Shown piece after piece: positions 1 through 64,000 of a stretch of 64,000 nucleotides of DNA. The stretch covers positions 159,801 to 223,800 of the forward strand of contig NIVC01001489.1 of NCBI GenBank assembly GCA_002269645.1. The letters are read 5' to 3'. The notes beneath the pieces were generated by a model. The model had not been told where the DNA came from, ran no database searches, and saw nothing but the letters and a program-made list of their open reading frames with translations. Within the stretch, counting starts at the first letter, position 1, and every line of letters begins with the position of its first letter. A program made the translations under genes and the position numbers. Source of the DNA: Macrostomum lignano (lineage: Eukaryota).

Positions 1-575
1 CGGTTGAGCCGTTTTTTAAAACCAATCACACAGATGCCGACTAATGATGTTTAGTATAGTCGATTACATGAGGTACAAAAGTATTATAGAACGGCTTTTT
101 TGCACCTGGAATTCAAACGCTCAGTCGAAGCTGAAAAATTTAAAGCATGAAACATAAGCAACTTAAATCAGTTGGTAGAAGAGAAGAAACAACAGTCATG
201 TCATGAAGCTTCTGAAAATGGAGGCTAGTTATTCGTTTTTTTAGAAAAAAATCTTGCATATTTATGGGAAGTGGGAGAAGTTATTCTAACAAGGAATTTC
301 GTGTAATGAATAGCGAGGAAGGTCGAAGGTGCGGCAATAGTGACGAACAACAGTGGCAAACCGAAAAGTATTTACAGCACTCAACTACGACAGGATCGGT
401 GACTAAAAAAGGGAGACAAAAGGGCGAGTCGGAGGCAGCCGCTGGCCTGAGCAGCCCCGCGCGGTATAAAAACCACTCAAAGGTTGGGTAGGGGCTGCTC
501 AAGCACCCACGGACAGAGACAGCACTGAACAGAGGAGATGCTGCTCATAAAGAGATATACTGAATTAAATGCAGC

Positions 576-1850
<1,275 letters not shown>

Positions 1851-2076
1851 AAATGCAGCTGCGCAGAGCCATCAGGCCAACCTGGGGCCTCTCGCCAAGA
1901 ACGGTCCGTTGGATTTATACCGGCATCATCCGGCCCAGCATCACGAACGTGAGTCTCATCTGGTCTAGCGTGCTGGAGCAGAAGACTGCCCGTGAGCTTC
2001 TTTATCAGCTACTTTTACCTTGGAATTGCGATAGGGGCCTTGCGGCCTATTCGCGGCGCCTGCGCCCCCCGTCAGT

Positions 2077-2114
<38 letters not shown>

Positions 2115-3279
2115 CTGCATTTAATTCAGTATATCTCTTTATGAGCAGCATCTCCTCTGTTCAGTGCTGTCTCTGTCCGTAGGTGCTTGAGCAGCCCCTA
2201 CCAACCTTTGAGTGGTTTTTATACCGCGCGGGGCTGCTCAGGCCAGCGGCTGCCTCCGACTCGCCCTTTTGTCTCCCTTTTTTAGTCACCGATCCTGTCG
2301 TAGTTGAGTGCTGTAAATACTTTTCGGTTTGCCACTGTTGTTCGTCACTATTGCCGCACCTTCGACCTTCCTCGCTATTCATTACACGAAATTCCTTGTT
2401 AGAATAACTTCTCCCACTTCCCATAAATATGCAAGATTTTTTTCTAAAAAAACGAATAACTAGCCTCCATTTTCAGAAGCTTCATGACATGACTGTTGTT
2501 TCTTCTCTTCTACCAACTGATTTAAGTTGCTTATGTTTCATGCTTTAAATTTTTCAGCTTCGACTGAGCGTTTGAATTCCAGGTGCAAAAAAGCCGTTCT
2601 ATAATACTTTTGTACCTCATGTAATCGACTATACTAAACATCATTAGTCGGCATCTGTGTGATTGGTTTTAAAAAACGGCTCAACCGATTTTTTGGAAAT
2701 GCTGTGGCCCAAGGCGATCATGGGCAATTTGGTTAGAGTTAGGGTTAAGGGTTCAACTATAAAAGAATCGCCCTGTCAACCATAAAAGAGTCATGGGGGA
2801 ATTGCTGAGATGTCAATTGGCTCATGGGGAGGGTTGCAGAAATGCTGTGGCTCATGGAGGTTGCTGGGATGCTTTGAGCCAAAGCTCGCGGGGGGTGCTG
2901 ATTTCTTGGTTAGATAGCTGTCTTTCAGTGCTGATGCTTTTTTGCTTTGAACAGTATTTTACCAAAGAGACTAACAGTAGTGGCTGCACAAGGTCCTGCA
3001 AGCTTACGTGTTGTTTATTTAAAAATTATTGTTTTACAAGAAAAAGAACGAACGAGCGGTCTGCTTATCTCTTGGCTAAAGAAGATGCCGCGCAGTCAAT
3101 ATTGTATTTCGACTGCGGAAACTGGAGCAGAGTTCGAGCTTCATCACTTTGGCACTGAAGAAGATCAGCTGCATTCTTGTTCTAGCAAAGAACTACTTAA
3201 CAGTAGGAATACCAAGCCATTTTTCCGCCCGTCGAACTGCCAAGAGGGGGGGGGGAAATTTCCCCCCCCTGACAATTTT

Positions 3280-5248
3280 TTTGCTGCGCCGGAACGGAGC
3301 AACGCAACAAAATTCAAGAACACGGGCTAACTTTTTGTTGCGCGCCAGTGTATTCAGTACACCCCTGTGCGCCAAATAGCACTGCGCCTCAGTGCAGCCT
3401 TGCCAAGTCTCCAAATTTCATCAGCACGTCGACCAAATGTGTCTGCATCAGTTCTGACTTCGTTGGTTACTGGCCTTCACCGAGACGGAGCTTCTAGACC
3501 TTCAACAGGTGGCAACAGGTGACTATGAACACCTTGATGCGAATTTCTCTAGTTTCACCGATCAAGCCTTGACAGTAGGCAAGCCTCAACTGCCAGACAC
3601 CCTCAGCTAGTCTCCTGAGCATTCCTTCATCATCCCGACACCGTCGGCACCTTCAACAGGTGGCATCAGGTTACTATGGACGTCCTGTTGCAAATATGTC
3701 AGGTCTTTCTTACCAAGCTTCAATAATGGGCAAACCTCAACCGACGGACATTGTCAGCTAGTCTCTCAAGCATTCCGTCATCATCCCGATGACGTCGGCA
3801 CCTTCAACAAATGACACCAGATGACTATGGACAACCTGATGCTGATTTCTCTAGTTTCGCCGATCAAGCCTCGACAGTGGGCAAAAATCAACTGCTGGAA
3901 ATTCTCAGCTAGTCTCTCAAGCCTTCCGTCATCATCCCGACGCCGTCGGCTCCTTCAACAGATTACACCAGGGGACTATGGACAGCCTGATAAGAATTTC
4001 TCTAGTTTCGCCGATCAAGCCTCGATAGTGGGCAAAAATCAACTGCTGGACATCCTCAGCTAGTCAGTCAAGCATTCAGCCATCACCCCGACGCCGTCGG
4101 CACCTTCAACAGGTGGCACCAGGGGAGTAAGGACACCTGAGCGTGATTTTTCATCATGCTCTTAACATTTCTGAATCATTAAAAAATGAAAAAACGGATT
4201 GAATTTACTGGCTTCTGTAGGGCGTAGGCCGTGCGCTGCACTCTCTGCCCCACATTATTATTCATGACTCATTCTCTCGCCTAAACTTGTTTACCAATTC
4301 TCGACCAATCGCGCATCGCTGCACCCCACCCCACAATATTGACTAATAAATATATTGAGTAAACAGAGCCATACAGAGGCCACCTTTTCGGCACGCAAAC
4401 CCTGACTTCACAGCTTCTTAGAAGCATAACCCTTTCTGCATAAAAATTCGGTTCAATATTATAGTTGAATAAACTAAACAGCTTTTCGAATAAAATATGT
4501 ATGTAGCTCGTATGCATAAAAGTATGTGTAATAATAATATAAATATACAGCAACATGAGTTCAAGCTTAACTATAGCAATGTCCGTGCTTTAAAAATTTT
4601 GAGAGCTTCAGAAATGTTAAGAGCATGATGAAAAATCACGCTCAGGTGTCCTTACTCCCCTGGTGCCACCTGTTGAAGGTGCCGACGGCGTCGGGGTGAT
4701 GGCTGAATGCTTGACTGACTAGCTGAGGATGTCCAGCAGTTGAGGTTTGCTCATTATTGAAGCTTGATAAAAAAAACCTGACATATTTGCAACAGGCTGT
4801 CCATAGTCACCTGGTGTAATCTGTTGAAGGAGCCGATGGCGTCGGGATGATGACGGAAGGCTTGAGAGACTAGCTGAGAATGTCCAGCAGTTGATTTTTG
4901 CCCACTGTCGAGGCTTGATCGGCGAAACTAGAGAAATTCGCATCAGGGTGTCCATAGTCACTTGGTGTCATCTGTTGAAGGAGCCGACGGCGTCGGGATG
5001 ATGACGGAATGCTCGAGAGACTAGCTGACAATGTCCGTCGGTTGAGGTTTGCCCATTATTGAAGCTTGGTAAGAAAGACCTGACATAGTTGCAACAGGAC
5101 GTCCATAGTCACCTGATGCCACCTGTTGAAGGTACCGACGGTGTCGGGATGATGAAGGAATGCTCAGGAGACTAGCTGGGGGTGTCTGGCAGTTGAGGCT
5201 TGCCTACTGTCGAGGCTTGATCGGTGAAACTAGAGAAATTCGCATCAA
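3280..5248. mobile_element. Foldback-like element: long imperfect inverted arms (~3534-4175 and 4606-5248) built of ~150-bp subrepeats around an AT-rich spacer
   Basis: The unit marker (c/g)accttcaac recurs at ~3498, 3649, 3799, 3950 and 4101. 4606-5248 is the reverse complement of the left array. No coding capacity was recognised. Confidence 0.75.
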
Positions 5249-5852
5249 GAAAAGAAAAATGATAAACATATTGTAAATAATCCTTGCTTGCATTACGCTC
5301 GAAGCTGTACATCATCAACTTGTCGAAACGGCTTTCTTGGTAAAGAGAATTGTTGCAACATCATGATTAAAATCTGAATACCTTCAAAAGATTATGTTTA
5401 GTATTCGCCGAAAACATACTCTTGAATCTTCAATTCAGGAATAAATGAGATGTAATATTCGAGGGCAAAAGACAGCCAAAATTTCTTTCATGTTTTACAT
5501 CCTGCGAAAAATGAATTGAATGGAATCTGAAATAGAAAAATTAAATATCGATGAGCACTTTTAGTCACGAATTTGCTGATTAGAGTTTTTTGGAAGCTTA
5601 CTTGAAGTAGTTAGCTCAATGTTCATAGCAATAAATTAAAAACTGTAATATCAATTAAATGATAGAGTTCCAACGGCTTGAGAGTTCAGAGATACCTCGG
5701 CAGCGGCCGCTCGGGCCAGGCCTGATGCGAGGGCAAGGTGTACCCAGGCGGAGTGTACCCAGGCGGGGTGCACCCAGGCGGGGTGTACCCAGTCATTCAG
5801 AAAATTTTCCGATTGAATTCTTTTTGACTGGTAGAGATTAATAAACACCCTC

Positions 5853-6060
5853 TACCAGGTCGCTCCTTATTGCTTGGCATGGATAGAGAAGCCACCCACC
5901 TCACTCTAATCACTTCTCATAGGCTAATATGAATAGAGAAGCCACTTGCCTCACCCCAGTCGCTTCTTATTGGCTTTACTAAATAGAGAAGTCACCCAAC
6001 TCACTCCAGTCACTTTTCATTGGCTGAGATGAATAGAGAAGCCACCCACCTCACTCCAGA
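5853..6060 (+). repeat. ~50-bp tandem repeat (agagaagccacccacctcactccagtcgcttctcattggctgag...)
   Basis: About 4 diverged units. The same family occurs at 35197-35470. Confidence 0.8.
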
Positions 6061-6544
6061 CGAATAGGAATCCTTCAGTGCCCAGGACTTTGACGGCGGC
6101 AAAACCCTCGGTTTAGCCTGGCTAAGGGCTACCTGCAATAAGTTAATCTCGTGCGGATTGGTTGATGTGAGTACAGGCTCGTAACCGTTGCTTTCTTCTT
6201 ACCTGGTTGAGAGTTACAAACCAATTCACTGAAGACAAGTTTGCATGAACCCGGAGGAGATCTCCACCGCTCTGGTTCTGACCCACGAGATCGGGCACAA
6301 CCTCGGCTTCGAGCACATGCAGGACTTCACTGCGTGCCAGTGCAATCGGTCGTCAACTGGCTGCATAATGAACTCTTATCTCGCGTCCGAAACGCGGTGA
6401 GTGTGGAAATTTAACAGTTTACAGAAATTTGAACAGCTGTGAGCTGGTATCGGTTTTACAATCGATTTCCCATGCTCCACTGCTGCACGGAAGCTCTGGG
6501 CTGGTCATCCTGCACCTTGGACACCTGGAGCTCGCAAGCCAGCG

Positions 6545-6762
6545 AGACAGACCGACACAAACAGACACAGACAGACACAGACAGACACACAGAGACACAG
6601 ACAGACACAGACAGACACACAGAGACACAGACAGACACAGACAGACACACAGAGACACAAACAGACACAGACAGACACAGACAGACACACAGAGACACAG
6701 ACAGACACAGACGCAGGCAGACACAGGCAGACACAGACAGACACAGACAGACACACAGACAG
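6545..6762. repeat. Compound (AGAC/ACAG/AC)n microsatellite
   Basis: Visible directly; it explains the spurious VCLC/TQTD ORFs. Confidence 0.95.
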
Positions 6763-6869
6763 TGAATGCTTCACGAGGCTGAACGTCGAAAGCGAGTTCT
6801 TAAAATATTTTTTTACATCAATGAACTGGTTCTGATTTCGTAATTTCTATAACTGAATCTGTTTTCTCA

Positions 6870-7083
6870 CTGTGAGGCGCACGCCAGGTAGGAAAAGGTT
6901 GGCGTAGTTGAATCCGAGACTGATAAGTTCGTAAGCCGCATGTGGCAGTGGCCGTAGAGGTACTCGCTTCTGACGTTTAGCCTGGTGAAGCATTCGCTGT
7001 CTGCGCTTCTGGCTGCGGAAGAGAACAGCCGCTGGCACTGGGCGGTTGAGGACCTGCACTGTCCTTTGTAGCAGAAGGCCTGG
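6870..7083 (-). pseudogene. Inverted ADAM cysteine-rich exon
   Basis: [46 protein letters not shown] is paralogous to exon 21748-21959 ([19 protein letters not shown]). It is preceded by a minus-strand ctccag acceptor. Confidence 0.88.
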
Positions 7084-8179
7084 AGAACAGCGAGCGGTCG
7101 GAAAAGGTTAGTATAATGTTGTAGGCCCAATTTAAATTCTCGCGTCACTATGGAAACATAACTCGGAAAATAATTTTTGTTTAAATGAATCTGGTCCCCC
7201 ACCCCAATCTTATTATAAATACACGGGAGTTTTGCGCCCAGAGAGGGAACCGAGTTCCGACCGAGACTTTTCAGTTATATCTTTGGTTCATAGGCGAATT
7301 GCCTATAAAATTGAAGAAGTGTTCCAAGCCTTCCTTCATTTGCTAGAAAAGCTAAGAGCGAATGCTCATTGGACAGAAAGTAGAAATTACCAAGAGCAAG
7401 AGACGAATAGTCTAAAAGCCAATTGCGTACTTGCAAAGAGCAGAGGCGTAGCCAGCCAATAGAAAGGGGAGATATATCCCAATAGAAATATTCGAACTGA
7501 ACAACCAATGGGAAGTCGTATATGACAAGAGCAAATCCGTAAGAGGAAATTGAAACTCACCGGGCAACCTCGATCCATTGGAGGACGCTGCTTTAGGACT
7601 TAGTCATCCCCCCTCTCTCCCTAGCTAAACAGTGTCTTGCCGCTCGGGCACTGCGCGCTACCAGGGCAATCCGTGCTTACGTGAAAGCCCATAATCTTAA
7701 CTCCGTGACACCGTATTTTAATAGTCCACAACGAACCTAATAGCTAAATTTATGAAATTCTAGAATTATAGCAAATTTTATCCTAATACAACATGGTGAT
7801 TGCGGTAAAATTTAGAGAATAATAATGGTCCCCTACAACAACTTGGTGACAGCTGTAGAATTGTGAATAGGCAGAGGAATTCCCCTACAACAACTTGGTG
7901 GCACAGCGAGATAAAATACAATAATAGTAAAGAGGCCTACAACAATAATGCTTTTGTTACTAGTACGTACCTCACTTTTGAAGGTGATGTGAGTTACAAA
8001 ATTATTAATGTAAAAAAATATTACATCAATAGAAATTACGAAATCAGGACCAGTTTATTTAATGTAAAAAAATATTTTTAGTATGGAGCTTTTAGTAAGT
8101 CAGTTGGCTTACTAAGAGAGTATTTATCTTCAAATTAATTTTCGAGTACAGAAGATCTATTATGAGAACTAAAATAGGG

Positions 8180-9260
8180 TTCTTTGCTGCGCAGGAACGG
8201 AACAAAGCAGGCACAGGAAATTCAAGAACATGGGATCATATTTTGTTGCGCATTTCGACCACATGTTTCGGCATCAGCTCCGACTTCGCTGGTCACTGAC
8301 CTTCACCCAGGCGGAGCTTCTGGACCTTCAACAGATGGTACCAGGTGACTATGGATACCCTGTTGCGAAATAACTTTAAAAAATGGCAACCTCAACTGCT
8401 GGACATCCTCAGCCAGTCTCTCAAGTACGAGTAGTCTGTAGTCATCCAGACGCCGTTGGCTTCTTTAAAGGGTGACAAAAAAGTGATCAAGGACGCCAAA
8501 TTTCATTTCTGAAGCTCGTAAAACTTAATTCTGCGCATAAAGGTGGCTTTAATTAAGTTTAACCTTTCATTACTGTATTTTAATATTATAAATTCTTTTA
8601 AAGATATTGCTACTCACTGGCTATAAATATTTTATTTGGTAACTTTTTTAGTTTATGAAAGTATAAACTGAAATGCCTTTATGCAGAAATGGCCTTGCCT
8701 TTAGAGATTAACAAAATATTGAATTCAGTGCCCCACAAACGAAACCTCAGAAAACGTAAAAACTGCTAATACAATCAAAATCAAAATAAAATTAGTGCGA
8801 AGGTATGACAGCTGCTACTGTACACTCGACAGAAGCTATTACTTACATGTGGACGAAATTGTTTCTGATCGTAATAAATTCTTTCTCGATTTCATGTGCC
8901 GCCTGCGTATCAACTTTTTAAAATCTGCTCAGGTGTCCATAGTCCCCCGATGCCACCCGATGAAGGTGTCGACGGCGTCGAGGTAATAACGGAATGCTTG
9001 CGAGACTAGCTGAGAATGTCCAGCAGTTGAGGTTTGCCCACCGTCGATCCTTGATCAGCGAAACTAGAGACATTTGCAATAAAGTGTACACAGTCCCCTG
9101 ATACCACCTATTGAATGTCTGGAAGCTCCACCTGGATTAAGGCCAGTGACCAACGAAGTCAGAGCTGATGCAGACACATGTGGTCGACGTACTGATGAAA
9201 TTTGGAGGCTTGACAAGGCTGCAGTGAGGCACAGTGCTGATTTGCACACAGGGGGGGGGG
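8180..9260. mobile_element. Second, shorter foldback-family copy (+ arm ~8180-8520, - arm ~8925-9260)
   Basis: Both arms align by eye with 3280-3700 and the 150-bp subrepeat, in opposite orientations around an AT-rich spacer. Confidence 0.65.
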
Positions 9261-9618
9261 CATTGAATACTCTTCTAGGAAAAGCCGACGTACGTTCGTA
9301 CAAGATAAAACCAGCCAAGTTATTTTTTGAACCCAAAACCAACCTGTAGATGTGCGTGAATTCGACCTGCACGCCGTTAAGCACCGTGCGCGCCTGCAAG
9401 TCCTGTCCTGACTGCGGTGCCAACGGGGTGCTCACTACAGGCAGCGTCTGCTTCTGCAATCCGGGCTTCGCTCCGCCAAACTGCTTCACTGTAGGCTGCG
9501 GCGGCTCCGTTACGTCACGACTGACATGCAGCTTCAGTATACCGATGCAGCTTCAAACGCAATACCTTTGAAGATCAAACGGGTGCATTTTAATTTCCTA
9601 GTTTGATTTATAGGACCT

Positions 9619-10212
9619 GTGGGCACTACAGCGACACCGACTTGTGAATGGACAACTGCCACCACTGGCACAACAACCACCACTGGCACAACTGCCAAGA
9701 CAGATGCGACTGCCACCACTGGCACAACTGCCACCACTGGCACAACCGCCAAGACAGATGCGACTGCCACCACTGGCACAACTGCCACCACTGGCACAAC
9801 CGCCAAGACAGATGCGACTGCCACCACTGGCACAACTACCACCACTGGCACAACCGCCAAGACAGATGCGACTGCCACCACTGGCACAACTGCCAAGACA
9901 GATGCGACTGCCACCACTGGAACAACCGCCACCACTGGCACAACCGCCAAGACAGATGCGACTGCCACCACTGGCACAACCGCCAAGACAGATGCGACTG
10001 CCACCACTGGCACAACTGCCACCACTGGCACAACCGCCAAGACAGATGCGACTGCCACCACTGGAACAACTACCACCACTGGCACAACTACCACCACTGG
10101 CACAACTGCCACCACTGGAACAACTACCACCACTGGCACAACTACCACCACTGGCACAACTGCCACCACTGACACAACTGCCACCACTGGCACAACTGCC
10201 ACCACTGACACA
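9619..10212 (+). repeat. Coding minisatellite (18-bp ACAACTGCCACCACTGGC units mixed with AAGACAGATGCG-containing units) encoding a Thr-rich stalk
   Basis: ORF 9619..10344 consists of TTATTG/TTAKTDA repeats. Confidence 0.9.
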
Positions 10213-11625
10213 ACATTTGTTTTGCAAAGATTCACACTCAATCCCGATGGTGGAGTGAACTGTGGCAATCAGTTAAGCGCAGCCATCAGCTCAATTATTT
10301 TCATGACATTGTCGACACTGACAACCATGATGAAGCTTCACTGAGCGAGTAGTTCTGGAATTGAAATCAATATTTCACTGAACACAATGCAAATCTGACA
10401 GTTAGAATCGAATATTTAAGCAGATTTAAATGCCATTTATATTTTTGTACCGGATTATTTAAAAAACAATTTTTGCAACTGGCCGGAAATTTTGCTGGAG
10501 GCTTTCGTTGCAAAATGCATTGGTGAGACAAAAAAATTTCAGTTTTTAGGACTAAATTTCCAATGTGTCACCCTCTGGACTTCCCCTAGCAGAAGCGTCT
10601 TTGTGCTTCAGTTGTCTATGCTGCTCTACTGCATACCGAATTGCAGACAGATTAAATATGCAGAGCCTCTAACGAGTTTTCCAAAAACAAATCGATGAAG
10701 TAAAACTGGGTATGCGACAGTGTGGTTCGTAGAAGGCATGTATCATATAGCTCGTATCGTATTTCCTTATTTCGCACGCATACCGTACTACTTGTAATCC
10801 TTCATTCATTTCAACAATATTCTATACGTATTAATATTGCGCTTATGTTACTTTTGTATCTGTAGTTATTGGTCGCCTCGCATGTATTTATTCTATTATT
10901 TTTATTTCATGCATATCGTGTTACTTCTCGTAAAGTAGTTCCTATTTATGTACATGTATTTAGTTTACAGTATTCTAGCACGAGTTTGTACAGTTCGCTT
11001 GGGGGGTTTGCCTGATTAGGCCTGTTTATCAATTGTTATCATGTTTACATGTACATTATACTCGTAAATATACGCTTGCAGTCAGCGGCCGCTTTCTCAC
11101 TTCTTCTCTGCTCGCGGGTCCTTAGCCGTCTGGCTTTTCCTCGCCCTCACAAGTTTACCCTTCCGCCGCCTACTTCGGCCCACCAATCAGCAGGGTCTCG
11201 ACCGGCCTTCGCAAGGCGCAACCAGAGCTCATTGGATTAAAGCCCATTAAAGTACCCACTTACAATTACGCTAGTGTGAATTCGGCTGCTGAGCTGGATC
11301 GTAGACTTAATCAAATTAGTTAATAAATTAACCGCTACACCAGAAAAGTCTTCCGCCGTAATCGTCACAGCTAAGAGGGACGCGTCTCGATAAATCAATC
11401 TGAAACTTTTAGGAAGCGATGACAAAAATATTAATGATGTTGAGACCTGACAAAGAATAACGAAATTGTAACAAACAGCATGTAATTTATTTGATCGCGG
11501 ATCGCGGACATTCGAGGAATAATTTATTGGTCCTCAAGATAAAGCCAATAATCCCAATTGTAATTGACTTAAGGGAACGCGAAATAGTTAGATCTTGGTG
11601 CTTATAGCAGTGTTTTTTTAGCAAT

Positions 11626-11833
11626 TGTTTAGCAATTTGACGATCATTATTCGCATTTTTTATGCAGAACAATACATTACTACAAACAATGCATTGTTTT
11701 TAGGACCGTCAAACAAAAAAAAAGGAAAGAATCAGCGGTCGCAGCACGTGACAACGATTAGTCTATGGCTCGCGCTTACCGGCGCTCGCCAGACAATCGT
11801 TGTCACGCACTGGGACCGCTGATTATTTATCCA
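11626..11833 (-). mobile_element. Non-autonomous internal-deletion derivative of the Crypton-like element at 28.66-29.86 kb
   Basis: The sequence equals 28657-28720 fused to ~29715-29860, with junction microhomology ctacaa. It keeps the gtgacaacgatt...aatcgttgtcac hairpin and the ttatccat end. Confidence 0.75.
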
Positions 11834-12734
11834 TGGTTGCTCGAGGGTTGCTGTAATAATTATTAAATGTAATTTTGAGTGACTGCTTTATTCTACTTAC
11901 CTTGTACTTACTCTCTCTCTCTCTCTCTCTCTCTCGGAAAAAATGAGTTAGTTTGCTATGTCATGGTGACCCATATTATAACGTCCATGACTGGCAAGAA
12001 TTTTAAGCACATTTTTTCGAAACTGGCTTATAAAATGTGTAAATATCTGCTTATATTATCAATCAAAACCTGCTTTGACAATAAGACACTAGTCACAGAG
12101 ATAGACTATAAATAGATGCCCTGACACCAGGGCACTCTAGTCACAAAAATAGGAATTCAAAATGTAGACAATCAATAGAATGTTGTAGGATTTTGCTTTG
12201 CTACTTACTGATGGAACTAGTAAGTAGAATGCCAGGACCTGTGCGTCAATAAATTTAGTTTCGGGTCCCTGCAGCGCGTCCTCCGCGCCCTATTTTGGGA
12301 AACACTGACTGGGTGCTAATGGATATTAAATATTGGCTAGGATGATTCCCTCGGTAAATACATACAGTGTAGTTTCTCATATTTGATCGGCTAAAACTGA
12401 TGAGAGGGACTCCAGGCCAGGTACTGCGAGATTTTCTCGATATACTGACTGTTTGGCAAGGCAATTAATCACGCAGAGGCAACGTTTCTGCTTGCGGGCG
12501 GCTCCCGTGCAAACAAAGCCGCTTAAGCTAACAGCTAATTGTGTGGCTTCTCTGAACTCCTCGGCTGGCCAATTATTGCATTGGACAGCTGGTTGTCGGC
12601 TGGTAGATGCGGCATCCTGCATTTATTGACAGGCGGCAATGCAGATAAAAGTGAGAAAAGTGAATTTTGCGAATTCGGCCTGAGCCCATAATCTAAGGCA
12701 GCTCTGATCGCACGCAGCCCAGTCTGCAAGCAAA

Positions 12735-15170
12735 ATGTCAAAGAATCAAGTGGCAGCCTGTTTCCACGTTAAGGCGGACTCTGGGATGCTAGGCGAAGCG
12801 CCTCATCAGCCAGCGGCGTCAGTTGAGGAGATTCTCTCCAGCTTCATCAAGTACGCCAGCCACAGCGGCATGCTGCCCGGCATGCAGAGGCAGGGTGCCA
12901 AGCGCACCGTGTTGACCGCTCTGGCAGTGCTGGCCAATGTCTTGATCTATGCCGAGTGTCTGGCTACCATGGTGATGTTCTTGCGCCTGCCAACGGCCCT
13001 GGATGCAAGCACAACTTTGCTGGTTGTGTCCATCATCTTTCACTCCTACTGTGCCTCGATCAGCTCTCTGTTCATGTGGTCCAGCTGCTCGGGAAGGCTG
13101 AGCAGCTTTCTGCTCGATGTGGACGCAATACTGGCTGATTCGAGAGCCGTGCCCCAGCTGGAGGCGGCACTGCGACAGCGGTTCTTTCAGTACAAGGGTC
13201 TGCTCAGGAAGTTCTTTGCAGCGTTTTTCACTGCCGTAGTGATCAACTCGATCATGAGCGTGACCCTCATCATCATGGCTCCGAACCAGGTTCCTTTCAT
13301 GTTCAACATCCGCATTGCGATGTTCGGCTCTGCAGGGACCGGCCCCCTGCCAGCAATCCACCAGGCTCCCTGGGCGCAGGTGGCCAGCCAGGTTGCCGCT
13401 TCGGTCTGGTGGATCTACAAGTCACTCCTGTGGAACTTCGGCTTTCTGCTCTTCTTCACCTTAATTTGCATCCCTACCCACCTGCTGCTGGGCTACAGTT
13501 CGGGGCTTGCGGCCCAAGTTCGAGAATCCCAGGGACTCACGGGAGACGCAGCCGCGGCCTATCGACTTTTCTATTTGAGGATCGCGGGCGCAGTTGAGTC
13601 CGCTGACGTCATAGTGCGCCTGTACCTGTGCGCCACCTTCCTGTTCTGCATCATGACCGTGATGTTCAACGTCAACGCCTTGATAGACTTGAGCCAGGTG
13701 GATCAGATGGTGACCTCCATCCTGGCCGTTTGGATCGGGTCCGGCCTTGTGCTGCTTTGCCTGCCAGTCTTCATGTGCGGCAGAGTTTCGGTTCTGGTGA
13801 GGACGCAAAACTTTTAGCTGCAAATATTGTAGCTTACCGAGCTTCTTTTTGGCCAGGATTTATTTAGATCAAGGTCGTTTTAGCTGGTTTTAACAGTAGG
13901 AATTCTACTCCTGACAAATTTTTGCTACGCCAGAACGGAGCAAGACATTCACATGAAATTAGAGGACGCAAGCTAACGTTTTGTTGCGCACACCTTCTCA
14001 GGATTCTCAGGACTCTGGACTTTTAACAGGTGGCATTGGTGACTGTGGAAACCTGTTGCGACTGCGTACGATTCTTCATATCAAGCCTGGTCAGTAGGCA
14101 AGCCTCAAGTACTGGAAATTCTCAACTAGTCTCTCAGTCATCATCCTAACCCACTTTCTGCAGATGGCACCTGGTTGACTGTGGACTGACAATTAATAGC
14201 TAATCCTGTCCTTGAATTTCGTACAGCACTGGAAACGTATTTTGATTGGTTGCATAAGAGAAGTCAAGTGACACAGAGCAGGACAATCACGCTTTACTAG
14301 GGCTATGAGACTCAAGATGGCGATGCAAAATTTCTAATATGAGGATTGTCCAACGCGTCTTGCGCTATCGCCAGGTTTCATACACCGTGCATGCAGTCAG
14401 CAAGAGTTTTACTGTCCAGTGCACTTAAACAGATTCGTTTTTAATTTTCAGGTCAAGAAGCCTTTAGACGTTCTGCAGCGGCAGGAGATCACGAAAAATA
14501 ACTTTAAAGAGGTAAAAAGTAATCAGCATTAACTACGAGTATACTCAGCAACATTGAAAAGTCGCCACTCTATGCGCCAGTGAGCAATTTCCCTTAGATT
14601 TCTCTTAGACTATTCTGCAATAAAAGATACGAGAAAATTGATCGGAGTAGCTTTAATCCGTCCAACCTTCGCCCACCGCTCACTCCACCACTTCATTTCT
14701 CAACTCAAGTCTGCCGCGGCGTAGCTGAGTTGCGTCACTCGCAAAGATTAAGAGGCTTTACCTACACTTTCAAAAGTGGCGACTGAACAGACAGAATCTT
14801 ATGCGATGGCAACTTTTCGATGTGGCTGGGTATATTAAGCTTTTTCGAGCATTCTTGTGCATCTCAACATTGAATTGAAATCTCAGCTTCTAGTGCTTCT
14901 AGAGGTGGTGAACAGCAGCAGCTGCGGCATCACCTGCGCCGGCCTCTTCACCATTGACTATTCGCTGATTCCAAGTGTGAGTAGCATCAGCCTCATGCCG
15001 CTTCTCTCACTCCGAAATTGAGTTAAACTTGATCTAAGAGCGCATTATTGAAATTTCAGCTCACCGGACTGCTGCTGACTTACTTCATTCTAATTGTGCA
15101 GACCCAGCAAGGCGCCAACAGCTCCGGCTACCCCAGCGGGGGAGGCACTTCAAACGGCTCAGCGCTCTGA
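12735..15170 (+). CDS. Gustatory receptor-like (Grl, 7TM ion-channel superfamily) protein, ~440 aa, 4 exons
   Basis: Exons 12735-13796, 14452-14511, 14887-14976 and 15060-15170, with three phase-0 GT-AG introns at the 3' end. There are multiple hydrophobic helices. The C-terminus has GITCAGLFTIDYSL followed by LLTYFILIVQT, matching the GR-family TY-x5-QF TM7 signature (F replaced by T). Confidence 0.88.
13910..14150 (+). mobile_element. Solo arm of the foldback family in Grl intron 1
   Basis: Similar to 3280-3640 (ttttgctacgccagaacggagcaa..., ttaacaggtggcattggtgactgtgg, aggcaagcctcaa). Confidence 0.6.
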
Positions 15171-15341
15171 GCAACAGCTCTTGAATGAGAAGAAGGCGTA
15201 GAGAATTATTAACAGCAAACAAAATCTTCATTGATGTTCAATAAAATAACGCTTGAACAAGATCTACAATCTAACATTTGCTAGATACATTTAAAACCGA
15301 AGCATAGCCAATAGTCTTGCATGGGCATTCCACTGTCTACC

Positions 15342-15388
15342 CTAACCCTAACCCTAACCCTAACCCTAACCCTAATCCTAACCCTAAA
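15342..15388 (-). repeat. Interstitial telomeric-type (TTAGGG)n repeat
   Basis: About 7 CCCTAA units on the + strand, with one CCTAAT variant. Confidence 0.9.
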
Positions 15389-15726
15389 CCGAAACTACAT
15401 CGTCGGCAGTCACATAGTTTCTGTTATGGGTTTTTTTCTGAAATAGCACAGACACGCAACATCCAGGTAAAAAACACTAGTCTTTAATATTGATACCTGG
15501 CTCTTGAAATAACGGCTACGATTTGCTCTAAAATACATTTTACTTTCGTCAAAAGATCTGCGTGAAAGTTGACTTGAAATTCTGCAAAGCTATCACTTCT
15601 GGACAATGATCTGTTTATAACGCGTTCAAAGCTGCCACAAGTGAAATCACAGTGCAGTGTCGAATATACTGTAGAAACTGCTTCAGCCGCGAATGTATCA
15701 AGCCTGTATATTTGTGTTGAACAGCA

Positions 15727-15875
15727 ACTCCTGTGGAACTTCGAGTTTCTGTTCTTCTTCACCTTAATTTGCATCCCTACCCACCTGTTGCTGGGCGACT
15801 GGGTTCGCGGCCCAAGTTCGAGAATCTCAGGGTCTCACGGGGGACGCAGCCGCGACTTATCGATTTTTCTATTTA
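15727..15875 (+). pseudogene. Degenerate partial duplicate of Grl exon 1
   Basis: LLWNFEFLFFFTLICIPTHLLLG matches 13425-13575 (LLWNFGFLLFFTLICIPTHLLLG), followed by a frameshift. Confidence 0.88.
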
Positions 15876-16059
15876 CAGATCGCATCCTGCGCCTCCCGAA
15901 GGAAAGCCAGCGTGGACCACTGAAGCCCGCATCGCCAGATCTCGACTAAAAACGGATGTACGAGACTTACTACAAGTAACTAACTATAGGCTGTGGCTCC
16001 GACACCCACACGGTGGCTGTGACACCCTGCATACAGAGACCACAGTGTGAATGAATGTG

Positions 16060-16350
16060 CGTGAATGAACTCATGGACCAAGCCGCCCACCTCGACCAGG
16101 CGGACGTCCCAACGACCCTCCGCGCCGCCAGCCAGATATGACAGCCACTGGCTTATCCAGACCTGCACTTATCAGCTTATCAACCAGTTGCTCGTCGGGG
16201 CGAGCATCCCCGACGGCAGCACGCACCACCACATGGGCCCCGCGGATACGCCCAACTGCCCGGACTGTGATGAACCCAAGAAGGTGTAGCACATCCTGCA
16301 GTGCTGGCCACGTGGCGACCGCTAACGCCGGATCGGGGAGAAGAAGAACC
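16060..16350 (+). mobile_element. Degraded LINE 3' fragment with a CCHC zinc-finger remnant
   Basis: HHHMGPADTPNCPDCDEPKKV*HILQC resembles the C-x2-C-x7-H-x3-4-C finger at the end of LINE ORF2, with an in-frame stop. Confidence 0.55.
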
Positions 16351-17259
16351 TTGGCGCTAGTGCTGTCTCCTTGTACTCGTACTGTACCTCTGTGCTACTC
16401 CATTGGCACATTTACAAGTTACATGTATTTTTCACGATTCATATTCTCATAACTGGATTCTCAAGTTAATGTCGGATACCATGAAGGAAAGACTGCAAAG
16501 AATTATCTTCTTTTATTTTTCGTCTTTATCTTACTCTTACGTACTACTAATATATTCTAACCATAAAAATATCCCAATTTCTTCCATAGGGTAGCCAACA
16601 CAGTCTGCGATTGGGATCTGCGATTGGAAATTAAGCCAGTGGCTAATACGGTCTTGCTTTTGTCAGCTTTAAATTGTTTAAATTGGTTGGCCAGTTGTAA
16701 AGTAATTACTATAAAAAGCGTTCATAGCAATGTGAAGCCTCTTTTGTGCACCGCATAGAAACTGCGTTAGTACCATATGTGAAGATCATGCTGACTAGCT
16801 GTTTGCACTGTGAATTCAGCATCAACAATGTTTAGCTCTACCGAACTTGCTAGCTGAATCGTTTTTCTCTCTGTACCGGTTCTCTAGCTGAGAATGTTTT
16901 GTCACGAGTGCAAGCGAGTGTGACTCACATCTAAAACAATTACACATCTAGAAGCAGCGCACACGGCGCTCTTAAAAACATTGCATGCTAAAAAAAGAAA
17001 TATGCGGATGGAAAAATAAATAAACACACAAAAATGTTGTGCAAGAAAATACAAATGTTCTTAGTAAAAAAACGTTTTCTTAGAAAAATGCATTTTCACA
17101 TCCCTGTTATTAATGAGCTCACTCATTTTTTCTCTATTAATATGAGCACAGTTCAGCCCCCAAAAGGCCATGCTGAGTTCCCTCGGCTAAAGCCACAGGA
17201 GTTTCCCAAAGTTTTCCATCTGTCTGAGGATCTGCTACACCGCTGTGCCTCTTCCATTC

Positions 17260-20200
17260 ATGGCAGGTAAGTTCCGCTCTCACTGCCTGAGTTTCCACCG
17301 GGTACGCACGAAGCTGTACGGCATTCAATCCGCAAATTTCAGGTGCACTGCTGCTCACTCTCTCCATCCTGGCTGCTGGAGCTGCAGCAGACACTGAGTA
17401 CACGCACGTGTGGGACTCCGCTGACATGGCGCTGGGCTGCAAGCCATGGCTGTCTGTGCAGGTGAAGACAGGAGACCTCACCGAGTTGCACAACATTACC
17501 TTCACTTTGTCCACCAGGTGAGAATTTGGTTTGACTTTGTCATAGCCTTCGTAACATGGGCTGCTTTTTCACGCCAACCCTGAAGTATGACGGATATACG
17601 GTAGAGGACTAGAGGATCACCGGTAGAGGACTTGAGGATCACCGGTAGAGGACTAGAGGATCAACGAACTCTCTACATCCCCCAACCGTACCAACATCAA
17701 CAGGATCCTATAAACAGTATTTTAAGGATGCTTAAAGTCCATTCCACGCTGCCCCTGTGACAGTAGCTAAAAGTTCACAAACTACTTGAAAACTTGTCCG
17801 CAGCGCCGTCTTCAACAAGCGAGTCCGAGTCCGCACAAGCGATCGGCACTTCAAGCACAAGCACAGAGCGCCCTGTCTGTACCAAGGAAGAGTTGGCAAC
17901 ACGGACGAAAAGGCTTATGCCAGCGAGCTCGGAGACCGACTAAAGTGAGTCAATTTCTAGCTCTGAGATGCAGCTATTCTCCAGCTTAATAACCTTGACC
18001 CTTGACCTCCGCCGTAGAATGACCTTCAAGCTGAACGGCAGCTGGTACCAAGCCGAGACGTCCTCCGGCAGTTCCGCGGACGCTCCGGCAATCGCGAAGC
18101 AGTTCGAAGTCCGCGAAGACGAGACCGCCAGCCAGTGCCGCTACAAAGTTCCGCCCAGAAACTTCAGCGAGATGAACGCGCAAGGCGCCAGCGCCATTCC
18201 GTCGAGTGTCGCCTTCGTTCTGGAAAAGGGCGCGCTGAACGTCGAAAGCTTTCAGGGTGCCATCGTGGACAAGATCTTGGAGCTGGTCATCGTTGTGGAT
18301 CGAAGCTTTGTAAGAATTCGCAGGTGCTTCCATGCTGCTTGAAAGCTGAGCTCCTTACTCACCGCCATTCCCTGCGGTCACTTCCAGATCAGCAAAGCCG
18401 GCAGCGAGTCGGGCGCTGTGACCAGAGTCATGCAAATCTTCAATTTCGTGAATGGGGTGAGCAGAATTCTGTGAATTTTCCGCTAATGAGATATCGATTT
18501 GCAGTTCTTCCTTGCCCGTTGCAGCTGTACCAACCACTCAGACTGAGAGTTGTGCTCACTGAGATTGTCATCTGGCGAACGGACAAAATTTCGATCAGCT
18601 CAAGCGGCGGGGAAACCTTTCAACAGTTTACGTTCTACAAGGCCTTTCAAATGAAAGGAATTAAGCATGACTCGGTTATGCTACTCAGGTGACGAGACCT
18701 CATCGTTTCTGCTGATTGGTTTTACAGTGCTTCGATGAATTCATTTCAACATCGGATAGCTAATTTTGTGCCCACGTGTCACTTCATTTACTGTTTACCC
18801 CCAAAATTTTCCAGCGCTACAAACTGGGACGGAAACAAAACTCTTGGCGTAGCCTGGATCAGGTCCACCTGCTTCACTGCGCACTCGTGCGGAATAGTTA
18901 GTGTGAGCACTTCGAATGCTTTTCTATTCTCCGGATAGCTGCAACAGACAGGTGAAGATTTTTTGCTTGCCGCATCGCCAACACCTGCAGGACAGATACT
19001 CAGAGGAGATTTCCACCGCGCTGGTTCTGACGCATGAGGTCGGTCACAACCTGGGATTCCTGCACACGAAAGACTACAGAAGCTGTGTCTGCAATCGGTC
19101 TTCAACCGGCTGCATCATGAACTCGTTCCTGGACCCCAAAACTCGGTGAGAGCTGAGCTGGCTACAACCACACCGCACTCGATCCCACACACCAGTGAGA
19201 GCTGAGCTGGCTACAACCGCACCGCACTCGATCCCACACACTAGTGAGAGCTGAGCTGGCTACAACCGCACCGCACTCGATCCCACACACTAGTGAGAGC
19301 TGAGCTGGCTACAACCGCACCGCACTCGATCCCACACACTAGTGAGAGCTGAGCTGGCTACAACCACACCGCACTCGATCTCACACTAGTGAGAGCTGCT
19401 CTGGCTACAACCGCACCGCACTCGATCCCACACACTAGTGAGAGCTGCTCTGGCTACAACCGCACCGCATTCGATCTCACACTAGTGAGAGCTGCTCTGG
19501 CTACAAAAGCACCGCACTCGATCTCACACTAGTGAGAGCTGCTCTGGCTACAACCACACCGCACTCGATCCCACACACTAGTGAGAGCTGAGCTGGCTAA
19601 ACCACAATTCACTCGATCCCACACACTAGTGAGAGCAGAGCTGGCTACAACCACAATGCACTCGAACCCACACACTAGTGAGAGCTGAGCTGGCTACAAC
19701 CGCACCGCACTCGATCCCACACACTAGTGAGAGCTGAGCTGGCTACAACCACAATGCACTCGAACCCACACACTAGTGAGAGCTGAGCTGGCTACAACCG
19801 CACCGCACTCGATCCCACACACTAGTGAGAGCTGAGCTGGCTACAACCGCACCGCACTCGATCCCACACACTAGTGAGAGCTGAGCTGGCTGAACCACAA
19901 TGCACTCGATCCCACACACTAGTGAGAGCTGCTCTGGCTACAACCACACCGCACTCGATCCCACACACTAGTGAGAGCTGAGCTGGCTAAACCACAATGC
20001 ACTCGATCCCACACACTAGTGAGAGCTCAGCTGGCTGAACCACAATGCACTCGATCCCACACACTAGTGAGAGCTGCTCTGGCTACAAAAGCACCGCACT
20101 CGATCTCACACTAGTGAGAGCTGCTCTGGCTACAACCGCACCGCACTCGAACCCACACCAAGCGGTTCAAATTCGCCCTCCTCCCTCCCGCAGCACGGAA

Positions 20201-21419
20201 GCCCTGGGCTGGTCTTCCTGCTCCTTGAAGGCCTGGGGCTTGCAGGCCAACGAGACCTGGAGGAGCTGCCTGGCGGACGCACCGGATGAGTCCTACACCA
20301 CCAACCGGAGCATCTCAGCATGCGGCAACGGCATCTTGGAGCACGGCGAACAGTGCGACTGCGGGCCATCTCAGGCGAGACGTCCGTGGCATTTCACAGA
20401 GACATTGATGCGTGCAAGGTGTGCAAGAGACTCCGGATAGCAAATTACATCAGAGCGAGAGCAAGCATATCATTAGCATACATGTGAATGCAATAATAAA
20501 GTTCTTACTTGCTTATCAAAGCAACTAGAGCATAAAAATACTATTGCCGTGCAATTGCTATCTTTACACCAGTAATTTATCAACCCCAATGCTTCATCTT
20601 GAACCTGCTGATAGCAACAAATACAGCAACCGAAAGCATCTTATTTGAGCACAGTTCTTACAATGGGTCTCAATGAGCCTCTCAAACTCTGCCATACAGC
20701 TTGCATTCTCAGGCTTCCATTGTCCGATGCCTGGCCTGCTTTACGAGTACTCAATAATTAGCGATTGAGCAGCTCTCTGAGCAGCTCTGGGTCAGTCCTG
20801 CCATTATCACCTGAACCGTGCGCTCTTCTGACAACTGATGCAGAAGATAGTCCTAACGAGAAGACACTCTGTCTGACACTGCTCCGACTACGAGCGTATT
20901 TTCTTTTGTTTTATATTAACAGCAGATCGAGTGGGTAGAGATTGAGAGAGTGAGTCATAGACCGAGAAGGCTACTCCCCACTTCGAGAGACAATAGTAGT
21001 ACTATGCAGATATGACATGCCATGCTATGCAGACGTGCTCGTCAAAGTGCTGCGACGCGAAGACGTGCCGGCTCAAGGCCGGTGCCACCTGCGCCTCGGG
21101 AGCCTGCTGCGACTGGGACACCTGCACGCTGAGGCCGAGGGGCCGCGTCTGCAGAGCCGCCGACGGACCGTGCGACGTGCCGGAGACCTGCAGCGGGTCT
21201 GGCGAGTGGTGCCCCAGCGACGACAAAGTGGCCGACGGAGTGGACTGCGCTGCCGGTCAGGTGAGAGACGCTGCTGAAGACAGGTGTCTGGTGTTATGGT
21301 TTTTTACCTTGTAGCTTAAGCGCCTTTGATTTTGTGCCTGTCTGAGCTATGAGCTACATATTTAAAGTTCATACTCGCTTCTCGAATAGTAAGTTCATCT
21401 GTAGTTATGTCTGTCTGTC

Positions 21420-21469
<50 letters not shown>

Positions 21470-21477
21470 CGCCTGCC

Positions 21478-21522
<45 letters not shown>

Positions 21523-21561
21523 GTCTGTAGTAGTGTCGGTCTGTCTGTCTGTCTGTCTGCC

Positions 21562-21614
<53 letters not shown>

Positions 21615-21621
21615 GCCTGCC

Positions 21622-21680
<59 letters not shown>

Positions 21681-24600
21681 GTGTCAAGATATTTTTTACA
21701 GAATTAGTGAGAACATCTGCTCAGCATTTGCATCCTCATCACTTCAGGCCTTCTGCTACAAGGGACGCTGCAGATCGCCAGACACCCAGTGCCGAAGGCT
21801 TTTTGATTCTTCAGCCAAGAGCGCCGACAAGAAGTGCTTTGAAATCCTGAACAAAAACAGCAGCGCCTACGGCCACTGCCATTCACGACTGGCTGTGCTC
21901 TTCATCTCGGCCAGGTTCAGACTGTCGGGAATTTTCTCCTACGTGCCGTGCGCTCCAAAGTGAGTGAATGGAGCTGTTTGACTAATGGCTATTGCAAGTA
22001 GGAAAGGCACAGGTATTTAAATATTCACAAATTTTACAGGGACGTTGAGTGCGGCCTGCAGCAGTGCGAGCTGGTTGCTAAGCCTCGGTTTGGGAACAAT
22101 AAGACGGTCGGAAATACCACCTGCTACTCGTTCCCCCACATCGATTTGTCTTCATCCGGAATGCGCAGCCCCTCTCTGGTGCCGGACGGAGCCAAGTGCG
22201 GAGTTGACTCGGTGAGATGGGCAGGCCAGCTATGGCTGGAGTTGGGTAGCAGTTGAGGTGAAGACCTGCCGATTTTGAAAATTGCAGATGTGCGTCAACT
22301 CCACCTGCACACCGCTGAGCACCGTCCGAGCCTGCAAGTCGTGCCCTGACTGCAAAGCCAACGGGGTGCTCACTTCTGGCAAAGTCTGCTTTTGCAAAGC
22401 CGGGTTCGAGCCGCCAAACTGCTCCAAGGTGGGCTGCGGCGGCTCCGTGACGTCACCGCTGACGTGTCCCGGTGAGTACCGGGGATCCTCTGGCCTTCTA
22501 CCGGTGATCCTCTAGTCCTCTACCGGGGATCCTCTACTCTTGTACCGGGGATCCTCTAGTCTTGTACCGGGGATCCTCTAGTCCTCTACCGGTGATTCTC
22601 TAGTCCTCTACCGGTGATCCTCTGGTCTTCTACTGGTGATCTCTAGTCTTCTACTGGTGATCTCTAGTCTTCTACTGGTGATCCTCTAGTCTTCTAGTGG
22701 TGATCCTCCAGTCTTTTACCGGGGATCCTCTACTCTTGTACCGGGGATCCTCTAGTCTTGTACCGGGGATCCTCTAGTCTTGTACTGGGGATCCTCTAGT
22801 CTTGTACCGGTGTTCCTAAAGGCACTAACCCCAGCAGCTTTTGTACTGTAAGAGGTCTTGTTAGACAGCACGGAGGCTACTGCATGCAGTATTAAATATT
22901 GTTGAACTGAATCTTTATTGTTATAACTTTCAGTGAAAAATAGTACGACAACAACGTATGAACCCACGAGCAAGTCGACGAGCGAGCCGACGTCTCCAGA
23001 GTCTGTCAGCTCTACAAGCGCACCGGAAGCTGCTGAAACTACAGCTACAAGTGATTCAACACACTACACAAGTGAGAAGACATCTCCAGAGTCTGTTAGC
23101 TCTACAAGCGCACCGGAAGCTGCTGAAACTACGAGTACAGTTACAAGTGACTCAAACCGCTACACAAGCGAGCCGACATCTCCAGAGTCTGTCAGCTCTA
23201 CAAGCGATCCTCTACCGCTACACACAACCCGCTACACAAGGGAGCCGACGTCTCTAGAGTCTGTTGGCTCTACAAGCGCACCGGTAGCTCCTGAAACTAC
23301 GAGTACAGTTACAAGTGACTCAACCCGCTACACAAGGGAGCCGACGTCTCTAGAGTCTGTCGGCTCTTCAAGCGCACCGAAAGCTCATGAAACCACAACT
23401 ACAAGTGAGCCAACCCGCTACACAAGCGAGCCGACATCTCCAGAGTCTGTTAGCTCTACAAGCGCAGCGAAAGCTCCTAAAACTACAACTATAAGTGAGT
23501 CAACCCGCTACACAAGCGAGCCGACATCTCCAGAGTCTGTTAGCTCTACAAGCGCAGCGAAAGCTCCTAAAACTACAACTATAAGTGAGTCAACCCGCTA
23601 CACAAGCGAGCCGAGGTCTTCAGAGTCTGTCAGCTCTACAAGCGCAGCGAAAGCTCCTGAAACTACAACTACAAGTGAGCCAACCCGCTACACAAGCGAG
23701 CCGACATCTCCAGAGTCTGTCAGCTTTACAAGCGCACCGAAAGCTCATGAAACCACAACTACAAGTGAGCCAACCCGCTACACAAGCGAGCCGACATCTC
23801 CAGAGTCTGTTAGCTCTACAAGCGCAGCGAAAGCTCCTGAAACTACAACTACAAGTGAGCCAACCCGCTACACAAGCGAGCCGACATCTCCAGAGTCTGT
23901 CAGCTCTACAAGCGCAGCGAAAGCTCCTAAAACTACAACTACAAGTGAGTCAACCCGCTACACAAGCGAGCCGACGTCTCCAGAGTCTGTCAGCTCTACA
24001 CGCGCGCCGGAAGCTGCTGAAACTACAACTACAAGTGAGTCAACTCACTACACAAGGGAGCCGACGTCTCTAGAGTCTGTTAGCTCTACACGCGCACCGG
24101 AAGCTGCTGAAACTACGAGTACAGTTACAAGTGACTCAAACCGCTACACAAGCAAGCCGTGGTCTTCAGAGTCTGTCAGCTCTACACGCGCAGCGAAAGC
24201 TCCTGAAACTACAACTACAAGTGAGCCAACCCGCTACACAAGCGAGCCGACATCTCCAGAGTCTGTCAGCTCTACAAGCGCAGCGAAAGCTCCTGAAACT
24301 ACAACTACAAGTGAGGCAACCCGCTACACAAGCGAGCCGACATCTCCAGAGTCTGTCAGCTCTACAAGCGCAGCGAAAGCTCCTGAAACTACAACTACAA
24401 GTGAGCCAACCCGCTACACAAGCGAGCCGACATCTCCAGAGTCTGTCAGCTCTACAAGCGCAGCGAAAGCTCCTGAAACTACAACTACAAGTAAGCCAAC
24501 CCGCTACACAAGCGAGCCGACATCTCCAGAGTCTGTCAGCTCTACAAGCGCAGCGAAAGCTCCTGAAACTACAACTACAAGTGAGCCAACCCGCTACACA

Positions 24601-25764
24601 AGCGAGCCGACATCTCCAGAGTCTGTCAGCTCTACACGCGCAGCGAAAGCTCCTGAAACTACAACTACAAGTGAGCCAACCCGCTACACAAGGGAGCCGA
24701 CGTCTTCAGAGTCTGTCAGCTCTTCAAGCGCACCGAAAGCTCATGAAACCACAGCTACAAGTGAGCCAACCCGCTACACAAGCGAGCCGACATCTCCAGA
24801 GTCTGTAAGCTCTACAGGCGCACCGGAAGCTCCTGAAACTACAGCTACAAGTGACTTAACCCTCTACACAAGTGATAACCACTACAAAAGCGAGCCGAGG
24901 TCTTCAGAGTCTGTCAGCTCTACAAGCGCAGCGAAAGCTTATGAAACTACAACTACAAGTGAGCCAACCCGCTACACAAGCGAGCCGACATCTCCAGAGT
25001 CTGTCAGCTCTACAAGCACAGCGAAAGCTCCTAAAACTACAACTACAAGTGAGTCAACCCGCTACACAAGCGAGCCGACGTCTCCAGAGTCTGTCAGCTC
25101 TACACGCGCGCCGGAAGCTGCTGAAACTACAACTACAAGTGAGTCAACTCACTACACAAGGGAGCCGACGTCTCTAGAGTCTGTTAGCTCTACACGCGCA
25201 CCGGAAGCTGCTGAAACTACGAGTACAGTTACAAGTGACTCAAACCGCTACACAAGCAAGCCGAGGTCTTCAGAGTCTGTCAGCTCTACACGCGCAGCGA
25301 AAGCTCCTGAAACTACAACTACAAGTGAGTCAACCCGCTACACAAGCGAGCCGACATCTCCAGAGTCTGTCAGCTTTACAAGCGCAGCGAAAGCTCCTGA
25401 AACTACAACTACAAGTGAGTCAACCCGCTACACATGCGAGCCGACGTCTTCAGAGTCTGTCGGCTCTACAAGCGCACCGAAAGCTCATGAAACTACGAGT
25501 ACAGTTACAAATGACTCAACCCGCTACACAAGGGAGCCGAGGTCTTCAGAGTCTGTCAGCTCTACACAGGCACCGGAAGCTCCTGAAACTACGAGTACAG
25601 CTACAAGTGATTCAACCCACTACACAAGCGAGCCGCCATCTCCAGAGTCTGAGAGCAGTGTGAATCCTGATGAAGAAGTCGCTTTGAAGAGCTCCGAGTG
25701 CTTGCTGGCTTTTGAGTTTGCATGCTTTCTTGGAGTCGTCGTGTCGCTTGGATCCATCATCTAA
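17260..25764 (+). CDS. ADAM/reprolysin (M12B)-type metalloprotease-disintegrin with mucin stalk and GPI-signal-like C-terminus, ~1596 aa, 13 exons
   Basis: Exons 17260-17266, 17343-17517, 17985-18309, 18388-18456, 18525-18688, 18815-18902, 18991-19145, 20194-20374 (GC donor), 21033-21260, 21748-21959, 22040-22211, 22288-22471 and 22934-25764 total 4791 nt, with all phases compatible. Features: signal peptide [18 protein letters not shown]; ILELVIVVD; [11 protein letters not shown]; Met-turn CIM; disintegrin [15 protein letters not shown]...CCDAKTC; Cys-rich DVECG...VPDGAKCG; EGF-like; 30-aa S/T/P/E repeats; terminal [21 protein letters not shown]. Confidence 0.9.
17600..17663 (-). repeat. 22-bp minisatellite (x3), reverse complement of the 22.5-kb array unit
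   Basis: ggtagaggactagaggatcacc repeats. Confidence 0.8.
19146..20155 (+). repeat. 47-49-bp intronic minisatellite (~21 copies) starting at the donor of ADAM intron 7
   Basis: Unit gtgagagctgagctggctacaaccgcaccgcactcgatcccacacacta. Confidence 0.95.
21409..21682. repeat. (TCTG)n microsatellite in ADAM intron 9
   Basis: Visible directly. Confidence 0.97.
22476..22815 (+). repeat. 22-bp intronic minisatellite (gtaccggggatcctctagtctt)
   Basis: About 15 units immediately after the exon-12 donor. Confidence 0.92.
22970..25650 (+). repeat. Coding 90-bp tandem repeat (30 aa, [30 protein letters not shown]) forming the mucin stalk
   Basis: The 943-codon ORF 22933..25764 stays open throughout the array. 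Confidence 0.95.
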
Positions 25765-26049
25765 GTATGATTACAAAATACTAAAAACTGAAAACTGTAG
25801 ACATTGAAGAAAGATTGTTTTAATTCAATCTTTTTAAAAAGCTGATATTTTTTATCTGACTTTATTTTTTATTTTTTTAAATTCAAACAAAATAAGACTT
25901 ACTTCATAATCCCAAAAGGTCCTGAACTCAAATGTTTATACTTATTGACTTTCAAAATCACAATTTTTCAAAGCAAGTTAAAGGATACGAAGATTGCGGA
26001 GATGGATATTGGGGATATTTTGCATTTTGGGGATTAGAAAGACAAAGCC

Positions 26050-26520
26050 GACAAGAAACATTTTCTTTTCCAAGTATTTGTGGATACCGATGGCGAATTA
26101 AACAAAAATGTCCCGTGAAGCTCGCAATTGATCTTGCGTGCCAGAACGTGTACAGCGACAACAATACCAATGAACCGCTGTTCGATGCTCGAAAGTTTAA
26201 AAAAACTATTCTAATTGAGCACTAAGGGTATCTTCATGTTTCAAAATAAGTTATATCGTCAAACTGATGGATTTGCAATGGGCAGCTCGCTGGCTCCAAC
26301 GCTAGCTAACTTATGCCTGGCGCACTGGGAGTCTGAGTGGTCAAAGAATAAATCGGCACCACGGATGTACTATCTATATGTCGATGACACGTTCGCCATT
26401 TTTTATTCTCAAACTCATGGTGAGCTTTTGGACATGCTCAACCATTTTAAAATTTTCGATCGCACTGAGCACCATAATAAACTTTCTATATTGGAAGCTT
26501 TGCACATTTAAGACTGCCAA
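26050..26520 (+). mobile_element. Penelope-like element reverse transcriptase remnant (frameshifted)
   Basis: FQNKLYRQTDGFAMGSSLAPTLANLCLAHWE...YYLYVDDTFAIF matches the PLE RT motifs Y.Q..G.AMGS.L.P.LAN and YVDD. Confidence 0.85.
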
Positions 26521-27846
26521 CCCTCTTTTAACAGTAGAAAGACCGAGGGGTGTATTTCAAATACACACTTTTCTTTTGTCTGTATCTCCAAAAATATTCA
26601 ACCAATTGTCATGAAAATCCAGAACACGTGCTAAAATGTTCCGCTCTATTCTATGGAGCAACTTTGAGAATCACGAAAAATCGGCATCGTCGAGATATTC
26701 AACGATTCTCCTGATTCTCCTCGGGGTGTCTGGTGGCAAAAAACCACCAACATTGGCAAAATTTTTCTGCTCACAAAAATCTCATCATGAAACTACGTCG
26801 TCTTAAAAAACTATGCATATCAGTCACAGGGACTTTTGCTCTCAGCATCCCAGGCACCAGGGTCCCCTTCATCACCGTCTGGAGCAGCGGCGGCGACCGT
26901 CGGGACCTTCAACAAAAGCACCCGATCGGCATCTCAGAGACGGCTGCGTTCCCAAAACTGAAGTGGAAGAATCCTCTTCTGCATGCAGCATTCAGTCAGT
27001 AGACATAATCGGTGAATGAAATGGACGATGGCGACCCTCCTAGGCTGACCTGTAGACATACAGACGACCTTCGAGACCTTCAACAGAGTGCCACCACGCG
27101 ACCCCGACAAGCTGACACCGCTAACATCGTGATTTTTCTATCAAGGCACCAAAACCAGGCATGTTTGCATATTATACAATGGTCCTGCACCATGTTCAGC
27201 AAGGTGCGGGAGCCAGCTCGTCAGGGCCTCGTGGTGGCACCCCGTTGAAGATCCCGAAGGTCGTCCAGATGGAGCTGTTAAATCGATTAACTCTTCGAAA
27301 CCAAAAAATAACTAAGTAGGCAAAAATCGGATGCTTGTAGCCTTCAATACCTCTGCGTTCTCGCGCAGGCAAACAAATCAAACAAGTTAGCAAGAACACG
27401 CTTACCAAAAATCACGCCCTTTTTAATTATTATTATTTAACGTGGGGTTGGGGTTAGCAGATTGAGGGGGGTTGGCTCATGTACATTAAATAAAGAGAAA
27501 ATACCTGTACAATTAAATAAGTAAAACCACAAAAATATGACAAAAAATGAACCTCCAGAACAGGAGCTGAATGCTGAATTTCGATCCAAATGGCGGACTT
27601 TTACGAAAATCGGTAATTCGGTTTGCGAGCTATCGTGAAATGGGTCGTGTGTATTTGTAATAGACCCCGTGGTCTTTCTACATGTTTAGCGTTCAAATAG
27701 CAGGGAGAGGCAGCATGCAGTGTGCACTTTAGTTCTATTGACTCCGTAATTTTAATGTTGTTCAATTCTAGCTTTTTGGTACACCATGCTATTGATAAAA
27801 TATATTTTGTCTCTCTTACCCCGTTGGTCTCACAAATATTTTATTC

Positions 27847-27884
27847 TACCTGACGATGCTGTATGTTCAGCGAAACATGTCGTA
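27847..27884 (+). ncRNA. Minimal type I hammerhead ribozyme motif (Penelope-associated type)
   Basis: UAC / CUGACGA / U / GCUG-UAUGUU-CAGC (4-bp stem II) / GAAA / CAU / GUC / GUA. Helix III is the palindrome ACAUGU. Predicted cleavage is after C27881. AATAAA follows at 27887. Confidence 0.7.
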
Positions 27885-28656
27885 CAAATAAAGTTTTAGT
27901 TTTATTCGCCATCGTTATCCACAAATACTCGGAAAAGAAAGGGTTTCTTGTTGGCTTTGTCTATATAATATTATTAAAGAAATGTAGCCTGCCTCAATTC
28001 TACAATACTTTGCATATTGAGGATATTCATATAGGGGATATGCATATTGGGGACATTGGGGATATGCATATTGGGGGCATGCATATTAGGGATGGGGGTA
28101 TGAAGGTTGGGGGTATGTAGTTTTGAAGGTTATGCAGCTAAGTGTCAATGAATACGGGGATTTTTTGCAGATGTTGTAGCCCCTTCTTTTTAGTTGCACC
28201 CCAATACCCGGGATCCGGATGCAGAGCCCTAAACCCTACAGTCCCATCGGGCTTCAACTTCGGCCAATCTGATTATAAAACATTATAAATATACATTGAT
28301 GCTGTTTTATCTTTTAAGCGTCTTGCGAGCTTTGCAGCAGCAAAGTGCTTTATATTGCGGCGGTTGTTGTAAAACCGCAGAGCAACCATAAAGCATTACT
28401 TCGATGCTGCTTCACAGTAATGTATTGGAAAGTTGCACATGTAAATCGAAAGTACAAGATAATAGTAACATGAAAAGCGCATTTAATTAGTATGCTCAGC
28501 AACATTGATAACTCGCCACCCTTTGCTCCAGAAAGCAACTTCTCTCGGACCTCACTTTAAAAGTGTAATATAGCATTTTGCAAGCTAGTAGAGAATGCCA
28601 GCAAGCAATTAAATAATTGATGGCAAAGTCAATGAATTTTCTTATCGTCTATGGCC

Positions 28657-29860
28657 ATTGTTTAGCAATTTGACGATCATTATTCGCATATTTTATGCAG
28701 AACAATCATTACTACAAACATTGTATCACGCTGGCGCGCGTTAGATGCACGATTTACTGTGCGTCTAATGTAGGTGTCTATGGCAATTTTCTATCTGAGT
28801 AAAGGCAACAAGCGTGCGTCTAACGCGTGCGTGTAATGCACGGAAAGTGAGTAGCACCTCTGGAGATTTCCGATCGAAGTAGTCAGACAGCCTCTTCAGA
28901 TCAACAGGCTCGATCGATTGGAAGTGTCGGGCGCGTCCGCCTCGGGCAATGAAGATTCTGCCCATTGACTTCAGTGTCGTATTGGAAGCATAGAATGCGT
29001 CGTCAGTTAGAATATTGATTCGCCTTGTCGACATGAAATGCCGGTAGAGCGCAGCTCGGATACAAATCAACGTGGCTGGAGCAAAGTATTCGCCATTCCT
29101 CTTGCGAAGTGAGCCATAGAAGTATCGCAATAGACTGTCGATCTCGCGCGGTGTAGAAGTCGCCAAATCACGCTGAACTGACGGATGGTTCTCCATGAAG
29201 CTCTGCAACTTACCGACATAATATTCGGTAGCCTTTGTCACACTTGTACTAGCAGCGGTGTCCTGGATTTCGGAAACGAGCTGTTCCAATTCAAGTAGTT
29301 CAGCTTCTTCGTCAGGTATCTTCTTGAAAAGTGCCTCCAGAAGATCCTCCTCTTCTCGATCAATTGCCGACTCCGGTAGATTATCAGGCTCGTTCAGAAT
29401 GTCGTCAATCTCATTGGTGGACAAGCCGGAAATCATTTCGTTTGGAAATTTGCTCAGATTCAGAAGTCTGACTTCAGTTGGTGGCTCAGCCATATTCTCT
29501 CACAAGTGATTTTAATTTAACAGCTTCTTATTCCCTTCTTCGCAACACTCAATCAACTTGCGTGCCTTTCACGCATTTTTGTCTATGGTTAAGACAAATT
29601 AACTGAGCGTGCATCTAACGCGCCATCTAAAGTATTAAGCCAACGTAATACAATGCAACTCATACATCGATTTTTTGTGCTTAAATGGTCTATGGCACTC
29701 GTGCGCTGCGCATCCTACAATGCATTGTCTGTAGGATCGTCAAACAGAAAAACAATGCAAAGAATCAGCGGTCGCAGCACGTGACAACGATTTGTCTATG
29801 CCTACCGGCGCTCGCCAGACAATCGTTGTCACGCACTGGGACCGATTATTAATTATCCAT
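28657..29860 (-). mobile_element. Crypton-like (tyrosine-recombinase) element, truncated; ORF 28765..29493 encodes the N-terminal half
   Basis: TSVTKATEYYVGKLQSF...EIDSLLRYFYGSLRKRNGEYFAPATLICIRAALYRHF...FYASNTTLK resembles the CryptonA/DUF3504-associated N-terminal region (KCTD1/ZMYM-like). The C-terminal catalytic residues were not found. A subterminal hairpin lies at ~29780-29833. Confidence 0.75.
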
Positions 29861-30414
29861 TGACCTTCTCGGTCCCCGGATACGAACCCAGTCGAGCATG
29901 TCTGGAGCACACTGGAGCAACGCTTCTCCTAACCATCAATATAGAAACAAGAACCAAAAAGGATAGATTTAAATCAGCATAACGCACAATTTGGCTTCTG
30001 CCAGATTGTCTCTGGCAAACAATTGTCGCACATTAATTTATTGATACTTGTTTGATTAAGATGATTACAGATATAATCTTACATTTTTATTAACATAAGC
30101 CAAGAACCAAGCCTGCTGCAACAGTTTGCAAAAGTTACCCACGTCAGGGCTGTCACAGAACAGTCCATCTATAATATCAGCACCAAAACAGTTAGCATTT
30201 TTATAACACAACTCAAACGCAAACCGAACAGAGAAGCTGAGAGAGCGAGTAAGTTGCAGTTAAGGACTTTAATTTTGCATGAAAGAGCAACACAACACTA
30301 CTGTAAGCACTAAATAGTCTATGTGGTTATTTGACACTGAGAATTGGTATTTCAACAAAACAGTAACGATAGAGAGACTCGGGTAGTAAGGTAACTCAGC
30401 ATTGGAAGTGCTAG

Positions 30415-30660
30415 TAGTTATGCACCCAATGAAAGGACCGGAAGTGCATGGTTATACACCCAATGAAAGGACCGGAAGTGGTTATACACCCAATGAAAAG
30501 ACCGGAAGTGCATGGTTATACACCCAATGAAAGGACCGGAAGTGGTTATACACCCAATGAAAGGACCGGAAGTGGTTATACACCCAATGAAAGGACCGGA
30601 AGTGGTTATACACCCAATCGAAGGACCGGAAATGGTTTATATTCCAAAGGAACTGAAATG
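30415..30660 (+). repeat. 30-34-bp tandem repeat (ttatacacccaatgaaaggaccggaagtgg)
   Basis: About 7 units, decaying to the right. Confidence 0.9.
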
Positions 30661-31259
30661 GTTAAATACCCGACTAAAGTACCATAGGTAATTAAACATT
30701 TTACTAAGGAACTGAAAGTGACTACGAATATAAGATATATAATTAAACAATTCAACCAGCAAACTTATCGATAAATTGCTTTCAGAAACTGTCATTTCTA
30801 GGGCCTAACAAAAACATAACGAGCAAACCTATCTAAAGTACACAGTACAAATAACAAACGACTTTTTGCGAGAAAACAAGCAAAATATTAATGATAAAAT
30901 AATTGATACGTAAAATTAAACAACAGAATACTTCTGATGTAGCAAAGCAGATCAACATTTATAGTTGGCTAATAGTAAAGGGAAGGCGATTTACAATACA
31001 AAAAAGCAGAAACGCCCATTAAATATGCAACACAGCTAGGATAACTGATCAGCGAGTGCACTGGGATATTCGGTGAGGAAACAAACAACTACAGAAAAAG
31101 CATTGAAAAAGCAGCAATTAGCAGTTATCAAGACATCCGAAGTCTACTAAGACTAATGATGGCGACAGACGGCATAATTATCCTAAGTGAGATTTTGTTA
31201 GCACCGGAATTTTAACTGAAATTATCTGAGTTCTCACTCAGATTATAATGAGCACTTCT

Positions 31260-31580
31260 GAGATCTCACCCGTGAGATAGTAGCACTGAGATCTCACCTA
31301 TGAGACAGTAGCAGTAATATCTCACCTATGAGACAGTAGCAGTGATATCTCACCTATGAGACAGTAGCACTGAGATCTCACCTATGAGACAGTAGCAGTG
31401 ATATCTCACCTATGAGACAGTAGCACTGAGATCTCACCTATGAGACAGTAGCAGTGATATCTCACCTATGAGACAGTAGCACTGAGATCTCACCTATGAG
31501 ACAGTAGCAGTGATATCTCACCTATGAGACAGTAGCACTGAGATCTCACCTATGAGACAGTAGATCTAAGATCTCACCTA
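31260..31580 (+). repeat. 28-bp tandem repeat with two alternating variants (gagatctcacctatgagacagtagcact / gatatc...agcagt)
   Basis: About 11 units. Confidence 0.92.
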
Positions 31581-31781
31581 TTAGACGTATCACCAACGTC
31601 TAATAGAGAAGCCACCTTACCTGAGACAGTCAAGCCTTGTCTCGCACATTACTTCAGTAAGGGCCATCGATTTTAACTAGTGTGGACAGGACCTCAACAA
31701 AGAAATGCATCAAAATGTAATAAAAAGATTTGATGATGCAGAGGTGACGCAATCAGTCTGTGGGTGCTACACCAGCCCAGC

Positions 31782-34700
31782 TCAGTGCTGCATTGGCTCA
31801 CCTCGAGCTCCGCCTCGTCTCTCGGCGTCCCGTTCGGCTTTCCAAGCGGCAATTCGATTGCGAAGCTCGGGCAGCTCTTTCAGATCGGACTCGGACATGG
31901 GCATCTTTGAGTAGGGATTGGTGGCCGAGTTCAACAGGTGGCGCCTGATGGTGGCTCGGTCCAAAATCTGAAAGTTTAGGAAGGGGGAGACAGCAGGGGG
32001 TCAGGCTGCGGCAGACAGTTGAAGAGGATCTGGCAAAGCAACTGAGAAGGCTGGCCTAGCAACTGAGGATCTGGGAGGCTGGCCTAGAAACTGAGGATCT
32101 GGGAGAGTGGCCTAGCAACTGAGAAGGCTGGCCTAGCAACTGAGGATCTGGGAGGCTGGCCCAGCAACTGACACTCTTGGAGGCTGGCCCAGCAACTGAC
32201 ACTCTGGGAGGCTGGCCCAGCAACTGAGGATCTGGGAGGCTGGCCTAGCAACTGACACACTTGGAGGCTGGCCTAGCAACTGAGGATCTGGGAGGCTGGC
32301 CCAGCAACTGAGGATCTGGAAGGCTGGCCCAGTAACTGAGGATCTGGGAGGGTGGCCTTAGCAACAGAGGACCTGGGAGGGTGGCCTAGCAACTGACACT
32401 CTGGGAGGCTGGCCCAGAAACTGAGGATCTGGGAGGCTGGACCAGAAACTGAGGATCTGGGAGGCTGGCCCAGCAACTGACACTCTGGGAGGCTGGCCCA
32501 GAAACTGAGGATCTGGGAGGCTGGACCAGAAACTGAGGATCTGGGAGGCTGGCCCAGCAACTGACACTCTGGGAGGCTGGCCTAGAAACTGAGGATCTGG
32601 GAGAGTGGCCTAGCAACTGAGAAGGCTGGCCTAGCAACTGAGGATCTGGGAGGGTGGCCTAGCAACTGAGAATCTGGGACGCTGGCCCAGCAACTGAGGA
32701 TCTGGGAGGCTGGCCCAGCAACTGAGGATCTGGGAGGCTGGCCCAGCAACTGAGGATCTGGGAGGCTGGCCCAGCAACTGAGGATCTGGGAGGCTGGCCC
32801 AGTAACTGAGGATCTGGGAGGCTGGCCTATCAACTGAGAATCTGGGACGCTGGCCCAGCAACTGAGGATCTGGGAGGCTGGCCCAGCAACTGAGGATCTG
32901 GGAGGGTGGCCTTAGCAACAGAGGATCTGGGAGGGTGGCCTAGCAACTGACACTCTGGGAGGCTGGCCCAGAAACTGAGGATCTGGGAGGCTGGCCTATC
33001 AACTGAGAATCTGGGACGCTGGCCCAGCAACTGAGGATCTGGGAGGCTGGCCCAGCAGCTGAGGATCTGGGAGGCTGGCCCAGCAGCTGAGGATCTGGGA
33101 GGCTGGCCCAGCAACTGAGGATCTGGGAGGGTGGCCTATCAACTGAGAATCTGGGAGGCTGGCCCAGCAACTGAGGATCTGGGAGGCTGGCCCAGCAACT
33201 GAGGATCTGGGAGGCTGGCCCAGTAACTGAGGATCTGGGAGGGTGGCCTTAGCAACAGAGGACCTGGGAGGGTGGCCTAGCAACTGACACTCTGGGAGGC
33301 TGGCCCAGAAACTGAGGATCTGGGAGGCTGGCCCAGAAACTGAGGATCTGGGAGGCTGGCCCAGCAACTGAGGATCTGGGAGGGTGGCCTATCAACTGAG
33401 AATCTGGGACGCTGGCCCAGCAACTGAGGATCTGGGAGGCTGGTCCAGCAACTGAGGATCTGGGAGGCTGGACCAGAAACTGAGGATCTGGGAGGCTGGC
33501 CCAGCAACTGACACTCTGGGAGGCTGGCCCAGAAACTGAGGATCTGGGAGGCTGGACCAGAAACTGAGGATCTGGGAGGCTGGCCCAGCAACTGACACTC
33601 TGGGAGGCTGGCCTAGAAACTGAGGATCTGGGAGAGTGGCCTAGCAACTGAGAAGGCTGGCCTAGCAACTGAGGATCTGGGAGGGTGGCCTAGCAACTGA
33701 GAATCTGGGACGCTGGCCCAGCAACTGAGGATCTGGGAGGCTGGCCCAGCAACTGAGGATCTGGGAGGCTGGCCCAGCAACTGAGGATCTGGGAGGCTGG
33801 CCCAGCAACTGAGGATCTGGGAGGCTGGCCCAGTAACTGAGGATCTGGGAGGCTGGCCTATCAACTGAGAATCTGGGACGCTGGCCCAGCAACTGAGGAT
33901 CTGGGAGGCTGGCCCAGCAACTGAGGATCTGGGAGGGTGGCCTTAGCAACAGAGGATCTGGGAGGGTGGCCTAGCAACTGACACTCTGGAGGCTGGCCCA
34001 GAAACTGAGGATCTGGGAGGCTGGCCTATCAACTGAGAATCTGGGACGCTGGCCCAGCAACTGAGGATCTGGGAGGCTGGCCCAGCAGCTGAGGATCTGG
34101 GAGGCTGGCCCAGCAGCTGAGGATCTGGGAGGCTGGCCCAGCAACTGAGGATCTGGGAGGGTGGCCTATCAACTGAGAATCTGGGAGGCTGGCCCAGCAA
34201 CTGAGGATCTGGGAGGCTGGCCCAGCAACTGAGGATCTGGGAGGCTGGCCCAGTAACTGAGGATCTGGGAGGGTGGCCTTAGCAACAGAGGACCTGGGAG
34301 GGTGGCCTAGCAACTGACACTCTGGGAGGCTGGCCCAGAAACTGAGGATCTGGGAGGCTGGCCCAGAAACTGAGGATCTGGGAGGCTGGCCCAGCAACTG
34401 AGGATCTGGGAGGGTGGCCTATCAACTGAGAATCTGGGACGCTGGCCCAGCAACTGAGGATCTGGGAGGCTGGTCCAGCAACTGAGGATCTGGGAGGCTG
34501 GCCCAGCAACTGAGGATCTGGGAGGCTGGCCTAGCAACTGAGGATCTGGGAGGGTGGCCTTAGCAACAGAGGACCTGAGAGGCTGGCACAGCTATTGACA
34601 GGCAGACATGCAGACAACACGCACCTGTCCAGTGGGCAGCTCCACAGGGTCGGACATGAGAGTGAACATCATCTCGTCCATGAACTCGTCCGGCGCATTG

Positions 34701-37700
34701 TCATAGTCCAAGTCAACCTGCCGCCTGGCATTGGCGATCTCGTCTGTCCGCTCCCGCAGCCGCTCCAGCACCTGCAGATCCATCTCGGAGCGAATGCCGG
34801 CCCGTCGGATCCGTTCGATAGCCTGGGGGAGCAGCGACTCCGAGTAGCTGCGCTCGTCATTCACAATGGCCTCCTGGAACTCGGGCTGGACGGCCAGATT
34901 CAAGTAGATGGTGATAAAATTGCTCAGCATGGACCTCGGCTCCCAGCCGTATTTGTCCGGACTTCGGACTTTTAAAGTGTTGCACTTGCTGCCGCAGAGC
35001 TGTTTGAGATTGTAGTTGAGCATAGTTGCTAACCGCTCCACTAGTTCGCCGTTCATGAAAGCCCTGGGCAGCTCTTGAGTCAGGTAGTTGAACATTTCCA
35101 CCGTTTTTAGCGACAGGGTCAGGTAGGATTTCACCTGCAGGTTGGTGTTAGGTCAGTTTGTGGAAAATTTTTGGCTGGGAGAAACCAATAATAACCCTCT
35201 ACGAAGTCGCTCCTTATTGCCTGGCATGGACAGAGAAGCTACCCATCTCACTCTATTCGCTTCTCATTGGCTGAGACGAATAGAGAAGTCACCCACCTCA
35301 CTCTAGCCGCTTCTCACTGGCTGAGACAAACAGGGAAGCCATCTACCTCACTCCAGCCGCTTCTCATTGGCTAAGACAAACAGAGAAGCCACCAACCTCA
35401 CTCCAGTCGCCTCTCATTGGCTGAGAGAAATAGAGAAGTCACGCAACTCACACCCAGTCATTTCTTATTGACTACAGCGAATAGAAAAGGCACCACTTCA
35501 CTTCAGCAACTTCTAATTGGCTGAGATGAATACAAAAATTACCCACCCCACTCCACATTTCATTGGCGCTGAACATTTCATTGGCTAACACCGTCCAAAC
35601 CAACTGTTCCTTACAAGTCTTGCACCCGTATAACATACGCACCTGTCTCTCATTGTTATTCAGCTCCTGTCTAAGTTCTCCCTGCTGCTCGGCGGTGCAG
35701 CCTTGAAAGCCGGAATCTGCAAGGTCCTGAATCTCTCGGATTCGTTTCAAACAGCCGAGACTCTCGTCCAACAGGTAGGTGGCATCGTTAATCAACACGT
35801 TGACAAATCGTACAAATACGGGATTCTGAGACTGTCGACGGAACTGCTCCCTGTGCAGGTGGGTCGCCCAGAGGCTGTGAAATATAGTGGCTAGGTGATA
35901 GCGAATGGTGAACTTGTCGTAGAACTCGCTGCTCGAGCCCGTGCTTTCAACTTCCACGTAGAATTGTAACAGGCTAGTGACTAATCCGTCCAGACTCCAC
36001 TGCTGCATCACCAGGTCATGGAACTGAGCCTCCATACGAGGCTGCACAGTGGGATCAAGGTAAAATAATATCTCAACTAGCTTGGACACCAGGTGGGGAT
36101 TGCGCACCAGCGGATACGGATGAGACAGAGCCGCAATCACCAGGCGGAAGCAGCGCGGCACGGGAGTCTGCTTGAAGTAGCCGGGCTGGAATTCGATTAC
36201 CAGCACGAGCAGTTCGCACATGTCCTCTAGAAAGAACTCAGGCAGGCTGCGCAGCTCTTTGCACTGCTGCGTCTCGCCGTACTGCAGCAGGGAGAGCAGC
36301 CAGTCGGCCAGCTGATCGTAGTAGAACATGGCGTCCCTCAGCAGCGACTCGTGGTAGATTGCCGCCTAGCAGAGATGGATCAGTGTAAGCAATGCCAACT
36401 TAGCGAAAATTGTTAGTTGTCTTCATAACCCGAGCTTAGTCTTCATAAGCACTATTCTTCTCTAAATACTAAAGCAGAGTCAATCCGATGAAAACAGTAC
36501 CTAGGCATAGAAGCTTCCTAGCGTCACTTGCGTTGCCCCATAGTCGTTGCAGGTAACACAGGTAAAATACGATAAAGATGTCTCGGTACAAGTCTACAAA
36601 AAGTCGTCAATAAGTCAATTTGAGGTGTTCTATTGTCTGCGACTCTAAAAAAAGACTCTTGGGCGACAACAGGCACTCTGGTAGAGTTGTATCTGAGGCG
36701 TGCTTGAGTCTCTGTAGAATCACTGAGTTGCATCTCTAAAGCGCATCTGCCTCACTTTATGAATAAGACAACCTACTGCGCATAATCTACTTGAGTTAGT
36801 AGAAAGTTAAGCGCTAACACAGCGATTTTTAGACGACTTTCTGCAACTCAGGCGTGATGCGCTCGTGAGTGGCTTGCAATGACTCCTTAGCCATTCTTGT
36901 CACGGTTTTAATGCTTTTAACGGGTGAGTTAATAAATGATTCAAAGACACCGGTACGGAACTTGAATTATTCACGGAACGCTCACCTGATCGCACAGTTT
37001 AGCTCGCTTCTGACTGTTGAGAAATGTCCGAATCCTGTCGGCATTTTGCGCCTGCTCTCCGCTGTCCAGGATGCGTTCCGCTTCACGCAGATTGCGCAGT
37101 CTGCGCTTATGCTTGCGCAGCGTCGCAATCAGGCCGATGTGATGCGCGTAGGCGGCCAGAAAGAAGCCCTGCGTGTTGAAGCTGGCCGCCTCGGTGCCCA
37201 GCTCGCCTCGCCAGGCCGCCACCTCGCCGGCGTTCGCCATCAGGCGGGCATCGTCATCCTGATAATTAGTTGTTCATTGGTGATGATGATGGACCTTTGC
37301 ACTAATCCACCTGCACTTGCACCTTTGATGCACCACCTGCCCCTTGATGTAACACCTGCTCCTTGCACCATCTGCCACCTGCCCCTTGATGCACCACCTG
37401 TCCCTTGATGCACCACCTGCCACCTGCACCACCTGCCCCTTGATGCACCACCTGTTCCTTGATGCACCACCTGCCCCTTGATGCACCACCTGCCACCTGC
37501 ACCACCTGCCCCTTGATGCACCACCTGTTCCTTGATGCACCACCTGCCCCTTGATGCACCACCTGCCACCTGCACCACCTGCCCCTTGATGCACCACCTG
37601 TCCCTTGATGCACCACCTGCCCCTTGATGCACCACCTACCCCTTGATGCACCACCTGCCCCTTGATGCACCACCTGTCCCTTGATGCACCACCTGCCCCT

Positions 37701-40012
37701 TGATGCACCACCTACCCCTTGATGCACCACCTACCCCTTGATGCACCACCTGCCCTTTGATGCACCACCAGCCCCTTGATGCACCACCTGCCCCTTGATG
37801 CACCACCTGTCCCTTGATGCACCACCTGCCCCTTGATGCACCACCTACCCCTTGATGCACCACCAGCCCCTTGATGCACCACCTGCCACCTGCACCACCT
37901 GCCCCTTGATGCAACACCGACCCTTTGATGCACCAGTGCACTGCACTGAACTCACTTTGATCGGAAACGGACAGTCGGGCCTCAGCAAGAATGCCCGATC
38001 AACTTTGTCCAATGGAATCTTAGCGGCCAATTTGCACAGAGTCGCCTGCAGATTCAACAGGAAGCCTTCGCTCAGAGCGGACGATTCGTCGAATTGCATC
38101 TGGCCGCGGCTGGAGCCGAGCCGGCAGCAGCGCCAGAGCAGACGCAGCACCTCCGGGCGGCACTGCGGCTCGCGTAGCAGCGAATAGAGCAGCTGGTACT
38201 GCCGATCGCGGGCCACGTCCAGAGCCGTGTGGATAACTCGATGACTCATCAAAACCTCTTCTGGGCTCAGATTGTCCACCACTGGGAACAGTTCCTCGGC
38301 CACTTCAAACTGGGTAACACGATGATGCGATGGTGCACATTGAGTTTGCTTTTTAAATTATCGTTGAGCTCCGCTAGGTTGCATAAAATCATTTCACTTC
38401 TACACATGGTACCTAACCCATTTTTATTGAAAGCGTTATTATTTTACGTCGCCATATGCCCAAGTAAATAAATATTTGCATGATTTGTAGGCATTCAAGC
38501 AGGCGCACAACTAACAGTGACTGTGACGCAATTCTGCTCATTCCGCTTGCCCGATGAAAGCGGTACCGATGCCAAGAAGCGTCCTAAAGTTTCAGGGTCG
38601 TTGCAGATGAACACAGATAAAACAGGAAAGAAGTGACTCTAGACGACTCGAAAACGACGATATTTCACGGTACAAGTCATCAGAGTCTGCGACTCCTGGA
38701 CGGTGCAAGTGACTGGGGACCTAGTATCGTATCTGAGGCGTGCTAGAGTCGCTATAGAATCACTGACTTGCGCCTGCGTCACTTCACGAATAAGAACCGC
38801 ATTTCGCCTTTATAGAAACTATTTATTCTACTTAAATTATTAGAAAGTTAAGCGCTAACACAAAGACTCTTGGTTGACTTTTTCGCGGCTGTTGCGATTC
38901 TGCAACTCACGTGATGCGCTGCTGACTCCACGTCAAGTGGCCTCTCAGTCGCAATACAGTCGTTTGAGTCGTTGAAAGTCACAAGAGTCGCTATTTGTTT
39001 GCAATTACTCTTAAGAGATTTTTGTCACGGTAACGTTTTAAACCGGTTGAGCACATTGAGCGCCGATACTGTAGGAAGACACGCACTCATACACATGCTC
39101 AAACAGGCTGTACAGCTGCCCTGACTTTCTAATCGTCAGGCTCAGGCATGTACACTCTGTGCCCTGGGGATTGGACCTCGTTCAAATCCAAGTCCCAAAT
39201 TGATACGGTCATGCACAGTGGAACAAGAAGTCAAGGAGTGAGAGCAGCTCTGCTCCCTGCCCCAGGGAGTTCTCCAATCCCTTGAAGCGTGATTTTCGCA
39301 GTTTTTGCAGTAATAAAGCCCCAGGTTCGATTTCACTTTTAGCTTGTTAATGACAGTGAATTTTGAGCTTTCTACTATCTATTTCTGGTTTAAAAGTGAC
39401 CAATTAATTATAGCAACTTACAGACTCCGACGCGAACGGAGATAAGCAGAGAAACGCGGGCAGAAAAGACAGCCGTTCGAACAGCACCGGCACCTCAGTA
39501 TTGTAATTCCAGTTCTCCATCTGGAGCAGGAATCTGGCAAATACTCGGACACCATCAATTTGCAATTCGACCAATTCAATAATCATCTGCAGGACAGCTT
39601 TGTAAAAAGTCTCAGTCAGTCTTTGACGCTTCATCAGCGTGTGCAAATCGGTGAATAGCCGGTTAAAGACCTCGGCTCGGACGTCAGCTGACAGCTCTTG
39701 CCACAGAACAGTAACCAGGCCAGAGTCGCCAGACTCAAGCAGATGTGGCGTCAGCGGACTCAAGGCCGACATTGGCGCAGTGAAAGTGCCGGCAGCCAGC
39801 AGGCCCAAGTAGTGAACAAGGATTGCCCGGACTTCGGTCGGATGCGACCGGGACAACAGCTCGGAGATGTGAGTAACTCCGGCTACACCGTGGACTCGAA
39901 GGCCGCATAAGGGGCGGCCAGCAGATAGAAACTGACTGCTTGGACCGCACACCTGGCTAGCAAGGTAATCTAATGCAGAGTCAGCATCTCGCAGCTCTAT
40001 GTTAGTGCTCAT
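31782..40012 (-). CDS. UBE4B: Ubiquitin conjugation factor E4 B (Ufd2 core + U-box), ~878 aa, 6 coding exons
   Basis: Exons 40012-39422, 38309-37956, 37258-36986, 36365-35643, 35134-34625 and 31967-31782 are all phase 0 (2637 nt). UBE4B-type motifs: FYDKFTIRYHLATIFHSLW, FVRFVNVLINDATYLLDESL, RLATMLNYNLKQLCGSKC. U-box: APDEF...[31 protein letters not shown]. The start codon is inferred. Confidence 0.92.
32036..34585. repeat. 28-bp satellite (ggcccagcaactgaggatctgggaggct) filling the last UBE4B intron, with ~1030-bp higher-order duplication
   Basis: Identical spurious ORFs are offset by 1030-1031 bp (32582 vs 33613; 32999 vs 34029). Confidence 0.95.
35197..35470 (+). repeat. ~50-bp tandem repeat in a UBE4B intron (same family as 5853-6060)
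   Basis: agagaag(c/t)cacccacctcactc...cgcttctcattggctgaga units. Confidence 0.8.
36600..36960 (+). repeat. Dispersed repeat copy, also at ~38640-39050
   Basis: Shared blocks: gtatctgaggcgtgct.gagtc.ct.tagaatcactga, agaaagttaagcgctaacaca and tgcaactca. Confidence 0.65.
37310..37935. repeat. 19-bp intronic minisatellite (gcaccacctgccccttgat)
   Basis: About 30 units between UBE4B exons 2 and 3. Confidence 0.95.
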
Positions 40013-40190
40013 GTCTTAGCCAAGTACTGTAGCACTGGAAATTTTAATATAGTTATCCCAATTAACATATAGTGGACACATTATATAGTGCACAAGTAAC
40101 TTCCACATTACTACTTATATCTAGTAATATGATGAAAGTTTCACCTAGATTTTAGACTGTTAAAAGATTATGGTAATAAATACTACCCAA

Positions 40191-40499
40191 CAGTGGCGGA
40201 TCCAGAGTTTCATTTGGGGGGGGGGGTCCAAGTTTGGGGCGCCAACACGAGTGTAAGGGGCGCCAATTTTTAAGCTAGGGGGCACAAAAAATGCGTGTAG
40301 GGGGCGAAAAATCAAGCTTAGGGGCGCTAAAAAGGCGTTTGGGGGCGAAAAATCAAGCTTAGGGGCGCTATAAAGGCGTTTGGGGGCGAAAAGTCACGTT
40401 TAGGGGCGCAAATTTAGGTTTTTTGGGGGGCGCAATATGTTCAGTTAAGCTATTTTGGAGGGGGGGGGGGCGGCCACCCCCTTCCAAAATCCGCCCCTG
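40191..40499. mobile_element. hAT-type MITE with 8-bp target-site duplication
   Basis: TIRs CAGTGGCGGAT and ATCCGCCCCTG. Identical CTACCCAA flanks lie at 40183-40190 and 40500-40507. Internal ggggcgaaaa/ggggcgc repeats. Confidence 0.9.
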
Positions 40500-43099
40500 C
40501 TACCCAATTAAAAATGCCAAACTAACACAATTTTATTTAAAACTATAGTGACTTCAAAACTATTTTTAAGCAAAATGCAAGTGCACTTTTGTCTATTTGC
40601 TAACAGTTTTATATTGATCATTTGTAATAATTTAAATGTCAATTGAACAGTTTTTTAAAAATAACTTTAGGAAAGTTTTAGCTATCAATCAGTATGTTTA
40701 TAGAAAAAAAAAGACTATCTATTGCTAGATGGATCAGTTTTAAGATGGAAGGATAGAACAGCCTAGGACAGGTTGCCACATGTTTGTGACTCTGCCGAAA
40801 CTATCCTCAATAATCTAGATGAAGACTATTGAATAGCAATCTGAGGTGTTTAAGAGGCTCAATACTCCACAGTTGACCATTCACTAAAGCCATGGATTAT
40901 GAATCAGCATTGATGCTGGTCATCACACTTTTCTAAGCAACACTTAAATGTATATATATGGTTTTTGGCACTCAAAAAAGGAGGGAATAAAAAGCAATGA
41001 AGCTAAAACCGAAGTCTGAAATATTTTGCTATTTTAAAAGGCTTTTATTTTTTAAGTTTTTCTATAAACATATTTTTGTCAAAGCAGCCTACAAAGAAGT
41101 TTGAGTGCATTCAATCAAAAGTACTTTTTGCTACTTTCTGCTATATTTTTGTTTAAAACTTTTGTTTCCATTGCCTATTTTAAAATATATTAAATTTAAT
41201 ATGAAGAAGAGAGTTGCTACTATAAAATGGTCCAACATATTATTTGGATCATCTTAATAAGAGATATAATCAAAAGTGCCATTAATTTTGACAAGGTTTT
41301 TATTGAAAGTTTAATAGTTTTGCAACTTGAATACCAAAACAAAGTACCAAAACTTTGTCTTAGCCAACTTTGTTTTTATTGAAAGTTTGATAGTTTTGCA
41401 ACTTGCTTGAGTACCAAAACAAAGTCAAGGCTAGTGTAATTTCAAATTTTACACTTTGCTCTAAAGAAAATATTTGCAAAAATCTCTTAAATAGGAGTTC
41501 TTTTTAGTCAGAGGGTATGTCAATGCTCTAGGAAGCAAATCAATAGCAGGGTGCCAGATTGTAGTAAATTTCACAAAGACATGTTTAAGTACTTTTTAAT
41601 TAGTGGTTCTTTAAAATTAGAAAGGACCAGTAATAGAAGTACTAAAAGTTACTTTTTTAAAGAGTACCGGTACCAGAACAAGTGCCAGAAGTTATTTTCC
41701 TTGGAACTAGAAATTACTTAACTGAAAATTACTTTTTCAAAGTAATTTGTCCAACACTAGAAACAGACACAAGCTATTACAATAAAAACAATGCAATGCA
41801 ATGTTAAATTGAGATAGTGCTTAAAAGCTAGAAACCTTTTGGTCATTGTTAATGCCATACTGGAATATATAGATTAGTGATTATTAGTTAGCAATGTCTT
41901 GACACTCAGGAACCAAAGCTACCAAGGTAAATTGTATTGACAATGGTCTATATATAGTTAGTAAAAGATTTGTACTAGAGATAAAAGGATTATAGTTGTT
42001 TTGGTGACAAGACATTTTGGTGACAAATGTTTTGATAAGAAGAAAATATCCTTAGGTAATAGTTATTTTGTTTTTAGTGTCTAGTAAATATCTCTGCTTT
42101 TCTTGTAGTTAACATTTTAAAAGGATTCTCTATAGGTTTATGGTTTAGATGTCTGAATATTTTAGGAAAATTCAAAATGATCTGCAGAGAAAGAAAACCA
42201 TATAATTAGTTTGACTTTTTTCTACATATATTAATCTTTTGATAAAAATTTTTAAATATGAATGAAACATAAATCTTAACAATTACAAGCTAATTAATAT
42301 TATTAAGCACCTGTCACTAACTAAAATAATTATATTTTTAATTTTTTAACTTTTATCAATAACAAAGTGTATATAACAAAAACAACTTGCTTCTAGGTTC
42401 TAATCAACTTGTCATCCAAATGACTAGTACCTAGATAAAGTAAAGTCTAAGTAAATAACTTAATAATAGAAAATTGATAACAATTGTAAAAAATTGCTTG
42501 GACAAAACTAGAAAACCTACTACAATTGGTAGTTAATGGATAGTTTTTTGATTAAACAATAGTACAAATATACCTATACCAACTTGGTAGTATCTGTAGG
42601 ATTTTTCATAAGCTTAGAAAAGATTATTTTACCCCGTAACAACTTGGTAACATTGTTAGTATTATATAAGATAAAACAAAGCCCTTTGTAACAAATTAAT
42701 AAGATTTAGTTTTTTTATAGACCAAAATATTTGAGTATGAAATCAGTGGTCCCACTCAGCTGCACCAATTCCTTTCATGTCTGGTACTGAATTTCTGCGC
42801 CTGACAATGCTGGCACATTTTTGAGTTGTAAATCAGTGTGCATTAAAAAATTCCATACTTAATCCTGCATACCAGTAAGGCCTACATTATTGTAAAATAA
42901 ACTAATTTTATGCAAATGCTTGTAGATGCTCATAGATATTACAAACTTACAAAAAAAACCAAAGCCAAATGTCAGCAAAAAATTTCCAAAAACACCTCAA
43001 TTCCTCAAATGAATTGTTTGAGGAGTTGATTGAGTTAAAACCTGCTTCAAGGATTACAAAATATGTTTATCTTGCAAATAGAATAGCAAGCAAATACAA

Positions 43100-43810
43100 G
43101 ATCGCGAGTATCCTTAACATTCCACTTGTTGCTCTCTTTTTTTGAGCAGCTTCTCATGCTGCCACCTCAACTCATCTAGCTCTTTCCCCTTAAACTTTGA
43201 AGCTTTCTGTGCCTTTTCTAGCAGCTTCTGTGCCAATTCTTTCTTTTCCAATATGTGCTCAATTTTTTTCAAGTTCTCAATAGCCTCTTCCAAGTCTTTG
43301 AATGTCTTGCTTGATTTTTTTCAAATGAAACTTTAAGCCGGAGTGTCTCTTCCAGTTGCTTCTGCTGCGCCACTTCTTCCACCTTTTGTTTGTCTTTCAA
43401 GTGCTGCCTATAAGCAACATTGGCACCAATGTATAAATTGAGCAATCTAAAGAAGACTAGTAGTGTTGCCGCTGTCTAGCCCTTGACTTAAAGACACGAG
43501 GCTGCAACAATCAAAGAATTGATTATCATGGGAGCCAAACTCCTGCATTTCTTTGTCGTGACGTTGTTAAGGTTGCTAAAGATCTGCTCCACCTCAGCAT
43601 TGCCATGCAGAAGCAGAAGCACCAATAATGCTATGCTCTAATTAGGCAAACAAGTAGTTTCCTGTTGCTTGCTTTCTTAATAGCACTCCAAATTCAATGA
43701 CTATTGGTTTGTTGGCCATAATTTCAGCCTGGTCAATGGCATGCCAATGCAGTCGCATCTCAACCTCAAGACTGTAGACATCTTCTATTCAAACAATAGT
43801 TCTGCCTTGG
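43100..43810 (-). mobile_element. Degraded hAT-like transposase C-terminus (dimerisation motif and coiled coil)
   Basis: Minus frames give IWSAIKKAS.. / ALLVLLLLHGNAEVEQIFSNLNNVTTKKCRSLAPMIINSLI, resembling the hATC motif LPHSNAxVERxFS. A Lys/Glu-rich coil follows. Stops and frameshifts are present. Confidence 0.6.
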
Positions 43811-46800
43811 CTAAGACTTTCTTAAATTAGATTTATTTTGGATACATAAAACTAAAACAAGATGTACAAGGTAGAAGTGTAAGATGAAGAAGTTATTGCT
43901 TTAAATACAAATTTGAAAAAAAACAATGGCGCAAAAATTCACAAGGCTATAATTTGCACCTGGCCTCAATATTTGCAGATTTGTGCTTCTTTCATAAATT
44001 TTGCGCTTGGCATGAAATTTGCACCATAGTAGGACCATTGTATGAAATTAAGAATATAACATTAATTAACATACAAGATATAGCTAACATGTTTTGAGAA
44101 ACTGAAATCAACAAAAGCTTTATTTTGCTAAAAATTCAAGTTTGAAAATATTTCTTAGTAGGCCGGGCTAGGCCCTACCTAGGTCTAGGCCTATTATTAA
44201 ACTTAAAGGCAAAGCTAAAAACAATTCTAAGGATAGGTTATAGCTAGATAGCATAAAATTTGTAGACAATAAAATACTCAATAGGCCTAAAGCCTAAAAA
44301 AAAAATTAAATATTAATTTAATGTCAATGGCAATTGACATTGTCAAGTTCCATTGGCATTTGTTAAATTATTTTGACTCTAGAAAAGTCTACAAACTATT
44401 TTAAGTACAAATAAAGATTTTAGGAGACTTAAGCCTGATTAAGCACGCACGCTTACCTAAACTTAATAAGATATTACTAACTAAATGTGAAAAATAAAAG
44501 CCTTTTTTATTTGCATACACATAGTAGGCTTACTTTGTCTTAAAAAACAAACCTTATGCTGTTATAACTTATGGTAGGCCTATGCTAACAGTTAGAAATT
44601 GTTCAAGCTTTCATTAAGGCATTGCAGTAGAACTGATATAGACAGACTGTACAGAACACGAACAGTAACAAGCGAACAGAATAAAAGGCCACAGCCACAC
44701 GTCGATGCCGCCGCACCTTGACGGCATAATTTGCACTTTAGTCGAAACAAGTACTCAAAAAACAGTTTCAGCCCTTTGACAGGTGTACACTTTATTTTTA
44801 TGCTTACGATATATGCTTTGTGTGTTATTTTTTTCTGATATAGGCCTATTATTCGTTTATACACCTAAATTTAGAAGATCTGCTTCACTATTTGTTATAC
44901 TTGATAGTAAAATTAGTGATATGACGAAGTTATAACCCTCCTAGTTTTAACGTGTCAAGCACATGCTGCAAGTACTGTTACGGACGACCCCTCTCTTTTG
45001 AACGTAACCCCACCCCTTTTCTTAGCGGATTAAATCGCGGCTTGGTTGGTGACGTCACTTGGCTGATAGCAACGCCGCTGTTAGAGCTACAGATCTCCTG
45101 CCGGGCCTCTTACGAGAACGAGAATTCAACATAAAGTTAGGCTTAAAATCTCCGGTGCTCTGATGGTCATACATGTATAATATACAGAGTCAATGAATTT
45201 ATTAATTTGTTGAGACATTATAGCCCTTTGAGATCGTTACAGTACATTTATGCTATGTACATTGTACAAAGTGCTTAATTTTCAAAGAGTTCGACACTAA
45301 TAGAATTCACTACATGCCTTGTATCGTTATGCGAAATGCCACTTGGCCCCACTATGACTGTTTTATTACGGCAATTTTTTACACAGTCCCCGTACTATAT
45401 ATGTACGTACACGATCAGTTTACGTGATTATACTATATAGTCTGGCCGACCGTACGTACCCGCGACGTCTATCGACGTTGATGATAATGGGCTTTTGACA
45501 TTTTACATTGATGGATAACGTCAACAATTCATACGTCGGCCGAATTTCGATGTAATTGATGGGTTTCGACCTTCGGGCTCCTTGTTAGGGAAGCCTTCGG
45601 ACCTCAGGCTCAGAAATAAATCAATTAGAGACCTGGCCCCCCACTCCTGTCAGATGGTCAGCCCCATGGTAGCTTGATCGTGTGGCGAGCAGTCTAGGTC
45701 CTATAGCTAAGAGAGGGACAGCGAGAGACGAGCAGGGAGAATTTTGAAAGTAGAAATTAGCTAATCCGCAGATCAACTAACTTGCTGCCACCAGCCCGTG
45801 CGCCCTGGCTCACCACACCGGGACTCTCGAAATCGGGCTTCCGACTAGAAGGGGCTTTGCACTTACCTGCCAACTAGTGTCTTTTTGCTGTCAATCTCGA
45901 AGTCATAGCCGATGATAAGGGACACTGCTGGGACTAGATCGCATTGGCCATGCAGGTACAGAGGGGACTTGCGCAGGGGATTCTTGCGGTGGCGAGTCTA
46001 TGGGGTAGCTACATGTACTATTACATTGCTAAATACGAAGATATGTACTTTTGGCCTTCAACGCGCCAACTAGCCTCTCATAGCGCTGATGATAGACTAA
46101 CTCGAACTTCAGAGACCGCATGATTCATTTACCCGAGCCGCTTGGCTACCCTAGAGTGCACAAAGTACATCTCTGGCGCCGATTCTGCACTTCTGGCAGT
46201 TTTGCTCACTAATTTGATAGATTGGTCGACTGAGAACTGCCTTGCCATTGGTCCACTGTGACCGGCGCCTACTAGCTTAGCTACTCATCTGAGCCATCGG
46301 CGAACAAAGAAATAAAACCGACAAAAATAACTGTTAGATTTAACCTTCTCCTTAGTTCACTTCACACTTCAGATTGAATTGGAGTCTTAGACTACTAGCA
46401 GTATTATTGAATGATTCCTGCCTCAGCAACAGCACTACTGAACAAAATGAGCAAAAGTGTGCGCCTAATTCAGCTACTGCAACAGGGGACAGAAAAGGGA
46501 TCACCCAATCAAGCAAGTCTAGGTAGCCTCTCACCCAACCAATCAGAAACTCAACAGCCGGAGACCAGGTAATCCACAGTGACCGAATCGGCTCGATGCT
46601 CTGCAGCTGTAGACTCGGGATGATGCTGTCACAATCTTCGCTGTTAGCTAGCAGGTGATGCTCTTAACTTGATGTTCGCTGCTGATGACCGGGGGACTCG
46701 TCCTTGATGATGATGGGGGGAAGTCGCAATCCGGGGATCAAGAAACGACGGTCGTGCTCCGGGAACCAGATAGCGCGCTGGGCCCGAGCCAAAGTTGAGT

Positions 46801-46819
46801 CCGAGCGGGCCAAAAACTC

Positions 46820-46955
46820 CGTTTTAAATAGCCGCCAACTGGACCGCAGTTTGTTATAATGGAACACGTCGATTCTGATTGGCTGAGCCGTTTTGTTACA
46901 ATGAGCGCCGAATTTTCTGATTGGCTAAGCTTGTTGCTACCCAGAATCACGTGAC
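46820..46955 (-). promoter_or_regulatory. Candidate Pol II promoter firing leftwards (2 CCAAT boxes, E-box, TATA)
   Basis: Minus strand: CCAATCAG at ~46876-46883 and ~46917-46924, TCACGTGA at 46947-46954, TATTTAAA at 46823-46830. A GC-rich ATG-poor segment follows. Confidence 0.45.
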
Positions 46956-47846
46956 CGAGAGATCCTATCAGTTCCCACAGGATCGTAAAAAGATGACAGG
47001 TGCGGCCATAAATCACTCAAAATCGCAACAAAATGATTTATGACTTTTCGCGTAGGATTGACAGAAATTAATGAAAAAATATACATTAGAAAGCTCTTAT
47101 TAAATAGAAAGTGAAGATAATGAAGAGAAATTGCTAATCGCTAATCCCAAGGTACTTTTAGGGGTAAAACGCATAGCTGTCAAAGCTGTCACACGCTTGA
47201 GTGAACACGAACAATAGGCTCTGACCTCATAAATCTTGATGGCCTGTCAAAATGATGAGAAAAAAGCTACCGCCCGCATCCTCTCAGACCATCTGGCGCC
47301 CGCTTCAACACTGAGTGAGGCGCAGGTGGCTGTCAGACCAACTTTGAAAGCGATGATTTATGACCCAAAAAGCTGCGCCTATGTTATTATGACTACTAGT
47401 ATGACCAGACATTATATCTAGTATAGATTCTATGAAAATTCGCAGAAAAAGGATAAAAATGCCCATTGCCCACTGTTAGTAGGCAAGTAAGTTTAGAGCC
47501 CATGTGCTAGCGCGGGATTTGGGAAAAAGTGCGTCCTCATCATAATTTAAAAATACATACGAGTATCAACTGTCATCGACGTCGATAACGTCGGGAACGT
47601 CGGCAAGACGTCGCGGACGCCGGATTGCTGTATGGGATCGGTGTGTCTGACGACCAGACGTCCGGAAAAAGGTACAAATTGAAGCGTCAAATTAGAGAAA
47701 TAGCGCGAAGAAGTCTGCTATATTCACAGTGGCGAATGTACGTAGTACTATGAATTTAAAAAGAAGGCATATTTATATTCTGGTCTTAAAAGTCGGAATG
47801 TGTACAAGCCGGCTGGTCTTAAACGATGCGTCAACTGTCAGTTAAA

Positions 47847-48033
47847 GGCCAATTCACATTACCGCTAGTAGCTCGATCTGCGGGTCCAAGATTGATCAAA
47901 TCAATTTAAAGTTGGGTTGAGACCCATATTTTAACATTGATTCAAATCAATATGATTCAAAATGAGCAATCTTGCAGCACCGGCAGAGCCATACATGTAG
48001 CTCGATCGTACTTGGCGGTAGTGTGAAACCGCC
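47847..48033. mobile_element. Small MITE-like element
   Basis: Terminal inverted repeats GGCCAATTCACATTACCGC and GCGGTAGTGTGAAACCGCC. The TSD could not be resolved. Confidence 0.55.
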
Positions 48034-48526
48034 TTAATTTAAAAGTTGTTCAATCGTTATTAACCAAAGTAGATCACCAATTTATTGATCTTAGTATAAG
48101 CTTTCTGTTTTGCCAAGTAATGAATAGACATCTTTGAGTTGATTGTGAAACGCGGTTTCAAATAACTATTCCGTTTTCTGTAGACGAGTGAAACATACTG
48201 TGTAATTTTTGTCTAATAGAATGCTCTGGATAGAGACTAGTAGACTTTGATAGCTTTGTGAAAAGAGAGATAATTTGTGAAGCCAATGGTCAGACAAATT
48301 ACTAGTATAGTGACAAAGTGAGAATTACGAATGCGTTTCATGAGAAGTTGTGACAAATTGACAAGTTACAGGTGACAAGTGACAATAATTGTCTAGCGCT
48401 ATCCTGGCCGATCTGCTTATAAACATACACTACGCTCTTGTGGATTCTATGGTGTACGCAGTATTAAAATAAAATTTGACAAGCGCGGTCCGTGTACTTG
48501 TCAAGTATGCATTCAAGACGAGGATC

Positions 48527-48715
48527 GACGGTCTTTGTAGCAGACTGAGAGCCGGGCTAACAAACTTAATTAGCACGGTCTTTGTAGCAGACTGAGAGCC
48601 GGGCTAACAAACTTAATTAGCACGGTCTTTGTAGCAGACTGAGAGCCGGGCTAACAAACTTAATTAGCACGGTCTTTGTAGCAGACTGAGAGCCGGGCTA
48701 ACAAACTTAATTAGC
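48527..48715 (+). repeat. 47-bp near-perfect tandem repeat x4
   Basis: cacggtctttgtagcagactgagagccgggctaacaaacttaattag. Confidence 0.95.
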
Positions 48716-50206
48716 GACAATACGCCATTCGGCCAATAGACATGGAATTTTGAGCGAGCTACTTTTGAAAATTGTCAAGCATTTTGTAAAAGCTGCATGA
48801 AACAGAAGTAACTACAATTTGTCACTTGTCACACTTATCACTTGTTAAATTGTCACTTTTCATTTGTAGTTTTCTCATGAAATACACCCTGCACTGTTGG
48901 TCTTTTTGATATAGGAATGTGATCACAGTAGGGCCGGATACCAGAAGCCGGAGATCCTAAAACAAACCTTGAAGTCTCAGGGGTGGGGAGATCAGAAAGT
49001 ACCATCGTGATAACAAAGCAGCTATCATTTACCGACCCGAAAAATTTAGGACAGGTTGGTACCCCTTTGCTTGTCTAGCCAGCGCGTTGCCTCGTGTTTT
49101 GTCTTTGTTACTGTGGAGGCTTTAGCCAAGTAATTTCCAAAGTTCCTTACTTGTTGCTTATTCAATTTAATTTCTCCTCAATAAGCAGTGATATGACAAA
49201 AGGTTAAGGTCAGAACTAATTCGAACTGGCCTACCTCGTGAAAACCGATTAGCCACTTCTATACTTAATTATGCACAGCCATATCCATATGGCAACTCTG
49301 TCGTGCAACTGAAGCCACCAGAGATCAACAAAGGTGAACGGTCCTGACGACTGTGCATATCGGCGCTAGAACCCAGGGTCGCATTACCCATTTTGTCCTA
49401 TGCTTCAGCTAGGCCTATGTAATAACCAACCCAGTCAGCAATGCAACAGTTAGGCATCAAACCAAAAACAGTAAAAGACAGAGAAGGTTAAATAATTTTG
49501 TACAGCAAATTAGTGAGCTTTAGGACCGTGAGAAAATACAAGTAAGATTTATTGTAACGAGTGTGTGCTCACTGCTTATGTTTTGTTTACCGCGATGACA
49601 GCCACACATTTTAGACTGTAAGAGCAGAGTAGCCCTGTACTGCACCGAGGGCCAGCCCGCCTCATTTTTCAGTCTCTCCACTCCACATTGTCCGATGCAC
49701 TCAGCCTGCTGAATTTCCATGTACTACAAACCCTAATTGTCTCAGGCTGCCAGTCCTAGTGACGCTTTGTAGGACTTTTAAGCTCCACTCGACCAGTCCA
49801 CTTTCTCAGTCTGGTTTTGCACCTGCGAACCCTATAATTTAGAATTGCAATGTACGTTTCTCATTGGTCATTGGAGCCTCAAAAGCCTCAAGAAGGGTTT
49901 GAATAGTTGAATATAAAACTCATCGCATAAAAGCCGCGAAATGAAAATTGGTGGCACACAAAACCACAGACTTTTATCCCAGCTTTGCTCAGTTTAACTA
50001 TAGCCATAGTCTCGTCTTCTAATAAGTTCGGTGAGTGAATTAGCGATCATGCTCACTATCTGCATGCATAGTGATTGTTACTGTATTGCTCAAGGTTTGC
50101 AGCTTGAATAATCTTGAAGTTTAAAAAATAAAAGGTATCTATCTTGCCCCTCGTTATCTACGAAAGTTATGTATAGTTTTGAATGTTATTTTCTGGGCTC
50201 CCACAG

Positions 50207-51240
50207 CAGTGGCTGAGAGACAGGGGCACCCACCTATAGGAGACAGGGGCACCCACCTATAGCTGAGACAGGGGCACCCACCTAGGAGACAGGGGCACCC
50301 ACCTAGGAGACAGGGGCACCCACCTATAGCTGAGACAGGGGCACCCACCTATCGCTGAGACAAGGGCACCCACCTAGGAGACAGGGGCACCCACCTATAA
50401 GAGACAAGGGCACCCAAACTAGGAGACGGGACACCCACCTATAGGAGACAAGGGCACCCAAACTAGGAGACGGGGGCATCCACCTATAGGAGACAGGGGC
50501 ACCCAACCTAGGAGACGGGACACCCACCTATAGGAGACAGGGGCACCCAACCTAGGAGACGGGACACCCACCTATAGGAGACAAGGGCACCCAACCTAGC
50601 AGACGGGACACCCACCTATAGGAGACAAGGGCACCCAAACTAGGAGACGGGGGCACCCACCTATAGGAGACAGGGGCACCCAACCTAGGAGACAGGGGCA
50701 GTGGGGGCACCCAACCTAGGAGACGGGGGCAGTGGGGGCACCCAACCTAGGAGACAGGGGCAGTGGGGGCACCCAACCTAGGAGACAGGGGCAGTGGGGG
50801 CACACAACCTAGGAGACGGGACACCCACCTATAGGAGACAAGGGCACCCAACCTAGGAGACGGGACACCCACCTATAGGAGACAAGGGCACCCAACCTAG
50901 GAGACGGGACACCCACCTATAGGAGACAAGGGCACCCAAACTAGGAGACAGGGGCAGTGGGGGCACCCAACCTAGGAGACAGGGGCAGTGGGGGCACCCA
51001 ACCTAGGAGACAGGGGCAGTGGGGGCACCCAACCTAGGAGACAGGGGCAGTGGGGGCACCCAACCTAGGAGACAGGGGCAGTGGGGGCACCCAACCTAGG
51101 AGACAGGGGCAGTGGGGGCACCCAACCTAGGAGACAGGGGCAGTGGGGGCACCCAACCTAGGAGACAGGGGCAGTGGGGGCACCCAACCTAGGAGACAGG
51201 GGCAGTGGGGGCACCCAACCTTGGAGACAGGGGCACCCAC
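50207..51240. repeat. Minisatellite array (ggagacaggggcacccacctata grading into ggagacaggggcagtgggggcacccaaccta)
   Basis: Units of ~19-31 bp, with the variant switching along the array. Confidence 0.92.
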
Positions 51241-51582
51241 TAAGAGTCAAGGGTGCTCATCAAGAGACAGGGAGCGCCCACAAAAACAACAAATTGTGGC
51301 ACCCCTAAGGGTTGCGGCCCCTCCAATTCAAATCTATGCGTATCCCTAGCTACGATTTGTACACTAGCTGGTGCCTCTTATTTATTAAGGTTGCTAATTA
51401 CTTTCCAATTTTTAATTTCTAACTGTTTACCGAAAACTTTCTTTTCTAAAGAAAGCAAATTTATTCGGTAAACATTTCACAGGCTCAAGTAACTCTGCGC
51501 TATAAACTTGCCGATAGTTTTCTAGCGAGAATAATGCAATTATTACATATGAAAATGAACACAAAATTTTAGTTTCACAAAA

Positions 51583-54500
51583 ATGGCAGGCGCCATGCTG
51601 GGACTCTGGCTGGTGCTGCAGCTGCTGCTAACCGGACCTCAAGACGTATTGGCGATTGGAAATTGTTCGGATGCAGTAAGCGATTGACTGACTCACTGGC
51701 TTATGTAGAATTGCAGTGGCGTAGCTAGGATTTTGAAATGGAGGGATAACTGAAAATGTCGAAGCCATAGTCAAATAGAATAGTGTTTTTGTAATTTTTG
51801 CTTTACGTATGCATTAAAAAAGTACCTTTATCATTACTGATAGGCTAAAAAACTTTCTTAACTTTCTAAAAATACTGAAAAAGCCGTCAGACATCTGCCC
51901 TGTGACTACGGCATTTTGGGAACTCAGGATTCGCGGAAACATCGTTGTATCCCCCACCTCAGCGACGCAACTGTAGAATTGTTACATTATAAACATTTCT
52001 TAAAAATAATGCTTAATTACACCGTAAAATGTGTCAACTTGAGCACGTTCTATGAATTACCTCATTACCTACACTGGGGTGCAAAGAACTCAAGAAAAAA
52101 GTTTAGCGTTTAACTATGGGAGGGCCCGTCGACTCTGTTCGTTATCAGTTGAGCCAACAAATCGCATGATTCATGCAAACATGGACATTTAAAAGCCGTG
52201 TGACCACGTGCATTTTAATCATTTTTATGCCGTCTTAAATTATCATAAAAAGTTACAAGTACACAAGCCAATTACAAAATTAATGCATCTCAGGTGTGTG
52301 GAAAGTGCTCTCGGGTGTCAACACTTAAAAGTTAACTTGGAGTGAACGGGTATGTCTCTCTATTCACCAAGTAGGCCAAGGATCTGCCAGACTCGTAAAA
52401 TCTTGTAGGAAAATAAACATCCACAGTCCTCAAAAAAACTGTTCAGTATAACAAATACGATCCTACACAAAAAATTAGGCGCAAGCTATAAATTACTTTA
52501 CACAATCAATACCTCAGTGTTTTTAAACATGTAAAAATATTAAAGCGGACGCAAAATTTTAGACTCAAATGTACTGCCCAACAACGAAATTCTGCAAAAC
52601 TATAGAGATCTGCGTCGAAGAACTTCAAACCATCGAAAAAAACTGTTCCGAACGAAACATGGTGAGCATGAGAATGCATGTCTGATTCTAATCGAAGAGA
52701 AGTGACTCATGCGTTCAAAACTTAAAACACACTTTCCGCAGAACTTCTGTCCGAAACAAGGATTCTGCTACAACCGAACGCTTTACCTGCCTTGGTCCAC
52801 TTGTGACTATGCGAGTGAGAGATGCGACAATTTTACAGACTCAAGCGAGCCTGTCGAACTGGGCCGCTGCTATGGTGGATTCAACTTGTGTCTGGAAAAG
52901 AAGCAGTGCGACCAGGTGTCAGCGAAGAGGTCGTGCCCAAACAACAAGACCATAATCACATCGGTCTCGCCGACTAACTCCTGCTTCGTGCCTGCGACGC
53001 TGAATGTTCGCTTCACCGTTGTGCAGCAGGTAGGTCCACCAGTGATGAGACTCGGGTCCCACCGGCTCGACAACAGCCGCATCGGTCAGGAGATTCAGCT
53101 CAACAGATTACTCGACAACAACAGCTGCGTGAGCGCAGACGCACTGGGAATGTCTAGCTACGCTGGCTACAATGCGACAATTTCGTGGGTTACGCTGAAG
53201 ATGCGCTTCGTCGACAAGGACAACAACTTGGTTGCCGAGTGTCAGCCTACCTACGGATTCCTGGTTCCGCCGAAGCCAGTACCATCAATTGGCTTCCCGA
53301 CAGTGGTAGTGCGAAAGAACGGCACCGCCACTATGTACGACTATCTGTATCCGGGAAATATTCTGAACGCTACTATCGACAAGTCGAATGCATCCGCACC
53401 GTGGTGCGACAGTCTCGGTCGCTCCGAGTTTCCTGGACCCGGACCCAATGACCAGATTCGTCGGCTATGCCGAGAAGGGCCGAGGAAAGCCGCCTACTGC
53501 TATATTGAAGCACCGAGACTATATACCGCCTATTCGTTCTACACCTACTCTTATTATGGTGGCGCTCCTACCAAACAGTTTGGCTCTGGATATCTCCTGT
53601 TATCGATTGAAAATGTGCGCATGAGTTTGCACCTCAGACAGCCAGGCGATGCGAATCTGACATGCAGATTGTGGAACGGACTGCTGCCGATGCGCGACAC
53701 GTCTCCGGCTGACAGAAGCTACTTTGGAGACGAGATTCTCCGAGTCGAGTACAGGCTAGGCTGCTCCTACGGCTACGAGCCCTGCCTTGTAACTAAAAAC
53801 TGCGTCCGAGTTGGAAGTCCTTGTAGAGAGCAGCTCAATTGCAGCATGGTGAGTCTTGAATTTTGTGCACAATTTAAAATTTAATTATTACAGTACTTTC
53901 AAAGTATTGGTTAGAGCTAACTTGCAAATGAAAATACTATGCTTTTCAGGGAACGATCGACTGCCCAGCGGCGAATAGCTGCGCAAACATCAGCTCGTGC
54001 ATTGACAGTATGATTGCGATGGAGAAGAACTGCGCAGCAATCGACCAGGCAAGTACAATATTTATACCTTTTAATTACATGGTTACATACAATTGTAGAG
54101 TAAGCCTAGCGCGTTACATACGTTTCGCTAGTTGGCCTAGAAAATTCAGTGATATACTCGTATACATGTCTAGACGCATTGAAACACACTTTCTACAGAA
54201 ATTCTGTCCGAAACAAGGATTCTGCTACAACCGAACGCTTTACCTGCCTTGGTCCACTTGTGACTATGCGAGTGAGAGATGCGACAATTTTACAGACTCA
54301 AGCGAGCCTGTCGAACTGGGCCGCTGCTATGGTGGATTCAACTTGTGTCTGGAAAAGAAGCAGTGCGACCAGGTGTCAGCGAAGAGGTCGTGCCCAAACA
54401 ACAAGACCATAATCACATCGGTCTCGCCGACTAACTCCTGCTTCGTGCCTGCGACGCTGAATGTTCGCTTCACCGTTGTGCAGCAGGTAGGTCCACCAGT

Positions 54501-57500
54501 GATGAGACTCGGGTCCCACCGGCTCGACAACAGCCGCATCGGTCAGGAGATTCAGCTCAACAGATTACTCGACAACAACAGCTGCGTGAGCGCAGACGCA
54601 CTGGGAATGTCTAGCTACGCTGGCTACAATGCGACAATTTCGTGGGTTACGCTGAAGATGCGCTTCGTCGACAAGGACAACAACTTGGTTGCCGAGTGTC
54701 AGCCTACCTACGGATTCCTGGTTCCGCCGAAGCCAGTACCATCAATTGGCTTCCCGACAGTGGTAGTGCGAAAGAACGGCACCGCCACTATGTACGACTA
54801 TCTGTATCCGGGAAATATTCTGAACGCTACTATCGACAAGTCGAATGCATCCGCACCGTGGTGCGACAGTCTCGGTCGCTCCGAGTTTCCTGGACCCGGA
54901 CCCAATGACCAGATTCGTCGGCTATGCCGAGAAGGGCCGAGGAAAGCCGCCTACTGCTATATTGAAGCACCGAGACTATATACCGCCTATTCGTTCTACA
55001 CCTACTCTTATTATGGTGGCGCTCCTACCAAACAGTTTGGCTCTGGATATCTCCTGTTATCGATTGAAAATGTGCGCATGAGTTTGCACCTCAGACAGCC
55101 AGGCGATGCGAATCTGACATGCAGATTGTGGAACGGACTGCTGCCGATGCGCGACACGTCTCCGGCTGACAGAAGCTACTTTGGAGACGAGATTCTCCGA
55201 GTCGAGTACAGGCTAGGCTGCTCCTACGGCTACGAGCCCTGCCTTGTAACTAAAAACTGCGTCCGAGTTGGAAGTCCTTGTAGAGAGCAGCTCAATTGCA
55301 GCATGGTGAGTCTTGAATTTTGTGCACAATTTAAAATTTAATTATTACAGTACTTTCAAAGTATTGGTTAGAGCTAACTTGCAAATGAAAATACTATGCT
55401 TTTCAGGGAACGATCGACTGCCCAGCGGCGAATAGCTGCGCAAACATCAGCTCGTGCATTGACAGTATGATTGCGATGGAGAAGAACTGCGCAGCAATCG
55501 ACCAGGCAAGTACAATATTTATACCTTTTAATTACATGGTTACATACAATTGTAGAGTAAGCCTAGCGCGTTACATACGTTTCGCTAGTTGGCCTAGAAA
55601 ATTCAGTGATATACTCGTATACATGTCTAGACGCATTGAAACACACTTTCTACAGAAATTCTGTCCGAAACAAGGATTCTGCTACAACCGAACGCTTTAC
55701 CTGCCTTGGTCCACTTGTGACTATGCGAGTGAGAGATGCGACAATTTTACAGACTCAAGCGAGCCTGTCGAACTGGGCCGCTGCTATGGTGGATTCAACT
55801 TGTGTCTGGAAAAGAAGCAGTGCGACCAGGTGTCAGCGAAGAGGTCGTGCCCAAACAACAAGACCATAATCACATCGGTCTCGCCGACTAACTCCTGCTT
55901 CGTGCCTGCGACGCTGAATGTTCGCTTCACCGTTGTGCAGCAGGTAGGTCCACCAGTGATGAGACTCGGGTCCCACCGGCTCGACAACAGCCGCATCGGT
56001 CAGGAGATTCAGCTCAACAGATTACTCGACAACAACAGCTGCGTGAGCGCAGACGCACTGGGAATGTCTAGCTACGCTGGCTACAATGCGACAATTTCGT
56101 GGGTTACGCTGAAGATGCGCTTCGTCGACAAGGACAACAACTTGGTTGCCGAGTGTCAGCCTACCTACGGATTCCTGGTTCCGCCGAAGCCAGTACCATC
56201 AATTGGCTTCCCGACAGTGGTAGTGCGAAAGAACGGCACCGCCACTATGTACGACTATCTGTATCCGGGAAATATTCTGAACGCTACTATCGACAAGTCG
56301 AATGCATCCGCACCGTGGTGCGACAGTCTCGGTCGCTCCGAGTTTCCTGGACCCGGACCCAATGACCAGATTCGTCGGCTATGCCGAGAAGGGCCGAGGA
56401 AAGCCGCCTACTGCTATATTGAAGCACCGAGACTATATACCGCCTATTCGTTCTACACCTACTCTTATTATGGTGGCGCTCCTACCAAACAGTTTGGCTC
56501 TGGATATCTCCTGTTATCGATTGAAAATGTGCGCATGAGTTTGCACCTCAGACAGCCAGGCGATGCGAATCTGACATGCAGATTGTGGAACGGACTGCTG
56601 CCGATGCGCGACACGTCTCCGGCTGACAGAAGCTACTTTGGAGACGAGATTCTCCGAGTCGAGTACAGGCTAGGCTGCTCCTACGGCTACGAGCCCTGCC
56701 TTGTAACTAAAAACTGCGTCCGAGTTGGAAGTCCTTGTAGAGAGCAGCTCAATTGCAGCATGGTGAGTCTTGAATTTTGTGCACAATTTAAAATTTATTA
56801 TTACAGTACTTTCAAAGTATTGGTTAGAGCTAACTTGCAAATGAAAATACTATGCTTTTCAGGGAACGATCGACTGCCCAGCGGCGAATAGCTGCGCAAA
56901 CATCAGCTCGTGCATTGACAGTATGATTGCGATGGAGAAGAACTGCGCAGCAATCGACCAGGCAAGTACAATATTTATACCTTTTAATTACATGGTTACA
57001 TACAATTGTAGAGTAAGCCTAGCGCGTTACATACGTTTCGCTAGTTGGCCTAGAAAATTCAGTGATATACTCGTATACATGTCTAGACGCATTGAAACAC
57101 ACTTTCTACAGAAATTCTGTCCGAAACAAGGATTCTGCTACAACCGAACGCTTTACCTGCCTTGGTCCACTTGTGACTATGCGAGTGAGAGATGCGACAA
57201 TTTTACAGACTCAAGCGAGCCTGTCGAACTGGGCCGCTGCTATGGTGGATTCAACTTGTGTCTGGAAAAGAAGCAGTGCGACCAGGTGTCAGCGAAGAGG
57301 TCGTGCCCAAACAACAAGACCATAATCACATCGGTCTCGCCGACTAACTCCTGCTTCGTGCCTGCGACGCTGAATGTTCGCTTCACCGTTGTGCAGCAGG
57401 TAGGTCCACCAGTGATGAGACTCGGGTCCCACCGGCTCGACAACAGCCGCATCGGTCAGGAGATTCAGCTCAACAGATTACTCGACAACAACAGCTGCGT

Positions 57501-60500
57501 GAGCGCAGACGCACTGGGAATGTCTAGCTACGCTGGCTACAATGCGACAATTTCGTGGGTTACGCTGAAGATGCGCTTCGTCGACAAGGACAACAACTTG
57601 GTTGCCGAGTGTCAGCCTACCTACGGATTCCTGGTTCCGCCGAAGCCAGTACCATCAATTGGCTTCCCGACAGTGGTAGTGCGAAAGAACGGCACCGCCA
57701 CTATGTACGACTATCTGTATCCGGGAAATATTCTGAACGCTACTATCGACAAGTCGAATGCATCCGCACCGTGGTGCGACAGTCTCGGTCGCTCCGAGTT
57801 TCCTGGACCCGGACCCAATGACCAGATTCGTCGGCTATGCCGAGAAGGGCCGAGGAAAGCCGCCTACTGCTATATTGAAGCACCGAGACTCTATACCGCC
57901 TATTCGTTCTACACCTACTCTTATTATGGTGGCGCTCCTACCAAACAGTTTGGCTCTGGATATCTCCTGTTATCGATTGAAAATGTGCGCATGAGTTTGC
58001 ACCTCAGACAGCCAGGCGATGCGAATCTGACATGCAGATTGTGGAACGGACTGCTGCCGATGCGCGACACGTCTCCGGCTGACAGAAGCTACTTTGGAGA
58101 CGAGATTCTCCGAGTCGAGTACAGGCTAGGCTGCTCCTACGGCTACGAGCCCTGCCTTGTAACTAAAAACTGCGTCCGAGTTGGAAGTCCTTGTAGAGAG
58201 CAGCTCAATTGCAGCATGGTGAGTCTTGAATTTTGTGCACAATTTAAAATTTAATTATTACAGTACTTTCAAAGTATTGGTTAGAGCTAACTTGCAAATG
58301 AAAATACTATGCTTTTCAGGGAACGATCGACTGCCCAGCGGCGAATAGCTGCGCAAACATCAGCTCGTGCATTGACAGTATGATTGCGATGGAGAAGAAC
58401 TGCGCAGCAATCGACCAGGCAAGTACAATATTTATACCTTTTAATTACATGGTTACATACAATTGTAGAGTAAGCCTAGCGCGTTACATACGTTTCGCTA
58501 GTTGGCCTAGAAAATTCAGTGATATACTCGTATACATGTCTAGACGCATTGAAACACACTTTCTACAGAAATTCTGTCCGAAACAAGGATTCTGCTACAA
58601 CCGAACGCTTTACCTGCCTTGGTCCACTTGTGACTATGCGAGTGAGAGATGCGACAATTTTACAGACTCAAGCGAGCCTGTCGAACTGGGCCGCTGCTAT
58701 GGTGGATTCAACTTGTGTCTGGAAAAGAAGCAGTGCGACCAGGTGTCAGCGAAGAGGTCGTGCCCAAACAACAAGACCATAATCACATCGGTCTCGCCGA
58801 CTAACTCCTGCTTCGTGCCTGCGACGCTGAATGTTCGCTTCACCGTTGTGCAGCAGGTAGGTCCACCAGTGATGAGACTCGGGTCCCACCGGCTCGACAA
58901 CAGCCGCATCGGTCAGGAGATTCAGCTCAACAGATTACTCGACAACAACAGCTGCGTGAGCGCAGACGCACTGGGAATGTCTAGCTACGCTGGCTACAAT
59001 GCGACAATTTCGTGGGTTACGCTGAAGATGCGCTTCGTCGACAAGGACAACAACTTGGTTGCCGAGTGTCAGCCTACCTACGGATTCCTGGTTCCGCCGA
59101 AGCCAGTACCATCAATTGGCTTCCCGACAGTGGTAGTGCGAAAGAACGGCACCGCCACTATGTACGACTATCTGTATCCGGGAAATATTCTGAACGCTAC
59201 TATCGACAAGTCGAATGCATCCGCACCGTGGTGCGACAGTCTCGGTCGCTCCGAGTTTCCTGGACCCGGACCCAATGACCAGATTCGTCGGCTATGCCGA
59301 GAAGGGCCGAGGAAAGCCGCCTACTGCTATATTGAAGCACCGAGACTCTATACCGCCTATTCGTTCTACACCTACTCTTATTATGGTGGCGCTCCTACCA
59401 AACAGTTTGGCTCTGGATATCTCCTGTTATCGATTGAAAATGTGCGCATGAGTTTGCACCTCAGACAGCCAGGCGATGCGAATCTGACATGCAGATTGTG
59501 GAACGGACTGCTGCCGATGCGCGACACGTCTCCGGCTGACAGAAGCTACTTTGGAGACGAGATTCTCCGAGTCGAGTACAGGCTAGGCTGCTCCTACGGC
59601 TACGAGCCCTGCCTTGTAACTAAAAACTGCGTCCGAGTTGGAAGTCCTTGTAGAGAGCAGCTCAATTGCAGCATGGTGAGTCTTGAATTTTGTGCACAAT
59701 TTAAAATTTAATTATTACAGTACTTTCAAAGTATTGGTTAGAGCTAACTTGCAAATGAAAATACTATGCTTTTCAGGGAACGATCGACTGCCCAGCGGCG
59801 AATAGCTGCGCAAACATCAGCTCGTGCATTGACAGTATGATTGCGATGGAGAAGAACTGCGCAGCAATCGACCAGGCAAGTACAATATTTATACCTTTTA
59901 ATTACATGGTTACATACAATTGTAGAGTAAGCCTAGCGCGTTACATACGTTTCGCTAGTTGGCCTAGAAAATTCAGTGATATACTCGTATACATGTCTAG
60001 ACGCATTGAAACACACTTTCTACAGAAATTCTGTCCGAAACAAGGATTCTGCTACAACCGAACGCTTTACCTGCCTTGGTCCACTTGTGACTATGCGAGT
60101 GAGAGATGCGACAATTTTACAGACTCAAGCGAGCCTGTCGAACTGGGCCGCTGCTATGGTGGATTCAACTTGTGTCTGGAAAAGAAGCAGTGCGACCAGG
60201 TGTCAGCGAAGAGGTCGTGCCCAAACAACAAGACCATAATCACATCGGTCTCGCCGACTAACTCCTGCTTCGTGCCTGCGACGCTGAATGTTCGCTTCAC
60301 CGTTGTGCAGCAGGTAGGTCCACCAGTGATGAGACTCGGGTCCCACCGGCTCGACAACAGCCGCATCGGTCAGGAGATTCAGCTCAACAGATTACTCGAC
60401 AACAACAGCTGCGTGAGCGCAGACGCACTGGGAATGTCTAGCTACGCTGGCTACAATGCGACAATTTCGTGGGTTACGCTGAAGATGCGCTTCGTCGACA

Positions 60501-63500
60501 AGGACAACAACTTGGTTGCCGAGTGTCAGCCTACCTACGGATTCCTGGTTCCGCCGAAGCCAGTACCATCAATTGGCTTCCCGACAGTGGTAGTGCGAAA
60601 GAACGGCACCGCCACTATGTACGACTATCTGTATCCGGGAAATATTCTGAACGCTACTATCGACAAGTCGAATGCATCCGCACCGTGGTGCGACAGTCTC
60701 GGTCGCTCCGAGTTTCCTGGACCCGGACCCAATGACCAGATTCGTCGGCTATGCCGAGAAGGGCCGAGGAAAGCCGCCTACTGCTATATTGAAGCACCGA
60801 GACTCTATACCGCCTATTCGTTCTACACCTACTCTTATTATGGTGGCGCTCCTACCAAACAGTTTGGCTCTGGATATCTCCTGTTATCGATTGAAAATGT
60901 GCGCATGAGTTTGCACCTCAGACAGCCAGGCGATGCGAATCTGACATGCAGATTGTGGAACGGACTGCTGCCGATGCGCGACACGTCTCCGGCTGACAGA
61001 AGCTACTTTGGAGACGAGATTCTCCGAGTCGAGTACAGGCTAGGCTGCTCCTACGGCTACGAGCCCTGCCTTGTAACTAAAAACTGCGTCCGAGTTGGAA
61101 GTCCTTGTAGAGAGCAGCTCAATTGCAGCATGGTGAGTCTTGAATTTTGTGCACAATTTAAAATTTATTATTACAGTACTTTCAAAGTATTGGTTAGAGC
61201 TAACTTGCAAATGAAAATACTATGCTTTTCAGGGAACGATCGACTGCCCAGCGGCGAATAGCTGCGCAAACATCAGCTCGTGCATTGACAGTATGATTGC
61301 GATGGAGAAGAACTGCGCAGCAATCGACCAGGCAAGTACAATATTTATACCTTTTAATTACATGGTTACATACAATTGTAGAGTAAGCCTAGCGCGTTAC
61401 ATACGTTTCGCTAGTTGGCCTAGAAAATTCAGTGATATACTCGTATACATGTCTAGACGCATTGAAACACACTTTCTACAGAAATTCTGTCCGAAACAAG
61501 GATTCTGCTACAACCGAACGCTTTACCTGCCTTGGTCCACTTGTGACTATGCGAGTGAGAGATGCGACAATTTTACAGACTCAAGCGAGCCTGTCGAACT
61601 GGGCCGCTGCTATGGTGGATTCAACTTGTGTCTGGAAAAGAAGCAGTGCGACCAGGTGTCAGCGAAGAGGTCGTGCCCAAACAACAAGACCATAATCACA
61701 TCGGTCTCGCCGACTAACTCCTGCTTCGTGCCTGCGACGCTGAATGTTCGCTTCACCGTTGTGCAGCAGGTAGGTCCACCAGTGATGAGACTCGGGTCCC
61801 ACCGGCTCGACAACAGCCGCATCGGTCAGGAGATTCAGCTCAACAGATTACTCGACAACAACAGCTGCGTGAGCGCAGACGCACTGGGAATGTCTAGCTA
61901 CGCTGGCTACAATGCGACAATTTCGTGGGTTACGCTGAAGATGCGCTTCGTCGACAAGGACAACAACTTGGTTGCCGAGTGTCAGCCTACCTACGGATTC
62001 CTGGTTCCGCCGAAGCCAGTACCATCAATTGGCTTCCCGACAGTGGTAGTGCGAAAGAACGGCACCGCCACTATGTACGACTATCTGTATCCGGGAAATA
62101 TTCTGAACGCTACTATCGACAAGTCGAATGCATCCGCACCGTGGTGCGACAGTCTCGGTCGCTCCGAGTTTCCTGGACCCGGACCCAATGACCAGATTCG
62201 TCGGCTATGCCGAGAAGGGCCGAGGAAAGCCGCCTACTGCTATATTGAAGCACCGAGACTCTATACCGCCTATTCGTTCTACACCTACTCTTATTATGGT
62301 GGCGCTCCTACCAAACAGTTTGGCTCTGGATATCTCCTGTTATCGATTGAAAATGTGCGCATGAGTTTGCACCTCAGACAGCCAGGCGATGCGAATCTGA
62401 CATGCAGATTGTGGAACGGACTGCTGCCGATGCGCGACACGTCTCCGGCTGACAGAAGCTACTTTGGAGACGAGATTCTCCGAGTCGAGTACAGGCTAGG
62501 CTGCTCCTACGGCTACGAGCCCTGCCTTGTAACTAAAAACTGCGTCCGAGTTGGAAGTCCTTGTAGAGAGCAGCTCAATTGCAGCATGGTGAGTCTTGAA
62601 TTTTGTGCACAATTTAAAATTTTATTATTACAGTACTTTCAAAGTATTGGTTAGAGCTAACTTGCAAATGAAAATACTATGCTTTTCAGGGAACGATCGA
62701 CTGCCCAGCGGCGAATAGCTGCGCAAACATCAGCTCGTGCATTGACAGTATGATTGCGATGGAGAAGAACTGCGCAGCAATCGACCAGGCAAGTACAATA
62801 TTTATACCTTTTAATTACATGGTTACATACAATTGTAGAGTAAGCCTAGCGCGTTACATACGTTTCGCTAGTTGGCCTAGAAAATTCAGTGATATACTCG
62901 TATACATGTCTAGACGCATTGAAACACACTTTCTACAGAAATTCTGTCCGAAACAAGGATTCTGCTACAACCGAACGCTTTACCTGCCTTGGTCCACTTG
63001 TGACTATGCGAGTGAGAGATGCGACAATTTTACAGACTCAAGCGAGCCTGTCGAACTGGGCCGCTGCTATGGTGGATTCAACTTGTGTCTGGAAAAGAAG
63101 CAGTGCGACCAGGTGTCAGCGAAGAGGTCGTGCCCAAACAACAAGACCATAATCACATCGGTCTCGCCGACTAACTCCTGCTTCGTGCCTGCGACGCTGA
63201 ATGTTCGCTTCACCGTTGTGCAGCAGGTAGGTCCACCAGTGATGAGACTCGGGTCCCACCGGCTCGACAACAGCCGCATCGGTCAGGAGATTCAGCTCAA
63301 CAGATTACTCGACAACAACAGCTGCGTGAGCGCAGACGCACTGGGAATGTCTAGCTACGCTGGCTACAATGCGACAATTTCGTGGGTTACGCTGAAGATG
63401 CGCTTCGTCGACAAGGACAACAACTTGGTTGCCGAGTGTCAGCCTACCTACGGATTCCTGGTTCCGCCGAAGCCAGTACCATCAATTGGCTTCCCGACAG

Positions 63501-64000
63501 TGGTAGTGCGAAAGAACGGCACCGCCACTATGTACGACTATCTGTATCCGGGAAATATTCTGAACGCTACTATCGACAAGTCGAATGCATCCGCACCGTG
63601 GTGCGACAGTCTCGGTCGCTCCGAGTTTCCTGGACCCGGACCCAATGACCAGATTCGTCGGCTATGCGAGAAGGGCCGAGGAAAGCCGCCTACTGCTATA
63701 TTGAAGCACCGAGACTATATACCGCCTATTCGTTCTACACCTACTCTTATTATGGTGGCGCTCCTACCAAACAGTTTGGCTCTGGATATCTCCTGTTATC
63801 GATTGAAAATGTGCGCATGAGTTTGCACCTCAGACAGCCAGGCGATGCGAATCTGACATGCAGATTGTGGAACGGACTGCTGCCGATGCGCGACACGTCT
63901 CCGGCTGACAGAAGCTACTTTGGAGACGAGATTCTCCGAGTCGAGTACAGGCTAGGCTGCTCCTACGGCTACGAGCCCTGCCTTGTAACTAAAAACTGCG
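51583..64000 (+). CDS. Uncharacterised secreted Cys-rich glycoprotein of tandem ~402-aa modules (3'-incomplete; module 8 frameshifted)
   Basis: Signal exon 51583-51675 (MAGAMLGLWLVLQLLLTGPQDVLAIGNCSDA|gtaagc). Exon A (1107 nt) starts at 52742, 54199, 55656, 57112, 58569, 60026, 61482 and 62939. Exon B (99 nt) starts at 53950, 55407, 56863, 58320, 59777, 61233 and 62690. A ends ATG|gtgagt and B ends CAG|gcaagt; all are phase 0. No family was recognised. Confidence 0.75.
52720..64000 (+). repeat. Tandem array of >=8 near-identical 1456-1457-bp units
   Basis: The same 443-474-aa ORF recurs at 54010, 55467, 56923, 58380, 59837, 61293 and 62750. Confidence 0.98.

Follow-up and report, generated by a model that had tools for sequence, protein, structure and literature searches.

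Gene structure and protease domains

The window, a 64,000-nucleotide stretch of a Macrostomum lignano contig, carries on its forward strand an ADAM gene (17260-25764) for which our gene model joins 14 exons into a stop-free translation of 1643 amino acids. The product is ordered as signal peptide, prodomain, Reprolysin, Disintegrin, and ADAM_CR domains, EGF-like module, mucin-type stalk, and hydrophobic end. Every one of the 13 introns is bounded by consensus splice sites, of the GT-AG type in 12 cases and of the GC-AG type in 1 (at 20375). Exon 1 (17260-17266) holds 7 coding nucleotides, the start codon plus 4 nt (ATGGCAG), before the donor CAG/GTAAGT, and its ATG at 17260 is the sole in-frame start available to the signal peptide exon. 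Exon 2 (17343-17517) encodes the signal peptide, cut before DT, and the beginning of the prodomain, and it aligns with residues 33 to 70 of P0001, the best homologue (M. lignano ADAM BOX15_Mlig004569g1, 887 aa; 53% identity over 97% of the ADAM part). Exons 3 and 4 (17804-17944 and 17985-18309) encode the prodomain and then the start of the catalytic domain; exons 5 to 8 (18388-18456, 18525-18688, 18815-18902, and 18991-19145) encode the Reprolysin catalytic domain; exons 9 and 10 (20194-20374, with the GC donor, and 21033-21260) complete the catalytic domain and add the disintegrin domain; and exons 11 and 12 (21748-21959 and 22040-22211) encode the ADAM cysteine-rich domain. Exon 13 (22288-22471), for the EGF-like module, closes at the donor CCG/GTGAGT. 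Intron 13 (22472-22933; 462 nt, acceptor ...aactttcag) contains 15.6 copies of a 22-bp tandem repeat at 22477-22817 (Tandem Repeats Finder) and leads to exon 14 (22934-25764; 2831 nt, 943 codons), which encodes the stalk, the hydrophobic end, and the TAA stop codon (25762-25764). The sequence after the stop is AT-rich, with no canonical AATAAA polyadenylation signal in the first 300 nt.

The protease head matches Pfam Reprolysin (PF01421; 1.3e-35), Disintegrin (PF00200; 4.6e-19), and ADAM_CR (PF08516; 3.6e-18); Pfam detected neither Pep_M12B_propep nor an EGF domain. Inspection of the signal peptide shows a hydrophobic core with an AxA-type cleavage site, and the peptide aligns with the N terminus of P0001. 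The EGF-like module is Cys rich and aligns with ADAM EGF modules, lacking one conserved Cys (residue 667) that P0001 likewise lacks; 39 of the 41 family-conserved Cys columns are retained in the window ADAM. The zinc motif HExxHxxGxxH (encoded at 19033-19065) and the Met turn CIM (19111-19119) are both intact in an alignment with eight ADAMs. Directly following the third zinc His, the window ADAM has Thr, P0001 has Val, P0084 has Met, and all seven non-Macrostomum ADAMs aligned have Asp; this Asp is an ADAM family signature without a catalytic role. In the prodomain, the Cys of ASQCRYKV is a putative switch, lining up with the cysteine-switch residue of other ADAMs. Compared with three paralogous copies, the ADAM part has a dN/dS of 0.19 to 0.34.

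The order of Reprolysin, disintegrin, and Cys-rich domains is that of ADAM8, -9, -12, -15, and -28 and of the P-III snake venom metalloproteinases (RVV-X, ecarin, VAP1, and catrocollastatin). Relatives in the PDB are RVV-X, ecarin, VAP1, and ADAM22; matches to solved structures have E values from 1e-62 to 1e-41, and identity to animal ADAMs is 28 to 39%. The alignment also reveals that the RxxR furin/proprotein convertase site is absent, with LEKG standing where P0001 has RRRR, a loss that the first-pass annotation of this DNA did not mention. Activation would therefore be autocatalytic or proceed via another protease.

A mucin-type stalk encoded by one exon

Exon 14 encodes 48% Ser plus Thr, 12% Glu, 10% Pro, and no Met. 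Most of it is a tandem array (22981-25651) of a 90-bp unit specifying 30 residues; in translation, the 29 units range from 24 to 36 aa, with 20 units of 30 aa, 6 of 32, 1 of 24, and 1 of 36. Tandem Repeats Finder places a 90-bp period at 23225-25651, with 26.4 copies and 87% matches. Ser/Thr/Pro-rich tandem repeats within a single exon are the mark of a mucin domain, and the earlier description of one 2831-nt exon of S/T/P/E repeats agrees to the nucleotide; the ADAM domains, the repeats, and the end that it had placed in 17260-25764 are likewise all in position. Among the repeat units, pN/pS is 1.24, so they show no constraint at the amino acid level. All length variants are multiples of 3 nt, and this frame alone is unbroken across the array. 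Of the 269 ADAM relatives examined, none has an extracellular STP-rich stretch of at least 150 aa before its anchor; where these relatives have long S/T/P regions, the regions lie in the cytoplasm.

A long open frame over a tandem repeat is weak evidence for coding, since one stop-free unit repeated 29 times is automatically open. The coding status of exon 14 rests on homology and splice phase, not on the length of its frame. Exon 13 leaves phase 1 at 22471, which is the phase that a start of exon 14 at 22934 requires. The frame of exon 14 opens just 7 nt ahead of the acceptor and has no Met in its 943 codons; therefore, the exon could not initiate its own translation. In the P0001 gene, an intron follows the EGF-like exon at the same codon and in the same phase as intron 13, and the next exon begins with D-S-N-R-T-T, compared with V-K-N-S-T-T in the window ADAM, such that a common N-S/R-T-T motif opens the stalk exon of both. 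The EGF-like sequences of P0121, P0122, and P0123 also lead directly into an S/T-rich stalk. Intron position and phase, the shared motif, and the Met-less frame make the EGF-to-mucin junction (22471 to 22934) well supported as a predicted splice, and sequence comparison makes the last exon a homologue of the exon that encodes stalk and anchor in the paralogues.

A hydrophobic C terminus without a cytoplasmic tail

The predicted protein stops directly after a 21-residue hydrophobic segment (25699-25761), which is GPI-signal-like or a tail-less anchor and is preceded by K-S-S-E. The segment contains Glu, lacks basic stop-transfer residues at its flanks, and leaves zero cytosolic residues, and the last two features together are the classical signature of a GPI signal. 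Both an ER signal peptide and a C-terminal hydrophobic stretch without cytosolic residues are thus present. Kyte-Doolittle hydropathy (19-residue window) reaches 2.0 to 2.2 at this end, within the range of textbook GPI signals, versus 3.2 for the transmembrane (TM) helix of P0001. A crude rule gives one omega-site candidate, S-E-C, located 22 residues before the C terminus, with the spacer LLAFEF being hydrophobic rather than polar, and two candidates in P0121 (SKS and SLA). As a prediction, GPI anchoring of the window ADAM is plausible.

Onward splicing to a TM/cytoplasmic exon was the outcome that the first-pass annotation had named as telling against its proposed architecture, and our searches gave it no support. 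There is no good splice donor in the last 200 nt before the stop of exon 14, no match to a paralogue's cytoplasmic tail occurs anywhere in the window, and P0001 encodes its stalk, TM helix, and most of its tail in one exon. On these grounds, a missed tail exon was rejected.

Paralogues and genomic neighborhood

P0001 resembles the window ADAM in its domain order, in an S/T-rich stalk starting from N-R-T-T, and in lacking Asp at the position behind the third zinc His, but it differs in its 40-aa stalk, strongly hydrophobic TM helix, Pro-rich cytoplasmic tail of ~150 aa, and RRRR furin site. The closest relative is P0121 (UniParc UPI0007A1E109, 334 aa, from the accession series of the M. lignano import), which is 93 to 100% identical over exons 10 to 13, with exon 10 identical in protein. 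This prediction is frame disturbed in the Cys-rich region. P0121 shares the EGF-like module, the S/T stalk, and the tail-less hydrophobic end; its C terminus, ...KSAERSLAVNFECVFLAALATLWAAVGCFRI, is homologous to the last unit and end of the window ADAM, with which it aligns at 36% identity (E value of 8e-6). Its stalk of ~75 aa is nonrepetitive and corresponds to roughly one unit copy, unlike the array in the window ADAM. A fragmentary paralogue of the same layout lies upstream on the forward strand (9350-10344), with an EGF-like exon (9350-9529) and a T/G/A-rich stalk open reading frame (9607-10344) ending in LNPDGGVNCGNQLSAAISSIIFMTLSTLTTMMKLH, where the stop follows the hydrophobic stretch. 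The stalks of four family members, three paralogues and the window ADAM, measure about 40, 75, at least 245, and about 900 residues.

Because the tail-less end is common to diverged paralogues, it appears to be old and not a fresh lesion, and judged from these sequences, it is a subfamily trait in Macrostomum. The earlier proposal of an ADAM joined to a mucin stalk and ending without cytosolic residues is supported and is strengthened by paralogues with the same exon junction and the same absence of a tail. The uniqueness that it implied holds for the ~900-aa extracellular stalk, with no counterpart among the 269 relatives, but not for the tail-less end, which recurs in Macrostomum paralogues and in a few ADAMs of other animals. 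The latter are P0087 (Anomaloglossus "MTP4 isoform X3"), P0105 (Hyla "crotastatin-like isoform X2"), P0183, and P0254, isoform-level automatic predictions in which 1 to 3 residues follow a hydrophobic end; they have no mucin stalk, and their C termini are unrelated in sequence to that of the window ADAM.

The gene is surrounded by minisatellites, transposon remnants, and many rearranged pieces of ADAM genes, and the ADAM copy next to it is plainly disrupted, with part of it inverted. Minisatellites also occupy introns 2, 8, 10, and 13 of the ADAM gene (Tandem Repeats Finder), and a reverse transcriptase fragment lies 450 bp past its stop. This repeat-ridden tandem ADAM array is a further point absent from the first-pass annotation.

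Comparison with known stalked and anchored proteins

Canonical ADAMs, the membrane-anchored adamalysins of MEROPS M12B, have a short stalk, a TM helix, and a cytoplasmic tail, and snake venom metalloproteinases are secreted; the window ADAM differs from canonical ADAMs in stopping directly after its hydrophobic stretch, with no TM-plus-cytoplasmic-tail ending. GPI-anchored zinc metzincins on stalks are known in MT4-MMP (MMP17), MT6-MMP (MMP25), and leishmanolysin GP63. These would resemble the window ADAM in tethering if the GPI assignment holds, but they belong to families M10 and M8, have short stalks, and lack disintegrin and Cys-rich modules. Heads on O-glycosylated, PTS-rich rods are found in fractalkine (CX3CL1), CXCL16, enteropeptidase with its mucin-like domain, and ADAMTS7/12 with their mucin domain. 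As predicted for the window ADAM, a rod encoded by tandem repeats spaces a functional domain from the membrane or matrix. However, these rods are far shorter than ~900 aa, and the ADAMTS proteins are secreted without a membrane tether.

Origin of the stalk and alternative explanations

The explanation we favor, to which we give about an even chance, is that the gene encodes a structurally intact ADAM of a tandemly duplicated, Macrostomum-specific family and that in this ADAM the stalk was amplified, the tail is lost, and the end is likely exchanged for GPI. An ancestral short S/T-rich juxtamembrane stalk (about 40 aa in P0001 and about 75 aa in P0121) would have been amplified in place, and tandem duplication of the 90-bp unit would have produced roughly 900 acidic, Pro/Thr/Ser-rich residues, presumably densely O-glycosylated and stiff. 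With the textbook extension of mucin domains, about 0.25 nm for each residue, the rod could carry the protease/disintegrin head as far as some 200 nm from the membrane. Within the subfamily, the ancestral TM helix may have softened and the cytoplasmic tail been lost, giving the moderately hydrophobic 21-residue end. After ER entry, this end would most likely be replaced by a GPI anchor, yielding a lipid-tethered, easily released protease without cytoplasmic signaling or sorting motifs. Weighing against this explanation are the unconstrained repeats, the single omega candidate with its hydrophobic spacer, the missing polyadenylation signal, the loss of the furin site and of the Asp behind the zinc motif, the rearranged surroundings, the frame disturbance in P0121, and the splice-site-like motifs in every repeat. 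A broader reading, of a flatworm-specific ADAM subfamily with a GPI signal in place of the TM helix and tail and a fast-evolving mucin rod that sets the height of the head, is put forward more tentatively, as it seems to us rather doubtful. In-frame splice sites within every repeat could possibly tune stalk length further.

The same architecture could instead keep its hydrophobic end as a tail-less type I membrane anchor, with no GPI exchange, which we consider unlikely. The segment is 21 residues long and seems to descend from a real TM helix, as a VNPD motif precedes the anchor segment in both P0001 and the window ADAM, and the single omega candidate is weak; against this stand the Glu inside the segment, its lower hydropathy (2.2 versus 3.2), and the GPI-type signature of its flanks. 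Equally unlikely, in our judgment, is a decaying or never-expressed duplicate, one among many recent ADAM copies, that lost its tail and furin site and whose stalk is an unconstrained minisatellite open by chance. The repeat pN/pS, the change from RRRR to LEKG, the disrupted neighboring copy, the intronic minisatellites, and the nearby reverse transcriptase fragment are all in keeping with decay, and the two database searches covering the region found no transcript-derived Macrostomum protein and no annotated or transcript-derived protein matching the gene. However, no defect affects the 1643 codons or the 26 splice sites, 39 of 41 conserved Cys residues and catalytic motif are kept, and the ADAM part has a low dN/dS; furthermore, the repeats vary in multiples of 3 nt in the one unbroken frame, the tail-less end is shared and hence old, and unconstrained repeat sequence is usual in mucin domains.

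It is improbable that the mature product differs through a mucin exon that is trimmed (by a 39-nt mini-intron or repeat skipping), confined to particular isoforms, or separate from the ADAM exons altogether. Each repeat contains CAA/GTGAGT or CAA/GTGAGC and, 39 nt downstream, CATCTCCAG/AG, both in phase 1 and with scores inside the range spanned by the splice sites of the gene model, and the smallest modeled intron of the gene is 40 nt; therefore, the mature stalk could be shorter. Yet the position weight matrices were built from 13 sites, and the motifs count as one event because they were copied along with the repeat. Such splicing would be in frame and would still leave a mucin stalk with the same end, and an unjoined exon 14 would have no Met to start translation while occupying the position of the paralogues' stalk exon. 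The sequence describes a real, unusual, and so far purely predicted variant of the well-known ADAM family.

Implications for ADAM function

ADAM sheddases are thought to act near the membrane on neighboring substrates and to be regulated via their TM helix and cytoplasmic tail. If the favored explanation is true, an ADAM without TM helix or tail, up to ~200 nm out on a mucin rod, would have to work differently, and instead of shedding proteins in cis, it might target mucus, extracellular matrix, microbes, or the surface of another animal. Under the broader, more doubtful reading, no ADAM before this one would have been demonstrated to carry a lipid anchor and to stand out beyond the glycocalyx. 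The wider impact would be modest, because this is a predicted protein of a lineage-specific gene family in a nonmodel flatworm; Macrostomum lignano is, however, amenable to RNAi and capable of transgenesis. Within this one gene family, stalks of 40 to 900 aa would form an evolutionary series from juxtamembrane linker to mucin domain.

Gene model and ADAM ectodomain

The ADAM gene at 17260-25764 (+) is complete and multi-exon. Its exons, which we assembled manually using splice signals and translation in three frames, all lie on the plus strand: exon 1 at 17260-17266, exon 2 at 17343-17517, exon 3 at 17804-17944, exon 4 at 17985-18309, exon 5 at 18388-18456, exon 6 at 18525-18688, exon 7 at 18815-18902, exon 8 at 18991-19145, exon 9 at 20194-20374, exon 10 at 21033-21260, exon 11 at 21748-21959, exon 12 at 22040-22211, exon 13 at 22288-22471, and the mucin-type stalk exon, exon 14, at 22934-25764 (exactly 2831 nt). 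The introns have GT-AG ends in twelve cases and GC-AG ends in one, and the spliced model of 4932 nt encodes 1643 residues with no stop before the TAA at 25762-25764. The first-pass annotation had described an ADAM protease on a mucin stalk of about 900 residues, with a GPI-signal-like end and no cytoplasmic tail; all of the features in that description were found in place by the hand-built model, Pfam, and translation. The ADAM-mucin-tail-less architecture is therefore real at the level of the gene model.

The ADAM ectodomain comprises Pfam matches to Reprolysin (aa 205-405, 1.3e-35), Disintegrin (aa 424-498, 4.6e-19), and ADAM_CR (aa 503-608, 3.6e-18). When aligned with eight ADAMs, the protein has Cys in 39 of the 41 conserved Cys columns and retains the zinc motif (encoded at 19033-19065) and the Met-turn CIM (19111-19119). 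The residue after the third His is Thr, where Macrostomum relatives have Val or Met and adamalysins have Asp. The same alignment shows that the furin site is gone, with LEKG at the position of RRRR in P0001, an M. lignano ADAM with a short stalk, a transmembrane helix, and a Pro-rich cytoplasmic tail. Against three paralogous copies, the ADAM part has a dN/dS of 0.19-0.34; the ADAM ectodomain family is therefore under purifying selection. Among solved structures, the nearest are those of P-III snake-venom metalloproteinases and of ADAM22 (2e3x [1.7e-62], 9clp, 2dw0, 2ero, and 3g5c).

The top database match of the ADAM part is P0001 (BOX15_Mlig004569g1, 887 aa; 53% identity over 97%) and not a vertebrate ADAM, and all remaining matches are arthropod and vertebrate ADAMs at 28-39% identity. 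A second protein search spanning the EGF-mucin junction added three proteins, all M. lignano gene predictions, and found no transcript-derived proteins. P0122 and P0123 are M. lignano UniProt entries, while P0121 is UniParc UPI0007A1E109, from the accession series of the M. lignano import. Exons 10-13 are 93-100% identical to P0121; an exhaustive search with P0121 returned no close relatives other than P0122 and P0001. L001 and L002, two genomic loci of M. lignano, match the window with a DNA identity of only 72-94%, which makes the window a paralogous or homeologous locus in this species. We rejected L002 (the locus of PAA61587.1) as the same locus, given an identity of only 79-91% and its termination at a contig end.

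Attachment and composition of the mucin stalk

Four lines of sequence evidence place the mucin exon in this predicted gene, joined to the ADAM exons as the first-pass annotation had proposed. The splice phase is 1 at both sides of the junction (exon 13 ends TGT CCC G|gtgagt and exon 14 starts cag|TG AAA AAT). The open frame of exon 14 begins past a TAA at 22924, just 7 nt ahead of the acceptor, and is not translatable alone because its 943 codons contain zero Met. The gene of P0001 has an intron after its EGF-like exon at the identical codon and phase (TGC TTT G|gtgaga ... cag|AC TCG AAC AGA ACC ACA), and its stalk exon starts with D-S-N-R-T-T, compared with V-K-N-S-T-T in the window gene. Finally, the EGF-like end runs straight into an S/T-rich stalk in P0121, P0122, and P0123, and the final 76 residues of P0121 align to the last repeat unit and C terminus of the window protein (36% identity, E 8e-6). 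A unit present about once in P0121 has thus been amplified in place to form the window stalk. A start of the mucin exon from a trans-spliced leader was rejected, as an ATG fused at 22934 reads ATG TGA.

The repeat in exon 14 has a 90-bp period with 26.4 copies and 87% matches (TRF). The translated array consists of 29 units, including 20 of 30 aa, 6 of 32 aa, one of 24 aa, and one of 36 aa, with a higher-order duplication about 368 aa long. With 48% S+T, 10% P, 12% E, and a negative net charge, the composition is classical PTS/mucin type. The unit-length variants are all multiples of 3 nt, and this frame is the only unbroken one; an open frame over a tandem repeat is weak evidence by itself, and the argument for coding comes from homology and phase. 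A pN/pS of 1.24 between 30-aa units is uninformative or negative as a test of coding constraint and indicates no constraint on the amino acid sequence of the repeat, which is usual in mucin domains; relaxed selection would fit this value as well.

Every mucin repeat (23071-25414, each 90 bp) also carries a donor-like CAA|GTGAGT/C followed 39 nt downstream by an acceptor-like CATCTCCAG|AG, both in phase 1 and with scores like those of the gene's real splice sites. The smallest intron modelled in the gene is 40 nt. The 39-nt segment could act as an in-frame mini-intron or allow repeat-to-repeat skipping, so the model may overstate the length of the mature stalk.

C terminus and anchoring

In P0001, a single exon (14689-15132 of L001) encodes the stalk, the transmembrane helix, and the greater part of the Pro-rich cytoplasmic tail, so the window gene lacks a tail because its homologous exon contains a stop and not because an exon was missed. 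We were unable to identify any sequence like the P0001 tail anywhere in the window, and the top donor-like site in the final 200 nt of exon 14 scores 5.6, at the low end of the gene's own donors (5.4-12.7). Together, these observations uphold the earlier description of an end with no cytosolic residues and give no support to onward splicing into a TM/cytoplasmic exon.

A tail-less hydrophobic end is common to the window gene, P0121 (...KSAERSLAVNFECVFLAALATLWAAVGCFRI), and the upstream copy, a second, fragmentary ADAM paralogue within the window (...NCGNQLSAAISSIIFMTLSTLTTMMKLH); tail loss is therefore an old trait that marks a subfamily. A (V/L)NPD motif precedes the anchor in P0001, the window gene, and the upstream copy. 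Between the window gene and the upstream copy, neither the 3' flanks nor the preceding introns show detectable similarity.

The hydrophobic end reaches a hydropathy of 2.0-2.2 (Kyte-Doolittle, 19-residue window), compared with 3.2 for the true transmembrane helix of P0001, and values of 2.0-2.2 are about the range of textbook GPI signals. A crude rule yields one omega-site candidate in the window protein, S-E-C, 22 residues from the end. On these features the end is a plausible GPI signal, and the same hydrophobic segment may alternatively serve as a tail-less membrane anchor that is not exchanged for GPI. The DNA after the stop is AT-rich, with no AATAAA within 300 nt and the nearest ATTAAA at 26097.

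Around this ectodomain we infer a route in which the protein would enter the ER via a signal peptide and the stalk would be heavily O-glycosylated into an extended acidic rod. Mucin rods extend by about 0.25 nm per residue, and about 900 residues could thus reach up to about 200 nm. The C-terminal hydrophobic peptide would be swapped for GPI or kept as a minimal anchor, and prodomain removal would be required without furin. If so, the head would act at a great distance from its own membrane and would be easily released.

Comparison with other ADAMs

We pooled 269 ADAM relatives from three protein searches (with the ADAM part, the EGF-mucin junction, and P0121). None of the 269 has an S/T/P-rich stretch of at least 150 aa before a membrane anchor, and the long S/T/P-rich regions of the ADAMs of 1300-1850 aa in this set are all cytoplasmic. 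Tail-less hydrophobic ends do occur elsewhere in the survey, in two frog isoform predictions (P0087 and P0105) and two unnamed proteins (P0183 and P0254). Among these 269 relatives, the first-pass statement that this architecture had not been met before holds for the long extracellular stalk but not for the tail-less end. Full-text literature searches returned nothing relevant on a natural GPI-anchored or mucin-stalked ADAM or on Macrostomum ADAMs or mucins; the sole phrase match to these queries was a loose sentence in a 2016 review (PMC5187769).

Neighbourhood of the gene

The locus is repeat-ridden and includes a broken sister ADAM copy. This upstream copy is fragmentary and partly inverted (6074-6549 [+], 6870-7091 [-], an EGF-like exon at 9350-9529 [+], and a stalk ORF at 9607-10344 [+]) and is nearest to P0122, P0123, and the second ADAM of L001. 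Its stalk, which follows the EGF-like exon and so gives a second example of this layout in the window, has its own, different T/G/A-rich repeat of at least 245 aa, and its weakly hydrophobic end is followed by a stop. Together with the chimeric prediction P0271, the upstream copy and the order in L001 (P0001, then a second ADAM) indicate that these ADAMs lie in tandem arrays with mosaic similarity.

Downstream, a reverse-transcriptase fragment (RVT_1, under the Pfam cut-off; 26215-26511 [+]) lies 450 bp past the ADAM stop, and an ORF of 242 aa at 28765-29493 (-) weakly matches the QRICH1 domain; both are probably transposon remains flanking the 3' end of the gene. The next recognisable gene, on the strand opposite to the ADAM, encodes a Ufd2/UBE4-type ubiquitin chain elongation factor (exons 34592-40012 [-]; Ufd2P_core 1.8e-60 and 3.6e-48, and the start of a U-box). 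Upstream of the ADAM gene, an ATG-initiated ORF of 360 aa (12735-13817 [+]) has no Pfam match; by eye, its several long hydrophobic stretches suggest a multi-pass membrane protein, and its C-terminal part recurs as a partial copy 2 kb further downstream, at 15578-15946 (+). A 1457-bp unit is repeated head to tail at least 7.7 times at 52722-64000 (+), with 99.7-100% identity between copies, in an array that passes the window end. Each unit holds an intronless, Cys-rich ORF of 443 aa (e.g., 54010-55341) with no Pfam or PDB sequence match and several N-glycosylation sequons.

A 28-bp minisatellite at 32048-34592 (91.5 copies, 87% matches) explains the GC peak of 0.61; the other minisatellites are at 31258-31593, 37325-37935, and 50217-51235. 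Tandem repeats also occupy four introns of the ADAM gene: intron 2 (17599-17663, 22-bp unit x3), intron 8 (19146-20158, 49-bp unit x21), intron 10 (21408-21685, [TGTC]x70), and intron 13 (22477-22817, 22-bp unit x15.6). By eye, the intron 13 unit approximates the reverse complement of the intron 2 unit with about 2 mismatches.

Follow-up and report, generated by a model that had tools for sequence, protein, structure and literature searches.

In the kringle IV-2 coding variable number tandem repeat (VNTR) of human LPA, a tandem unit of ~5.5 kb contains two whole exons, and its copies are near-identical, introns included. Copy-number polymorphism is documented at this locus, and the number of modules in the protein is set by the copy number of the unit. 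Transmembrane mucins (for example MUC16 and MUC17) combine a giant repeated ectodomain, in which the repeats are homogenised, with a stalk rich in Ser, Thr and Pro (STP) and a single-pass anchor. The large glycoproteins of the polycystin-1 (PKD1)/REJ family carry a REJ domain and are characterized by a GPS cleavage motif upstream of the first transmembrane (TM) segment, a PLAT/LH2 domain and an 11-TM region, and the heavily glycosylated SpREJ1 of sea urchins has been described with one or two TM segments. In Macrostomum, a model genus of flatworms for research on adhesion, regeneration and sexual selection, Mlig-ap2 carries 255- and 221-residue repeats together with vWD, TIL, LDL-receptor and TSP1 domains (PMC6410801).

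The locus described here lies at the end of the window, by which we mean the whole 64,000-nt stretch of DNA analysed. It shares the genetic architecture of LPA, with two whole exons per tandem unit and near-identical copies including introns, but the kringle is an unrelated fold and the unit measures 1.46 kb instead of ~5.5 kb. Homogenised arrays in a giant repeated ectodomain, with a probable single-pass anchor on an STP-rich stalk, are also the likeness to transmembrane mucins; here, however, the modules are predicted to be folded and are Cys-rich, carry N-glycosylation sequons rather than being PTS repeats, and come with no Pfam SEA domain. The features are listed below in window coordinates.

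51501–51506, + strand: TATAAA box, a candidate core promoter ~80 nt upstream of the start codon
51583–51675, + strand: leader exon (coding part), signal peptide MAGAMLGLWLVLQLLLTGPQDVLA followed by IGNCSDA; donor GTAAGC; single copy in the window
52563–52661, + strand: exon B0, 99 nt, phase 0, encoding TQMYCPTTKFCKTIEICVEELQTIEKNCSERNM; preceded by TTTTAG and followed by GTGAGC
52742–54048, + strand: module 1; exon A 52742–53848, GT-AG intron 53849–53949, exon B 53950–54048, then GC-AG intron 54049–54198
54199–55505, + strand: module 2; exon A 54199–55305, exon B 55407–55505
55656–56961, + strand: module 3; exon A 55656–56762, exon B 56863–56961; intron 1 of 100 nt
57112–58418, + strand: module 4; exon A 57112–58218, exon B 58320–58418
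58569–59875, + strand: module 5; exon A 58569–59675, exon B 59777–59875
60026–61331, + strand: module 6; exon A 60026–61132, exon B 61233–61331; intron 1 of 100 nt
61482–62788, + strand: module 7; exon A 61482–62588, exon B 62690–62788
62939–64000, + strand: module 8; exon A truncated where the window ends; deletion of 1 bp (CC to C) at 63667/63668, stop codon at 63818–63820

Both the repeat array and the two-exon splice model proved to be real. Exon A recurs with a period of 1,457 or 1,456 bp, and each unit runs from exon A (1,107 nt, 369 codons) through a GT-AG intron of 100 or 101 nt to exon B (99 nt, 33 codons) and a GC-AG intron of 150 nt with the donor CAG/GCAAGT, every exon being in phase 0. 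A first-pass annotation of this DNA had proposed these units, and we confirmed their exon coordinates and splice sites. It had also counted at least eight identical modules; the near-identical in-frame array stands, but only seven 402-residue modules are intact and free of stops, copy 8 is frameshifted and the copies vary slightly. Overall, the copies are ~99.9% identical, introns included, with 4 variable columns among 1,457. The first residue of module 1 is N instead of K, a synonymous Leu codon (CTA or CTC) follows the pattern A A A C C C C A over copies 1–8, and intron 1 of copies 3, 6 and 7 shows a 1-bp indel or substitution.

At the 5′ end, the leader exon (51583–51675) translates as MAGAMLGLWLVLQLLLTGPQDVLAIGNCSDA and, as had been claimed, is the only signal-peptide exon in the window. 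It resembles the N-terminus of two predicted M. lignano proteins, P0096 and P0101 (MAGALLQLWLALLL...GNCSDE); across the leader and B0 together, identity is 42%. By inspection, a TTTTAG ending at 51572 is a possible trans-splice or 5′UTR acceptor. The leader had previously been joined straight to module 1 (51675 to 52742), giving CSDA/NFCPKQGFC. This junction bypasses exon B0, which stands between the two, separated from them by introns of 887 nt (51676–52562) and 80 nt (52662–52741), and it is therefore probably wrong. B0 has Cys at positions 5, 11, 17 and 28, the four of exon B, and is collinear with TEMFCPTTSSCKNFSVCMDEITSMEEDCAANDL, the segment that follows the signal peptide in P0096 and P0101.

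We compared the array with M. lignano predicted proteins including A0A1I8J2W3 (P0101), A0A1I8FW02 (P0096), A0A1I8FVC6 (P0097) and BOX15_Mlig010875g1 (P0104), which are uncharacterised gene predictions and not cDNAs, and with genomic contigs. Three independent contigs (L001, L002 and L003) show the same order of exons and introns, B–intron–A–intron–B, with canonical GT donors; L001 is collapsed to one unit, whose ends overlap each other by 30 nt, and the M. lignano genomic contig L005 contains a single exon A. The GC donor of the window is non-canonical; the relatives use GT. Nucleotide similarity to L001 begins 1–3 nt before exon A and ends ~2 nt before the end of exon A, and this confinement to exons indicates that introns are unconserved between the window and its relatives. 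In the relatives, the counterpart of the 150-nt intron 2 measures 148 or 124 nt. Both the A-to-B and the B-to-A junctions are crossed by the M. lignano models P0004, P0006, P0096 and P0101 (NCSM/GEIDC...CAANGQ/NFCPKQG).

The M. lignano models contain one signal peptide, B0 and at least six modules, P0101 consisting of a signal peptide, B0, two divergent modules and four identical 409-residue modules. They thus share with the window the module itself, the signal peptide and B0 start, the positions of the A/B junctions and interior modules that are identical to each other. They differ in the 409-residue module length and in their divergent first two modules, whereas module 1 of the window is already of the interior type; the models are also fragments, which carry junk tails or are interrupted by contig breaks at the array. 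Window modules are 64–68% identical to P0101 modules and 52–57% identical to environmental ones; every one of the 24 Cys is conserved, as are most sequons. Set against the divergence from P0101 and the unconserved introns, the 4 variable columns in 1,457 point to concerted evolution, and the repetition of whole exons in frame-keeping phases (1,107 and 99 nt, phase 0-0, seven intact units) marks the array as a coding macrosatellite. The locus cleanly exemplifies exon-pair amplification and concerted evolution within a coding region.

There are 24 Cys and 11 N-x-S/T sequons in every module, the latter number agreeing with the first-pass annotation, and exon A supplies 19 of the 24 conserved Cys and 9 of the 11 sequons. 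The motif C-x5-7-C-x5-C occurs four times without overlap, or six times with overlap, per circularised module, compared with 0.23 in 5,000 residue shuffles, and a Cys spacing of 7, 6, 7, 6, 7, 6 and 6 continues over the A/B junction. Of the earlier claim that this motif is present four times per module and is completed over splice junctions, the count and the A/B continuity are confirmed, but the leader junction is probably wrong. The module is predicted to consist of a beta-rich core (residues ~82–340) flanked by a Cys-rich stretch. Two AlphaFold2 models, one native and one circularly permuted with 9 sequences, were weak (pLDDT 57 and 62), and Foldseek against the PDB returned generic beta-sandwich chains of pilins, adhesins, cadherins and MSP with TM-scores of 0.2 or less, assigning no fold; these results thus lend no support to a specific binding function.

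Pfam had no matches in the module, its homologues or the Cys-rich linker, a PDB sequence search with the module and the C-terminal region of P0097 returned nothing significant, and no relative was confirmed among JGI metagenome contigs scanned with the family alignment. Among 1.84 billion protein representatives, the module matched only 7. The earlier description of the family as unknown is right in that neither Pfam nor the PDB gives an assignment, but predicted M. lignano orthologues and paralogues were already in UniProt and NCBI. The automatic UniProt names of these relatives (EGF, disintegrin, GON and ZP) were rejected, with no corresponding Pfam match at E ≤ 10 in the Cys-rich linker, the module, P0006, P0096 or P0097. 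What emerges is a 402-residue domain that is covered by no curated library and is restricted to a very narrow animal lineage.

Evidence on the C-terminal end comes from the relatives. Residues 1–100 of P0097 are 89% identical to residues 215–314 of the window module, compared with ~70% for P0101-type modules. P0097 has a single hydrophobic segment or TM helix at ~2335–2360, placed after an STP-rich stretch and before a short tail. The Pfam REJ domain (PF02010) scored 41.5 bits in P0097 and 70 bits in P0103 (cutoff 25) and is precomputed for P0102–P0105; in these relatives REJ lies ~370 residues from the TM helix, the STP-rich stalk included. REJ is absent from the window, which ends inside the array. 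That a window-type module leads to REJ, a stalk and a TM helix in M. lignano points to a membrane-anchored ectodomain. P0097 may be the product of a paralogue instead of the orthologue.

The M. lignano relatives thus resemble polycystin-1 and SpREJ1 in having a beta-rich extracellular repeat array followed by REJ and a membrane anchor. Their repeats, however, are not PKD repeats, and Pfam finds no GPS, PLAT or 11-TM channel-like region. A GPS-like pattern seen by eye in P0103 (CRSWSG..W..C...VTCVCHDISSFIGVF) was set aside, being unsupported by a Pfam GPS match at E ≤ 1. With no PLAT/LH2 match in Pfam and one hydrophobic segment in P0097, only a SpREJ1-like topology with one or two TM segments would fit among those of the family. 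A literature search for Macrostomum REJ proteins found nothing.

On the basis of these observations, we put at roughly 0.6 the probability that the locus forms the 5′ portion of a single, very large gene of a macrostomid flatworm that is close to M. lignano but distinct from it, and that the array is a homogenised coding macrosatellite within a giant glycoprotein that is lineage-restricted and probably anchored in the membrane. That the array is one gene, with one signal peptide feeding many in-frame two-exon modules, is supported. The transcript would be spliced from the leader to B0 and then to n successive A–B pairs, each encoding one 402-residue module. Consecutive modules would be structurally interlocked, since the Cys-rich stretch appears to be completed only over the B-to-A junction. 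Because the exons are in phase 0 and the 1,457-bp units lie head to tail, module number can change with the frame kept; unequal crossing-over and gene conversion would alter it while keeping copies homogeneous, as expected of a coding macrosatellite under concerted evolution. Exon skipping, which had also been suggested, is possible because all exons are in phase 0.

The product would enter the secretory pathway and be disulfide-bonded and heavily N-glycosylated. An extracellular, glycosylated protein of more than 3,000 residues built by exon-pair amplification had been anticipated by the first-pass annotation, and is borne out by the conserved layout, the junction-spanning M. lignano models and the 24 conserved Cys. 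If the M. lignano relatives are a guide, the array most likely runs on past the window end into divergent edge modules, to be followed by a Cys-rich region, REJ, an STP-rich stalk, a single TM helix and a short tail in the cytoplasm. From this analogy we infer a C-terminal anchor for the window gene; the giant ectodomain would then present a long rod of identical modules for a putative binding, adhesion or receptor function. A more tentative extension, which we hold to be possible but rather doubtful, is that the module is an undescribed extracellular fold limited to macrostomids, forming a length-variable rod on a single-pass REJ receptor. This would be a polycystin-1/SpREJ1-like surface protein with a homogenised two-exon VNTR, encoding a novel domain, in place of the PKD repeats, and copy number could tune ectodomain length, for example for gamete, partner or substrate recognition.

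The first-pass annotation favoured a giant secreted polyprotein acting as a scaffold, mucus or adhesive protein; on this reading the product would be fully secreted, unanchored and possibly cleaved into ~402-residue units as a true polyprotein. The signal peptide and the absence of a TM segment within the window would suit it, as would the assembled reading frame, which stops at codon 3172 (63818–63820), inside module 8, and would yield a secreted product of 3,171 residues with no anchor. However, the frameshift behind this stop, a C missing at 63667/63668, is a CC-to-C change in a near-perfect repeat, typical of consensus errors, and we regard it as a probable indel error; in M. lignano, moreover, the window-type module leads to REJ and a TM helix. 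Cleavage might be read into the dibasic KR of AKRSC (module residues 62–63), which all homologues keep, but this sole conserved KR is internal. Polyproteins of the nematode antigen type have a cleavage site at every unit border, whereas no dibasic or furin-type site was found at the module borders here, and the Cys-rich stretch runs over them, which argues against cuts at these positions. Mucins are defined by Pro/Thr/Ser-rich tandem repeats; with 8.7% S, 5.5% T and 7.0% P (21% together), 6% Cys and a predicted beta-rich fold, the module is not mucin-like. Large size, repeats, a high Cys content and glycosylation are also features of Macrostomum adhesive proteins, and Mlig-ap2, from the same genus, is a giant, repetitive, Cys-containing, glycosylated secreted protein (PMC6410801). 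Identity with Mlig-ap2 is nevertheless ruled out by repeat length (402 residues here) and domain content, its vWD, TIL, LDL-receptor and TSP1 Pfam domains being absent from the module, P0096 and P0097. A giant cell-surface protein therefore appears more likely than a free polyprotein, and we judge the secreted scaffold unlikely.

Assembly error could also account in part for the copy number, the near-identity or the frameshift, or the frameshift could be genuine and mark a decaying or truncated gene copy. The 1-bp differences do fall in short homopolymers (CC to C in copy 8, a run of A in intron 1). That such arrays are hard to assemble is evident from the M. lignano contig NIVC01001490.1, which breaks off precisely at an edge module, and from short-read assemblies, in which the array is reduced to a single collapsed unit. 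Yet the variants are structured (the A A A C C C C A pattern; 1,456-bp units at every third unit), which simple read stacking would not be expected to produce, seven copies remain intact and free of stops, and M. lignano models likewise hold arrays of identical modules; artefact or decay seems distinctly improbable to us. Least credible by far is that each unit is its own gene, as an ORF or as an operon cistron resolved by spliced-leader trans-splicing at the exon A acceptor. Every unit does contain an ORF of 443–474 residues that begins with MIAMEK, since no stop interrupts the frame through the 150-nt intron 2, and ~30% of M. lignano genes are trans-spliced and ~15% lie in operons (PMC12582326). 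But the MIAMEK Met sits inside conserved exon B and the stretch after it is unconserved, with a length in the relatives that is not a multiple of three, in keeping with the earlier view that these ORFs are not separate genes. Exon A has no start codon or signal peptide, yet carries most of the conserved Cys and sequons, the unit contains no AATAAA or ATTAAA polyA signal, and M. lignano models join successive modules in one frame.

For genes of this kind, prokaryote-style ORF calls such as MIAMEK and automatic names such as EGF, disintegrin, GON and ZP are misleading, and the annotation of this locus has two concrete errors to fix, the missed exon B0 and the probable indel. If the REJ and TM link is true for the window gene, an unusual architecture would be added to the REJ-domain family. 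For the neighbouring UBE4B gene, the best match has just 49% identity, and no match came from M. lignano. Rfam and tRNA scans of the window returned no matches.

Structural reading of 51583-64000 by the first-pass annotation, as one signal peptide feeding repeated two-exon modules, was largely right and is sound once an additional exon (B0) is included and an indel in copy 8 is flagged. The features of the array are as follows, with slashes marking splice junctions:

51583-51675, leader exon encoding MAGAMLGLWLVLQLLLTGPQDVLAIGNCSDA, donor GTAAGC, single occurrence in the window
52563-52661, exon B0, 99 nt, phase 0, flanked by TTTTAG/ and /GTGAGC, encoding TQMYCPTTKFCKTIEICVEELQTIEKNCSERNM
52742, 54199, 55656, 57112, 58569, 60026, 61482 and 62939, exon-A anchors, period 1457 or 1456 bp
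exon A of each unit, 1107 nt, phase 0
intron 1 (A to B), 100 or 101 nt, GT-AG
exon B of each unit, 99 nt, phase 0
intron 2 (B to A), 150 nt, donor CAG/GCAAGT, acceptor TTTCTACAG/

The array is absent from the Tandem Repeats Finder (TRF) output because the longest period that TRF covers is 500 bp. As annotated, the leader, with its hydrophobic core and terminal V-L-A of cleavage type, occurs once in the window, and the two-exon unit with its GC-AG second intron holds throughout: seven consecutive A+B pairs yield stop-free modules of 402 amino acids, with all exons in phase 0. Each module contains 24 cysteines and the predicted 11 N-glycosylation sequons. Counting overlaps, the cysteine motif occurs 6 times in a circularised module (0.23 in shuffles), and the spacing 7,6,7,6,7,6,6 runs unbroken over the A/B junction and carries on over B/A, bearing out its use as a validation of the splice junctions.

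The leader had been thought to splice straight to module 1, but this 1066-nt 'first intron' holds exon B0, whose cysteines lie at positions 5, 11, 17 and 28, the same as in exon B. Two predicted M. lignano proteins, A0A1I8FW02 and A0A1I8J2W3, carry a signal peptide (MAGALLQLWLALLL...GNCSDE), then a collinear TEMFCPTTSSCKNFSVCMDEITSMEEDCAANDL, then the first module, indicating that the protein begins with the signal peptide, then B0, A1 and B1, and continues in the same way. B+A describes the structural repeat better than A+B does. Short upstream ATGs (ATGCAATTATTACATATGAAAATGAAC...TAG) occupy 51530-51582, between a TATA box and the main ATG, and 10 nt separate the latter from the end of an acceptor-like TTTTAG; this could be a candidate spliced-leader acceptor, removing the upstream ATGs. 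Dense G-rich tandem repeats of 22, 31 and 44 nt (GGGGCACCCAACCTAGGAGACA...; 256-bp higher-order period) span 50217-51235, stopping ~350 bp upstream of the leader start codon.

A word-index search recovered 5 relatives, while an exhaustive HMMER profile search matched only 7 representatives among 1.84 billion, including 1 spurious bacterial repeat protein and 2 garbled fragments. The same layout was found in three environmental contigs from unrelated samples, L001 (Logan), L002 (ENA) and L003 (Logan), with every exon in phase 0 and exon B followed by a canonical donor (GTAAGT, GTAAAG and GTAATT). Nucleotide similarity between L001 and the window starts 3 nt ahead of exon A and stops 2 nt short of its end, which leaves the introns unconserved. 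The M. lignano genomic contig NIVC01001490.1 likewise has exon A as one unbroken exon, with similarity starting 1 nt before it; identity between exon A and this M. lignano edge module is 76% at the nucleotide level. M. lignano gene models, which are predictions rather than cDNAs, span both junctions ('...NCSM/GEIDCAAANGC...CAANGQ/NFCPKQGMC...'), and in the predicted A0A1I8J2W3 a signal peptide and B0 lead into two divergent modules and then four identical ones of 409 aa. The 24 cysteines are all retained throughout the family, as are most of the 11 sequons in most members. In UniProt, frameshifted fragments or tails of unrelated sequence occur in models of the family (P0098, P0099, the ends of P0006 and A0A1I8J2W3).

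The ORFs beginning MIAMEK could suggest that each unit is its own gene, or a cistron resolved by spliced-leader trans-splicing, and trans-splicing and operons are indeed common in M. lignano (PMC12582326). This is unlikely, as exon A has neither a start codon nor a signal peptide, the repeat unit contains no AATAAA or ATTAAA polyadenylation signal, and the relatives link their modules in a single frame. The first-pass annotation had already dismissed these ORFs as genes, and they arise misleadingly from the 150-nt intron 2 of the window being open in frame; the corresponding introns, which are not conserved, measure 148 nt in L001 and 124 nt in L002, neither a multiple of 3. Assembly errors in copy number or indels are possible, although a simple stacking artefact is at odds with the structured pattern of variants among copies. 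The variants occupy four columns of the alignment: module 1 opens with AAC where the other copies have AAA (N for K), a synonymous CTA/CTC site reads A A A C C C C A along the array, intron 1 differs by an indel or substitution in copies 3, 6 and 7, and copy 8 has a deletion. The deletion removes one C at 63667/63668 (GCC GAG to GCG AG), and the assembled frame then stops at 63818-63820 (codon 3172), giving a 3171-aa product. A CC-to-C change in a near-perfect repeat is typical of consensus errors and may be one. Thus, of the at least eight identical modules originally claimed, the repeat array and seven intact copies stand, while the eighth is frameshifted and identity is broken at the four columns.

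The window ends inside module 8, and the likely continuation comes from the predicted M. lignano protein A0A1I8FVC6, which starts with a partial module. Its residues 1-100 are 89% identical to residues 215-314 of the window module, versus ~70% for A0A1I8J2W3-type modules. An exon-B segment, a degenerate edge module and ~1900 aa of non-repeat sequence follow, and further on come KRRRRR and STP-rich stretches, a single hydrophobic helix (~2335-2360) and an ~80-aa tail. Segment-wise Pfam scans identified REJ (PF02010; cutoff 25 bits) in A0A1I8FVC6 (41.5 bits) and its paralogue P0103 (70 bits), and REJ is precomputed for P0102-P0105, which include BOX15_Mlig010875g1. A GPS-like motif spotted by eye in P0103 has no Pfam support, and neither PLAT nor a multi-TM region was found in the REJ-bearing M. 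lignano relatives. By the REJ-family criteria of PMC1934368, the M. lignano relative is at most a one- or two-TM REJ protein like sea-urchin SpREJ1 and no polycystin-1 orthologue.

On the basis of this module, REJ, stalk and TM layout, we propose with moderate confidence that the window gene also ends in REJ-stalk-TM and would encode a membrane-anchored giant ectodomain. The signal peptide and seven in-frame modules uphold the earlier view of a giant extracellular protein, with an anchor now favoured over free secretion. A secreted adhesive or mucus polyprotein, as first suggested, is possible, more so if the copy-8 frameshift is real. However, the observations give it no positive support: module borders have no cleavage sites, dibasic residues are conserved at one site only (AKRSC, residues 62-63), which lies inside the module, and module composition is not mucin-like. 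Nor does the module match the known Macrostomum adhesive protein Mlig-ap2, built of 255- and 221-aa repeats together with vWD, TIL, LDL and TSP1 domains (PMC6410801), in contrast to the 402-aa module here.

Pfam returned no match for the module at E<=1 and none for the Cys-rich linker even at E<=10, and a PDB sequence search with the module gave nothing significant. AlphaFold2 was run twice, the second time on a circular permutation that keeps the Cys-rich region contiguous, and the models show a beta-rich core (pLDDT 75-88; mean pLDDT 57 and 62) with the Cys-rich parts not resolved. Foldseek with these models retrieved just generic multi-beta-sandwich chains with TM-scores <=0.2, and no fold family was assignable. 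The automatic UniProt names of relatives (EGF-like, disintegrin, GON, ZP) lack Pfam backing. The family is lineage-restricted and uncharacterised; the label 'unknown family' fits the absence of a Pfam match, although predicted members are already in public databases.

Window copies are ~99.9% identical, introns included, while protein identity falls to 64-68% with the A0A1I8J2W3 modules and 52-57% with environmental modules. M. lignano interior modules are mutually identical and the first two divergent. These patterns are the signature of a coding macrosatellite under concerted evolution, via unequal crossing-over and gene conversion; since all exons are phase 0, each gain or loss of a unit is frame-neutral. 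L001 was assembled as one unit whose ends overlap by 30 nt, which fits a collapsed array, and NIVC01001490.1 carries the edge module of a homologous gene right at base 1, so the M. lignano assembly is interrupted where the array lies. The closest known genetic analogue is the kringle IV-2 VNTR of human LPA, likewise a two-exon coding repeat. As an architecture, a giant extracellular protein carrying a homogenised coding repeat of several exons is already known.

Upstream of the array lies an ADAM-like metalloprotease-disintegrin gene (18135-25764, +):

18135-18692, +, reprolysin match
18916-19149, +, ORF with zinc motif
20045-21314, +, disintegrin-like Cys-rich ORFs
21349-21963, +, Pfam ADAM_CR (48.5 bits)
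22282-22515, +, EGF-like ORF
22933-25764, +, 943-aa Ser/Thr/Pro-rich repeat ORF with a hydrophobic segment at its end

Together these pieces may belong to a single ADAM whose mucin-like stalk is very long. Exons of ubiquitin conjugation factor E4 B (UBE4B/Ufd2; Pfam Ufd2P_core and U-box matches) lie at 34592-40012 (-), with a best database identity of 49% and no M. lignano match. Taken with the 76% nucleotide identity of exon A to the M. lignano edge module, this would place the window in a macrostomid-like flatworm related to M. lignano, with a proteome outside the collection searched. A 242-aa ORF at 28765-29493 (-), with a sub-threshold QRICH1-domain match (24.9 bits; cutoff 30.8), may be part of a domesticated or transposon-related gene, and several hydrophobic stretches in a 360-aa single-exon ORF at 12735-13817 (+), which has no Pfam match, suggest a putative multi-pass membrane protein. 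At 48528-48715 a 47-bp unit is repeated perfectly four times in tandem (100% matches). Low-complexity, coding-looking repeats at 9534-10344 (VVAVVPVV / TTGTTATTG) and a CLSVCLSV microsatellite at 21349-21850, both with multiple open frames on either strand, are probably simple-sequence DNA rather than genes.
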